DNA of 63,559 bases, the filler included. It is 3 parts of 3 records of this genome, joined end to end, with 100 filler letters (N's around TTAATTAATTAA, not from the genome) between each part and the next. Parts side by side here need not be neighbours in the genome. Positions count along the whole stretch, not along the records: positions 13,523 to 41,091 come from SRR20825019_2162; 2 more parts are not named here. One strand, written 5' to 3'. This document shows positions 1 through 63,559 of this stretch, piece after piece (position 1 is the stretch's first letter; each line of letters starts with the position of its first letter). A program made the translations under genes and the position numbers. Under the pieces are notes generated by a model. It was given only the letters and a program-made list of their open reading frames with translations, ran no database searches and was not told the DNA's origin.

Positions 1-29
1 CTCTAATACGTCACGTTGTCCACGGCTAG

Positions 30-1238
30 GGAAGCGCTGAACAAAGGGCGTTGAGATGATTCAGAGATTAACGCGCTAAGATTTGGTCAAAATTAAGTAT
101 CCACAGTTCGATCATGTCGCGTTCTGGCCCGCCGGGTCTTCCGATTTGGCCTCGTCCGGCGTGTCGCGCCGCCCTCAGGAGCGTTTTACGCTCCATCAAT
201 ACACGCTTTGCGCAAAGCTTCGCCGTGCCAAGATCAGGTTGGCTAAGGCGAACAGGGTGTGGAGTTGAGCCGTATTCTTGGCCAATCCCCGGTAACGCAC
301 TTTTCGATACTTGAAGATATTTTTAAGGATGTGAAACGGATGCTCCACCCGGGATCGGACCTGAGCCTTAATCTTTTCAAACTTCTGGATGGCCTCCTTC
401 AACTTGCCTTCCGGCATCGCCCGGATCTTTCCGCGTTTGGCCGCGATATGCCACTGAGGTTGGGCTTCACGCGAGCTGATCTCTGGCCGTTTCTGCACAC
501 CTTGATAACCCGCATCGGCAAACACATCCTGCTCCTGTCCGTGCAGTAATTCGTGCGTCTGGCTAATGTCGCTGACGTTCGCGGCGGTCCCGATGACCTT
601 CTGCACCAAGCCACTTTGTGCATCCACGGCGAGATGGGCCTTCATCCCAAAATGCCACTCGTTGCCCTTCTTGGTCTGGTGCATCTCAGGGTCACGTTGC
701 CGATTTTTGTTCTTCGTCGAGGAGGGCGACGCGATGATCGTGGCGTCCACTATCGTGCCCTCTTTCATGAAGCACTTTTGCTCACTCAGCATCGTCGTGA
801 TCTCCTCAAAAATACCGCGCGTCAGATCATGCCGTTCCAACAAGTGCCGGAACTTTAACAGCGTCGTCGCATCCGGCACTCCTTCTTGACTCAGGTCGAT
901 CCCCACAAACAACCGCATCGCCTGACTGTCGTAGATCGCATCCTCCAAGGCCTCATCAGCCAACCCATACCACTGCTGCAAAAAATACACCCGCAGCATC
1001 TTCTCGATCCCCATCGGCGGACGTCCACGTTTGCCCTTTGGATAATGCGGCTTGATCAAGCCGACCAACCGACTCCACGGCACCATCTCCTCCATCTGTC
1101 CCAAAAACTTCTCCCGCTTCGTTTGCTTCTTCTTCCCGTTCCATTCGTTCACCGCAAAACTGATCTGCTTTTCCATCCCTCTTTTCTAACGGCTGTTTTT
1201 ATCCCGACAACCCATCTCGCTATTTAATCAGCGCTTCC
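30..1238 (-). mobile_element. IS5-family (IS5 subgroup) insertion sequence, about 1209 bp
   Basis: 16-bp imperfect terminal inverted repeats GGAAGCGCTGAACAAA (30-45) and TTTAATCAGCGCTTCC (1223-1238, reverse complement GGAAGCGCTGATTAAA) enclose a DDE transposase. Flanks CTAG (26-29) and TTAG (1239-1242) both fit the IS5 YTAR target. Confidence 0.93.
196..1176 (-). CDS. IS5-family DDE transposase (326 aa)
   Basis: Characteristic motifs GRPP..MLR.YFLQQW..LAD, PDATT, IVDATII, KKGNEWHFGMKAH, ADAGY and RSRVEHPF....FKYRKVRYRGLAKN. Confidence 0.96.
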   Translation of the reverse strand: MEKQISFAVNEWNGKKKQTKREKFLGQMEEMVPWSRLVGLIKPHYPKGKRGRPPMGIEKMLRVYFLQQWYGLADEALEDAIYDSQAMRLFVGIDLSQEGVPDATTLLKFRHLLERHDLTRGIFEEITTMLSEQKCFMKEGTIVDATIIASPSSTKNKNRQRDPEMHQTKKGNEWHFGMKAHLAVDAQSGLVQKVIGTAANVSDISQTHELLHGQEQDVFADAGYQGVQKRPEISSREAQPQWHIAAKRGKIRAMPEGKLKEAIQKFEKIKAQVRSRVEHPFHILKNIFKYRKVRYRGLAKNTAQLHTLFALANLILARRSFAQSVY

Positions 1239-1298
1239 TTAGAGGTGAGACACGGTGACCGTGCAGCGGTGTCCGTTGTCTCGACCGGCTTGTTCGAC
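1239..1298 (-). other. Integron attC recombination site, truncated by the IS5 insertion
   Basis: On the minus strand just after the cassette stop codon: R'' GTCGAAC, 5-nt spacer AAGCC, then GGT(C)GAGACA(A)CGG ... CCGTGTCTCACC. The 12-bp stem has two unpaired bases (G and T on the bottom strand, the canonical attC extrahelical bases). The spacer TCTAA is then cut by the IS before the R' GTT. Confidence 0.8.
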
Positions 1299-1303
1299 TT
1301 GGT

Positions 1304-1939
1304 TCATAGATCTGGCTTCACAGGTTTGAAGTCACCTGAACTGATAACTGCATTCAGGCCTTCTGTGAGTCCTCGACCGATCTCAAACGGCTTTTCGGGT
1401 TTGTAAGCGGGATCTTTGAGTATCTTGAGGACTTCCGGCACTCCTCCTTCTTCAAGGACTCTAAGGAAGAACTCGACCACTTGTATTTCAGTCTGCTCGA
1501 TTTTGGTATCCTTAAATGACTTCCTTGAGGCAGCTTGTGCTGCCCCGAGCCCACCACCCAAGGATTGTGAGTAGGCATCCAAGCGTTCCTTTACGGTAGT
1601 GGGGTCTGATCTGCTGTTTCCCCACAAAATCCACGGGAGGATATCACGATTGAAGTGTCTCAACGGCTCCTCGATTGGGTGAGCGTAATTGTAAGACCCA
1701 TCATTTATTCCATCCTGCACGAGCTTTCCTTTCTCGTCATACACAGCCTCCCTGTGTCCGTCCGTGTGAAGAAAGACCTGATTCCCCGTAGCGCCCCTCA
1801 TTTGATGGATACTGGCTTCTGACGTGTGTGAGAGCCAGTGTCTGATAAGCGAAATTTGCTCTTCCGTAGGCGGGCCTGCATAGGCGATGCCAGAGAAGAT
1901 AAGGCAAACCCCAACTGAGATCATTTGTGTAAGATTCAT
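1304..1939 (-). CDS. Secreted hypothetical protein (211 aa), integron gene-cassette cargo
   Basis: Signal-peptide-like N-terminus (MNLTQMISVGVCLIFSGIAYA). Visibly more AT-rich than neighbouring genes. The ATG lies 6 nt after a GTTCGAC core site and the stop is followed by attC. Confidence 0.8.
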   Translation of the reverse strand: MNLTQMISVGVCLIFSGIAYAGPPTEEQISLIRHWLSHTSEASIHQMRGATGNQVFLHTDGHREAVYDEKGKLVQDGINDGSYNYAHPIEEPLRHFNRDILPWILWGNSRSDPTTVKERLDAYSQSLGGGLGAAQAASRKSFKDTKIEQTEIQVVEFFLRVLEEGGVPEVLKILKDPAYKPEKPFEIGRGLTEGLNAVISSGDFKPVKPDL

Positions 1940-1945
1940 TTTGAT

Positions 1946-1965
1946 GTCGAACAGTGTTATTCACC
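1946..1965 (-). other. Cassette left boundary: R' core GTTCGAC with attI-like upstream half-site
   Basis: Minus strand reads GGTGAAT-AACACT-GTTCGAC. GTTCGAC (1952-1946) is the exact complement of the cassette's R'' GTCGAAC, as expected for an integrated cassette. The attI identity of the upstream half is inference. Confidence 0.6.
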
Positions 1966-2282
1966 CACACTCAGTGTGGGGTTTTGGATCTGTGTTGGTT
2001 TCCCATACCCCATACTGCGAGGGTGGCTTTTGCGGAAAATGACATAAACGCGGGTTTTGATGAGGTGGGGTCCTTTGAATAGTGGCGTGATGTCATGAGG
2101 AAGTCACAGTTGCCTTTGGACAATGAAGCGTGATTACCAAAGTTGATCGAGGTGATTTTGCGAGCCTGTAAATCGCTATAGCGATTTGTCTATAGCGGCT
2201 TCCAGCTTTCCTGAGTTCCGTATTGAAAATGATGTTTAGCGATAGCTCGGGTGATCTGTTCGAGCCATGAGAATGAGAACGA

Positions 2283-3761
2283 TTATGATAGGGAGAAAGA
2301 GTCGGATGAAGTGGCTCGGTCTTCGCGCCATTCGCGGAACGCATCGACGTGGTTCCATTTGAAGTCGGGGATGGTTTTGTAGCGCCAATCGCGGTAGTCG
2401 ACCTGCTCGGCGAGGTAGGCTTCCCGATTCTGCGGATCGAGAAAGGGATCGGCGGTTCGGCGTTGGAAGTCGTGGAAATCGTTCTGCAGGCGTTTGAGGG
2501 TGTCGGCGTGGTCGGGGGCGGACGCGAGGTCGTGCCATTCGTCGGGATCGTCGGCGAGGTTGTAGAGTTCGTATTCGGGTGGGTTTTGCCAGCGTTGGTA
2601 GGCGGCGGTGACTTTGGGACTTAAGGATTCCAATTCGTGTGGATGGAATCGGGTGGGAATGGAGGGCTGCCGTTCCGGATCGAGGTAGCTGAGGGCGATT
2701 TGGTTGGGCTCGGATTGGGGCGGGGTCCAGATGAGTTTCCACGGTCCCCGACGGTAAGACTCCTGGATGGTGCTATTGTTGGGGAAGGAGCCCGTGGTCA
2801 TGGCGAATTGGTAGGCGTTCCCATCGTCGTGAGGTTGCCCGTTGAGGAGGGGTTGAAGGGGGCGACCGGGAAGATCGTCGGGAATGGGGAGTCCGGCGGC
2901 GTGGAGGGCGGTAGGGAGTTGATCGACGTTCGAGACGAGTGCGTCGCTCACGGAACCGGGAGCGGTCACCCCCGGGCCGCGAATGATGAGCGGCACGTTG
3001 ATGGCGGCCTGATAAACAGTGCCTTTGCCGCGGGGAAATTGCGGGCCGTGATCGCACATGAATACGATGAGCGTGTTTTCGGCCTGTCCGTCGGCTTTGA
3101 GTGCGGCGAGGAGGTCGCCGATCCCCGAATCGAGACGGGAGATGCAGTTGTAATAATTGGCGGTTTCGGCGAGGAGCTTGGGCGAATCGCCACCCACGAA
3201 TGAGGGCGGTTTCACTTCATCGGCCTGCTGGGGATTGGCGGGGCGTCCGTCGGCTTGCTGAACAAAGGGCAGATGAGCATCGGGGAAGTTGACCGTGAGA
3301 TACCACGGTTGCTCGTCCGATTGTCCCCAAAATTCTCGGGCGGAGCTGACGTATTCGGACATCGAGGTCTCGCGATTGAAGTTGGCTTGCGGGATTCGGG
3401 CGTAATCGAAGGGGAAGGCATCCTCGGGATTGACGTGGAGTTTACCGACGATGCCGGTGCGGTAGCCGGCGGAGTGGAGATGAGTGACGGTATTGGGCGT
3501 GTCGGGCCGGTAGAGCTCAAAGCAATGCGTCGCGAGGCCGATGTGGCCGTTTTGGTGAGGATAGAGTCCGGTGAAGGCACAGGCCCGCGAGGGTGAGCAG
3601 ACGGAATAGGGGACGGTGGCCTGGGTGAATCGCACGCCTTCGTTCGCCAACTGGTCGATATTCGGAGTGCGGGCATAGGGATCGCCATAGCAACCAAGTT
3701 GAAGCCCGAGATCTTCGGGCACGAGAAACAGGATATTCGGGCGAGGGGAAGAAACAGACAT
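2283..3761 (-). CDS. Formylglycine-dependent (S1) sulfatase, N-sulfoglucosamine sulfohydrolase-like (492 aa)
   Basis: RPNILFLVPEDL N-terminus, CSPSRA catalytic motif, GYRTGIVGKLHV, DHG..FPRGK and ELYNLADDPDE. No obvious signal peptide. Confidence 0.93.
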   Translation of the reverse strand: MSVSSPRPNILFLVPEDLGLQLGCYGDPYARTPNIDQLANEGVRFTQATVPYSVCSPSRACAFTGLYPHQNGHIGLATHCFELYRPDTPNTVTHLHSAGYRTGIVGKLHVNPEDAFPFDYARIPQANFNRETSMSEYVSSAREFWGQSDEQPWYLTVNFPDAHLPFVQQADGRPANPQQADEVKPPSFVGGDSPKLLAETANYYNCISRLDSGIGDLLAALKADGQAENTLIVFMCDHGPQFPRGKGTVYQAAINVPLIIRGPGVTAPGSVSDALVSNVDQLPTALHAAGLPIPDDLPGRPLQPLLNGQPHDDGNAYQFAMTTGSFPNNSTIQESYRRGPWKLIWTPPQSEPNQIALSYLDPERQPSIPTRFHPHELESLSPKVTAAYQRWQNPPEYELYNLADDPDEWHDLASAPDHADTLKRLQNDFHDFQRRTADPFLDPQNREAYLAEQVDYRDWRYKTIPDFKWNHVDAFREWREDRATSSDSFSLS

Positions 3762-3843
3762 GGGCGTGAGAATGGAAATGGGAGAGGGAACGGCCAGAAA
3801 ATTGAGATTGAGGGCGGGGTCGTGAGAGCGTGGGGGCTTTGGG

Positions 3844-3906
3844 CGGGCGCGGTCGAGCCGCGCCCCTACGCACTGACACCGTAGGGGCGCGCCTCGTGCG
3901 CGCCCG
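3844..3906. repeat. GTAG-type REP doublet (REPIN-like)
   Basis: CGGGCGCGGTCGAGCCGCGCCCCTAC (3844-3869) and the inverted copy GTAGGGGCGCGCCTCGTGCGCGCCCG (3881-3906). Each is a GC hairpin with a GTAG foot, 11 nt apart, in an intergenic region. Confidence 0.75.
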
Positions 3907-4101
3907 GATGGGCTGATACGTCAACTAATGGATGACTAATTTGATTTAGCTCGTGGAGAAGGGGGAGTCGATTGAGGGGGAGATGAGTCTCCAGACGGCA
4001 AGAACTGCCATTAGATTGAAATTGATCTTTACGCTGCCAGACCCAGCTCTGATTTTCTTCGTTTTCCCGTTTTCCTCGGGAGACCCCAATTTACCACTTA
4101 C

Positions 4102-7100
4102 ATGTATCTTAAGGCGCTCAAGCTCCACGGTTTTAAGTCATTCGCAGATCCGACAACTCTCCAGTTCGAACCCGGTGTGACCGCGGTAGTGGGGCCCAAT
4201 GGTTGCGGCAAATCCAATATCGCCGATGGCATCCGCTGGGTGCTCGGTGAACAGAGCGCGAAGGCGTTGCGTGGTGGCAAGATGCAGGACGTCATTTTCG
4301 AAGGTGCGGATACACGCAAGGCTTCCCAAATCTGTGAGGTGTCGCTGTTGCTCACGGATTGCGAGGAACAGCTCGGCAGTGAGTTTCACGAAATCGAGAT
4401 TATGCGTCGCGTGCATCGCGATGGCGGCAGCGAGTATTTCTTCAACGGGCAGGCGTGTCGTTTGAAAGACATCCACAAGCTGTTCATGGACACGGGGGTC
4501 GGGCGGACGAGCTACTCGATCATGGCGCAGGGGCAGATCGATCAGATCCTGTCTTCGAAACCGGAAGAGCGTCGCGCGGTGTTTGAAGAAGCGGCGGGGA
4601 TCACGAAATACAAAAGCCAGCGTCGCGAGGCCTTGGGCAAGTTGAAGCTCACGGAAGCCAACTTGGCGCGCGTGTCGGATGTGATCAGCGAAGTCTCGCG
4701 GCAGATCGGTAGTTTGCGTCGGCAGGCGTCGAAGGCGTTGCGCTACAAACGTCTCAACCATCGGTTGCGTCATCTCGCACTCGCGTGGAGCGGTTGCCAG
4801 CACTCGCAGCTGACTGAAACGCTCGATGGACTCGAAGCAAGCGTGGGCACGTTGCGGCAAGAAGCGGAGGCGCGTCGGGCTGATCTCGAGTCGAAACAGG
4901 GCTCCCTTGATGACATGAAGGCGAAGCGCAGTCACCACAATCAGCGGGTGCAGGATGCGCAGCAGGGAGTTTACGATTTACGTTCGCAAAAAGAGGCGGC
5001 GGAAAACCAGGCCAATCTCGCGCAGATCAAGCGTAACGGTTTGGAAGAGCGCCTCGAATCGTCGCGCAGCAGCCTCGGCGAATTGGAAATGCAGTTGCGC
5101 GAGGTGACGGCCGAGGCCGATACGGGCGCGCAGGACAAGCAACTCCAACTCGGCCTGCTCGGAAGCAGCGACGCGACCTACCAGCAGCGCAATCGCGATC
5201 TGGCGATTGTCGAAGGTGAGCTCAGCAAGGTGGAGCAGGAGCTGCAGCAGACTAAATTTCAGATCCTGCAACTCGATAGCGCGGTGGCGAAATTGCGCAC
5301 GGATTGCTCGGGATACGAGGTCGATCAAAAGACCAGCGTGCATCGTCACGAAAATCTCGCGGCGGAATTGGAGCAGGTGCGTCAGCAACACGTCGCGGCG
5401 CAGCAACTTGCCGCCGAGTTGGCGGTGCGTGCGGAGGAAGCACAGGCTGAGAAAGCGCGCGCGCATCAGGAGGCGACCGAGGCCCAGCAATCGATCGCGA
5501 CGCTGACGTCGGAGTTCAGGGAAGCTCAGCGCAAACAGCAGGAGATTGATCGCGGGCTGGCTCAACGCACCGCGCAACTGCGTCTCCTGCAGCAACTGCA
5601 GGAGAAGTGGGAAGGGTTTGGCGAAGGAGCGAAAGCCATTCTCCAGGGCAAACTCGATGAAGCTTTGGCGGGACAATCGGTGACCCCGATCACGCAGGGA
5701 CTGGTGGTTAATCCGAACTATTCGAAGGCGGTCGAGGCTTTACTTGGATCGGCGGCCGAGGCGATCAGCGTGAGCGACCTGCCGACGGCCAAACGCATCC
5801 TCGCCCAATTGGAATCGGGTGAAGTCGGCTCGGCGGTGTTGCATATCGGTGGAGTCGGCGCGAGTCCGGTGCCCGCATCGGAATTGCCGGCTTTCCTTCG
5901 TCCGGCGACTCAGGCGCTGAATGGATTTGATGGCGAGCATCCGGCGGTGAGCATTCTCAACTCGTGCTATTTGGCGGACGATTTGGAAGCCTTCCTCGAA
6001 TACTGGAAGGCCAACCCGGATTTCAGTTTCCTCGCCGTGGCGACCCGCAAGGGCGATTTGGTTGACCGGCGCGGTCTGGTTTACGGCGGCTATCACAGCA
6101 GCAAGAAGTCGGCGAACAGCATCGTGCAACGGGAGATCGATCTGCGGGAGACGGCCGAAGCACTGGCGATTGCGCAGAAGGATCACGACGCCCAGCGCCA
6201 AGTGATTGAAGGCATCAATACTCGGCTGACGACGGCGGAGGAAACCCTTGAACAGAAGCGCGCGGAAGTGCTTTCACTGACACAAAATGTGGCGGCGGTG
6301 CAGACGGATCATCGCAATGCGGATCGCTCCGTGGAGGAAGTCGGGCAGCGTTCGCAGCGCATGGAAAACGAGCTCACTTCGCTCGAACAATTACGCAACG
6401 AAGCGCACGAGCGCTGGGAAAAAGCGCAGGTGGGATTACAGGAAGCGGAAGCAAGCGCCAAGACGCACCGCGACCGGATTCACCATCTGGAAACCCGGGT
6501 GACGGAGATCCGCACGGATCGTGATGTAAAGCAGGAATCGCTGTCGCAGTCGCGACTCGAATTGGCGGAACACCGTCAGAAAGTGGAAGTGCTTGATCGC
6601 GGACTAAATGAGATGGCGCGCCGTCGTCAGCAGGTGGATCAACTCCTGGTGCAGCGTCGGCAGGAGATCGAAGTTTGGACCGAGCAGGTTTCCCAGTTGG
6701 AAGGTGAAGCGGCATCGGAACGCGAACGGGCTGTTCAGATGGAGGAAAGCCTTGCGGTCGCACAGCAGCAGGTTGAGGTCGCACGGAAGGAACTGGTCGA
6801 GCTGGAACGCACCATCACCGAAGTGGAGAATATCCAGAATTCATTGCGCGGGCAGAGCGAAAGCTCCAGCGGCGAACTGCGGAAGCATGAGATCAAGTTG
6901 GCGGAGACCCGTCAGCGGGCGGAATTCCTCGTGGAGGAAGTGCAGCGTGAATTTCAAACCAGCATCGGTAGTATTGATTGGAAGATGATGTTGTGGCGCT
7001 CCGGTGATGAGCCGGAAGGGCTGCAACCGCTCGATCTCGATGAGGATGAGAGTTCGGATTCGAACGAATCGGAAGGAACCGAACCCGAGTCAGCGAGCCC

Positions 7101-7977
7101 GGCTCCGGATGAGGCCGAAGGTTCTGCAAATCCGGATGAAGCTTCCAGCGACCAGCAAGTTGAGGCAAAGGAAGCGGAACCTGCTCCGACGAAGCGCCGG
7201 AAAAAGAAGAAGGAGCCCCGGGGCGATCCTTCGGAAGCGGATCTTGCCGCCCTCGACGACACGAATTGGACCGAGGTGAAAGCCGAAGTGGATGCTCTCC
7301 GCAAACGTCTCAGCGGCATGGGTGCCGTCAACTTGGTCGCGATCGAAGAATATGCCGAACTGAAGGAGCGTCACGACTTCCTGAAGACGCAATGCGACGA
7401 TCTCACCAACGCGCGCACGGAATTGCTCACGGCGATCGATGAGATCAATACGACTTCCCAGAAGCAGTTCGAGGTAACCTTCGAACAGATTAAGAAAAAC
7501 TTCGAATACACTTTTCAAACGCTCTTTGGCGGTGGTCGGGCGACGTTGGAATTGATCGAAGCCGAGGACATTCTCGAAAGCGGCATCGAAATTGTCGCGC
7601 AGCCGCCCGGCACGAAATTGAAGAGCATCACCTTGCTCTCCGGTGGGCAGAAGACACTCACCGCAGTCGGGCTGCTCTTCGCGCTCTACATGGTGAAACC
7701 TTCGCCATTCTGTCTGCTCGATGAGTTGGATGCGCCGCTGGACGAATCGAACATCGGTCGTTTCACCAATTTGCTGAAGCAATTCGTGAATGAATCACAG
7801 TTCATCATCATCACTCACAATAAGCGCACGGTGGCTGCGGCCTCGGCGATTTACGGGGTGACGATGGAAGAGCGTGGCGTTTCCAAGACCGTTTCGATGC
7901 GCTTCAATCACGAAGATGGTGATGCGGAGCTGCAGACGCAGAATATAGCCGAAGCCGTCAATCAAACACAGGGCTGA
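4102..7977 (+). CDS. smc: Chromosome segregation protein SMC (1291 aa)
   Basis: MYLKALKLHGFKSFAD, Walker A GPNGCGKSN, long coiled coils and hinge, signature LSGGQ, Walker B FCLLDELDAPLD and IIITH. Confidence 0.97.
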   Translation: MYLKALKLHGFKSFADPTTLQFEPGVTAVVGPNGCGKSNIADGIRWVLGEQSAKALRGGKMQDVIFEGADTRKASQICEVSLLLTDCEEQLGSEFHEIEIMRRVHRDGGSEYFFNGQACRLKDIHKLFMDTGVGRTSYSIMAQGQIDQILSSKPEERRAVFEEAAGITKYKSQRREALGKLKLTEANLARVSDVISEVSRQIGSLRRQASKALRYKRLNHRLRHLALAWSGCQHSQLTETLDGLEASVGTLRQEAEARRADLESKQGSLDDMKAKRSHHNQRVQDAQQGVYDLRSQKEAAENQANLAQIKRNGLEERLESSRSSLGELEMQLREVTAEADTGAQDKQLQLGLLGSSDATYQQRNRDLAIVEGELSKVEQELQQTKFQILQLDSAVAKLRTDCSGYEVDQKTSVHRHENLAAELEQVRQQHVAAQQLAAELAVRAEEAQAEKARAHQEATEAQQSIATLTSEFREAQRKQQEIDRGLAQRTAQLRLLQQLQEKWEGFGEGAKAILQGKLDEALAGQSVTPITQGLVVNPNYSKAVEALLGSAAEAISVSDLPTAKRILAQLESGEVGSAVLHIGGVGASPVPASELPAFLRPATQALNGFDGEHPAVSILNSCYLADDLEAFLEYWKANPDFSFLAVATRKGDLVDRRGLVYGGYHSSKKSANSIVQREIDLRETAEALAIAQKDHDAQRQVIEGINTRLTTAEETLEQKRAEVLSLTQNVAAVQTDHRNADRSVEEVGQRSQRMENELTSLEQLRNEAHERWEKAQVGLQEAEASAKTHRDRIHHLETRVTEIRTDRDVKQESLSQSRLELAEHRQKVEVLDRGLNEMARRRQQVDQLLVQRRQEIEVWTEQVSQLEGEAASERERAVQMEESLAVAQQQVEVARKELVELERTITEVENIQNSLRGQSESSSGELRKHEIKLAETRQRAEFLVEEVQREFQTSIGSIDWKMMLWRSGDEPEGLQPLDLDEDESSDSNESEGTEPESASPAPDEAEGSANPDEASSDQQVEAKEAEPAPTKRRKKKKEPRGDPSEADLAALDDTNWTEVKAEVDALRKRLSGMGAVNLVAIEEYAELKERHDFLKTQCDDLTNARTELLTAIDEINTTSQKQFEVTFEQIKKNFEYTFQTLFGGGRATLELIEAEDILESGIEIVAQPPGTKLKSITLLSGGQKTLTAVGLLFALYMVKPSPFCLLDELDAPLDESNIGRFTNLLKQFVNESQFIIITHNKRTVAAASAIYGVTMEERGVSKTVSMRFNHEDGDAELQTQNIAEAVNQTQG

Positions 7978-7984
7978 TTCCGAG

Positions 7985-9907
7985 ATGGCATTGCGCAATA
8001 CCAAGCTGAAATTTATCTGGGGTTCCTCGGGTAAAGTTATTGCGCGTTGGAAGCTCGGGCTGTGGGGTTTTTACGAGCGTAAGCAGGGATATCCGGATTC
8101 GGGGTTGGCGATCAGTGTGCGTGGTCTCCTGCTATGGTTTGGGGTGTTGACGCCCGCTTTGGCGTATGTTTGCGCGGCGGCTGCCGTTTTCTTTTGGCTG
8201 GACCGAAATGAATATAATCAGGTGACACTCTCTGATACGCTGCTGTTGCCGATTCGCTGGGAGGAAGTGCAGGTCAAACGAGGGCAGGCCTACCTCGATG
8301 AAGGCATGGCTGACTTGAAGGCAAAGCGATGGTCGCAGGGATTGATGAAGTTGCGGATCGGACTGGCTCGTTATCCGCAGGCTTTAAAACCACGACTGAC
8401 CTTGGCGCAGTTCTATTTTTACAGCCAACGTCATGATATGGCGTTGAAGGTTTTGGAGGAAGGGATGGATGCGACGGACACGTATCCCGGTCGAGACTAT
8501 CTGAACAGTTACATGATGCTCGCGCTGAGAGGCGAAGATCACGAATCGATGATTGCGGTGTGTGATCGCTATCTCACGGCCGAGGACAGTCTACCTGAAG
8601 GGGAGGGCTCATGGCTGTTGCAGCAAAAGTTGATCGCGCTGTTGCAAGCGAAACGGGCGAACGAGGCCCTGGCACTCTTGGACGGCGCTCCGGAGAATCC
8701 CATGTTCAACGAGCAGCGGGTGTTGATCATGCTAGAGATGGGGGAAACTGAACGGGCGATTGCCTATCTGAAAGAATGGTCGGAGAAATCAGGAGAGACC
8801 GAGCAGACGATTCGCCTGCAGGTGCGGGCCTATCGTGATGCCAGGCAGCTTGAAGCGATGAATGAGCGCTTGTCTGTATTGCGAAACATGCGCCCGGCGG
8901 ATCCACGCTCACTGGCCTACGCGGTCGTGCAACAATACCTCGCCGATGACGAAAAAACTGCGAATGAATCGCTGGAGGAATACTTTTTCCGCTTCAGTGG
9001 GTTCGAAACCAATATGACAATGATTGCGGCTCCCTTGGCTGAAATTGGAGCAGTGAAATTGCTGGAGAAATGTCTGACCCGCTCGAAGGAACAGGGATAT
9101 CAGATGTATCCGCTGCTGATGTATCTGGCCCAGGCGCAGCTCAAGGCGAGTGACTGGGCGGGGGCTTTGGAAACAACGCAACGCCTGTCCAAGATGAAAA
9201 ATCCGGACAAGAGTGATACCACCTCTGAGGCGAATGTGCGGATGATGACTTATCTGGCGCAAATCGCGATCAATCCGGCGGAGGGCCTTCAAGTGCAGCT
9301 TTTGCAATTTATTGAGCAACGTCCTTATCCGTTTAAATCGTTTCGGAGTTTGGCCGAGACGTTATTCCGCGCACAGCGCTACGATGCGGTCCTGGAAGTG
9401 ATTGCGCGGGCGAATCAGAAATACCCGGGGAATCACGGATTGGATTCTATAAAGGATGAAGCGGCCGGGGAGATCGCGGCAATCGCGGCGCAGCAACCGG
9501 AACTGGTGGTGCAAAAGGAGCGTCCGGTTTTTGTCGAAGCGGCTTTCTTTGCACAATTGGATGCATTGATGGCTGCGAAGGAATGGGCCGAGGCAGCCGA
9601 GTGGGTGCGTAAAATGCAGCAGGCGCGACCCAGCTGGATGAAGACCCGGGAATCTGAAATTTTGATGAAGCAAATCGCCATTGCTCACGAAGCACGCGAC
9701 GTGCTCGAAATGACCTTGGCGGCCCGGATGGTTCTCGACGGGAGTTTGGCCAGATCACAGCTCGTCGTGGATTATGCGGTCGAGCTTGATGGGCGCGGTG
9801 AGAAGGAGGATGCGATTCGACTGATGAAGGAAGTTTCGCGGAGTTCACCCCACCACGCGTTGTCCCGCCGCTATCTGAATGAGTGGACGGAAACGGAGGA
9901 AAAGTGA
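7985..9907 (+). CDS. Membrane-anchored alpha-helical/TPR-like hypothetical protein (640 aa)
   Basis: Starts 7 nt after smc. It has an N-terminal hydrophobic segment followed by TPR-like helical repeats (e.g. RLTLAQFYFYSQRHDMALKVLEEG). Confidence 0.7.
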   Translation: MALRNTKLKFIWGSSGKVIARWKLGLWGFYERKQGYPDSGLAISVRGLLLWFGVLTPALAYVCAAAAVFFWLDRNEYNQVTLSDTLLLPIRWEEVQVKRGQAYLDEGMADLKAKRWSQGLMKLRIGLARYPQALKPRLTLAQFYFYSQRHDMALKVLEEGMDATDTYPGRDYLNSYMMLALRGEDHESMIAVCDRYLTAEDSLPEGEGSWLLQQKLIALLQAKRANEALALLDGAPENPMFNEQRVLIMLEMGETERAIAYLKEWSEKSGETEQTIRLQVRAYRDARQLEAMNERLSVLRNMRPADPRSLAYAVVQQYLADDEKTANESLEEYFFRFSGFETNMTMIAAPLAEIGAVKLLEKCLTRSKEQGYQMYPLLMYLAQAQLKASDWAGALETTQRLSKMKNPDKSDTTSEANVRMMTYLAQIAINPAEGLQVQLLQFIEQRPYPFKSFRSLAETLFRAQRYDAVLEVIARANQKYPGNHGLDSIKDEAAGEIAAIAAQQPELVVQKERPVFVEAAFFAQLDALMAAKEWAEAAEWVRKMQQARPSWMKTRESEILMKQIAIAHEARDVLEMTLAARMVLDGSLARSQLVVDYAVELDGRGEKEDAIRLMKEVSRSSPHHALSRRYLNEWTETEEK

Positions 9908-9999
9908 TTAGCGGGTGGAGCGTCCTGGCCACCTCAATGCAGCAATGATGGGCGCGGTTTGAAGGTGGGGAGCGGAATCCTCGCTCTACACTGCAACGA

Positions 10000-12192
10000 T
10001 TAGAGGATCAAATCCGGTGGCACGTTGGCGAGGGCTTCCTCGACGGTGGTCAGCCCTTGCTTGACCTTGAGAATCGAATCCTGGTGGAGCGTTTTCATGC
10101 CGTTTTTCATGGCGATTCGCTTGAGTGCGGCGACCTCGACTCTTTTGTTAATACCATCGGTCAGCTCCTCGCTGTTGATCATCAATTCGTGAATGCCCAC
10201 GCGGCCTTTATAGCCGGTTCCATTGCACATCGGACAACCCTGAGGGTTGGCCTTGAAAATTTCGCCGGACCATTCAATCGCCTTCTCCATGATGTCCTTT
10301 TCACGTCCTTCGGGCGTGTAGGGTATCTTGCAATTTTTACAGACGCGACGCATGAGGCGCTGGGCACACACGCAGACGAGAGAGGCGGAAATGTTGAACG
10401 GTTCGACCCCCATTTCACCAATACGGCTGACGGTCGATGGGGCATCGTTGGTGTGAAGGGTCGAAACGAGTAAATGACCGGTGAGGGCGGCTTCGACGGC
10501 GATCTGTGCAGTTTCTTCATCACGAATTTCACCGACGAGAATGATGTCGGGGTCCATCCGCAGGTAACAGCGCAAGGCGCGGGCAAAGGTGAGCCCGATG
10601 GCGCGGCTCATCTGCATTTGGTTAATGCCGGTGAGTGTGTATTCGATCGGATCCTCGGCCGTCTGGATATTTACGTCGGGGGAGTTGATTTCACCCAGGG
10701 CCGAATAAAGTGTCATGGACTTGCCGGATCCGGTAGGGCCACAGTGCAAAATCATGCCGTAGGGCAACTGGATGCACTCGCGATAGCGTTTCAGATTTTC
10801 ATCGGAAAATCCCAGAGCGGGGAGGGGGAGCGTGGATTTGGATTTGTCCAAAATACGCATGACGACCTTTTCGCCATCCTTCATCGGACCGGTGGCGACA
10901 CGTAAATCGATATCGATGTTCTTCTTGGTGTATTTCTTGAAGACGATGCGGCCATCCTGAGGCAGGCGGCGTTCGGCAATATCGAGATTGCACATGATCT
11001 TCAAACGGGTGACGAGGGCATTGCTCACCTGCTTGGGCAGACGGAGTTTTACTTGGCAGAGGCCATCAATCCGGTAACGCACCACCAGTTCTTTTTCCTG
11101 TGGTTCGATGTGAATATCTGACGCACCGGAAACGTAGGCATCCTCGATGATGCGATTGGTAAGCTGGATGATCGGCGCAGAATCTTCGCTTTCCAAATCC
11201 TCTGCAGAGACGTCGCCACCACCACTGCCGCTGTCGTCATAAGCGGTGTTGATAATGTCGGTGACGGAGTCTATATCGACATCATCGGGAGTTGTCCCAG
11301 CGCTTTCGGTTGCCTTGAAATATTTTTTGATCAGGGTATCGAAGAGCGTGGCCGAGATGACCTGCACTTCCTCGATATGCATATCGGTGGCTTGGGAAAA
11401 AGCCTCGCGCTTGGCATAGTCGAGCGGGTTCATCATCAATACCGCGACGGAATTGGGACTCAGCTGATTGTAAGGGAAAATGCCTTCCCGGCGAATGATG
11501 GCATCGCCGGTGATCTCGATGAGTTTCTCGTCGATTTCGAGCGTATCCGGATCGGTGACGAGAGGAAGGTCGGTGAGTTTTGCGACAAAGCGGGCGGTGT
11601 CGTCGGCTCCGAGTTCGAATTTTGGATCCACCATCCTTTGGATGAGGGTGGAGGAGTATTCAGCTACTTCTTGCAGGAGGACGAGGTCCTTGTCAGTGAA
11701 ATCTCCATCCGTTCCGGCGGCAGGTTCCTTGTTGAGCAGCTGGATGGCTCCGATGACCTTATCGCTCTTGAGCGGCACAGTGAGCATCGAAGTGACATCA
11801 AAACCGGTGTCTTTGGCCATCGACATGAGACTGCCTGCTTCGGGGCCATTATGATTAAAGAAGAGTGGTTGGCCGGTTTCGATGACCTTGCCGACATTTC
11901 CGGTGCCGAGAGGGAGTTTGAGCGCGAGGAGTTTTTCCTCGGTTTCTTCGAATTGCTTTTCCTTGGCGGGATCAGACTCCCAGAGAGTGGGGGAGTAGTA
12001 GATGTGCTTGAAGACGATGTCGTTTCCTTCGATTAGGTAAAACGTCATCGATTGCGCCTGAAGGGCTTCCACGACCTTCGAAGCGGTGAGCTCGATGACT
12101 GAATCCAGGTCCTCGCGACTCGGTGCGGGCTTGGAGATCACCTTGATGAGCAGGGAGCGTCGGAGGGCGTTGGCGATATTTGGAGCTGCCAT
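10000..12192 (-). CDS. PilB/GspE-family secretion ATPase with N-terminal GAF domain (730 aa)
   Basis: [21 protein letters not shown], Walker [31 protein letters not shown], His boxes and CxxC...CxxC zinc motif. The N-terminus has GAF hallmarks ([16 protein letters not shown]...[14 protein letters not shown]). Confidence 0.93.
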
Positions 12193-12279
12193 GGGTAATA
12201 CACCTGAGATAAACAGGTCATTCAGTGATTGTCAGCCTCTCTCGTGAGTCGCAATGAGAAAGACGCACGATTTATTCCG

Positions 12280-12720
12280 ATGTTTACTTGGTTACAGATG
12301 ATATGGGGAAAATTTCGGCCCACAACGACCGGCGATTTTGGGGAATTGAAAGCAGCGGATTTCCTGATAAAGGAGGCGGGCTTTCGGATCGTGGCCCGGA
12401 ATTGGCGCAATCCTCGGGATCGTCGCGATGAATTGGATCTGGTGGCGTTCGATGGTGAAGTGTTGGTCTTTGTGGAAGTGAAAACCCGGGCGAAGGAGGC
12501 CAAAGTGCCGGGTTATTACGCGGTGGATCAGCGGAAAAAACGGGTGGCGCAGCGTGCGGCACGAGCCTACATCGGGCGATTGCGGGAAAAGCCGCGCACC
12601 GTTCGTTTTGATATTGTCGAAGTGGAATTGGCGGCGCGGGGAACGAAGGGAGAACCGATCGTGCGTCATTTCGAAAATGTGCCGCTGTTTCCCAAGGATT
12701 TTCGCCCGGACCGATGGTGA
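12280..12720 (+). CDS. yraN: YraN (UPF0102) family PD-(D/E)xK putative nuclease
   Basis: GDFGELKAADFL..GFRIVARNWR..ELDLVA..LVFVEVKTR..RFDIVEV. The ATG at 12280 is preferred over the upstream TTG. Confidence 0.88.
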   Translation: MFTWLQMIWGKFRPTTTGDFGELKAADFLIKEAGFRIVARNWRNPRDRRDELDLVAFDGEVLVFVEVKTRAKEAKVPGYYAVDQRKKRVAQRAARAYIGRLREKPRTVRFDIVEVELAARGTKGEPIVRHFENVPLFPKDFRPDRW

Positions 12721-12798
12721 ACTGCGGTGAACAATTTCTCTCTGTGCGGGTAATAGCCTTGCTTGCCTGCGAAGGCGTTACAGAAGATTGTCCGATCT

Positions 12799-13422
12799 AT
12801 GGACGATTCTCAGCGTCATCCTTTCCTGCACGGACTCAGTAAACATCGTGGGGCACCTCCGACTGTCGTTGTCATTTTTGGCGCTTCCGGGGATCTGACC
12901 GCACGCAAACTGATCCCGGCGGTCTACAATCTTGGCGTGGATAACCTCCTCCCGACGGATTTTCATCTCGTGGGATATGGTCGTAAACCGATTCCCGACG
13001 ACGAATTTCGCGGTTTGGCTGCCGAGGCGATCAAGGAGTTCTCGCGTCGCGAACTGGATGACGAGGTTTGGGGACGTATCTCCGGCAACACCACCTACGT
13101 GTCGGGAGGCTACGATGACGAATCGGCGTTCGTGCGGTTGGCCGAGCACATCAATGCGATCGAGAAACAGATCGGTCGCGATGTGCAGGTGCTGTTCTAC
13201 ATCTCCACGCCACCTTCCGTGTTTGCACCGATTCTGACCAACCTTGGTGCATCCGGACTGGCTGCGAAACATCTGGGGCATCCCCACCACGCGAAGGTGA
13301 TTATCGAGAAGCCGTTCGGGCGTGATCTCGACTCGGCCCGCGAACTTAATGGCACGATCAGTTCGGTCTTTCAGGAGCATCAGGTTTATCGAATCGACCA
13401 TTATCTCGGCAAGGAGACGGTG
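12799..13422 (+). CDS. zwf: Glucose-6-phosphate dehydrogenase, 5' part (cut by contig end)
   Basis: VIFGASGDLTARKLIPA, IIEKPFGRD and RIDHYLGKE motifs. Confidence 0.95.
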
Positions 13423-13522
13423 NNNNNNNNNNNNNNNNNNNNNNNNNNNNNNNNNNNNNNNNNNNNTTAATTAATTAANNNNNNNNNNNNNNNNNNNNNN
13501 NNNNNNNNNNNNNNNNNNNNNN
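13423..13522. other. Artificial contig junction (N44-TTAATTAATTAA-N44)
   Basis: N runs flank a six-frame stop linker, and the sequence switches from bacterial to eukaryotic. Confidence 0.99.
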
Positions 13523-14780
13523 CCCCCCCCCCCCCCCCCCCCCCCTCCCACTAAAACCTGACCCAGCGGCCGGGGTGACGCTGACGAGCTCGAACGTTAC
13601 CGCCCGCGTGGTGAGGAACCGGTCCCAGCACCCGGAGACCGGCCGCCGCGGCCCGGCGTGCGCCGGCGGCCCCAACGCCCGGGCGGGCGGGGTCACTGAC
13701 TCACCTCACGAGGCCCGCCGGGCGCCTGCCGGGCCGGCCCGCCGCGCGGCCGCCGGGCAGTGTGGCGGCACGGGGGTCCCCGCCCCGCGTCCGGCGCGGC
13801 TCCGGCCTCATCCAGTCATGGCCGGAGATCTCAGCCGGGGTTGTTGAATGAGATTCATTTTAAGACCACAAAATTTGAGACCGAATCAGCTGCCAACAAC
13901 AACAATCATCTTGAATCCGATTGATTCCACGTTCACCATAGGAATCCGGTCTGGGTCAGGTTCATTGCACATTGGTCTGGGTCCCGCCTGTGCGGCCAAC
14001 ACTACTGAAGGAACACACTCCTGAAGGAACACACTGTTGGCCTCCGGGTTTAGCAGCATCCAATACGACGGGTTGTGCCTCCATGCGACTTGTGGAGATG
14101 GTCTTCATGGAGAATTTTAATTTGTTTGGACGGATAATTGGGAAGTCGGTGTCATTGAAAAGGCGGCTTAGTTGAACTTTTTTTAGTGGTGATGGGGCCC
14201 AACCACGACGCACTGTGCCTCTACTAGGCACGGCGCGGCGGCTGTCGGGCCTCTTGCCGGAGGGAATGGGCCCGTAGTGGCCCGCCCAAAGGACTTGTTC
14301 CCACGCGGGGCCGACAGTGGTGCTCGTCGGACTTCTTGACGTCGTCCGACCCGGACGCCTCGGGCCCCCGTGACTCGTGAGGCCCGGCATGGCTGGGGTG
14401 TTGCCTCCTCCCCAAGCGCTCACCGGAGCAGCCTGCGGACGGTCGGGGGTTGTCGGGCGACGGTTTGGGTGAGGCAGCTCACTGAGCACGTCGCTGAACG
14501 AGCTCTGTCACCACCGCCCCCCCCGGCTGACGTGCTGCCGTCTCCGGCCAGGGAGTGACATTCTTGGCTGCGTCCCGTGCCACCGAACCGCCATCCGGGC
14601 ATTTCTTGTCATGCCCAAAGCCAGTAAGCACTTTCACTTCAGGTTGGAATTGATGGGTCCGAAATCCACCTCCTCGGAGCTCCGTTGAAGTTCTTGGGAA
14701 CTGAGCGACACTCGTGGCGGATGATCTCTGGATAACAAGACTGTGCTACTATCGGTCGTCATGTTGTGTGACTTACTCCG

Positions 14781-14830
14781 CTAACACCCGGAACAACTCA
14801 AGTTACTCTAACACCCGGAACAACTCAAGT
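14781..14830 (+). repeat. Short tandem duplication (23-bp identical unit, 27-bp period) upstream of chitin synthase
   Basis: CTAACACCCGGAACAACTCAAGT occurs at 14781-14803 and 14808-14830. Confidence 0.9.
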
Positions 14831-14932
14831 GGTCCCGTTCAAACAGGTGGAACTTTCCTCCCTCGAAGACGACTTAACTGCCAGGTATTTTGATTTCGTT
14901 CTTTACTTGATAGATAGAGTTACTCTGAGGAT

Positions 14933-17900
14933 ATGGTCGGGTGGAGCTGGAAGCTGCGGCGCATAGTCGCGAGGCTGCAGCATGACTACAAGCCTATTCC
15001 AGTCAAGTCCACTGTGGAAGATGACCGAGAGACACAGATACAGAACAACTGTTGCGTCGCAGTGACGGCGTTTTTCGCCAAGGGTGTCGTGGCAGTTACT
15101 CTCATGGTATCTATAGTGGCAGCTGTTCTGAGCATCACTTATTCTGGCGCGGAGCTTGCACGTGGATTGCGCGCTGGATGGTCTAAGACTGATGGGGTTC
15201 ATAACGACGACGTGTCAAACAATTCGAGGACAGAGTCATTTGTATATGTCGTTCTTACGATGGTGGCGCCAGAACTGTACATGTTCTTTCTCGCCGGGGT
15301 ATTGTCTGTGGTTCGGGAGTGTATGAAGAAGCCGGTGAAGCAGCCCAAGAGGATGTGGACCCGCGACGATGGAGAAATGCCCAACCCCTTGGACATTGTT
15401 CCTGGGGCGGGGCTAGGATCCTCAAGCACAATGGGTTCATCTGATGGGGGCTCGGGCCAGTTCCCGCCTCCTTTGAACCGTAGGGCCACCAGTGATTCCG
15501 ACATGCACCTTAGTGACTCAGACGCGGAATCAAGTATGTCCAATTCTTGCCTACAGCAGCTGTCCCTTACTGACCATTTTTTCCAGAGAGTTCCGCTTCT
15601 TCTGATGGGAAGGGTAGTGACGACGAGGCGGGAGGGGGCGAGACCAAATCCAAGTTGCGTTGGGTTTTGGCAATGGGCGTGTTCACTGTGGAAGCGTTTC
15701 TCGAGTCGCTAGGGATGTGTATTATTTTCATGTGGGTCTTGCCGCATCTGGCAAATATCGAAGTAATTGCGCTGGTTCACGGTGGCGCGTTGTCTCCTCT
15801 GGTGGTGCAGATTTGTAGTCTGGCATTTGCCTTCGCTGTGGAGCGACAGCGCCTGCGCGCGCACAAGGATATGACTAGCCTGGGTTACACGCCGGGGCCT
15901 GCGTCATCTATCGAACAGCACCGTAACCCCGGCCAGTATCAGCTGTCTGCATCCCAAAAGTCAAAGGCTCTTCGCAAGTCTATGAATTCGAAGTTGGTGA
16001 TCATGGCTATACTGTTCGTGGTGGCAATATGTAACATTTGCGGACTTTTGGCAATGATGGTGCAAACCGTTTTCGAGAAGAGGTGGTATTTCAGTCTCCA
16101 GCTGTGGGAGGTCTTGTTTGGAGTGCTTTGCGTCTCGATTCCTCACTGGCACAACTTTGTGAGCAGTGAGAGCTCAGTCATCGGAGAGTATGATCTGCTG
16201 ACCCCGTTGCTCAACAAGGACGAAGCTGGAATCACAGGATGCTTTGCCAGGGCGCAGCACAACATTCAGGTCCTTGGTGCAACCATGGCGGAGTTTCGAT
16301 ATTCGCTTGCCCACTTCAAGGCGCTGCTGAAGGTGATATTGATCCCTCTCATTGCCTTTGGCTTGGCTGCGTGGAAGTCGATCGTGTCGTGGAGTGACAT
16401 TACCCACCTCCACATGTCTGCAACGAGCCGGGAGGCGGTTTTATTCTATGTATTCGTCGGGAGCACCACGCTGCTCAATTGGCTTGGACAGCTGGCTATA
16501 GGACTCCGCTTGCAGAAGGCATGTTTCGCGTTTCCCCTCTACGCAAGCGGTCCAATCATGGTCTTGGTGGACGTGTGTCATCCCGCCGGCGGTGCCAACT
16601 TCCATTCCGCGGCGTATTGGACGGCGATGGCGTTGGCGTTCATTCCCCTTTGGCTCAGCCAAGTTATAGCAGCTCGTCATGCGTGGAGAAGCAATTACAT
16701 GGTCCTCCCAATGGGACAAACTATTTTCAATCGTCCATGTGGTGCGAATATGTTTGCTAGCTCAACATTGCTCTTCAACAGGAACTTCCGCGAAGATCCG
16801 AAGAAGTCAACCTCTCTTCACAAAGATGTGTTCACTTTTGTCGCGTTGACGATGTGGCATGAAGAGAAGGAGGAGATGAAGGCAGTGTTAAAGTCTCTTT
16901 CGAAGTTGAAGCCTGTGCGTGCACTGGGCCAACCTCGTGTTGATTATGAGATTCATGTGGTTTTTGATGATGCATTCAAGAATGGCTCAACCCGTGCTCC
17001 TAATGGGAACGCCTATGTTCATCAATTTATCAAGCAGCTCAATAAGGCATTTGGTGGTGGAATTATCCACAAGCGTACCTTCTGCAAGTCTTATGGTCGC
17101 ATGATGCGAATGTCGCTGCCTAATGGGATCGAAATGTTTGTCCATCTCAAGGACGTGGAGATGACGAAGCAGAAGAAACGATGGAGCCAAATCCTTTACT
17201 TGTGTTTCATGTACCACCGCCTTCGTGAACTGGTGCGCATTGACCCTACCCTGGCTGATAAGGCGGTCTATGTCCTCACTCTTGACGGAGATGTCTCATT
17301 CGAGCCCCATAGCGTGGAGCAAATGGTGGATTTCATTCAACGTGACGATCGGGTCAAGTCCGTTTGTGGCCGCATCCACCCCCTCGGCAGTGGTCCCATT
17401 GCATGGTACCAGATATTCGAGTACGCGGTTGGTCACTGGATGCAAAAGGTTGCCGAGCATGTCATCGGAAGCGTGCTTTGCAGTCCGGGTTGCTACTCTA
17501 TTTTCGACTTCGATACCTTATGGGAGTGCGCCCCCTACTACGCCGTGGCATGCACAAAGCCCAGCCACATTTTGATGTACGATCAAGGGGAGGATCGCTA
17601 CCTGAGTACCCTGATTGTGAGTCGCGGGTTTGCTCTCCAATACTGTGCCACCGCAGATGCGAAGACATATTGTCCAGACGACTTCGCTGGCTTCTTCAAC
17701 CAGCGCAGGAGATGGGTGACCTCGACTTTGATCAACATATATGAGATGCTCAAACGGAGTGGGTCAATTGTTCGCCACAACCCGTCTGTTCCCTTGATAT
17801 TCATTCCTTATGTCATCATGGTGCTCTTGTCAACGATCATTTCGCCAGCATCCATTACACTTTTGATTATTGGCGGTCTCAAGGATGTTGTTGGTCTGCA

Positions 17901-20760
17901 CATTGTCCTCACATACATCATCGGGTGTGCGCCTGTGGTTGTCTTTGTCCTAGCTATCATGTTCTGCAAGGGCTCAACCCAGATTAACGTTGCTTTCTTT
18001 CTCAATATAATCTATGGGACTTTAATGGCCGTGGTGCTTGTATCCGTTGCTGTGGGGATGGCAGCTGACATTCTCTCGCCGACTTCAATCTTCTCCATGT
18101 GCTTGTTTGCATTCTACTTTTTGGCGGCCTTCCTTCATCCTTACGAGTGCTGGATGATCATTTTCTTGCCTCTTTATATTATCTGTATTCCTTCAGCCTA
18201 CTTGGTCCTGACAATGTTCTCTCTCGGAAATATGCACGTGACTTCATGGGGTACTCGTGATGGATCAGGAGGTCACGAAGCTGCCAAGGATGTGTCAGGG
18301 GTAATCGGAAAGGTGACATCCTGGCTAAAACGTATTGTCCATGGCCAAGCAAAACCCCCGCCGACCGAGGATCTCGAATCATCTGGATCTTCCGGTGGCT
18401 CTACTGTTGGTGATAATGACGCGAATCGTGAATCAGCGTCTAGGGCTTACGTCCCGCCCGAAGTGTCATACGCACCGCCCACTTATACTATTCCAAGCCA
18501 TAATCAATTTCCAGCGGAGGCAGCATCACCTGGTCCTTCGAGGAGCGCCTCAGTAAGCTCCGGCAATCCCGGGGTGGACCCTCTTTACACAGACTTCTTG
18601 CTTCAGCTTGCAACCCCAAGCTCGCATATCATGGAGGATTACCGCGAAACTGCTATGTGGCGATCTCATTCGAAGTGGCTGAAACCCCCAGTCAAGACTG
18701 AGAAGAATCAGGAAAAACAGAAAGATTTGATGGATGGCCTGAAGAAGATGCGGCGCGATACCAATGCTTGGCTTTTGATCGTGAATATGTTCTGGGTTGC
18801 TGTGGTCGGTGCCCTGTACTACCAGAAATCGTTGACTGTGTGGAATAGCAATGTTGCTGGTCTTGGGTTCCTTATGGTATTTGGAATCACCATGCTTGTC
18901 CAGGTGGTTGCCATGTTGGTACATCGGTTGTGGTCATTGCTGCATTTAATTGGCAGAATCAACATGCGTAATCGGCCTGCCCGGGGATTCATTGAAGGGT
19001 GGTGTTCCGATGACGATGACGATATTATTAGTCAGTACACTGAGAAAGTCGCCCTGAAGAAAGCGCAGGCGCGAATGCAGCGGGAATCGCGGAAGAGACC
19101 AGTCGACTACGCGGCCATTAAGGCCCAATTGCTGTCGAAATCCGACCCCGAGTTCGCACACGAGTTCCTTGCGACTCTTCCAGAAAACGTACCCGGTCAT
19201 TCTCGAACTGACTCGCAGTCACTTTCTGTGGCCTCCTGTGGTGGTTCGTTTGGGGAACGTTCGATTAATGATATGATGGGAACAAGCATACCAAAATCTA
19301 GCTCTCTACCTCGGACCGGCTCTTTTAACCGTACCAACTCGCAGGGTGATCTTATTTCCTTTAATGACCCGCCAGAGACGTCTGGAGGCAGGAATGCAAA
19401 TTCTCCTGGTATAACCCGTTCCGTTTCGTGGTCACGCACACCGGAGAGATCTCGGCCGCCGCTAGCCCACATGAGCTCACCACATTCCCTTGGCAGCCTG
19501 AGGAATGATGCTCATTCTGTCATTCGGGAGGGTGTGGAGGCCTCAGAGGATCACCAGGGTGCCCAAGAAGAGGCCAGGCCTACTTCCACTATGCACGACC
19601 CCACGGCCACTGCCGGAATCGAAGGCCGGGTGAATTCTCCTCTGCCGAGTGTAGACGAGCTTCCCCAAGTCCCGTTGTTGCGACCTGGCATGATCACTGA
19701 AGAGAAAGGGGCCCCCATGAACAGGCCGGTGTCGACTCCTATTGGTAAGAATGTTGCGTCCATGCTACAGTTGCAGATTCGTGCCCAAGAAGAGGAAATT
19801 GAGCGTCAAAAGCGTCAGGTGGAGGAGCAGCGCATGGAGGCTGCCAGACGCGAGCAGGAAGTCACCCTGCAGGAGTTGAGACTGGAGCAGGAGCGACTGG
19901 CGGCTGAGAGGAGGGAGCTTCGGGAGAAAGAACAACGTATTCAGAGGGAGAAACTGAAACTGAAGGAGGAAGAGGCAAAACTTCCAAAGTATCGCGTAGT
20001 TCGCCCGGATGAGACCCCCGGCCGTCTTCCGTCCCCGCCCCCTGCCCCTACGACTTCTGCTCTTCCGAGCCCTGCTGTGGCGGACAACTTTGTCAAAGAG
20101 AAAGAGGTTGTCGCTGAGGAAGAGAACATTGACGCATTGATCGCAAGGAGGGAAATTCTGAGGGAGCGGGCAAGGCTTCAGGCGGAGGAAGAGAAGAAGA
20201 AGGAACAGAAGGAGTGGGAAGAAGCTCGACGCCGCTCGACCGAGATCCGGCAGCTAGAAGAGGCTAAAAAGGCACGTGAGGATGCTGCAGCTAAGAAGAA
20301 GGAGGCCGAGGAGAAGGCGGCTGTCGCGGAGGCTGAGCGTGTCGCACTGCTGAGGCAATTGAAGATTGAGGAGGAGAAGAGGAAGGAATTGGAGAGAAAG
20401 CAGCAAGAAGAGTCTCAGAGGATGCAGGAAGTTCTCAACAAGGAGCGTCTCCAGCAACACTTGCACATGCTAGCGATGCAGGAGGAGCTTGAAAAGCGGA
20501 AGAAAGCGGAGAAGGAACAGGCTGATTTGGCGGCTAAGAAGAATGAGGAGGAACAGAAAGCCAAGGCCGAGGAGGCCAAGCGCGCGGAAGAGGCCATAAG
20601 GTTGCGGGCAATGAAGGAAAAAGAGCGGTACGAATCGTTGGCTCGCGGTCAGTCTGTGCGGGCTGCAATGACTACCCAGTCGGGAAAAAAGCCTGCCGCA
20701 AAGAGCACATCTCTTAGCTCCATGTTCCAAATGAATCGTAAGAAGAAAAGCAAGCAGTAA
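14933..20760 (+). CDS. CHS: Chitin synthase (GT2), metazoan-type, about 1924 aa; exons 14933-15533 and 15587-20760
   Basis: A 53-nt GTATGT..CTGAC..CAG intron (15534-15586) joins the two ORFs in frame. Motifs TMWHE, KKRWSQ, LDGD, QIFEYAVGHWMQK, CSPGC, YDQGEDRYL, QRRRW and SWGTR. Multi-TM N-terminal domain, 5+2 C-terminal TMs and a long E/K/R-rich tail. Confidence 0.95.
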
Positions 20761-20960
20761 ACCTATAGCGGTGGTTCATCTTTATTGAGGAGGACGGATC
20801 ATAGTTGATTTTAACGTATTTGCATTGTACACAGTGTGCACATTTTGTGCGGGTGTCGTGCTCGTGAGATATTTCTCATAACCTGGATGTGTACACAAGG
20901 TCTCTCACATAACTAGGAGCACGGCCAAGGTGGGGAAGGGCTCAGATCGGCTCCGTGAAT

Positions 20961-22498
20961 CTAAAAGGGGAAAATCTCTCCCGTAACAACTCTCTCAATA
21001 ACTTGAGTTAGAATGGTAGTGCCCTCAACCGCAGACTTGAATCCCTCAAAGTCCATAGTTCCATTTTTCTCAATAGGTAACTTGTTGAATGCCATCTGCA
21101 CCATGTGTGTGGCAATCTTTTTTCGTTGCGGGTTCGCGTCGGGCCAGGTTGCCGTGGCTACTTTGTACAGATCGAGTTTGGACAGAATTCCGTCTCGATC
21201 CATATCAAAAACATCGAAAAGCATTCTCAGTTGAGGAGAGCCGTTGACGTGGTCCATTATCCGATCCAATATCTTGGACCATTCTACTTCCGAGTGGTTA
21301 GGCTCGAGCGCACTCGCACAAATAGTCGAGTCACATACCTGCTCTGTCTTTCATTCCGCCCGAAAAGACCTCAAATATGGAGTCCGCCACTTGAGCATCT
21401 GAAATGCCCTGTTCCTCCATTACGGTGCGGAACTGTTGCAGATTAATATACTTATTCCCACGACTATGTGTGGAAAGCAATGCCTCCAGCCTCTTTCGTC
21501 CCCGTGAGACCAGAACAGCAAATACTTCGCTTTCGGTGTCCAGACTTCCAACCATATCTGGTGCTACCATATCTGTGTTTGTAACATTGGGCTTTGTGAA
21601 TATATCTTCGAGTTTAACCGACGGATCTACTACGAATGATGAGCCTGATAGCACGTGGACCTTTGGCCGCTTCTTTCTCTCAACCTCTGGTAGTTTGCTT
21701 CCAGGAAGGTTTTCATAAGAAGCGCACCTCAGACTAAATAGTTTCTCAGATCGCTCCTCTTTTACCGCCTGCATATCCTCTTCCTCAAGCTCGGAGATAC
21801 GCTTGTGCCGATCCTGCTTCGGGGCGATTCTCATGGCCTGTCGCACCAACTCATCCTGCATTCCCACCACACCCTTTATGCGTGCTGCCATGCGACTGTG
21901 TGATGCGTTACATCCATGTTGCACATAACCGGTTCGGGACGACTCACCTTTTCACGTCGGCAATATTCTTCTTCTTTGGTACTTTGGGAGGTGATGGTGA
22001 CTCCGTTCCATCCGGAAAATACGTGGACTTTCGTCTTCGAGAAAGGGAAGACGACACAAATCCCTTTGCCGTTGTGACCGTCGGGGGAGGAGAAGGCAAG
22101 GTCCTCTTGCTCTTGCCAGTTCGAGTCTGTGTTTTTGTGGCCTTGGAGGGACTCATACTTCCGCTGTCGGGAATTACAACAGACAACCCACCAAACCTCT
22201 TTTCGTCTTGTTTCATAGACAGGGACTGTCTATTCATAGACAGGGACTGTCGACTGTTAGTCAAGGCTTCTAGCATTCTCTGCGCTGGTCCATCATTCGA
22301 CATGCTGGCCCGCATATTCGACACGGCATGAATTACGCCGTCTAGGACGTTTTCGTCGTCGTCGTCCTCATCGGACCTATAATCTTTGGCACGTAGCTCC
22401 GAGTCAAGATTATCCAGCGCGTTCTCCAACTTTTTTATGTAGTTGACACCATCAAATATGGCACGGGGTTTTGTGCGAGCCAAAGGACTTCGAACCAT
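20961..22498 (-). CDS. EF-hand (calcineurin-B/recoverin-like C-terminal domain) protein, 3 coding exons
   Basis: Introns 21896-21947 (GTGAGT..CAG) and 21283-21338 (GTATGT..TAG) join three ORFs in frame. Canonical EF loop DMDRDGILSKLD. The start ATG at 22498 is inferred. Confidence 0.75.
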
Positions 22499-23787
22499 CG
22501 CAGCGCCACCCTCCCTACCACCGAAATGGCCCACTCCACTATACTTATTTATCACATCGCCTTACGGTTGTGAAATGAACAAGGTCAGTATCGCACCAAA
22601 ACTTGCAGAGAGATTGCTCGCGGCCTACCGACTGGAGGGGACCAACGTGCGACGGGGTGGTGTCCGGTGTGATAAGGCAGCACCGAGCGTACGCCCCCAA
22701 CGCTGGATGAATCCCCTCGGGCCGGGCAACTTCCTCACAGGCCGCCCGGCGGCCACCCGCCGCCCGAGCCAGGGGCCGGTGTTAGGGCGCACTTCAAGTG
22801 AGCCCATAACCGACACTTTCAATTTGGCCGGATAATGGACACATGTCCACTGTTGTTTGGTGATGATTTTGTTTCGACCCGCGTACGGAAGAACCGTGAA
22901 CAACAACGCACAATGAACGCGGGTGGGCCGCCGGCTCACTGGCGCCGCCCGGCCGCCCGGCCCGCCGGGCTTCAGTTGGCCTGGCGGCGGCGCCCCCGCA
23001 CCCGGCTGCCGGCCGGGCCGCGCGAGCTGCTGGGTGGCCCGGGTTTTGCTCGGCGGGGGGCCCGGCCGCCCGCGCGCGCCGCCCGGCCCCACCACCACGA
23101 ATTTCGTGCGTGTGTCATCCTCAGTGTCAGGCACGTGGCACACTCCTTGACGTCACGCCCGCAGGCGCCGTGAACCATGATGCCGGGTGGGTGGTGCGCC
23201 GGGTTGAGAGCCGCCCGGGCCGGGAAGCCGGTCGGTCGCCCTGCTCGGCTGCCCCCACCGGCACTGTGGGCTGGCCCAGCCGCCGCTCGTTCCAGAGGAG
23301 GTGGCCCGCGTCACTCAGCCCAGCAGCCCATCTTCCGGAGCCTTGCGAAGTCCTCAACAAGGTGACGTCTGGAGAGCTTGGGCCGGCTGTGTGGTCCGTC
23401 GATTCGACAATCATTTCCGGCTTGCGGCCCGGCCGGCCGCCCTGGTTTGCGTGGTGTCTGAAAGTCACGGTCAAGCCGCGGTCAAGCCGCCGATTCCATG
23501 CCTTCTACTTGTGCGTTCGAAGGGCCGAGTCGAGTATCTTGCCACCACCAGTGTCTCTAGTTTCCCATCAAAGCTTCAGAGACCGAACACCCTTCTCGGA
23601 GAGGGCGGCCCTTCAAGAGGCTTTATCTTGGACGCCCTCCTCAGGTCTACGTTTGGACCTTAGTAGAGAGCGATGCAACTTTGATAAATAGACAAGTGTG
23701 TTTAATTGCGCCTAACATCTTGTCACTTGATCAATCTTCCCAGCTCATCTCTCTGTGTGGGAACTTCCACTCAAAAATATAACTATC

Positions 23788-24459
23788 ATGGCGGCTTCAG
23801 CTTCTTCGGCAACACTCCGGTTGATGAGTGATCTGAAATCGATAAAGCAGCAACCTCCAGAGGTCTGTTTGAACTTGGGCCTATTGAGAGTTGAGTCTTA
23901 CGTTTCACAGGGCGTCAGTGCTAGCCCTGTTAGCGACGATAATTTGTTCATTTGGGAAGCAACGATCTTTGGTCCGGACGAGTCGCCGTGGGAAGGCATG
24001 TTCAAGCTACTCGTGCTTTTGACTTTGCTAATGGATCTTTGTAGGTGGTATTTTCTCCTTGCGGTTGACTTTTAGTGAGCAGTACCCTGACAAGCCACCA
24101 AGGGTTCGGTTTTTGTCCGAAATTTTCCATCCCAATGGTAAGAGCGTGACCTACCTGACTATTCACCTTTTCTAATTTGGTCGATTTTAGTGTACAGTGA
24201 TGGTACTCTTTGCATGGACATCATCCAGGAGCTTTGGTCTCCTGTGTTTTCGGTCTCTTCCATTTTGACGTCTATTCAGGTATGTGGCGGTTTACTTTGA
24301 CGATAATGCGATCTAAATATGGTGTTTCTACAGTCTTTACTCACTGATCCTAACCCTCAAAGTCCTGCAAATCCTGAGGCTGCACAGCTTTTGACTAGCG
24401 ATAAGGCATTGTATAAGAAGCGAGTGCGAAGATGCGCAGAGAAGTCTGTATCTGGTTAA
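23788..24459 (+). CDS. Ubiquitin-conjugating enzyme E2, Rad6/UBC2-like, 5 exons
   Basis: Spliced product RLMSDLK...[63 protein letters not shown]. Introns 23863-23910, 23996-24044 (GC-AG), 24138-24190 and 24280-24333. Confidence 0.95.
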
Positions 24460-24492
24460 ACACCAAACTTTCCTTCCAAGCTAGCTGACTAC

Positions 24493-27400
24493 TTAGCGTC
24501 GTGTGGTACCTGGAGCTGGCCGGGCTGGTGCCTTCCGGCCTGGGCCTGGATGGCGTGGGGGCTTCTGCTTCGACTCCGATCCGGTGCTTCCTCTCTTCTT
24601 TCCAAATATGATACCGGAGATTGCCCGAGTCACCGGCTGAGTCAGCCGCTTCCTGGTCGACAGCCTTCTCTGAAGTTCAGGCGCTTGCTTCTGGTTAGTT
24701 GGCTGCGTGCTTTGGGCTCGGGTGGCGTGTGTGGAGTCGCGCGAGCTTGACGGCATGGAGGAATCCGGAGGTGGATGAGGCCGATCCTCACGTGGCGGAG
24801 GCGGGGGTTGCGGCTCTGGTTCTTGCATCGAAGCAAGGCCAAATCCTGATGCGCTGTCACCTCCGTCACGAGCGGAACCCCTGCTGCTTCTATCATCTTG
24901 CATTCCGCGTCTGGATTCATCGCTGGCGCGTCCTCCCGGATTCACGTCATAGTGCAAACCGAAACCGGTAGTGGGCATGGCTGAGCTCGCCTTAGATTCC
25001 GCCGTGGACACCTGATCAGTGTGGTCCTCAACGATGTCTGTACCATCTCCTTCCACTGGTTCCATATCAGGCTCAGCCACTGCACCGCTATCGTCACCCT
25101 GCACACCAGCCCCATTGTCAGTGGGTTGGTCTACACCTGCCGGCAGCTCTCCAATGAATGACTTGAGGTGAGTCTGCATATTCTTCACGTCCGCATCTCT
25201 GAGAATGTCAACCGTAAGATCCTTCACAGCAACCTCGGCATATCTCTCCACGCTTTTGCGCCTGTGCATCTGACGAGCAAGGTGACCACGTGCTGCTCTT
25301 TGAAGTACAGGAATCGCTTCCTTCTGCTTAATATAGCGCTCATGCACCGGACTACGTCTGTGTATGTATCCCCTCGCAACCTTTTGGATCGCCTTAGTCG
25401 CTTCTTTCTTCTCCATAATATCTTTCCTCAAAAGGGCCCCACGTACCAGTGATTGTACTGCCGTGGCGGCCTTTTCGCGCTCCTCGCGTTCTGCCCGCTT
25501 GACTTGGAGAACGTCAGCCTTGCGAGTGGCATAACCACGATAGTGTGCCTGAACCCTCTGGGCTGCCTGGTCTTGGACCTCCTGAGAAGCATCATCGCGT
25601 ACCAGTCTACCGCGGCACTGGTCTATCCCAAACGCTTGCTGAATTCCCATTGTATGTTGTCCTCGCGGAGTCAACGGCCCAGAAAGGTCGTGGGACTCAG
25701 ATTCGGCGTCGCTGAATGCTTCTTCGAATGTAAGCGCGGATGATTCTTGGGATACGGTGCGACCATAATCAGGAGTGTCCTGGTGAACATGCTGGAACTC
25801 GAAGTTTGCTGCACACTCTCCCATAGTCACATCATCATCATGAGACGTCAGCAGTGCGAGCTCTCCATAGATGTCGTCGAGGGTGACCGGGCGGCGGGGC
25901 GCAGGCGATGGACTTGACTTGGACCTATTGCGGGAATAAGATCCCTTTCGCGACTTGCGCCCTAGTGGGCTCTTCCCGGACCATGCTTTCTTTGTAGTAG
26001 ACTCAGAGCTTTTGCCTTGTACCGCGGGAATGCTCGAAGCCTCCATATTATTGTACTGAGAGGGTGCTGGAATATCATCCACACTCGTCGTCCATTGGGA
26101 ACGTGCATGCTTCGTGTTTCTATGCGAAGGGGGGCTCAAAGCATGCACAGTCAAGTGGTCGTTTTCGTCCGCAAACACAACTCGCACGACACGATTTTTT
26201 GGCGGAGGCGAGTGTACCACGTCATCATCATCTTCGAACGAGGCCCTGATGGCAGCACTCTCCGTGCCACGAATATCTTCGGGATCCGTCCGGTTCCTTT
26301 TCAATGGTGATCGCGTAGAGATATCTGGAGAGCCGTTTCTGCTCCCTTGAGCGTCTCGTCCGCGCTTTGAACGGGAAGACATCTTCACCTGCTCGACAAG
26401 GCGAGTGAGGATCTTTGCCCATCTTCCAGGATCCCGACGTAGTACCCTCAACACCCTCTTATCCACACTAAATCGGCTGTGCTGGGCTCTAGAGTGGATT
26501 CTCTGCGTAATTGCATTCCATTCATCATCTGTTTTCCGCAGCAATAGGTAGAATCTATACTCAATATTTGCAGTAGATAAACCGCCAAATCCATTTCCAT
26601 GACGAGAGCTCGGGGAAAAGTCGATTCCTTCTTCACCAGCCTTCCTCTTCTCGCCATTCTTTGGTTCCGCCTCAAAAGCCAGCGCGTCAATTAGGAACTT
26701 CAACGCAGCCTTGCTCACCAGCGGCCCATCCTCCTCATCGTCAGCTTGATCTTCCTCGCCATCACTCTCGGTGCTCTCCGGAGTGGACTTGGATCCCTTG
26801 GCATAGCCCATGTCAGGGCTCTGGGTCCCCACAGAGTTCTTCTCAGATTTATCAAAGTCATCGGAATGACGCTTTGGATCATTTGCCACCTCACCCTGCT
26901 CATGATCCAGGGTACATCTTAGGGCTGTGCCCATGCTAATCACTAAACTGTGCACGGCCTTTTCCAGGCGGTCTAACCTGGCACTCTCCTCCTTCATTTT
27001 CTCGGCGGCTGCGTCACCCAATGCTTCCGATAAGGCAGTAGGTTCCGGAGCAGGGGTTGCCTTCTGTTGATTAGAAGTTGTCTGTCCCTTAAAACGGAAA
27101 ACCCCCGGCCTGGAGAGCTTCTGCTGGTGGTACATCCTATGAATGGATTTGAGAGTGTTAAAGTTAGTTTCAGTGGTGGCAGATGTAGGCCCAAGATTCT
27201 CTTGGACTGCATGATTGGCACCGGCCGAAGTGGATCGCTTCTCGGCGACGGGAGCAACAGGTTTCGGGGCGGAAACATCTCTGGGAATTACTGTCTCGCC
27301 CATCTGCTGGCCAGTGATGACATCGTCATGCCGAATGATTGGTGTACGGCCATGATTCCAATCCTTGGCTTCTTGGTCTGTTACGTGGGCACCTTCCGTT

Positions 27401-29811
27401 CCGACCGCTACCGACTTGCGAGCAGGCTGATTAGGAAGCATTCCCGCCGCTGACAAAATGTCTTGACGAACATCCCTATCGAGATCCTTGCGGGTCAGCT
27501 CCATTCTTTCCAGCTCTTGTCTCAATATAATTGACTTGGCCCTGCTTACACCCTCATCAGTCGATAAGTCGAACTTGTACTGCCCCCGTGCCGCGGGTGG
27601 CGAATGGGTCTCCTCATCAAAGCTGGAGTCTGAGGATAGTAGGGTTGTCGAGACCGAGGAACAATCTGAATAAGAATCGGCAGATTGGGACCTGGGTGCT
27701 CGTCTTGGGGATGCGCTATGCCGATGCACAGTTGCAGGCCGTTTCTCGTTGTGTACACGGCCTCTGTGGGGGCTACTCGACCTGTGAGTATCTACAGACC
27801 GGCTATCCCGTGGAAGCAACGCACTCCGGGCGGGTCGGCTAGGGCTCTCACGCTTCGGACTTGCCGAACGGGCATGTTTCTTACTGAGAGTAGGTCGCAC
27901 TTTAGGTGGTGGACCAGGGAGCGAGCGTTTCTGTGCCCTCTGAAGAGCTCTCTTCTCCAGAGCTGAAGGGACTTTGCCCGATCCTGGGACACCCTTGCTC
28001 TCGTTGTTCTTGGGAGCCTGTGCGGATCGCAAGGTTGCTTTAGCTTTTGACTCTGGGTTTGACCGAACAGCGCCACCACCCCGAGTACCCATGAGAATAC
28101 CATCAGACTTCTTGCCTTTGGTAGCCTTGAGCTTGCCCTCCCACCTAGCTGATTCGTACTCCTCAATATACCTGGAAAACTTATGCAATTCCTTGGCCAA
28201 ATCATTGCCGCTGGGCTCCTGATTAGTAACGGCAGCCTCGCCTTTTTGCACGGACTTCGCTTGCCCTTCTATTGATGCTGGTGATGCATTTCTACTAGGT
28301 GATTTCCGTTCAGGTTGTGAAGTCACAGCTGCAGAGGAATTGTTCTCCTTCCACCGACTCTTGGACTTCTCTTCTCGCCGCTTCTCCGCTTCTGCCCTAA
28401 TGCGCGCGGCATACTTGGGCATGCAATCTGTTGAAGCAGTCGATGCTGACACGTATGATACATCCGTCTCCGCACTCGATTGCGACAAGAAAGACATTTC
28501 ACGTGCAGGAGATTTCTTCGCGTCCTTGGAAAGATACTTCTTCTCAACATATATTCCTCGTTGTGACGGCTCCCGGTTCTCCTTCTCCTTAGGATGGGTT
28601 CTTACCTTTCCTGCAAATTCCTTCGGTTCATACAATTCGTGTCTGTCGCCAGTGGCAGGCCCTGGAGCATATCGGGGCCCTCCAAGTGTTTCGGGAATGC
28701 CATGAGTCTCGTTCATTCTTCTGTGCGCGTAGTGTGCGGCGTTGATATACGAAGACATTAGTCCAAAAACCCTTTCATCTTGATATCGCATAGAGAAAGC
28801 CCTTCCCGAGAGTGTGTTGAGGAGGCCCTTGTTTTCCTCCATCTGTTGAGAGAAGTCCGCCTTCTCAGCATCCGTTTGAAGAGATGCATTGTATACACTC
28901 TTACTATGGTGAGCATGCTCGGCAACATATGCGGGGACCTTTGGCTCCGCGTCAAGTAGGTGCGAGGGGCGCTTTCGCCGTCTACGCTTCAGGACCCGCG
29001 GTGAGTGGTCGATTGCGCATGTGTGATCTGTCCGGCTTTTGGGGGGCTCAGCGGTTTGTGGGGGCTCGTCGTTCGGCTCCGTTTCCATCTCCTCATTCAT
29101 GTCACGAGATTTGGACATGTCTTTCTCGCTGTCACTGTTATCAGAGTAAGCGTTGTCACTTTCATCGAGACGGAACTCCTTCTCCTTCTGCGGCAGCTTC
29201 TCCTTATTCCGTCGCTCGAGCACCCTCCTCATCATCACCACAGCCTTTTCGGCAGCACGGACTTCATTCGAATCCATCTCCTCACCCTTCGCGCCTGAAG
29301 AACTCCCTTTCTTTTCCCGTTTTCGGGACAATGCTTTCCGCATCATGACGACCGCTCGCTCCGCCCTCTTTATCTCATCAACACTCATATGTTCTGTATC
29401 TCCCGATTCTTCTCTCCTAGTGCTTTCCGATGATATCCTATTTTTCTCCTTCCGTTGCAACACGTTCCGCATCATTAGCACGGCCTTCTCAGCAGCCCTG
29501 ATGTCCTGGGACGACATACCACCTTCAATATGAACATCTTCACCCGGCACATTCGCCTTGGCGCGCTCAGACGATGCTCTTCTGCTGTCTTTTTTTGGCT
29601 GCAGCGCTTCCCGGGCCATAAACACAGCCCTTTCCGCTGACTCGATATCCTGGGATGATATTCTTCTAGTTCCCTCCACTTCGCTTTCTATTTCACCCTC
29701 GCGACCATCCTGTTTAAAATCGCCCGTTTGTTGTGGAATATTTGCGAAAGTAAATTCGGGGGTGGGGGACTTATCGCCACGGATAGCTTTCAGAGCCTTG
29801 ATTTTTGCCAT
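24493..29811 (-). CDS. Large, mostly disordered IQ-motif protein (at least 1772 aa); probably extended 5' by an exon beyond intron 29816-29873
   Basis: 5.3-kb open frame with four IQ motifs (AAQRVQAHYRGYATRK, AATAVQSLVRGALLRK, ATKAIQKVARGYIHRR, AIPVLQRAARGHLARQ). A GTATGC..CAG intron links it in frame to ORF 29861-30094. Confidence 0.85.
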   Translation of the reverse strand: MAKIKALKAIRGDKSPTPEFTFANIPQQTGDFKQDGREGEIESEVEGTRRISSQDIESAERAVFMAREALQPKKDSRRASSERAKANVPGEDVHIEGGMSSQDIRAAEKAVLMMRNVLQRKEKNRISSESTRREESGDTEHMSVDEIKRAERAVVMMRKALSRKREKKGSSSGAKGEEMDSNEVRAAEKAVVMMRRVLERRNKEKLPQKEKEFRLDESDNAYSDNSDSEKDMSKSRDMNEEMETEPNDEPPQTAEPPKSRTDHTCAIDHSPRVLKRRRRKRPSHLLDAEPKVPAYVAEHAHHSKSVYNASLQTDAEKADFSQQMEENKGLLNTLSGRAFSMRYQDERVFGLMSSYINAAHYAHRRMNETHGIPETLGGPRYAPGPATGDRHELYEPKEFAGKVRTHPKEKENREPSQRGIYVEKKYLSKDAKKSPAREMSFLSQSSAETDVSYVSASTASTDCMPKYAARIRAEAEKRREEKSKSRWKENNSSAAVTSQPERKSPSRNASPASIEGQAKSVQKGEAAVTNQEPSGNDLAKELHKFSRYIEEYESARWEGKLKATKGKKSDGILMGTRGGGAVRSNPESKAKATLRSAQAPKNNESKGVPGSGKVPSALEKRALQRAQKRSLPGPPPKVRPTLSKKHARSASPKRESPSRPARSALLPRDSRSVDTHRSSSPHRGRVHNEKRPATVHRHSASPRRAPRSQSADSYSDCSSVSTTLLSSDSSFDEETHSPPAARGQYKFDLSTDEGVSRAKSIILRQELERMELTRKDLDRDVRQDILSAAGMLPNQPARKSVAVGTEGAHVTDQEAKDWNHGRTPIIRHDDVITGQQMGETVIPRDVSAPKPVAPVAEKRSTSAGANHAVQENLGPTSATTETNFNTLKSIHRMYHQQKLSRPGVFRFKGQTTSNQQKATPAPEPTALSEALGDAAAEKMKEESARLDRLEKAVHSLVISMGTALRCTLDHEQGEVANDPKRHSDDFDKSEKNSVGTQSPDMGYAKGSKSTPESTESDGEEDQADDEEDGPLVSKAALKFLIDALAFEAEPKNGEKRKAGEEGIDFSPSSRHGNGFGGLSTANIEYRFYLLLRKTDDEWNAITQRIHSRAQHSRFSVDKRVLRVLRRDPGRWAKILTRLVEQVKMSSRSKRGRDAQGSRNGSPDISTRSPLKRNRTDPEDIRGTESAAIRASFEDDDDVVHSPPPKNRVVRVVFADENDHLTVHALSPPSHRNTKHARSQWTTSVDDIPAPSQYNNMEASSIPAVQGKSSESTTKKAWSGKSPLGRKSRKGSYSRNRSKSSPSPAPRRPVTLDDIYGELALLTSHDDDVTMGECAANFEFQHVHQDTPDYGRTVSQESSALTFEEAFSDAESESHDLSGPLTPRGQHTMGIQQAFGIDQCRGRLVRDDASQEVQDQAAQRVQAHYRGYATRKADVLQVKRAEREEREKAATAVQSLVRGALLRKDIMEKKEATKAIQKVARGYIHRRSPVHERYIKQKEAIPVLQRAARGHLARQMHRRKSVERYAEVAVKDLTVDILRDADVKNMQTHLKSFIGELPAGVDQPTDNGAGVQGDDSGAVAEPDMEPVEGDGTDIVEDHTDQVSTAESKASSAMPTTGFGLHYDVNPGGRASDESRRGMQDDRSSRGSARDGGDSASGFGLASMQEPEPQPPPPPREDRPHPPPDSSMPSSSRDSTHATRAQSTQPTNQKQAPELQRRLSTRKRLTQPVTRAISGIIFGKKRGSTGSESKQKPPRHPGPGRKAPARPAPGTTRR

Positions 29812-31382
29812 GGTCCTGTTTCAACCATACACATTCAGCGTGTACCCGACAGGACAATTGCTAGTTAGCATACCTCTGCAAAACATCGGTGTGTTGACCG
29901 GTTCCATCAACATCCGTGTCGCGCCGGACAGGGGCTTGCTGTGCTTGGGTGGACGTGCTGGGCCCGGTGTGCGTTTCAAAAGGTCGTTGAGGGCCACTTC
30001 CACTTTGTGAAGGGCCGGTCATCGCTAAGTTCAACCCTTTCCCCCCATCTGCGCACAAACTCTTAAAAAGAAGACACAATCTCCTAACAAACATCTAACC
30101 GATACTCCGCTCTCGAGAAAGAGACAGCCTTTGACTTCCATTTTGGAGCCGTGGGTCGAGGGCCTGCCTGTGTGTCTCTGCAGGTGAAATCAGCACTGCC
30201 GTCAGAGCAAGGCGAAACTCCCACCCACCAAAATAACTACTGTATCTTGTCTCCATTTCCCGGAATACCCGGGCACCACCACTTCCGTTAAACGTGTGAA
30301 TCTTACCAACTACTTATGGAGGGAAGCATTTTGCGGAGCTAGGATGGTGCAGGGCTTCTAGAACGCAGCGCTGTACCTGTGGAAAGTGCACGTCCCGGGC
30401 ATAGGGGCTTCCGGGTCAAGGAGGGGGCTGGCCCTGGCTGAGAAATCTCGGAACGTTGGACGGCTAATGATGCCGGCTCGCATTGAGTAGTGCCCGACGG
30501 TCTGGCTGGCCGCCGGCAGGTGCCCGTGTCGCCATTTCAGTGGGGCGGGGGTCAGGTCGGCCACCAAGCCCGGACGCCGGACGCTCCCTGTGCGTCGGGG
30601 TGGACCGGACACGAGCATTTTGTCTCAGCATGCACCGTGACCGAGGCCCGGGCCGCCGGACCCGGTGCCGGTCGCGCTGACCACGCACGGCTGACCGACA
30701 CGGCGCTGTGAGGAGCACCCAAGAGTGCCGGCGTGAGAGTTGCCACAGACAATTGAACGGTTTTTATTGTTTCCCGGCGATCAATCACTGTAACTAGATA
30801 TATCAGTAAATATAGATAAATGCTATGTCCCACAATTCAGCACAAGCTGGAGAACAAGTGTAACTCAAAGGTCTGTCATGACTGCAAAATTTAGAAGTTT
30901 TATCGAGTAATGTAAACTTGATTGTTACTTAACTATTCCTTAATAATGCTTTGATCATCCCGTGTTGTGCCTTATGCGCTCTACGGGTTCCAACTCAGCT
31001 AAAGCTTTCGAAGTTTCTGAACCCAATAAGACTCCAAACTGGATATTGGGTATTAAAACTGCGAAACATTTTTTCATTCACAAAAGCAAGTAATGTACAA
31101 TCATGGACGATCAGGCGGGCGCGTCCGCGTCCGGCCCACTGCAGCGCCCGTGGCGGAGCGTCGGGCGCTCGGCCGCCCTCGTCTCCTTGTTGACCGGCGG
31201 GGAGACAGACCCGCCCGGAGGACAGGGGCGGCGCTGCCTTTGGCCCCTAGCACTCGGGCCCACTGTCGGAGTGACCCCGGTATCCCCCCCCGCGCACTCG
31301 CAACGCCTCCGGCGGTGTAACAAAAGACACCTCACGAATAAAGTTCTATGTCATATTCGGAAAGGACTGACTCGTGCTCAAT

Positions 31383-32635
31383 ATGTCTGCGGTTGGGAAA
31401 TCCCCTAGAGGCAGTCTCATAGTCTCGGAGTCCTCTGGAGACGCCGCCGTCGAGCAAGGGGAGCCAGACTCCGGGCATGACCCGGAAATAACCGAAGTTA
31501 GAGAGACTAATGTACCAAAGCCACAGCGTTGCTGCACTTGCTGGGTATCCCTTATGAACGCAATCCAGGAAGACAAATCATGGTGGAGCATTTTGGTCGT
31601 TTCACTCGTACTATCAGCAGTGATCGTTGCTCAGATCACTCGTGATCTGGATGTTGTGTTTCCGAGTTTGGCGACAGACGATGACACGCTGGCAGCGTGG
31701 ACCATCCCGTTCCTTGTGATTTACGCCTTCCTCCTACAGCTAGTGACTGCCACTTATGTCCTCCGGTTGTGTGCTCTTGGTTGGGATTTTTTCAAGCAGC
31801 CAGTCAACTATGTTGACGTTTCTATACTTGTCTTGGAAAACATCTTGAATATTGTTGTTTGGTCAGTTGTCGAGTTCGAGAACACATTGATTGGTGTTCT
31901 TCTTCCGTATCTTCTCATTCGTTACGTGTTGAAAGTTAAGCCCCTCAGAGTGGTGATCCTTGCATTGCTGAGCTCTTTCAAGACTATAGCGTGGACTATT
32001 GTTACGCTGATGCTTGTAATTTTTGCATTTTGCCAGATGTCACTGCTGTTGTTCTCAGAGAAGGTTGTGTACTTCGAGAGCACACTAGATTCCATGATGA
32101 CTATGGTCCAAGTTATGTCAGGTGATGCCTGGGCTTCGGATGGTGAGTGCCTTGCATTATCCCTTGCAGGTATATCTTACGGATTCACAATAGTTGCAAA
32201 AAAGACCGCCCATGAGTACCCAAAGGCACTTGTCTACTTCTATTTCTTGGTCTATTACTTCATTGTCTCAGTCATCGTTTTGAACGTTGTTACCGCTGTA
32301 TTCATGGATGGTATGCCGACAGTAGGAGGAAACGTATCGGCGACTAATGTTTCTGATTAGCTATCAAGTCGAAAAGCGAGGAGATGGCCGCCTCAAGAGC
32401 ACCAGAGTCACAGGTGTGTCCCATTATTCCTGCATGGATGAATTGCTTATTTTTGCAGGAGCACCGCGATGCCGAACGCCGAAACACTGAATCGGAATTT
32501 GCCGAGACGATGCTTAACCCAGTCGTCAATCAGGATTCAAGCCGGCATGGTGCGGACGGAATAGCAGCTGTACTACACGAACTGGAGAAGATCAACAGAA
32601 GGCTCGACACACTTGAAAGCAAGATTTCAGCTTGA
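31383..32635 (+). CDS. Single-domain 6TM cation channel (Ion_trans; CatSper/BacNav/EukCat-like), 4 exons
   Basis: S2-S3 LRLCALGWDFFKQPVNYVD, pore FESTLDSMMTMVQVMSGDAW, S6 IVLNVVTAVFMD and a short C-terminal coiled coil. Introns 32143-32193, 32311-32360 and 32414-32458. Confidence 0.82.
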
Positions 32636-33284
32636 CAACGCCTTGCACAGCTACACGCAACGGGTTAGGTACAGGCTGACGACAACCTCTCCGTGAAGTG
32701 TTGGCCTCATGAGACCAAGCCCGGTCCGCGTTAATGGGACTGAGGGCAGTACACCCACACCGGGGATGCTATTTTACCCCCTCACCCTACAGTAGTCTTC
32801 TGAGCCCGGCCCTTCATTTAATTAAATGAAGCGACTCCAACCAGACTACGACCACCTGAATCCACATTGCATGAATGAATTGTTTCCCAACGATCATCCT
32901 AAGCCACCATTCCTGAAAATTAAACTCACGACGGTCAGCCGGCGGCGGTGCTTGCCGGACTGATCGGAGGGAGCACCGGACCAGGGCGGGACGCCGTCAC
33001 CAGGCCCCCGCCGCCGCAGCACGCCGCGGGGGCCGGGCGGGCGCCGGCCCGGCGTGCCGCAGTGCAGTCTGCGCCGGGAGTGGCCCGCCCCCGCCCGGAC
33101 CGCCGGCCCGGCCCGGCCGCGCCTGCCATCGTGCGCGGGGTCCGCTGGCGTCGGGCCCGGCTCGGCTGAGTCAGTCTCCCACGACCCAGCACATCCGTCA
33201 CCACTACAGTTTATGTATGGCCGAGCTGCGAGTTTGGGCTACTCATCGAAGGTACAGCACTACTTCTTGGAGTGGGCCGGACCC

Positions 33285-36200
33285 ATGACGGTCACAGAAG
33301 ACAAGCCATGCGAGCTGACAGTACTTCTCCATGTCTTGAAGAGCAAAGAGGCCGCACAAGCTGACGCTGTTCGGGACTGGCTGCACGGAGACGGGGAACT
33401 CCGAGTTGAACACGATGATGCATTGAATTGCTCACAAGTAGGTTGCCTCATAAATTGGCGCACTAGTTATTCAACCTCTCTCAGGCTGAGTTTATTCGCC
33501 ACTTCTTAAACTATGTGCGAGAGTCTGTGTCTCCGTTCCTCGTCCATGCCCCGAACCTGGCCACGAATAGAAGACGCTCTTCGGCCGGTGGCACACCGCC
33601 TGTGATGGCTTCATCAGTGGTATGAAATTCTGTTCAGATCATCGTCAGTGCTAATTACGCTCCATATGCAGCAAGGAGGGAAGCAGAAGAGACGTGTAAC
33701 ACCTGTAGCCGTTTCTCCCACCAACGCCGTGAGTGAGGGCTATATTGGAGATATTGGTGACAAACCGGCCCAGTTTGGCGACGATGTCCGCTCAGAGTTG
33801 CGAGGGAAGTTGAAATCTCATGATATTCCCAAAAAGACGGGGCATGCGCGCAGTTTTGAAAACAGAAGTAGTGGTATTTCTCTTGCTGATTTCATAAAAC
33901 CAAAAGACGCTAAGGGAGAAGCAAACCGCCGGCCCAATATCTCCGCTGAGAAAACACGTGATGTGGTGCAGACTAGCAGTGCGGCATCTTCGGGAGCAAT
34001 TATGAATGATAGGGGAGGAGACGAATACAGCATTGCGCGCATGATACCAGATCCAGACTACGAGTCCATACGGACCTTAGCTGAGATATACGGAATGGTC
34101 TTGCGTGAATTCCTCTCTCCTAATACGGCAAAGGAAATCCATTTGTTGTTTAGGCTTCTGAGTATCGGGAGTTCTTGCGATCCGTTTGGGATAGTCCCCG
34201 ATAGGGGTGAAATGGGTATTGGATTCCCGGTGTCCGGATTCTTCCCGTCGCTGATGGTCGCGCAGGCTATGTCATTCGATCTTCTACTGACTGTGAGCTT
34301 CTCGCGGCCGAAACATTGGCAAGGGTGCGGCCACTCATCGAGCTGTTAAATCCGAAAGTAATCAAGGCACTCAGTACCAACAAGTAAGAATCGAACGGGT
34401 TCGAACAAGTGTAATGTTTTGCTAAAATTTTGATAGGATATTGATGAAAGCCAAGCCGGAATATGCTCACTCTCTACAAGCGACCGTGCAGGTGACGCGA
34501 GACCCTCTTGGAGTGGTGGTCTCCCTTCCTAATCCTTCGTTTCGCAGTCTATTGAAGAGGACAAAGTGAAAAATTCGGCATCCAGTGCAGTCTCCTCCAC
34601 ACTTCATGATGAAGTGATCGTGCCCAATGATGGTCCGGGTTTCATCATGGAAACAGATTCTGCACTTAGGTAGGGCGGTGTGCCAATTGAAAGGAGTTCC
34701 CGGGATTAATTTTGGTGGTAGTTTCCAAACCGCAAAGGAGAAACAAATATATTACAATCGACAGAAGTCCAAGGATGCTTTTCTACATATGAAACGCCAA
34801 TGGGCGAATGCTCAGCTAAGAGAGAATGAAGCAGAGTTTAGAAGAAGTATTGCTGCGGTAAGGCCGCCTTGTACAGTTTGGGAGTGTGATATGACGTTCT
34901 GCTAGGACGTGCGCAATCTCTTTCCGAGTGGTATTGGCGAGGATGATGGGCGGGCCAAAGGAAAGGTCTATGGAAGCACTAGCAGAGGAGAAGTTGTAAC
35001 ACTTCATCCCGCAAATATTGCTTGGTTTGCTTCTTCTGTATTTGTGCCTTCACTTCTGCAGGTATTGACTATGCCCCTAAAGAATACATGTGGTCTCATT
35101 TCTGTGATATCTAGACTAGCACCGGTGATCTGGATACTGATGCAGTGGCGATGAGGTTTAAGCAGCCAAGGGATATTGAGAGGCTGAAGATACTCCAGGT
35201 GTGCTGGATCCAACATGTGGTATTCTGGCAGCTTAGAATTTTTCAGGGGAGGATGAGCACACCTTTCAAAACAAAGCAGGACAGTGACGCCTATGTGGAT
35301 GTTAGGTATTGGTGTTGGCCCCTTGTGGAGGGACCCGATCTCACCTCCTTTTTTAGCAATGAAGACGTCCTTTTCGATAGCAATGAGGAGTTTTACAAGT
35401 TTTTCATAGACCAATGCCAGACTTTTCGATTCATTGCACAGCTTCGAATAGTTCTGGTTAACGTCATTATCCAACTGATGAGAGGATCTAGGTTGCAGAA
35501 CTTCACACTCTCCAGCAGGTACGTTGCAAGTTTCCACGGGTTTAGGACATCCTGATTCGGTAGTAGAGAATCCACTCTTGTAGAAAGGGCGTTGTACTTG
35601 AGCGCAGCGGCGAAATTCCTGGTACTCCAACCAACACCATAATATGCTGACGATTTTTAATGCTAAGTTCACAGGGATACGTTGATTTTTCGGCGGGCTT
35701 CGATATGCTTTCTGGTGAATCTATTGCTATATCAGCCGAATTGGTATGGATATTGTGTCGTAGTCATGTAGAGAACCAACTAACTGCAGTGGCAGAGTCA
35801 ATATGTGGGCATGCGAAATGATGCCAATGTCATGTTAGATGTTACATCTTATTTACAGAGGTATTGTCTATATTCTTCTAGCCTGCCAACTGAGCGTAAC
35901 AGTGTTACCAGGGCAATAGAGGGAAATTTCCTCATCCTTGCTGTTCCGTGGATTGTTCAGTACATGAAAATGGCGAGCAAGGATCCAGTGGCATGCAAGA
36001 CTAAGGTTTACGTGTCTTGTATATGGGGGCTCAAGTCTGCTAGAAATCGCATTTGTAACGAGAAGGTGCCCGGATGATATGTGATTGTGCCATCATGCTG
36101 ACTGTTTTTCAAAGGGACACATCAATTCGATATTGATTATCAGTATCCTCGACGATGGATTGCAAGACCTCCAGGTTGACATTTTGGCAAGGGATGGTCC

Positions 36201-37873
36201 TCCCCCCGAGGTATTTGTAGGCCTTGTTACAGCAGTCCTGTCGCTGATGTGCTATGTGAAAGGTTTCTGGCCTGGGCTCTGTTCAGTGCGAGTGTGATTC
36301 TTTCGATACCAAGGCCAGCGTAGCCGGAGATCGCTTCGAGCGGTGGTTTTGTCCCTACGTTGCAGATTTCGAGTCTGTGTTGATAACAACAACCAATAAT
36401 CAGAGTGCATCAAAGAAGATCACGCCATTGCCGGCCACATCCACACCCCGACCACAAAAACTAGGGCAGCAATCTTCAGATATAGACATCCAGATGCTGC
36501 TTCGAGATGAATTTTTCAAGCAGCATCCGTCCCTCAGCGGCATAGTGGACTCTGTTGTCCGCGCAATGGTTATTGTTGTGGTTTGTGGTTGGCGTCGTGT
36601 CCTTACTTTATACTAGGTTGTAAATGCTGTCTCGGTCGGTCAAGGGAAGCTCGAGAGCCACCTTGAAGCCATCAATAAGCCGAAGCAGGTGCTTTTTGGT
36701 TGTGCGTTTTGTCACGCCATTCGGTCGCTCAAGCTTTGCCTAGGTGACAACGATTACCGAAGTAGAAATAGCTGGGACTGCAGTTTCGCTTGAAGCATCA
36801 AAAACGTACTGTGAAGCTCATGCGACGAGGGAGGCGCTTTCGATACTGGCACCCATTGGGGCTCGAGATGATGTCCTTGACGTAGCAACAACGCTGGCTA
36901 AAAAGTCTGCCACGGAGTTATCATCGAAAGCGTAAGGAACCCTCATCGTCAGAATGTTGAAGAGTGCCTGACTTCCCAATTCAGAGTGACTCCAATGGCA
37001 ACTGCGTATATACGGCACTGGTATCAGAAGCGCGGTGTACCAGAACCCAGTAGTGAAAATATGGAAGTCAGTGGGCAAGGTGCGTCCAGCAAACCTGGTA
37101 TCAGAACAGATGAACAAAACACAAAGGACGTGGAAGGTATTTTGAATGCAATGCACGATTGGCCTATCCGGAAATGTCTTGTCGAAAGGTTTATGGAAAT
37201 TTCTTTGGCGGAACTATCGTCGGTAAGTCCAGTGGGCCTCCAAAGTTCGGCAGTTAGTAACGCTTTGTGAAGGGCGAGAAACTGCGCGTCGCCGCGGGCT
37301 TGCAAAATCTAATATGGAATTGCATTAGCAAGAGTCATGGCATGAGTAGTCCTCATGAATGCAGTGAGTCTGTAGTTATTGACGACTTGTGTTATTGCTT
37401 AGGGATTTCATGTGCAGGTGCCGGAGATGATTCACCGCTGGGTGCAGTTCGTCAAATTACCACAGCCATTCGTCCACATTTCAACTCGTCTCTCGTGAAG
37501 ACTATGCTTCGAAATATCTTGATGATGTAGGAGAAGTATGTACTTATCACGGTAGATGTTGACGTTCATGTTCAGGATGTTCTCGTCGCCACTTTTGACT
37601 CTAGATATGTGTCACGCATGCAGTCACATCGTGAATACATTTTCGCAAAGTGGACTTCTTGCTCCTAGCACCCTCGAAGATGTATTGTGCGAACTTTGGC
37701 ATACGGTGTTAAATGGAGAGACAAGCAACGATTATCTTCTTCTATCCATGGATTTGACCTCGCCCGAGAACTCACGGTTTCCGTGCTGTTCTATCCGGTG
37801 GTTTGGAGGGGGGAGCGCATTCACAAGTTTGAACATACTTCTTGGAATGGCCAAGACCAATACGGAAACCTAG
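33285..37873 (+). CDS. CDAN1: Codanin-1 (CDAN1/discs lost) homologue, many short introns
   Basis: Fragmented ORFs carry codanin motifs KRRVTP (B-domain-like), LAEIYG..L.PN..EIHLLFRLL, LILAVPWIVQYM, KKITP and LRDEFFKQHPSL. Exact exon structure and start were not fully resolved. Confidence 0.75.
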
Positions 37874-37931
37874 GAACATATTGAAGCAAGTATTTTATAT
37901 GTACAAACGAACCTTTGAAAGGGATGTCGAT

Positions 37932-40913
37932 TCACCCAGTGTAATTGGCGAGGACTTCATCAAGGCACTCTCTGTGATACCAATCTTCTTTGAATTTGCA
38001 GAGGCTTCCTTCGATAGGCTTGGAACACTTTACGCAAGTTTCCGTGTTGGCCTTGTTCAAGTCTGCTATTATGGCATCCATGCAGGCTTTGTCGTAGTAC
38101 TGGTCCTTAAAACTGCAGAGACCTCCTTCGATGGGATTTCCGCACCTAGCACAGTTCTGGGAGGGAGGAGGCGCGGAAGACACCACTGTTGTGGTTGTCG
38201 CTGGTGCCGAGGAAGTGGAGACTGTGGTTGGGGCAGCTCCTGCATTCATTTCAGCAATGATCTTGTCCACACAGGGCATGTGGTGATATTGATCTCGGAA
38301 CAGGCACGGAGTGTCGGTAATCTCTTGCTGGCAGTGGGCGCAAACCTTTGGGTCGGCAGGACCAGAAGAAACTACTGTTCCCCCCCCTCCTCCCATAAAC
38401 TCCTGCATTACAATTTGGCTGCATTCTTCGTGGTATTTCTGTCCATTGAACTGAGAGAAGAGGCCCTCAATGGGTTTGTCACATCGAGCGCATGTGTAAG
38501 ATGTTACTGGAATGGGCTCGCCTCGAACTGGAGCAGATGTAGTAACAGTGGCGGTTTGAGCAGGAGGTGTCACACCCTTAGGGTAACATTCATTGGCTAG
38601 CATGGGCTTCACACAGTCAGCGTGAAGCTTGTAGACCTTATCGCCTTGCTCTAGCTCAGTCCCATCCATAATATCAGCAATCATTGTACCGCAGTACTCG
38701 CAAGTACCCACAGGTGGAATGCATTCCCTGTGCCACATCACATCTTCAAGCATGAACTTTCCCTTGTAGTCAAGTCGGAAGCGCTCGCCGCATCCTCCAC
38801 AACGTTCGGTATCATAGCCTTCCTGGTTGGCTTCTAAAGCCTCCCTGTAGTCAGCATCAAGGCACTCATAGTGGGAGTACCACCTCTTCCGCTTCTCCTC
38901 ATCTGAAATGCCCTCCGGGCATCCTGGCAAGACATGGGGTCGGTCACCATTCTCCTTGTCAATTTTGCCCTGGCATCTGCAACAATAGTCCGTCGCCAGG
39001 CGCTCGTTCTCCATCTGAACTTGTTGCATGATCCGTTCGTTCTCTTCCGCGATTCGTTTGTAGTATTCTTTCCTCCATTCTTCCACAGCAGCATTGAAGC
39101 AACGGCAGCAGGTAATAAACTTCTCTTTTTCCTCAGGGGTCTCAGCGTTCTCAAGCTTCTCGACGAGTTCTGGGAAGTATTCTTTGTCCTTCACTTCAAT
39201 GGGGGAATACGGATTGGTATTGGAGAACGGCTCCGAGCAAATGATGCACTTGAAACGCTCCTGGAAGCACGTGACGTGGTGTTTCTGCAGGTTTTGGTCA
39301 TGAAGGGAGGGTTTGTCTCCAATGGCATCTCCACAAGTAGTGCATCTCTCGCACCCAAGATGATAAGGCTTCGTTCCGCCGTCCTTAATGGGCACAATCT
39401 TGTGGGCCTCGCCAATGATGCTGTTACAGTCACAGTCATGTGAGAACAAAATCACAGTTTCATCGCTTGACACTTACATAGGTAGGTTGCATCCAGCACA
39501 AACCATGTCACCCCAAGCACGAATGGGATCCGAGGGCTTGAAGTTAGTAATGACAGGACGTCTGACTTCTTCCGCGCACATGGATGGGTCAAAATTGGTT
39601 TCTCCCTTTGCGGGATCGGCACGGAAGGGGTTCTTCCACCCTTTCTCGTACTCGTCAAAGAATTCGGCGGCATAGTTGATGGTTGTTTGGAAAGAACAAG
39701 TCTTGTCAAGCCCGTGGTACACACCAATATAGTGCATTTCTCGATCGAATATGTTTGCACGGTGACCGCGACTGGGAACTCCGTCATCAATAGCAAGTCC
39801 AAGCGCCACTTCTAGGGGAGAGGGCGCTCCGTAGGCGCAGCTCTCAGAGCATGCAATAGCTGTGTGCTTCCCATCTTTGTGGAAGCGCATCAAACGCTGG
39901 CCGTGACCAATGTCCTTCTTTCCGTATTTTTCAGGGTGCGTTGGGCTCCCGTGGCCACAGAAACCATTCAGTCCCATCCATCGACCATGGAGACGTGCAA
40001 TCGCACAGAGCATTGGTGATGGTTTCAGAATCGGGTAGTAGGTCTTACCGGGATTCTTCTTGCCATAGTTGGTGATGAGCTGATGCTGCCGCTTAAAGAA
40101 TGATATGATCTCTTGAAGCACGGCTGTAGATTCGCTCAATGACCACGAATATGCAATGGAACCATCGGCGCGCTTCCAGTTGATGCACCTGGATCATGGA
40201 TCAGCAAGGCACGTCAAGACGTGTTGACACCTCACCTTCCATTTCCACCTTTAGAGTGGTCAATACAGTCAATCCACTTCTCTTGTATAACTTTCACAAA
40301 CTGAAGTGGATTTTGCCGCAACTCGTTGTGGTAACGAATGATCTCTAACTCATAGTCGCTGGTTGTCCTCGCATCAGATCACGAGCGAAACATAACTCAA
40401 CAAATACATACCTAAGAATTCCATACAGACTTTTTGGGGAGTGCTTCTCGCTTGTCTGGTCGATGCTCAAGGCGATTCCGAGCCACCCCTTTTCAATCAC
40501 CGAAGTGGATAGATTCTTAGGCTAGCCGTGTGTAAGCTTACCAAACGATCATGCGATCTGTAGTCTCGCTACTTACTGCAGAGAGAGCAGTACGGTACTT
40601 TTCCGCGGATTCACCACCCCACCACTTCTCGAACTGTTCTACTGTCAAAGAGTCACCTCCTGACTGAGCCTAGGCCAGGTGTGGAGTGTAAGTATATCGC
40701 GACGAACATACACAGGCTCGTGTGAAAACGCAGATTACTCACCTGCACAAGCTCCTTGGCTTCGTCTAGTGTAATAGTTTCTCCTCGCACAACAGCATAC
40801 GAATAGACTTCCTCTGCGGTAATGGTCTTATCATGGTTGAGATCGAGGTCCTCAAAGACTTCTGCCGGACCACGAGTCGCGCTATTCGCAACAGCAGATG
40901 CACCGGAGCCCAT
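37932..40913 (-). CDS. N-myristoylated EF-hand + CAP/SCP + LIM/zinc-finger multidomain protein (about 898 aa, 6 exons)
   Basis: Exons 40743-40913, 40577-40669, 40412-40521, 40236-40358, 39478-40188 and 37932-39420 sum to 2697 nt in frame, with GT-AG introns of 47-73 nt. Motifs MGSGAS, EF loop DLNHDKTITAEE, CAP motifs HNELRQNP and LAIDDGVPSRGHRANIF, and repeated CxxC..HxxC fingers. Confidence 0.85.
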
Positions 40914-41091
40914 TTTTGCTGTTAAGAGTTGGAAATAGTATGGAAAGTATGCATCTGTATACATTGATCGCCTCGTGATCGCTTCACTTGTGTCACAGCA
41001 CTGTCAGTGGCGATTGCTTAGGAAGGCTGAGGTCGGGACGGAGGGACCCGGGGACCGGGAGAGGGGCGGGGGGCGGGGGGGGGGGGGGGGG

Positions 41092-41191
41092 NNNNNNNNN
41101 NNNNNNNNNNNNNNNNNNNNNNNNNNNNNNNNNNNTTAATTAATTAANNNNNNNNNNNNNNNNNNNNNNNNNNNNNNNNNNNNNNNNNNNN
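41092..41191. other. Artificial contig junction (N44-TTAATTAATTAA-N44)
   Basis: N runs with a six-frame stop linker. Confidence 0.99.
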
Positions 41192-41668
41192 ACCGCCGGC
41201 TGCTGCGCCGACGCCCCCGCCTCCCGCGCCGCCCCCTCCAGCAGTTGGCGCCACCCCGCCCCCACCGGCACCTCCGCCCCCCGCAGGAAGACCGGCTGGA
41301 TCTCCGGCACCCCCGCCTCCCCCGGCCCCTGGTGCTGGTGCTCCAAGGCCCCCCTCTGGAGGCGGTGGCGCGCCTTTGACTTTGAGCTCGGGCGCGTTTG
41401 CGGATGAGTTGAGGCGCAAGGCGGAGCTCCGTGCGGCAAGCCCAGCACCCCCGGACCCTCGGCCGCACTCTATGCTGTCGTCAGGAACACCGCCGCCGCC
41501 ACCCCCCGGCGGTGGAGCAGCTCCGGTGAGTCACATCCCGATAGAGGATGGATCTGCGCTAACTGACTTCATTTTTCTTCCCAGTCGCCCTCAGGTGGAG
41601 GTGGAGGCAACATGCAGGACGAGCTCCAGGCGCGCCTCGCTCGGATGCGCTCCAAAGCAGCGCAGTAG
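41192..41668 (+). CDS. 3' end of a polyproline protein with WH2-like helices (actin-regulator-like), partial
   Basis: Frame reads PPPPAPPPP...AFADELRRKAELR...PPPPPGGG, then intron 41526-41584, then SPSGGGGGNMQDELQARLARMRSKAAQ*. The WH2-like assignment is inference. Confidence 0.6.
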
Positions 41669-41766
41669 TAAAGCTGCGAATAGTTGTACACCCAAACGGG
41701 TTGATTTTGCATTCAAATTTATAATGATCATTTGGCGTCAAAGGGATCGCCGCATACAAGCGCGAT

Positions 41767-44118
41767 CTAGGCACCCACGAAGAGCGGGCCGAGGACGAGG
41801 ATGGTGGTGGACATGGTGGTGATGATGACGTGGAGCGCGGGGCCCGCCGTGTCTTTGAAAGGGTCCCCAACAGTGTCACCAGTCACCGCGGCCTTGTGGG
41901 CCTCGCTGCCTTTGCCTCCGTGGTTGCCTGCTTCGATGAACTTCTTGGCATTGTCCCAGGCGCCGCCGCCGTTGTCAAAGAACATGGCCATCAGCAGCGC
42001 GGTGAGGCTTGCGAATATGATCATGGCCGCAAGGACTTCCACGGCCATCATGGGTTGCTCCATGTAGACGCCAATCTGACGGAATATTCCTCCGACGACA
42101 AGGGGGGTTCCCAGGGCGAATACGGCGGGTTTCACCATCTCCCGGAGGGCGGCCTTGGTGACGATCGCGACACAAACGCCGTACTCGGGCCGCTCGGTGC
42201 CCTCCATGATCCCTGGAATCTCACGGAACTGCCGCCGCACCTCCCTCACGACCTCCGCCGCTGTCTTGCCCACGCCCGCGATGGCCCATGAGCTGAACAC
42301 AAAGATAAGCATGATACCCAGGAGCCCGCCTACGAGCACCTCGATCTTGGCAACATCCACCGTCCTGAAAGGCACGCCGGTGTAGATAGTGATCTCATCC
42401 AAATACGCCCGGAAAAGGACAAAACAAGCAAGGGCCGAGCCTCCCACAGCGTAGCCCTTGGTGGCGGCCTTGGTCACATTGCCCACAGCATCGAGCTGGT
42501 CTGTCACCACGCGGACGCTCTCCGGCTGGTCGCTCATCTCCACGATGCCGCCGGCATTATCAGCGATGGGACCAAAGTTGTTCATGCTGAGGACGTACAC
42601 GGCCGTGCAGAGCATCCCCATGGTAGCGACTGCCGTGCCAAACAGCCCGGCGGTCTCGCTCTTGATGCCGGAGGTGGCCCCTAGCGAATACGCCACAAGC
42701 AGGGAGATAGCGATCACTATGGTGGGCATGCCCGTGGACTCCATGCCTACGCTGATGCCGGCAATGATGTTGGTGCCGTGGCCCGTGGTGGAAGAGGACG
42801 CGATCAGCCTTACGGGGCCGTAGTTGTAGTCTGTGTAGTACTGGGTGATGTTGATCAGGCAGTAGGCGGCGACCATACCGACAAGGCCGCACCCAGCAAA
42901 GTGGTACCACGCCGTGGGCACAGTGTCCGTGTAGAGAAGGATGCGAGAGGCGCCGATGAAGCCAAAGACGGCCACGAACATGGTCACGAGGTAGCCACTC
43001 TTCATGATCTTAAGGGGGTCCTCCCCGTCCCGGATGGCAGAGGACCTGACGTACAGGATTCCGATGGAACTGACCACAATATCGAAGGAGTGGATCAGGA
43101 GCGGGAAGAACACGAACGACTCGGGGTTGTCGAGATGGGCCTCGGTGGCCATCTGACTGCCCAGGACCATCGTGCCAATAATCTCCGCAGCGATGCTCTC
43201 AAACACGTCCGCCATGCTCCCGGCACAGTCACCCACGTTGTCACCCACGAGGTCAGCAATCACAGCGGGGTTCCGGGGGTCGTCCTCAGGGATGTCCGCC
43301 TCCACCTTCCCCACCATGTCCGCGCCCACATCGGCCGCCTTGGTGTAAATTCCGCCTCCAAGCTGCATGAACAGGGCCACAAACGAGGCTCCGAAGCCAT
43401 ACCCGGACAGCAGCAGCGGAATCCGCGCCGGGCGCATCCCCATAATCTGCACAAAGACAACAAAGCAGACCGCATAGAGAACCGTCACACCAAAGATGCA
43501 AAGGCAAGCCGAGAGGAGGGAGGAGAAGGCGCCGCCGCGGAAGGAGCAGAGGAGCGCGTCGGGGTAGTTGTGCGCGGCCGCCGCAGCGGCCACCCTCAGG
43601 TTGGCACGGACCGAGACCCAGACTCCGATATAACCGGCGAACGCACTGCACACAGCGCCGATAAGGAACGAGGCGGAGGTGAGGAGCGCGAGGCTGAGGC
43701 GCCCGATGGTGAGCTCCGGGGAGGGCTCACGGTAGAGGTAGAGGACAAAGAGGCCGCCCGCGGTGAACACCATCATCTTGGCGATGGAGCCGTACTGAAT
43801 CCTGAGGAAGCCCTCGGCGCCCTCGCGGATGGCGTCCGCAATGTCTTGCATGCGGTCGTCGCCCTGGTCCAGGGCAAGGATATACTGGGCCAGGTAGAGC
43901 GCCAGGTAGAAGCCACCGAGGCACACCATCAATACAATCCCCACGTGTAGGCCGCCGGCCCCCATGCTCAAAACCAGCATCAGTGTGAGGATCAAGTACA
44001 CCCCGACCACGGGCACCAGCCATCCTGTCGGCACGCTCGAGGCCTGGCGCTTGGTCCCGCGCGCCGGTACGGGACTGCCGAAGCCCTCCACGTCTTGAAG
44101 TTGGTGGGTTCTATCCAT
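41767..44118 (-). CDS. Membrane H+-translocating pyrophosphatase, K+-independent (type II/AVP2-like), about 783 aa
   Basis: GGIYTKAADVGADMVGKVE, DDPRNPAVIADLVGDNVGD, GGAWDNAKK and GDTVGDPFKD. GNVTKA has Lys at the K+-dependence-determining position. The ATG at 44118 follows an apparent 5'-UTR intron. Confidence 0.96.
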   Translation of the reverse strand: MDRTHQLQDVEGFGSPVPARGTKRQASSVPTGWLVPVVGVYLILTLMLVLSMGAGGLHVGIVLMVCLGGFYLALYLAQYILALDQGDDRMQDIADAIREGAEGFLRIQYGSIAKMMVFTAGGLFVLYLYREPSPELTIGRLSLALLTSASFLIGAVCSAFAGYIGVWVSVRANLRVAAAAAAHNYPDALLCSFRGGAFSSLLSACLCIFGVTVLYAVCFVVFVQIMGMRPARIPLLLSGYGFGASFVALFMQLGGGIYTKAADVGADMVGKVEADIPEDDPRNPAVIADLVGDNVGDCAGSMADVFESIAAEIIGTMVLGSQMATEAHLDNPESFVFFPLLIHSFDIVVSSIGILYVRSSAIRDGEDPLKIMKSGYLVTMFVAVFGFIGASRILLYTDTVPTAWYHFAGCGLVGMVAAYCLINITQYYTDYNYGPVRLIASSSTTGHGTNIIAGISVGMESTGMPTIVIAISLLVAYSLGATSGIKSETAGLFGTAVATMGMLCTAVYVLSMNNFGPIADNAGGIVEMSDQPESVRVVTDQLDAVGNVTKAATKGYAVGGSALACFVLFRAYLDEITIYTGVPFRTVDVAKIEVLVGGLLGIMLIFVFSSWAIAGVGKTAAEVVREVRRQFREIPGIMEGTERPEYGVCVAIVTKAALREMVKPAVFALGTPLVVGGIFRQIGVYMEQPMMAVEVLAAMIIFASLTALLMAMFFDNGGGAWDNAKKFIEAGNHGGKGSEAHKAAVTGDTVGDPFKDTAGPALHVIITTMSTTILVLGPLFVGA

Positions 44119-45293
44119 TATATTCTGCGGGGGACACGAAAGGTCAGCGACCGAACCGGGAAGCCGCAGGCTGTGTGGCGCCGCTGCGCGAGCATCATAC
44201 CTTCGAACCGCTGTTGTCAATACTCCCACGTAGCATCAACAACAAAAACAGCAAGAATCCACCGGACCAATCTATTATTGCAGAAAACATATGTCGGACG
44301 TTCATATATACATGAGCGGGCTGGTGGACACTGGCAGGGGCCCTTCCACACCAAGTCAGAGGCCCGGAGCGCTCCACCGCCCAGGCCAGCGGCGCCTTGT
44401 CCTAGAGACGCGGCCCATTGCTGTACAGAATGAGACTGCGGTGGCAGTAAGTCCACAGCGACTTTCCACTGGTCAGGGCTCAGGCTGAGCGGGGGGGGCG
44501 CTTAGTGGGGCCTCCCCGCTTGGCAGTCCAGGCTGGGTGCGGTCGGCCCCAGCCCGCAGCGACCCAGCGCTCGGGTGTGGGGGCGATCAGTTGATCAGAC
44601 GGAAGGCCGGGCCATGCAGGGCGATCGGTGAGGGCCAGCCCGGCCGCGGCTCGTCACGTCGCTGACGGGACCGGCGACCGGGCCGCTGCTGACCGGTCGA
44701 CTTGCCATGCACCGGGTCGTTCATCATTGGGACGGTTCCTCCGATCGCCTCGCGAGAATGACTCGGTTGTGACTCAGTCGGCAGCCGTACAATCTCGAAA
44801 ATCTTGAGATTCCCAAGATTGATTTGATTAGGGCCCATCATCAGAGTAACGCCTGCACGGCGTCACTGGTGACACGGGTTGGGTACACTGTGATCGTGCG
44901 CCACTCCACCGGACAGGACCGCCGCGGTCGCGGCAGTGAGTATTGGCCCGCCTGAGCCTTGGGGTTCTTACCGAGCCACTGCGCCGGAAGAGAGGATGAC
45001 TGCCGCCACCAGACTTGGTTTCGGTCCTCGAGCTAGGTCGTGCGGGTGTGGACTAAAGCCCCGCTGTGCACTAGCCCCGAATACGGCCCGGTCGGGGCAC
45101 CTGGAGTGGCAAGTCAGTGGCGCGAGTACGTCCAGTGCAAACGGCTCGCACAGGACAACCGCGGACAGGACTACACTACCAAGGCTGAACTCCGAAGTGA
45201 CTCTCTCGTGAGAGGTGAGACCCCTTCCGGAACTGGGATAAGATCACCCAGTGGCACCACGATGGCCCTTCAATACCACCGGACGACTACCTC

Positions 45294-47213
45294 ATGGGCG
45301 CATCAGCGAGCGTGGGTCGGCAGGGTGGGACTGTGACGCCCCCTCCGGGAGTGATTGAGGTCAACGCACCACCCCAGCCATACAAAAGCATCGGGCCTCC
45401 AAAGCTCCTGCCCTCCGAGGATGACAGCCTGGACGTGCTGCAGGGGAGGGGGGCCACGGCGAAGTTGCCGATGAGTGAGACGATGGAGCGGCGGTACAAT
45501 GAGAAAAAGAGCACAAGCGAAATGGCGAGGCGCAAGTCCGGCATGCTGGTGCGGCGGCAGTCGTATGTCAACACCCAGAAAGCAAAGATAGACATGATCT
45601 TGAAGGAGGAGATCCCCGCGGAGATCGCCCACCTTGACGAGGCCATTGGGCTGCAGAAGAGTGAGTTGCGGCGTGGGAGGCAACGGTGTTGCTTGGGCCC
45701 GCGGGTTGTCGTGGCTGATGAGTGTGTTTGCCACAGGGGACGCGCTAGGCAAGACGGACTTTGAAGACCCGGAGAAGGACGGACACCTGACGTGCACTAA
45801 GCAACGGAACCACAAGGGCATATTCGTGCCTTCAGTGAATAGGGACGCGGACCCGAAGCTGTTCCGCGCGTGCCAGCTCAACCACCACGTCTGCGCGCAC
45901 ACACTGATCAACCAAGGAGCAAATGTGAGTTGGAGCGAAGGGTGAGGACGGCAATGTGTGACCCTGCACCCCAGGTGAACCAAACCTTTGTCAACATGCT
46001 TACACCGGCGCATGTGGCGTGCTACGGCGGTCACCTCAACACACTCAAAGTCCTATTGGCTTTCAAATGCGATGTGAGTTAACAGGGAGCTGGGGCTTGG
46101 GTCCCGCGAGTGGAAAGTTGGGCGGGGAGTTTTGGGTTCGCCGAGGGGCTCGCTGTAGATCAATGCACTGACGCTGGCGCAGTTGTTCGCATTGGACACC
46201 CATGGTATGGCGCCGATTCACGCTGCGGCTAGCCGCAACAACACAACACGTAAGCGATTGTGTCAGTTTTTATGGCGGGGGAGGTGCTGAGCGGCTTGGG
46301 CAGTGGTCAAGGTGTTGATCATTCACACGCCCGAGGTAAAGCACATCTTCTCTAACGAGGGCCTCTTTCCCCTCCACGTCGCTGCAAAGTACAACGCCGC
46401 GGCGACGATCGACGCGCTGCTGACGGTGGAGCCGAAGAACCCCGATATCCACGGCAAGGACGGCTGGCGGCCCCTGCATGTGAGTGTGGCTTGCAGTGTT
46501 GTGGCTGGTCCAGATGGCTGATGCCACTCGGCCCCGCTCGCAGTTTGCCGCCAAGCACGGCCACTCGCTCTCGTGTCAGGTACTGATCCACCACGGGGCA
46601 AGGGCGGTGGAGCCCGCGGACGAAAACACATCGTTTGGGACGCCGCTGCATCTGGCAGCCGCGGAGGTGAGACGGGAGCTGGGAGGGCAGGGCAGAGGGC
46701 CGTTTCTAAACTTAAGACTGCAGGGATATCTCGATGTATGCAACACTCTGCTACTGGCGGGCGCCGAGGCAACGGCGCTGAACAAACTCCAGGAGACACC
46801 ACTGCACTCCGCATGCATGGCCGGCAACTATTACATCGCACATATGCTGCTGGAGCACGGAGCCCAGCTGGACGTTCAGAGTGTGTACGGCGATACCCCG
46901 CTCCATCTAGCCGCTCGAAACGGCCACGCCAACTGTGTGAAGCTGCTTCTGCAATGCGGCGCGCGGGTGAACATTGAGAACCTGGTGAGTGGCGGGGCTT
47001 GTGGGTTGAGGGCTGCTGGTTCAAATGGTGCCGGGTCTAACATGGACCGTACAGAATGGACGCACCCCTCTAGATAGCGCATATACATCAGGAAAGGAGG
47101 AGTGCGGCGACTACCTGCGCCAGTACGGTGGAGGGTGCCGCCTGCTTGCCAGTGAGAACCTCGTCATGAAGGGTGGCAGCATGGAGATCTCCACCGCACG
47201 ACTCATGAAGTGA
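45294..47213 (+). CDS. Ankyrin-repeat protein with N-myristoylation motif, multi-exon
   Basis: MGASAS start and repeated TPLH/PLH..A ankyrin motifs (TPAHVACYGGH, PLHVAAKYN, TPLHSACMAGN, TPLHLAARNGH) across exons separated by short GT-AG introns. Confidence 0.85.
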
Positions 47214-47428
47214 AGAGCATAAACCCTGCCCGGCTGTCACATATAACCCCCTCCACTCTCCCTGCCTTCCTCCTTAGCTATTAATGCACACTTCACACCT
47301 GGCGGATATGGGAATTTCTAATGATTATCGACATACGCCAACCCATCCTTCACTACAAAGGACAATATCCCTTCCGTTGCCCGGGCTCGCGCCCGGCAGG
47401 GCCGAATGAATTAGATAACAATATTTTC

Positions 47429-48229
47429 CTAGAACAAGGCCTGCGCACAAAACTCAGCACACGTCCGCGGGTTGGAACCACGCGCCGGCCGTACCTCAAA
47501 GTTGATCGTCATATTACTGAGCATGTTGGGGTGTCTCTCGATCATGGACTTGTACTCCTCCTGGCTAATGGTGTCGTCACCGTCGGCGTCAGCCTCCGCG
47601 AATGTTGCGTCCACGATCGCCATCTTCTGTTCGTCAGACAAGCGCATATTCACCGCCCCCAGATGAGCCTCAAACATATTCAACAGCTCGGTTTTGCTGA
47701 TGGTACCGTCACCATCAGCGTCATACATTTTGAAGGAAACTGCAGACGCCACAAGTCACACACCAGGCGAAGACAGCTGAAACGCGGATGGCACATACAC
47801 AGGATTTTCTCGGAGCGCGGGCAGTTCTTACTGAAAATAGACAGCCCCTGGATAAACTCCTCTTCTGTAATAAAGTCGTCACCGTTGTCATCAAAAATGG
47901 CAAACATCCGATCAACGAAAATGGAAGGTTTTAGCTGAGAACGGGAGGGTCAGCCGGCATAGTGGGGCAAACACGCTCCGTCTGTCCCCACCTGAAGAGC
48001 TTTTTGGAACTCATCCTTTGTGATGAGACCATTGTCGTCAATGGACGCGCTAATCTCATGGTAGAGTTGGTGGAGGCCGGCTGCCTCGTCTTTCGTGACT
48101 GCAAACACCAGCTAGTCAGGACCAGCCTATAAGCCCCTGAACAGCACACGCACAGTAACCAGTGTCAAAGTTGGCGACCTCCTTCTTGGCCTTTTCTGCT
48201 GCCGCAGGGTTTGAGTTCTTGTTTCCCAT
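47429..48229 (-). CDS. CBL: Calcineurin B-like (plant-type CBL) calcium sensor, 5 exons
   Basis: Spliced product MGNKNS...FTKDEAAGLHQLYHEISASIDDNGLITKDEFQKAL..IFVDRMFAIFDDNGDDFITEEEFIQGLSIFS..EKILFSFKMYDADGDGTISKTEL..IVDATFAEADADGDDTISQEEY..HPNMLSNMTI. The 14-residue first EF loop is the CBL hallmark. Confidence 0.85.
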
Positions 48230-49246
48230 GACGGATTCCCGCCGGTCACTGGGTTCTAGCCTCCTCAAACACACCTCTCGCCAATCCTGTTCCGCACCTT
48301 ATACATATGGGACGACGGAGTAGTCCGCCCCGTTGTTCCTGGAAAGACTGCCATCCCACATGACCCCGGCGTTGCAGACCGGTGTGGGGCCGCCTGGGCC
48401 TGGCGCGAGCGGACTCACAGAGGGCCCTGGCCACACGCTCATGAAGCTGGCTACTTCTCAGTTTGGGGGCCTACGGACGGGCCCGGTTCTCGGAGGCGGC
48501 CAGAAAGCACTGGCTGATTGACGGGGATTGACTGGCCGGTCAGTTTTCTGGATCCGATGCCGAGGCTGCGCCCCTGGCGGGCTCGGCTGTGCACGGGCGC
48601 GAAGCCAGGCGGCAGTCGACTGCAGGCTGTGCGCAATGCCACGCCCACCACGTCATCAGGCTGGTGTCCACTCGGACGATTACCCATGCGGGCCGGACGG
48701 TCGTTTTTCCGCGGGCTGTCGTGCACTGTGCGGCGCCATTATCCACCACCAGTGGCTAGGGCGCCTTATCCTCTTTATTTAACGAATGTCTCGATTTAAC
48801 ATAATGCTATCGGGATTAGTCCTTCCCGACGGCGCAAGACACCCACACCTGATCAACCACCGAACCCAATCGCAGTGGCGGCGACAGCGTGACGGACAGA
48901 AGGACCCGCACCGCCGCCCCCCTGCCGCACTGGGCGTCACTGCACAGCCGCAAAAGCACACTTCATCAAGTGCCACCGTCTGCCAGACAGACTCGGACGG
49001 GCGTGTGCCCCCTCATCGATCCCCCCCCGGACCGATCGGATCTGGCATCCTCGGGTCGGCGCGCCTCCCCCGATAGGACGGCCATGCGAAGCTCACTCGG
49101 TCGCGGGCCAGCCGAGGGGCGGCAGTGACTGCCCGCCGCTGAGGAACGGATATGCCCAACATGGCCAACTGACAGCCTGCCGGGTGTAACCCCTCATTAT
49201 AATTAAATATCTCTCCAGTCCTAAAGAGTGCAGTGATTATCCTGTC

Positions 49247-51619
49247 ATGGACCGTGTTGGAAAGATCGCTGGCCACATCGAGCCTAGCGCCGGGCCTACC
49301 GTGCAGCCTTGTGCTTCAGTGGTGAGTTGGGCTTGAGAAACTGGGGGAGGGGAGGGGAGGTTATAAAACTCGAGTGAGAGATCCAGACAGCAGGGCGTTG
49401 GTCGCGCTCATTCAGGGGGGGGGGGGGGGGGTCTCACAGTTGGGACTGACGGTATCGCCGCAGCCTCAGCCCAACTTTGACATGAAGAGCATGACCCACC
49501 TGCTCGATAACGACTCCCACGAGCTCCGCCATCGCATCCGTGAGTTCCTGCGCGATCCGTCGTTCACCCCACAGTACGACGTCCCGCTGTCCACGGAGCG
49601 TGAGCTTGCTTACCAGAAGCTGAAGAAGATCTGCGACAACAAGCTCATTTCCGTGACTGACTTCGGGAGGTGAGTTGGACGATAGCCCCGCCGTCTCCGC
49701 CCGGTTCTTACTTAGGCATGGCGCAGTGACCCCCGCCGTGTGTTCGCGGCGCATGAGTGTGCGGGCCTTGCTGACGGGAGCATGGCGACCAAGATGACTG
49801 TGCAGTTCAACCTGTTTGGAGGGACCGTGTACAAGCTCGGTACCAAGCGCCACCACGACCAGTTTGTTAAGGGCATCGACGACCTCAGTGCCGTCGGGTG
49901 CTTCGCGCTGACGGAGCTCGGCTATGGCAACAACGCCGTGGAGATGGAGACGACCGCGACGTATGATAAGAAGACTCAGGAGTTCATCATCAACTGCCCC
50001 TCCACCCTTGCCCAGAAGTATTGGATCACCAATGGTGCCATTCACGCGAAGTGGGCGGTCGTCTTTGCCCAGCTGTTGTGAGTGGCGGACGGGGCGTGGC
50101 TCTGGGAGGGAGCGGTGTGTGACAGTGCTGTATTGCAGGATCGATGGTGAGAACTATGGTGTCCACGCCTTCGTGTGCCGTATCAGGAACGAGGATCTGT
50201 CTGTCTGTCCCAACGTCAAGATTGAGGACATGGGTTATAAGATGGGCTGCAACGGTGTTGATGTGAGTGTCCAGCCGCCGGGGAACGGAGGGACCCTGTG
50301 GTGCGCGGTGCTGACGTGCCGCTCGTAGAATGCCAAGCTGTGGTTTGACAACGTGAGGGTGCCCCGTACCGCCCTCCTCAACGCCCACTCGGATGTGCTT
50401 CCCGACGGCACCTTCCAAAGCTCCATCAAGTCCCGCCGTGCCCGCTTCCTCAAGGTTGCCGGTGAGTTTGGGGTAGAGAGTGACCATTTTCCTTCTCTGC
50501 TGACGCGCGGTGCAGACCAGCTCCTCAGCGGCCGAGTGTGTATTGCCGGCATGTGCCTCTCTGCCTCCAAGTGCGCCCTCCTCATCGCCACCCGTTACGC
50601 CTCTACCCGTCTGACTGGTAAGCGAGTCCTGTTGTGGGCGAGTGGGACCCGCGCTGATGTCCGTTGCAGTCGGCCCCACCGGCAAGTCCGACACGGCCAT
50701 CCTCGACTACCAGCTCCAGCAGCGTGCCCTTGTCCCTCTTATTTCGCGCACCTATGGTATCAACATCGCGCTGAACGAGGTGAAGGAGACCTATTGCAAG
50801 AAGAACATGACTCCTGATGGTGAGTGTTAGCTGGTCCCACCGGGGGCGTGGAGTGTGGTGTTGACGACTGGTGCAGAGGAGATGGAGAACCTCATCCGGT
50901 GCTGTGTGATCAAGCCGCTGTCCTCATGGAACACAGAGCGCTGCGGGACGGTCTGCCGCGAGCGCTGTGGCGGCCAGGGATACCTCGCCGTGAACATGCT
51001 TGGCAACATTATCGGGTTCGCCCACGCGGGCATGACGGCGGAGGGTGATAACTCCGTGTTGATGCAGAAGGTTGCCAAGGAGATGATGGGCTGCATTCAG
51101 AAGGGAACGGCCAACCTCGACCTCGAGGATGCGCCCCCGGCCAACGTGGACGATCCCAGATACCTCCGCTACGTGCTCCGTGCGCGCGAGGTGTGTGCGT
51201 TCGAGACCCTGATGGGCGACATGTCCACCAAGATGGGCAACGGTGAGAACCTCTTCGACGTGTGGATGAAGCAGGAGTCCGATGGCGTGCAGCTGGCTGC
51301 CCGGGCGTTTGGTGAGCGCTTCATCTTCGACGCTTTCCTCCGTGCCGTCGACAGCACCGTCCCCGCCAACCGCGCCACGCTCCTTGCCCTCGCCAAGCAA
51401 TTCGCGCTCGCGATTGTGGAGTCGGAGCTGGGATGGTTCATGATGAACGAGATCGTCACCGCGGAGGGAGGACGCCAGGCTTCCACCCGCTCAAGGGAGC
51501 TGTGTGCTGAGCTCGGTGCTCAGTCTGTCAACCTGTGCAGCGCCTTTGGCATCCCGGACCACGTCGCCGAGCGCGCACCCATCGCCGCCGACTGGGTTGG
51601 ATTCAACGTTATGAAGTAG
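49247..51619 (+). CDS. ACOX: Peroxisomal acyl-CoA oxidase with N-terminal PTS2, multi-exon
   Basis: KMTVQFNLFGGT, GCFALTELGYGNN, AQKYWITNGA, KMGCNGVDNA, CRERCGGQGY and TAEGDN. The first exon 49247-49321 (MDRVGKIAGHI...) splices in frame across intron 49322-49463. Confidence 0.92.
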
Positions 51620-52226
51620 GCATGTGAAGAAGTAAATTATCTATTTTTGGAAGCAAAGTTGGTTGTTCTAGAGATCGAGGATGGGTGACCTGCCCGACCC
51701 GACCGTGCGAGCCCTAACCAGTTTTATCGCCAACCGGGGCCACCCACCGCAGCGGGCGGGCGCCGGGGCCTGGGCCGCCGGGCCCGGGCCGGCCCGCGCC
51801 CGGCGGCAGTCCCGCTGCGGCCGGCAGGCCGCCCGGCCCCGCCGCCGCCGGCGGGCGCCCACAAACCAGCCTGGGTTGCTGTGGGGCCGGGGGCGCCCTC
51901 CCGGCGCCACCGTTCCCGCTCAGCTGGCACCGCGCCGCTGATGGTTGCCGCTCCTCTGAGGCCACGCGCCGGCTTCAGTCAGTCAGTGGCCACGGCAGCA
52001 CACCCAACGGGTTGTGCCGGGCGGTCAACGCTCGGATAGCACCATGTGATGGTGATGCTGTCCTGCCGCGCGGTGGAACTGGTCTTGAACCCACTTGCTT
52101 TGGAGAGCGCGGCGCACTCGCGCCCTGGGAGCGACACGCCACCGTGTTGCCATGAATGGTCCACGCTTGGTCGCTCCATCCGTATTTATTCGTCGACACC
52201 ACCGGTACTCGCAAGGAGTCGGCGCG

Positions 52227-53838
52227 ATGGTTGTGAAAGGCGAGCGCATCTCAACCAACGAGCGGGACTTCATCCTGCAGGCGTGCAGGCAGGAGCTCCG
52301 GGTGGATGGCCGCGGCATGTGGGCGTGGAGGCGCGTTCACGTTCGCTTTGGTCGTCTCCCCGGGACGGCGGAGGTTCAGCTGGGCAGGACAAGGTGAGTT
52401 TCGCAGTGAAGCCCATTTGCCGGGGGGGGGTCTAACTAGAGGCCCCGCGTCAGGGTGTTGGCGGTGACGTCCGCGGACATCATGGAGCCCAAGGTTGAGC
52501 GACCGACAGAGGGCTTCCTGCAGTTCCACACGGAGTTTTCACCGATGGCATCTCCCCACGTGGAGATGGGACGGGGCGCCCAGTCGGAACTGGCGGTCGA
52601 GCTCGCTCGGATTATGGAGAGGTGCATCAAGGGCAGCAGGGCGCTGGACACGGAGGCGCTGTGTGTGGTTGCCGGAAAGAAGGTGTGGTGCATCCAAGTG
52701 GACGTGACTGTTCTTGACGACGGCGGCAACCTCATCGACTGCGCCAACCTGGCGGTAAGTGTCCCCGCCCGGCGGGCCTCGTGCTATCTACTCTGAATGA
52801 CTCCGAATGCCGCAGGCGCTGGCGTCTCTCATCCATTTCAAGCGTCCCGAGGTGACTATTACGGGCGAAGACGTGACCATACACTCCCCCAATGACCGGG
52901 AGCCAGTCCCCCTCAGCATTCACCACCTCCCTATCTGCTGCACATTCGCCCTGATGGACGGCGGGTAAGCAATTGATTCCTCAGGGCTCGGGAGACCACA
53001 TCACTGACGAGAGATGCAGCGTGGAGACGATCGCGGACCCTTCACACAAGGAGGAGCTGGTGATGGATGGCAGGTTGACTGTCGCCATCAATGTGCAGGA
53101 GGAGCTGTGTCTCGTTCACAAATACGGCGGTGTGTCCGTGGTCAATGGGGGCTGTGGGTGTAATCTGACCTTCCTGATGCATCAGGCGTTGCCATATCAT
53201 CAGACCAGATCAACAAGTGCGCGCGGGTGGCGTCTACCAAGGCGAAGGAGCTCAATGACCTCCTTATGGGCGCGTTCAAAAAGGCGGAGGCGGCAGAGCG
53301 GAAGCTGAAGAACTCGACGATGAAGGGCGCGGTGGATGTGGATATGTCTGGCGTCGTGGACGAGTCGGGAGTCCTTGATGTCGGGACGGTGGTGGGTGTA
53401 TTATGCGGGTCGCGGTGCTGGTGTGGATGGTTTCTGAAGCGTTCCTGGCAGGTGATGGGAGGGGAGGCTGGGAGCTCCGAAGATGAGGAGGGCGGATTCG
53501 CCGACTCCAACGGAATGGAGGTCGACACGGCGCCCAAGGCTCAGGCCCCCGCACCTTCAAAGCCCGCCCCGGTGCAGGAGCTCATGAAGGAACAAAATCG
53601 CAGTAGAGAGATGTTCTCTGGAGGCAAGTCCGGGTGGGACGATGATGACGTGAAGATGGAGGACAGTGAGCGGCCGGCCGCGGACTCCCCAGCGAAAATG
53701 GATAAGAAACCCAGGGTGAGCACGCGTGCTGTTTAGTTAGTGTTGTGCGATGCTGACCTAGGTGATGTGCAGTCGGCCGCGACGGCCGGCATGGGGGATC
53801 TGTCTGTGGCCTTGAAGAAGTCCAAGAAGAAGAAATAA
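52227..53838 (+). CDS. RRP45: RNA exosome core subunit RRP45/EXOSC9, multi-exon
   Basis: STNERDFI..RVDGR, EVQLGRTRV, FSPMASP, ALDTEALCVVAGKKVW, LDDGGNLID, HFKRPEVT and PLSIHHLP, with a Lys-rich C-terminus. Confidence 0.92.
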
Positions 53839-54252
53839 ACAAAATGCCCCCCACCTGAACTGATCATTATTGGTGCATGATGCACTATTCTTGGAATATG
53901 GATTATATTTAGACTTTAATCGGATATACAATATACGTAATAACTGGCCGTTGCGAATTTCCTACGGGCTCTGTAAGGCACGTGAAGAGTGCCCGTCACG
54001 ACGGCGGACACGCGCCGGGCGCTCGCGGACCGGTCCCGGAGGCCGGGGGCGCGCCCCCCGCCCCACGGCCCGGCCCGCCTTCTCCTCCGGGCCCCCGACG
54101 GTCTGCTCGTGGCTGCCAGGCATGCCTGTGCTGACCGGGGCAACTTTCTTTGCGGGTTTGCTCGGGCGGCACCAGACAGTGCGCGTTTATATTGAAGAGA
54201 TGATGAAACAGCGGGTTATTCATCGAGGGCGCCAGGACCCGAAGGCTCGGCC

Positions 54253-57200
54253 ATGGACGAAGGCCAATATGAAGACGATGCGGTGGACCCACGGCAAGGC
54301 CTTGAGGAGGTGGCCAGGCTGGGTGCCGACGAGGAGGACGACATAGACGCGCTGCGCATGGAGCATTCCATGGTGGAGCGTGACCTGTACCGCGAGATCC
54401 TAATGGAGAATGACGAGTACAATCTGTTTTCGTTCCTCGACCCGATCGTTGAAGACAACTTGGAGAATACTTCGAAGACGAAGCAAGATAACGATGACAG
54501 GCCCGGCCACTTCAACGAGGACACCGGCACCTCTCAGCCCCCGCTGCCCTGGGCCGCAAACATCTCGAAGGACCTGACTCGGCGGGAGCGGAAGGAAATG
54601 CTTGCGCCGATCACCGATGCGGTGCCCGTGGATTGTGTACTTGAGTGGATCTACGGGGCGCGGGTCTGTGAGGCGTCGCAGCTGGTGCAGTTCTCCAAGG
54701 TCGGGGAGATCGTATACGTGTGCGGGCGTGTCGTCATTGTATATGACGAGGGGGACCACTCGCAGTGGTTCTATCGCGAACACACGGCGGACATCATCGC
54801 GCTCGCAATGCATCCGGTTGTGGACGTGGTGGCGACGGGTGAGCTCGCAGTAGACCCCCAGATCCATATTTGGGACCTGGAGACCATGCGCTCCCGCCGG
54901 GTGTTCAAGTGCAAGGAGTACTTTGGGGTGTGCGGGCTGTCCTTCAGCCCCGACGGCGACCTGCTCCTCGCGGTGGGCATGGACCCTGACCACACGGTGA
55001 AGATATACAACTGGAAGAAGGACTCCATGGCCGCGGTGTGTGAGGCTGCCTCGACGGGGAAGCACATCTGGGACGCGAAGTGGTTTAGCGATACGGAGTT
55101 TGTGCTCATTGGCGATCACGTTATCCAGTTGTGGGAGGTGGTGGAGGAGAAGGGCGAGAGCGGATTCGAGTTTGTGATGTACAGTGAGGACGGGGTGATC
55201 CCCGAGCCGAATTCCCTCCATACTATCACATGTATGTGCTTGGTCCCGTGGTACGGGATGGACCAGCAGCGAGTGCAGGGTTTCAACGTGATCTCGGACG
55301 TGGTCCTGGTCACGGGGACGGCCCACGGCCATCTGTACGTATGGGATCGGAACGTTGTCATCGCATCGGTACTTGACGCCCACAGCGGGCCCATCTACGC
55401 ACTCTCGGGGGGGTGGGACGTGGGCTCCTTGGTGTCGACCGGTCAGGATGGCCACGTGCGGATATGGAGAATCCGATACGATAACGAGGAGCGCGAGTAC
55501 ACCAAGACGATAGTGACCCGGGGGAAGGAGCTGCAGGTGGAGAAGAAGTTCTACGTGCAGGTGGTGACTATCTATATGGAGAGTGAGATCTGCATAGGCG
55601 TGCCCATGCGCACGTGTATCACGAGCAAGCGGGCGCTCAACTACGACGTCTCGTTTGTCCCTTCGTTCATGGCCTACTTTGTGGAGGAAGGAACCGGGGT
55701 GATGAAGGAGGACACTGCACAGATCCAGGAGGCGCTGTACAACCTCTACAGCCGGGAGGGGGAGCGTATGAGGAGGGAGGAGGAAGCGCGGGCGGAGAAC
55801 GCCAAGGCGAAGATCCACTCCAACACCATCTGGGGCAAGATGTACGATGAGAGAAAGAAGGCGCGCGAGGTTGCCCAGGAGAAGATGCGGCAGGCGGCCC
55901 TCAAGACGGCGGCGCGGAACAAGATGTCGCTGCGGGAGAAGCGGTTCGAGGAGATGAGGAGAGAGAAGCTGAAGGCGATAGAGGACAGGAAGAAGGAGGA
56001 GGAACAGTTCATGCGGAAGACCCGGGCGCGGCAGGCCCCGGCGATGAAGGTGGATAAGGCGGTGCCGAAGGTGGCACTGTCCACTACCTCCGCACAGGAG
56101 GCACTTAGGCAGGTCTATGAGAAGAACCGGTCCGTGTTCTACATGGAAGGCGAGGAGAGTGATGAGAGCAGCGATGACGATCAGACTAAGAAGAAGAAAC
56201 AGAAGGCACAGGTGGCTTATGACAAGCTCCGGCGGGTGTCCAATGCGGTGGCGTACCAGGCCTCCACCATCAAGGCCTTTGGCCATACTCAGGGCTTCCG
56301 CCAGCTCCGGCGCATCAGTGATGACATCGCCGCGGCGATGGCTGAGATGCCGATCTTCATTAGCGATGCGGACCCCAATGACTCTGAAGCCCAGAGCAGG
56401 CAGAAAAGTGAGCGGCGATCACTGTTGGAACGCATGGAAACCAAGCCGAAGCTCAACTTCTTCAAGAGCATGGATAACGAGATGGTGCCCGTCAGTCCGA
56501 TCGACGAGAATCCAGGGGGCTCGCGCTTGGAGCGGCATCGCCTCTCGGTCCAAACGAACGCCACCACGGCATCCACGCCCCGTACCGACGATGGCGGAGA
56601 GGATGGGGACAGCAGCGCGAGAAACAAGGAGGCGGGTGGGCTTTTTGAAAGCTCGGATGAGTCCGAGGCGGGCGAGGATGCCGCCGACGCCACGTACCCG
56701 GTCGTGCTGGTGACGACAGCGTCGGGCCACATGCTGGTGCTGCGTGTCAAGCCGGAACAGGTCACGCGGTACCCGCCGGAGCTTCAGGACCGCATGGAGG
56801 AGTGTGACGAGCCCAAGCAGCGGAAGCTACTGTGGGAGATGTGTGAAGAGAAGAAGCGTGTGTTCAAAGAATGGAACTTCGAGAGCACCTCGCGTCGGAT
56901 CAGCCAGTTCCACGCCCCCAGCCTCTGGTTGTCCCCCACATTCCGGGAGACGAACCGCCTGTGGGGGGGCCTTTGCACGCACCCTCAGGAGCCCTACTAC
57001 GCCAGCGGGGCCCTGGAGGGAGTGCTCCACCTGTGGAATTACGATGAGAGGCGCCATGTGGCCATGCGCAAGTTCGACCATGAGATCAGCGTGTGCGAGT
57101 ACAGCAACGACGGGGACATGATTGGGGTAGGCTTCTACAACGGGACGTGGGCGGTGGTGGACGCCATTACCCTCGAGGTGTTGTTTGGCTCCGACACGGA

Positions 57201-57960
57201 TGTGGAGAAATCGATCGTCAACACACACCCGGTCCTTGCCATGAAGTGGTCTCCGGAGGAACCCGATGTCCTCGCCATCGCGACACCACCCGGGCACGTC
57301 ACGGTGTACGAGGTGCTGGACAAGCGGGAGGCGGCGCGGCGGCAGCGCAAGGCCAAGGAGATGGGTATTGACCCGGCCCATATAGAGCAGATGCAGATCA
57401 AGGACGAGCGCTACAAGGCCGAGAACGTGCACCTGACGCATTATCAGATCTATCATCGCCAGCGGCTCAGTTCACACCCCATCTCCAACATGGACTGGTC
57501 CGTCGACGGCTCGTACCTCCAGTGTGCCACCCTGGGCGACGAGCTGGTGTACTTTGACCTGGAGTACAAGGAGCAGCGATATGAGTTTGAGGATTTCACG
57601 ATGATCCAGTGGCACACCCACAACTGCCCCGTCGGGTGGAACCTGCAGGGCGTGGCCAAGTGGTTCCACAGCGCGGCGGAATGCGCCGTGGTGGCGACGG
57701 ACGTGAGCAAGGACATGGAGTTTGTGGCCAGCGTCACCAACACGGGGGTCGTGCAGATCAACTTCTTCCCTGCACTCGGCCCCGCCAAGACGGTCAAGGC
57801 CACCGGGCACAGCGCCCACATCCAGCGGGTCAAATGGAACTTCGACGACTCCCACATATTCACGCTCGGGGGGCGTGACCTCGCAGTGTACCAGTGGGTG
57901 GTTGAGGACGTCATCAATGAGGATGCCCCTGCCCACAAATGGGGGGAGACCGCCTCGTGA
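54253..57960 (+). CDS. EML/EMAP-like HELP + WD40 (TAPE) microtubule-associated protein (1235 aa, intronless)
   Basis: HELP-like LEWIYG, HTADIIALAMHP..VATG, IHIWD, DWSVDGSYLQ, C..GW..QG and C-terminal GHSAHIQRVKW..IFTLGGRDLAVYQW. Confidence 0.85.
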   Translation: MDEGQYEDDAVDPRQGLEEVARLGADEEDDIDALRMEHSMVERDLYREILMENDEYNLFSFLDPIVEDNLENTSKTKQDNDDRPGHFNEDTGTSQPPLPWAANISKDLTRRERKEMLAPITDAVPVDCVLEWIYGARVCEASQLVQFSKVGEIVYVCGRVVIVYDEGDHSQWFYREHTADIIALAMHPVVDVVATGELAVDPQIHIWDLETMRSRRVFKCKEYFGVCGLSFSPDGDLLLAVGMDPDHTVKIYNWKKDSMAAVCEAASTGKHIWDAKWFSDTEFVLIGDHVIQLWEVVEEKGESGFEFVMYSEDGVIPEPNSLHTITCMCLVPWYGMDQQRVQGFNVISDVVLVTGTAHGHLYVWDRNVVIASVLDAHSGPIYALSGGWDVGSLVSTGQDGHVRIWRIRYDNEEREYTKTIVTRGKELQVEKKFYVQVVTIYMESEICIGVPMRTCITSKRALNYDVSFVPSFMAYFVEEGTGVMKEDTAQIQEALYNLYSREGERMRREEEARAENAKAKIHSNTIWGKMYDERKKAREVAQEKMRQAALKTAARNKMSLREKRFEEMRREKLKAIEDRKKEEEQFMRKTRARQAPAMKVDKAVPKVALSTTSAQEALRQVYEKNRSVFYMEGEESDESSDDDQTKKKKQKAQVAYDKLRRVSNAVAYQASTIKAFGHTQGFRQLRRISDDIAAAMAEMPIFISDADPNDSEAQSRQKSERRSLLERMETKPKLNFFKSMDNEMVPVSPIDENPGGSRLERHRLSVQTNATTASTPRTDDGGEDGDSSARNKEAGGLFESSDESEAGEDAADATYPVVLVTTASGHMLVLRVKPEQVTRYPPELQDRMEECDEPKQRKLLWEMCEEKKRVFKEWNFESTSRRISQFHAPSLWLSPTFRETNRLWGGLCTHPQEPYYASGALEGVLHLWNYDERRHVAMRKFDHEISVCEYSNDGDMIGVGFYNGTWAVVDAITLEVLFGSDTDVEKSIVNTHPVLAMKWSPEEPDVLAIATPPGHVTVYEVLDKREAARRQRKAKEMGIDPAHIEQMQIKDERYKAENVHLTHYQIYHRQRLSSHPISNMDWSVDGSYLQCATLGDELVYFDLEYKEQRYEFEDFTMIQWHTHNCPVGWNLQGVAKWFHSAAECAVVATDVSKDMEFVASVTNTGVVQINFFPALGPAKTVKATGHSAHIQRVKWNFDDSHIFTLGGRDLAVYQWVVEDVINEDAPAHKWGETAS

Positions 57961-58061
57961 TACTGAACGGCAAGTCACAACTTTGTTCAAGCACGGTCAC
58001 CTTATCGCAATCATGACGCCCACACAAGCGGCGGAGTAAAAGAGTGATACGATGAGCGTTG

Positions 58062-59377
58062 TTAGTTATTCTTCTTGGCCGCCGAGCGGTCGAGGTCCAA
58101 GGACCATCTGAGGTTCCAGTTCCCAAAGTCCACAGAGTACGAAGCAACGAACACTAAGACAAAAATTAGCATGACCGTGATGAAAGCTGGCAACAGAACG
58201 GAGCACATACACATGATGGAGGCGACACTTGCATACTGACTCAACGCACCGACCATGAACCGCCCCGCCAGCGTCGCGTCTGGAAGCAACAAGAACGATT
58301 AGACCCGGGCACCGGGATTGAAGTGCGGATGGCCTTACCGGAGAGGTGGGGGATCTTGAAGAAGATTGGATGGAACACGAGCGACAGAGGCACGAAGAAC
58401 AGCGAGAGGAAGAAGGTCCGCTTCATGTAGATACTGGTCGTGGACACTGGGAACTGCGCGCGTGGAGGGACGCACATCAGCACACCAACACCCGCATACG
58501 GCAGCAGTTGCGCCTACCTTTTCATTGAGCTTCGGTGTCGCCCGCACATGCCCCAGCTGCACGCCACGCGATGATCAGCACATCGACACAGGAACCGCAC
58601 CACGTACTGCGCTCGCGCACTCACAATGGACAACATGCAGGCCGCGTGGATAGTGGCGCACGCAAAGAACACCCCGGCCCCGGTCTGGTGCACCTCCGAC
58701 TGGATGGTGGGCTTGGGTGGCTCCTTCCCCCGGCTGGCCGCGGCGAAGAACATCCAAGCGTTCTCCTGCAGATATGTTCTATTTTTAGATTCGTGCCTTT
58801 GACTATGGGCGGGGTGGGGAGCCGGGGGTTAACTAACCTGGAGCGGGACAACGGACTGGAGAAGGAGGCACAGGCACTGCTCCCCAACATAGGTTATTAG
58901 TCGCCGGCGAAGCTAGCACCACGGCCGCCTTCCGCACCCCAGACCTACCGCAATGACGGCGAAAATCACCGCTGCCCACGCGGTGCCGCGATATTCGGGC
59001 GCCTCGCGCGTGATCTCCCACAGAATCCTGCGAAGGAAATAGGCAGCGACGAGGAATATCTCCGCCACGATGGACAGCCCCGCCGAGTATACGTATCTGC
59101 AGGCGAGGTCAGGCCGCGGCGGGCAGGGCAGTGCGCGCAGCGTACTTTTCTGGGCTGACGCAGCCTGTGAGGCTGAAGGGCACGATCCACACCCCGACGT
59201 GATTATAATACATGCACAACCCTACATCAGTCGTTATCACGCCATGTTCACGCCACTGCTCCGCGCTCGACTCGTACCGTACGATGTCGCAAGTGTCAAG
59301 GCGCCTACGAGGCATGCGCCGGCGGGCACCACTGCTAGGGGGAGCCCTCCTTTTAGATACGACATGCTTGTTGACAT
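58062..59377 (-). CDS. Multi-pass membrane protein, possibly Frag1/DRAM/Sfk1 (TMEM150) family, multi-exon
   Basis: Hydrophobic exons with PFSLTGCVSPEK (resembling PYISDTG..PE) and VHQTGAGVFF (resembling H..GA..F). Exon structure is approximate. Confidence 0.5.
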
Positions 59378-60080
59378 ATGTCGAAAGGCGCCCTGAAGCT
59401 TTATATAGACGTCGGTCTTGAGGGGCGGCCCCCTAAATCTGGAAGCTCAACGGTCGAGCGGTCTCCGGACGGCACTGGTGCGTCGTAGCCGGCTCGCGAC
59501 GGGTCCGGGAGGGCGTGGTCGCCCGGCCGGCCATGACTCATCAGCTAAGTAAGCCCTGGCAAGCCTGAGCCACTTGGCCGTGCTATGCTCGGCCGCCACC
59601 ACGCCGAGCCCGGCGGGTTAAGCTTAGCCACGACCCTCAGGACTTAAAATCAATTGAACCAGAGGGGCCCGGACCGCACAGCCGGCCCTGACTGAAAGGC
59701 GCCCCGAGCCACTGTCCCTCGGAGTTCCGAGTCACAGGGGCCTCCCAGGCGACTGTGACCGTTATCCGATGCGAATCCGGGTACACAGTGGTACCGTACT
59801 GACTAGGCCACTGACTTCACTGATCACCCCACTGACGAACGGAGCCGGCCCCGTGCCGGCCAACTCAGCCGCCATCACCCCCGCCGCCGCCCACGGCCAC
59901 CGGGCCGGCATTGGAGATGGCCGGCTGCCACGTCTCGTCGCAGTGACGACGGACCCGGCAGGGTCCGACGGTGTCCCCAAGCCCTACTGCCAGTGCCTCG
60001 CCCCCCCCTCGCGCCGCCTAGATCGCCCCCATCTATATCAGACACGTTCGTGACCCCAGGCTGTCACAGTGTACTCTGAA

Positions 60081-62454
60081 ATGGAGGGAGCGACAGAGAA
60101 TATATCCCAGGTGAGTGCGGTGGGCACAGGCCAGCTCAGAAAGGTGACGGTGTGTGTCAGTTATGGGCCACAGAGAGTGAGCAGTCAGCGTCCATCATGA
60201 GCGACCTCACCAAAACCGAGGTTAGTGACCGACACTTCCTCCATGCCACACACTCAACCGCGTAACAGATGGCAGTGGCGGAGATACTGGGACACATCGA
60301 CCAGCTCCAGACCAGCATCAAGCGGGGGGTGCCTGCGTGTAAGCAGGCTCTCAGCAACAGGGCCAACGAGGAGCAGGTAGTCACCACCCCCACTGAACAC
60401 GGCCCAGCGCCACACTGACGGACCGCCTGTCATCCCAGCGCGCACGGAGCCGCCAGATGGTGGAGATGAGTGCCAAGGACATCACGGCCAAGGCAATGCA
60501 GGAAAAGCTGGAGGTACGCGCGGAATCATGCCAGAGGACCTCAGAGCCTAGGGAGACATGCCTGACCGACGACGTGCTGTGGTGCAGGAGGCGGAGTCGG
60601 CGCTGCGGAGGGCCAATGATCACTGGGCCGGACGCCTCCGCGAAAACGAGGAACACATCGATGCCCTCAACAAGCAACTAACCAAGCAGGTATGTGACGA
60701 CAGAGATGCCGTGGTGTGGGTGCTGATAGCACCGCTGTGTCTTCAGAGGGAGGAGTATGATAGGTACAGGCAGGAAGACAGCCTTCACGCCGCGCAACAG
60801 CTTGGGCAGGTCGCGGAGAAGCACACTACCGAGATGGCGCGGATGGCTCGCGAGGTGGGGCCGGTGACGTCACGGGTTGCCCGGTGCGATTTGCTAAGTG
60901 GCACTTGTGTAGCTTGCAGAGGCCAAGGCAGCCAAGCTGGAGGGGGAGCAGGAACTTGCCAGGCAGCGAGATGTCGCGGCACAGATGGCCGAGCGCGCCA
61001 CGAGTGCGGAAGGAAGGGTCCAGGAGGTGGGCGCGACCGAGCGTGATTCTGACTTTCCCTGATTGTGGGACAGCTCGCCTCGCAGCTACAACGGCAAAGA
61101 GAGTCACTGTCCGCGGAGGCCCATGCTGAACGTGCCCGATCCAAGACTATGGAGGAATCCCACGCGGTATGCCCTCACAATCCGACTCGTGGGTGCGTGC
61201 CGGCGTGAATCTGACGGGTGTTGAATAGGCTGCTGCGGACCAACTGGAAAGAAAACGATCCGAGCTATCGCAAAAAGTGACTGAGAACGAGGCACTGAAG
61301 GAGCGGGTGATGGAGCTGGAGATGGAGGTGATTGCAAAGGATGATTTGCGACGGGAGCTCGGACGGATGCAGAAGAGCAAACTAGAGGAGCAAGATGTGG
61401 TGGCGCAGGCCGAATCCAAGGTGCGTAGACTCAGAATCCGCACTTCTTGCCAGAGCGAAATGCCGATACACTACTCGTGTAGATCGAGGGCTTGGAGCGA
61501 CGAGTGGAGGACCTTTCACATCAGTAAGACCCCGGTGCGTGGTGCAAGGTGGAGTGAAGTTTACCTTTTGTGCAGGTTGCAGGATCGGGACAGGGCCGTT
61601 AGGTCCTTGGAGCACAGCCTCGCTCATGAGAAAAGAGAAGTCATGAAATTGAGGGTAGGCGGGATGGTGGTTGCCGTGTCGTTTAAGTTGATTGGAGATA
61701 AAAGGCGGAACGCGATGCCGAGGCTGCGGAGAAGGTCAACTTGAGCAACGAGAAACACAAGTTGCTCCATCGTTTAGGACTACTCGGAAGCGAGGAGATG
61801 GAGATGATGAATGAGGCGATGGCCCTCCTCAAGGCGGAGTGCACCGTACTGGATAAGCCAGGGCTAGCAGTCATTGATAAGATTCTGAATTTGAGGTAAG
61901 CATGGGTGATGGGCGCGCAAGGGCCGGATTTACAATTTGTTACAATCAGGGAGGCGGCAAGGCAGAAGGGAGGAGACGAGACAGCTCAGTTCAAGCGGGC
62001 GCAGGTGGCTATTAAGCGAGAGATCGTCGGGATATGTGGGGAACAAGAGCCCGGGGAGATGTGGAACCTTCCGTTAGATGCCATCCAACTCATTCCAAGA
62101 CATGCCATGACCACGATGTTCAAGGCCATGCAGGACTTGGTGGTGATGTACGACTGCCTTAGCGAGCAGAGCAAGAACGAGGTAACAAATCCAACCCTAC
62201 ACCTGGTAGCGGAGAGAGGTCCTGACCGTAGCGTCTAATATACAGATTAGCAAGACCACACAGGAAATCGTGGTCAATTCACCGGTTCTCCTTAGCGTGT
62301 GCAGATACATCAAGGCTTCAAAGAAGGTAGGTGATACGGTTTGACCGTGAACATGGCAAAGTGATACTATCTAACCGCAATCGTGTGGCGTCAGACTGCG
62401 ACCCCTGCTTCGAAGACTAGTACCCCCACGCGCCCCCCGAGGTTTTCGGGATGA
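60081..62454 (+). CDS. Intron-rich coiled-coil protein of unknown function
   Basis: A series of short E/K/Q/R-rich exons separated by GT..AG introns of about 50 nt, from ATGGAGGGAGCG (60081) to TGA (62452-62454). Confidence 0.6.
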
Positions 62455-62558
62455 TGAGCATCATGCACAACGTAATAATGTGAATCAAAGCGCAGTGCAG
62501 GACGTCGTAATGCGTGCCTTGAAGAGACCTTAGCTTCGGCCAGTTGAGAGTCAAACGA

Positions 62559-63559
62559 TCAGCTAGAAAGAGATGATGTCTGTTTCTTATCGATCACCCT
62601 ACCGCGCGAGATGTCGAGGAGAAGGTGCATGCCGCAACGATCGAACAGTCCTAGATCCTCCGCCCTTATCTCGCGGTCGCCGAGCCAATAAACGAGGAGC
62701 ATATGGCGCGTCCGCGAGGTTTCGGTAATCATGATATATACCGTGGGCCGGGAGTGCACAGCCGTATGTGTAGATGGAGCATGCCCCGCACACTTGGAAT
62801 GATTAGGCCACCAGCTAATGTTGGGGCTTCACGAGGCGTGACTAGGAGCCAACCGAGTGAACTGCCCAATACACTATATTGTATTTTAGCCAGATGTGCT
62901 TAAATTTGAGGCCGTATTAGCGCTCCTCCGACTTTTTTTCTGTAGTTGCTACATTTCACATTACGATCCACACGAATATCCGATGGCAACAGTATCGTCC
63001 GTCGCACTGCAGTGCTCATATGAGAACGGCACGGGGGCTGAGTTTGGCAGTCAGCTAGCGCAATCGCCATATCATGGTGTAATGCATTGTGAAGCGCCAG
63101 TTGCTGGTGATTACCACAAGAAGACTACAATGCACTAGTGTCTTAGTACTAATTTTAGAAACAATCCTGCTTGACCAATTGCGTTCAAAGTTTATTACTA
63201 TGAATGGTGACTAACCCTCTCGTTTGGACAATGAGACCATCTCCCCATGATACTGATAGGCTCGTGTATATGTTGATTTTGTTGAGTTGTAGAATGAAGC
63301 CCGACTCCGAACGATGCATGTATGACTTCTGGTGTTGATCTAATCATGCGAACCCGACTTTCACATTTTACAATCAACCAGATAGCCGAATGTTGAACAC
63401 GAAACTTCAGCGATAGTGTTAGCTTCATCGCACAACCAATCCAGATCGACACCAGTAATAGTGCACAATTCGAAGCTGCCTTCATTGTTGGTCACCGCGG
63501 TGCAGAAGAGCGACCGGAGGATGCGGCTTCTGGACTTTGGAGAAAATTTACTCGGTTGG
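62559..63559 (-). CDS. Probable 3' portion of an uncharacterised intron-containing gene
   Basis: Several short minus-strand open frames converge on a stop at 62559-62561, about 100 bp from the neighbouring stop. No recognisable motif. Confidence 0.3.

What the first reader, a model, noticed from the sequence alone, without database searches (positions are those of the whole stretch)
14933..18970. Animal-type chitin synthase in an apparently non-animal microbial eukaryote
The motifs TMWHE, KKRWSQ, QxFEYAVGHWxQK, VLCSPGC and YDQGEDRxL, plus the multi-TM N-terminal domain and SWGTR/coiled-coil/2-TM C-terminus, match the metazoan/choanoflagellate CHS clade rather than fungal or oomycete types. 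The contig has introns of about 50 nt and a protist-style CAP domain, and the similar contig 3 carries H+-PPase and CBL, which animals and fungi lack. The gene is nearly intronless amid intron-dense neighbours. Inference: a deeper origin or horizontal transfer of animal-type CHS, and an unrecognised chitin-producing protist.
Basis: partly seen in the sequence, partly recalled or inferred. Interest (0 to 1): 0.7.

Follow-up and report, generated by a model that had tools for sequence, protein, structure and literature searches.

The report
Deep-branching animal-type chitin synthase gene
This is an intact chitin synthase gene of the animal-type family, carried by an unidentified small-intron eukaryote in a mixed assembly; it adds a divergent branch to a family already known to reach beyond animals.

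Summary
The gene is real. All the quoted motifs are present. It runs from 14933 to 20760, not to 18970: exon 1, a 53-nt intron, then a 5.2-kb exon, giving 1924 aa. It is a GT2 chitin synthase (Pfam PF03142, 94 bits), and its model best matches solved chitin synthases.

It is 35-40% identical to animal CHS and about 24% to a fungal class V-like CHS. No relative above 43% identity appears among 1.8 billion cluster representatives. In a careful ML tree it lies between type I (with choanoflagellates) and type II, inside neither crown. A clade with choanoflagellates is rejected (p-AU 0.025). Sister positions to either type are not rejected. It lacks the SAM and PF23000 domains and has a roughly 600-aa tail with two long predicted helices.

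The host is unidentified. The window is three joined contigs. The H+-PPase contig has GC3 of about 0.8, against 0.52-0.59 for the CHS contig, so it is probably another organism. Nothing supports HGT. A deeper origin is already published (PMC5122149). Verdict: a new member of a known kind, of modest interest.

The parts
14933..15533 (+). CHS exon 1 (200 codons plus 1 nt), with two hydrophobic segments and a Ser-rich stretch
   Evidence: ORF and ATG; splice model; hydropathy
15534..15586 (+). 53-nt spliceosomal intron (GTATGT...TACTGAC...CAG)
   Evidence: Of the in-frame GT/GC-AG options listed, this is the one with a consensus donor and a length like the contig's other introns. No RNA evidence.
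15587..20760 (+). CHS exon 2, including the stop at 20758-20760. The whole protein is 1924 aa.
   Evidence: Uninterrupted frame 15574-20760; joined CDS has no internal stop
15083..16674 (+). N-terminal membrane domain, about 8-9 hydrophobic segments (aa 51-563, spanning the intron)
   Evidence: Kyte-Doolittle scan, approximate. Not recognised by PF23000.
16783..17775 (+). Cytoplasmic GT2 catalytic domain (about aa 600-930): TMWHE 622, KKRWSQ 730, LDGDV 766, QxFEY 809, EDR 869-871, QRRRW 906
   Evidence: Modelled with block pLDDT mostly above 90; best fold matches are solved chitin synthases.
17815..18210 (+). Cluster of 5-6 membrane helices after the catalytic domain (aa 944-1075), the presumed chitin-conducting channel
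   Evidence: helices 364-506 of the model
18244..18258 (+). SWGTR motif (followed by D, not the E of the insect WGTRE)
   Evidence: W, G, T and R are at least 90% conserved in the 44-row alignment A2.
18766..18951 (+). Last two hydrophobic segments (aa 1261-1322)
   Evidence: helices 644-704 of the model
18952..20757 (+).
   Evidence: Composition; 0 stops in frame against 24 and 33 out of frame; no Pfam family
19738..19980 (+). Predicted long alpha-helix 1 of the tail (81 residues)
   Evidence: AlphaFold2 single-sequence model, residues 89-169 of the piece, block pLDDT 87-95
20095..20670 (+). Predicted long alpha-helix 2 of the tail (192 residues)
   Evidence: AlphaFold2 single-sequence model, residues 208-399 of the piece, block pLDDT mostly 88-95

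Best explanation
Window 14933-20760 (+) is an intact two-exon gene for a 1924-aa membrane-integrated, processive family-2 glycosyltransferase, a chitin synthase.

Shown: the sequence, the motifs, the family assignment, the predicted fold, and the tree position.

Inferred from established knowledge of solved fungal and oomycete CHS and of insect CHS: the cytoplasmic GT-A domain binds UDP-GlcNAc (the DGD and QxFEY/EDR regions). The QRRRW motif holds the growing chain. Each added GlcNAc pushes the polymer out through a channel made by the helices that follow the catalytic domain.

The enzyme belongs to the 'Metazoa division' of CHS but to neither crown clade. With two unnamed environmental proteins (P0173, P0226) it attaches to the branch between type I (sponges, cnidarians, amphioxus, choanoflagellates) and type II (bilaterian kkv/chs-like). 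It is as divergent from each type as they are from each other.

It lacks the accessory domains of either type (the SAM domains of type I, the PF23000 N-terminal domain of type II). It carries its own roughly 600-aa tail: a disordered linker plus two very long predicted helices. I infer, without a test, that the tail oligomerises the synthase or ties it to the cortex or cytoskeleton.

The host is an unidentified eukaryote with a compact, intron-rich genome and introns of 48-54 nt. Most likely it is a protist outside animals and choanoflagellates that inherited the gene vertically. The gene shows no sign of recent transfer.
For: Family. PF03142 scores 94.1 bits. Six of 6 PDB sequence hits are chitin synthases. 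The 721-aa core model has pTM 0.81 and mean pLDDT 79.9. All listed fold matches down to rank 20 are chitin synthases (E 7e-19 to 7e-15, TMq 0.50-0.52), ahead of hyaluronan and cellulose synthases. The catalytic residues of DGD, QxFEY, EDR and QRRRW lie in invariant columns of the 7-row alignment A1 and mostly of the 44-row A2.

Animal-type. In one search, 1863 proteins scored E<=0.001 among 7673 candidates and the best 120 were listed.

Deep and orphan. In one search, 2825 representatives scored E<=0.001 and the best 150 were listed, with a top identity of 43%. Mean identity of the query is 35-38% to every group. For comparison it is 40% between type I and II and 48% between choanoflagellates and metazoan type I.

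Tree. The careful IQ-TREE run (LG+C20 PMSF, 47 rows x 494 columns) gives two supported splits. The split {type II + Calanus-labelled clade + query + P0173 + P0226} against {type I + outgroup} has support 100/98. The split {Calanus-labelled clade + type II} excluding the query has 98/94. The AU test rejects query plus the choanoflagellate clade (delta lnL 42.9, p 0.025).

Accessory domains. SAM is found in 4 of 4 named type I or choanoflagellate proteins scanned, and PF23000 in P0196. Neither is found in the query's N-terminus or tail.

Native to the contig. GC3 is 0.59 against 0.52-0.55 in three neighbouring ORFs. The gene's 53-nt intron resembles the neighbours' introns of 48-54 nt.
Against: Host identity was not established. 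No rRNA, tRNA or conserved single-exon marker lies on the contig.

The tree cannot fix the position. With LG+F+G4 and fast searches, trees holding the query with type I (p-AU 0.35) or with crown type II (p-AU 0.37) are not rejected. FastTree instead placed the query with P0173 as sister of type I. The query's end branch is long (1.41), so long-branch effects are possible. The only outgroup (one fungal class V-like CHS, branch length 10) roots nothing reliably.

Short introns and a compact genome also occur in some small or parasitic animals (my recall), so a fast-evolving animal is not excluded.

Named basal protist CHS (Thecamonas, Entamoeba, ichthyosporeans) could not be fetched. I therefore could not test whether the query simply belongs with one of them.

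The intron, the start codon and the long tail have no transcript support. Enzyme activity and the polymer made are untested.
Confidence: 0.6

Rival explanations
1. The contig comes from a small or parasitic animal with a compact genome and fast-evolving proteins. The gene is a very divergent ordinary animal CHS, pulled to the base of the tree by its long branch.
For: A tree holding the query with crown type II is not rejected (p-AU 0.37). The ML tree puts it on the type II side of the main split. The query's end branch is long (1.41). Introns of 48-54 nt and dense genes are also known from nematodes, tunicates and some parasites (my recall, not tested).
Against: Identity is no higher to type II (38%) than to the other groups (35-38%), whereas animals within type II average 56%. 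It is excluded from {Calanus-labelled clade + type II} at 98/94. PF23000 is not detected. The best identity is 43% among the 150 listed representatives of about 15 billion proteins, although animals are densely sampled. A 325-aa channel ORF on the same contig found no homologue at all.
Confidence: 0.15
2. One reading: a protist far from animals (outside Amorphea) acquired an animal-type CHS by horizontal gene transfer.
For: Only the patchy distribution of CHS types among protists. Goncalves et al. 2016 discuss this as either deep ancestry or several transfers (PMC5122149, passages read). The host is unknown, so a distant host cannot be excluded.
Against: The gene is not nested within any possible donor clade and is as far from animals as the animal types are from each other. 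Its GC3 matches neighbouring genes. It carries an intron of the host's own size class. The argument for a distant host rested on contig 3, whose GC3 of 0.79-0.82 points to another organism.
Confidence: 0.08
3. The enzyme makes something other than structural chitin, for example short chito-oligosaccharides or a hyaluronan-like polymer.
For: Hyaluronan synthases are the next best fold matches (E about 1e-12). Goncalves et al. note CHS homologues that may release soluble chitosaccharides (PMC5122149, passage read).
Against: Every sequence and fold search ranks chitin synthases first by wide margins. The CHS-type SWGTR motif and the post-catalytic helix cluster are present.
Confidence: 0.07

Closest known systems
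Metazoan type I plus choanoflagellate chitin synthases (Zakrzewski et al. 2014, PMC3942024; here Oscarella, Corticium, Sanderia, Exaiptasia, Branchiostoma, Gigantopelta, Hartaetosiga, Microstomoeca, Salpingoeca punica)
   Same: Same catalytic motifs and the same order of parts: N-terminal membrane domain, GT2 domain, helix cluster, SWGTR, two more hydrophobic segments. Alignments with these proteins reach furthest into the query's N-terminal domain, from about residue 240-300 of P0001. FastTree put the query next to this clade.
   Different: Only 35-36% identical. It is separated from them by a 100/98 split in the careful tree. A clade with choanoflagellates is rejected at p 0.025. It has no SAM domain, whereas 4 of 4 members scanned have one.
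Metazoan type II chitin synthases (insect kkv/CHS1, nematode chs, mollusc and fish CHS)
   Same: The best-scoring hits by sequence. The query lies on their side of the main split. Same motifs, including QRRRW and WGTR. Drosophila Kkv has a C-terminal coiled coil proposed to act in oligomerisation (PMC12431666, passages read).
   Different: 38% identical, against 56% within type II. It is outside the crown at 98/94. The PF23000 N-terminal domain is not detected. SWGTR is followed by D rather than E. Its tail is far longer and matches no Pfam family.
Basal protist members of the 'Metazoa division' of CHS: Thecamonas trahens and one Entamoeba histolytica CHS (Goncalves et al. 2016, PMC5122149)
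   Same: By description they hold the same kind of position: animal-type CHS in non-animal protists, branching at the base of the division (passages read).
   Different: Not compared here. I could not obtain their sequences with the searches I had, and I did not open the paper's supplementary tables.
CHS fused to cytoskeleton-related modules: fungal class V/VII and lophotrochozoan myosin-motor CHS (PMC3942024)
   Same: A CHS core joined to a large extra cytoplasmic module. This is only an analogy for what the helical tail might do.
   Different: The extra module here is C-terminal, has no myosin motor or any Pfam domain, and consists of a disordered linker and two long predicted helices. The fungal class V-like core is only about 24% identical.

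Membership tests
Chitin synthase (processive GT2, Pfam Chitin_synth_2 PF03142) | Profile match above the curated cut-off | tested here: met
   94.1 bits against a cut-off of 27, E 1.1e-26
Chitin synthase (processive GT2, Pfam Chitin_synth_2 PF03142) | Catalytic and product-binding motifs intact (DxD-type DGD, QxFEY, EDR, QRRRW) | tested here: met
   All present in one frame. Their key residues lie in invariant columns of A1 and A2.
Chitin synthase (processive GT2, Pfam Chitin_synth_2 PF03142) | (S/T)WGTR motif after the post-catalytic helices | tested here: met
   SWGTR at aa 1087-1091, window 18244-18258. It is followed by D, not E.
Chitin synthase (processive GT2, Pfam Chitin_synth_2 PF03142) | GT-A fold joined to a membrane channel like solved CHS | tested here: met
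   Model pTM 0.81. The best Foldseek matches are Candida Chs2, yeast Chs1 and Phytophthora Chs1, with E 7e-19 to 7e-15 and TMq about 0.5. The model is a prediction.
Chitin synthase (processive GT2, Pfam Chitin_synth_2 PF03142) | Makes chitin from UDP-GlcNAc | not testable with these tools
   Needs expression and an assay
'Metazoa division' / animal-type CHS (Goncalves 2016; Zakrzewski 2014) | Closer to animal CHS than to fungal division 1 or 2 or oomycete CHS | tested here: met
   34-40% identity to animal CHS against about 24% to a fungal class V-like CHS. PDB fungal and oomycete CHS reach only E 6e-9 to 6e-5. Fungal classes I-III were represented only through the PDB search, not in the tree.
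'Metazoa division' / animal-type CHS (Goncalves 2016; Zakrzewski 2014) | Membrane segments on both sides of the catalytic domain in the animal pattern | tested here: met
   Hydropathy scan, crude; the exact number of helices is not fixed
Metazoan type I + choanoflagellate clade | Falls inside the clade in a tree | tested here: not met
   Separated by a 100/98 split. A clade with choanoflagellates is rejected at p 0.025. A sister position to the whole clade is not rejected (p-AU 0.35).
Metazoan type I + choanoflagellate clade | C-terminal SAM domain(s) (present in some members) | tested here: not met
   No SAM in the tail. SAM is present in Hartaetosiga, Microstomoeca, Oscarella and Branchiostoma.
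Metazoan type II clade | Falls inside the crown clade | tested here: not met
   Outside {Calanus-labelled clade + type II} at 98/94. A sister position is not rejected (p-AU 0.37).
Metazoan type II clade | PF23000 N-terminal putative transporter domain | tested here: not met
   Not detected at E<=1 in residues encoded by 15589-16833 or in the exon 1 ORF. In my own scan it was also not detected in the one insect protein scanned (P0008), so absence is weak evidence.
Known basal protist members (Thecamonas, Entamoeba) | Groups with them in a tree | not tested

The most novel reading that the evidence does not exclude
The contig belongs to a eukaryote lineage with no sequenced close relative. Its CHS, with the two environmental orphans P0173 and P0226, would then represent one or more branches of the animal-type family that split off before the type I / type II duplication. 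It carries a previously undescribed long helical tail. That would put the origin of the animal-type enzyme before Choanozoa on sequence evidence independent of Thecamonas and Entamoeba, and would point to unrecognised chitin-making protists in the environment.
Probability: 0.3. Interest if true: 0.55.

Novelty: new member of a known kind. Interest (0 to 1): 0.3.

Why it matters
Chitin synthesis outside fungi and arthropods is poorly mapped, and the history of the animal-type enzyme (two ancient types, with patchy protist relatives) is unresolved. A full-length, intact sequence that breaks the long branch between type I and type II could help root that tree. It could also show which accessory domains (SAM, PF23000, myosin, this helical tail) were added later.

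The practical value is limited until the host is known. That animal-type CHS exist in non-animal protists, with an origin older than animals, is already published (PMC5122149, PMC3942024). The report also shows that the contigs joined in this window cannot be read as one organism.

Tried and rejected
**No context available.**
- No whole genome is held for the window.
- Rfam and tRNA scans of the window found nothing, so there is no rRNA to place the host.
- Earlier-findings look-ups by place, sequence and words returned nothing.

**Sequencing runs.**
- Two coded DNA-type holders from one study were listed, with shares of 0.39 and 0.11.
- No RNA holder was listed, so the intron and tail could not be checked against transcripts. 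I did not lay reads.

**Searches that led nowhere.**
- The profile search with alignment A1 (query plus six basal sequences) scored only 7 proteins, because the word filter was saturated. It gave one fungal outgroup (P0287) and one bacterial GT2 (P0288). P0288 did not align by phmmer and was left out.
- My last protein search used the single-exon channel ORF 31383-32357 in the hope of a taxonomic signal. It found nothing at E<=0.001.
- The Atlas search with the LIM-like ORF gave scores of 0.83 or less and no useful taxa.
- The scan of JGI metagenome contigs with the catalytic region found 58 pattern matches, none a relative.
- A weak Codanin-1_C match (23 bits, below the cut-off of 27) might have hinted at the host. 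The literature search on its distribution was unhelpful, so I dropped it.

**Limits on searches and tree tests.**
- Spliced proteins such as the E2 could not be sent to search tools, so multi-exon genes gave no taxonomic evidence.
The AU table therefore rests on fast searches.

**Considered and rejected.**
- Recent HGT: rejected on composition, the intron and the tree position.
- Contig 3 as evidence about the host: rejected on GC3.
- Gene end at 18970: rejected because the frame stays open.

Full report
**What the window is.** The 63,559 bases are three contigs joined by runs of N around TTAATTAATTAA.
- Contig 1 (1-13422) looks bacterial. It carries a type II/IV secretion ATPase with a GAF domain, a DDE transposase, a sulfatase and an SMC protein.
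- Contig 2 (13523-41091, GC about 0.52) carries the finding.
- Contig 3 (41192-63559, GC about 0.60) carries H+-PPase, an EML-like double propeller, acyl-CoA oxidase, an RNase PH exosome subunit and ankyrin repeats.
- No whole genome is held. No rRNA or tRNA lies in the window.

**The observation.** One frame is open from 15574 to the stop at 20758-20760, 1728 codons.

An upstream ORF starting at ATG 14933 holds two further hydrophobic segments. I listed all in-frame GT/GC-AG options that join the two frames. The one with a consensus donor and a length typical of this contig is 15534-15586 (GTATGT...CAG, 53 nt). The resulting model has exon 1 at 14933-15533 and exon 2 at 15587-20760. It gives 1924 aa with no internal stop.

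The frame goes on for about 600 more codons. Over 18971-20757 it has 0 stops, against 24 and 33 in the other two frames.

**What it is.**
- Pfam Chitin_synth_2 matches at 94.1 bits against a cut-off of 27.
- All 6 PDB sequences hit at E<=0.001 are chitin synthases.
- An AlphaFold2 model of the 721-aa core, built on a 44-row alignment, has pTM 0.81 and mean pLDDT 79.9.
- Its listed Foldseek matches down to rank 20 are chitin synthases of Candida, yeast and Phytophthora, with E 7e-19 to 7e-15 and TMq 0.50-0.52. Hyaluronan synthases (E about 1e-12) and cellulose synthases follow.
- The key residues of DGD, QxFEY, EDR and QRRRW fall in invariant columns of alignment A1, as do those of SWGTR. In A2, W, G, T and R of SWGTR are at least 90% conserved.

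I conclude, as inference from the solved enzymes, that it is an active processive synthase. It would polymerise GlcNAc from UDP-GlcNAc on the cytoplasmic face and extrude the chain through the helices that follow the catalytic domain.

**Architecture.** These figures come from a crude hydropathy scan.
- About 8-9 hydrophobic segments lie at aa 51-563.
- The catalytic domain spans about aa 600-930.
- A cluster of 5-6 helices spans aa 944-1075.
- SWGTR is at aa 1087.
- Two more hydrophobic segments lie at aa 1261-1322.
- A tail follows. It is Ser/Pro/Thr/Gly-rich to about aa 1600 and then E/K/R/Q/A/L-rich.

A single-sequence model of the last 428 residues predicts two long helices of 81 and 192 residues at high confidence, separated by a disordered linker. 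No Pfam family matches the tail or the N-terminal domain.

**Which kind of CHS.**
- The word-indexed search gave 1863 hits at E<=0.001 among 7673 candidates, with the best 120 listed. All the named ones are animals, at 34-40% identity.
- The exhaustive search of 1.84 billion cluster representatives gave 2825 hits at E<=0.001, with the best 150 listed. None exceeds 43% identity. No close relative of this protein is on record.
- I cut all fetched proteins to the 510-aa region matching the query. I kept 255 of 268 that covered at least 80% of it and made a FastTree of 256 rows. All but 27 rows sat close to named animal type II proteins.
- The 27 others included the query's neighbours. Cluster look-ups gave an organism for 11 of the 20 I asked about. 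These were Branchiostoma (twice), Oscarella, Corticium, Sanderia, Exaiptasia, Gigantopelta, the choanoflagellates Hartaetosiga, Microstomoeca and Salpingoeca punica, and a sequence from a Calanus transcriptome. This is the type I plus choanoflagellate clade of Zakrzewski et al. 2014 (PMC3942024, passages read), plus a separate small clade.

**The careful tree and tests.** The careful IQ-TREE run used LG+C20 PMSF on 47 rows x 494 columns.
- The rows were the query, all 27 non-type-II rows, 18 named type II rows chosen by me for spread, and one fungal class V-like outgroup.
- About 209 further type II rows were left out.

Results:
- A 100/98 split separates {type II, the Calanus-labelled clade, the query, P0173, P0226} from {type I with choanoflagellates, plus the outgroup}.
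- A 98/94 split keeps the query and P0173 outside {Calanus-labelled clade + type II}.
- The query and P0173 form an unresolved fork, and P0226 branches one node further out.
- The outgroup branch is very long (10) and does not root the tree reliably.

Read without a root, the query and the two unnamed environmental proteins hang on the internal branch between the two animal types.

FastTree had instead joined the query and P0173 to the type I side.

The AU test under the mixture model rejects a clade of the query with the choanoflagellates (delta lnL 42.9, p 0.025). Under LG+F+G4 with fast searches, holding the query with all of type I (p 0.35) or with crown type II (p 0.37) is not rejected.

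Mean identities tell the same story:
- the query is 35-38% identical to every group;
- type I versus type II is 40%;
- choanoflagellates versus animal type I is 48%;
- within type II the mean is 56%;
- the fungal outgroup is 24% identical to the query.

Accessory domains agree. SAM domains are present in 4 of 4 named type I or choanoflagellate proteins scanned, and PF23000 in P0196. Neither is present in the query, P0173 or P0226.

**The host.** Contig 2 is a cellular eukaryote with dense genes and tiny introns. An E2 ubiquitin-conjugating gene (23788-24459) needs four introns of 48, 49, 53 and 54 nt, one of them starting GC. Its joined frame is open, with HPN at position 82 and a Cys at 92. 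Only one of its exons was scored by Pfam, and that score (25.4 bits) is below the cut-off of 27.

Other genes on the contig are:
- EF-hand proteins;
- a 1775-aa disordered protein with IQ motifs;
- a single-domain cation channel;
- a LIM-like zinc-finger protein;
- a borderline CAP domain.

None of these places the organism. The channel ORF found no homologue, and the metagenome scan found no close CHS relative.

GC3 is 0.79 and 0.82 in the two contig 3 genes measured. It is 0.52-0.59 in the four contig 2 genes. Contig 3 is therefore probably another organism of the same mixed assembly.

What remains for 'not an animal, not a choanoflagellate' is:
- the depth of the CHS branch;
- the rejected choanoflagellate clade;
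- the lack of any near relative despite dense animal sampling.

I put a non-animal, non-choanoflagellate protist at about 0.65-0.7. On parsimony I favour a lineage of Amorphea that inherited the gene vertically.

**Transfer or deeper origin.** Nothing points to transfer.
- The gene's GC3 (0.59) fits its neighbours.
- It has an intron of the host's size class.
- It is not nested in any donor group.
- Long uninterrupted exons are not peculiar to it on this contig.

The 'deeper origin' is already stated in print. Goncalves et al. 2016 infer an ancestral gene for the 'Metazoa division' in the opisthokont ancestor. They suggest a still earlier origin from the basal positions of an Entamoeba histolytica CHS and the Thecamonas trahens CHS (PMC5122149, passages read). 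I could not obtain those sequences. I did not open the supplementary tables of that paper or the alignments of PMC3942024.

**The tail.** Drosophila Kkv has a C-terminal coiled coil proposed to act in oligomerisation (PMC12431666, passages read). Fungal class V/VII and lophotrochozoan CHS carry myosin motors (PMC3942024). By analogy only, the two long helices here may oligomerise the synthase or anchor it to the cell cortex. This is untested.

**Verdict.** This is a real, intact, probably active chitin synthase of the animal-type family. It forms a divergent orphan branch with a distinctive helical tail, in an unidentified eukaryote with short introns. It is a new member of a known kind, with interest 0.3.

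Noticed in passing
window 1-13422, 13423-13522, 41092-41191: The window is three unrelated-looking contigs joined by N runs around TTAATTAATTAA. Contig 1 looks bacterial (T2SSE ATPase with GAF and MshEN domains, DDE transposase, sulfatase, SMC), with GC3 0.66-0.71.
   Followed up: partly
window 41192-63559 (contig 3): Eukaryote-like contig with an uninterrupted H+-PPase ORF (41767-44235, minus strand) and an EML-like double beta-propeller (54196-57960, plus strand). It also has acyl-CoA oxidase, RNase PH and ankyrin exons. GC3 is about 0.8, so it is probably a different organism from contig 2.
   Followed up: partly
window 13523-13548: Contig 2 begins with a run of about 25 C. This may be an assembly or sequencing artefact, or a contig-end repeat.
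   Followed up: no
window 14781-14803 and 14808-14830: Two direct copies of a 23-nt motif lie about 100 nt upstream of the CHS start codon, read by eye. Tandem Repeats Finder did not report it at its default score. It may be a promoter element.
   Followed up: no
window 23788-24459 (+): A 155-aa E2 ubiquitin-conjugating enzyme gene in five exons, with introns of 48, 49, 53 and 54 nt. The second intron starts with GC instead of GT. It looks RAD6/UBC2-like, but that name is from my recall.
   Followed up: partly
window 31383-32357 (+), continuing near 32357-32635: Single-domain, voltage-gated-type cation channel (Pfam Ion_trans 46 bits, PKD_channel 22.8 bits). It has an S-G-D-A-W pore-like motif, and the next exon has a heptad-like C-terminal stretch. 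No homologue was found by the word-indexed search at E<=0.001.
   Followed up: partly
window 24496-29820 (-): Uninterrupted 1775-codon ORF for a mostly disordered, Ser/Arg/Lys-rich protein. IQ motifs lie near the C-terminus, and four N-terminal repeats resemble A-E-K/R-A-V-x-M-x-R.
   Followed up: no
window 37935-39473 (-): 513-aa ORF with at least four repeats of a C-x2-C ... H/C-x2-C module. It gives a weak LIM match (22.8 bits, just below the cut-off of 22.9). Atlas scores were 0.83 or less.
   Followed up: partly
proteins P0196, P0221, P0206 (not in the window): A distinct, well-supported (100/100) CHS clade is sister to animal type II. It consists of 13 near-identical proteins, mostly on ENA contigs of 4-5 kb (two are from NCBI), plus one sequence labelled as from a Calanus glacialis transcriptome. 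Whether it is copepod or an associated organism is open.
   Followed up: no
proteins P0173 (Logan contig of 3.6 kb) and P0226 (JGI contig of 4.4 kb): Two unnamed environmental CHS are as isolated as the query (36-38% identical to it and to each other). They share its position between type I and type II, and both lack SAM and PF23000.
   Followed up: partly
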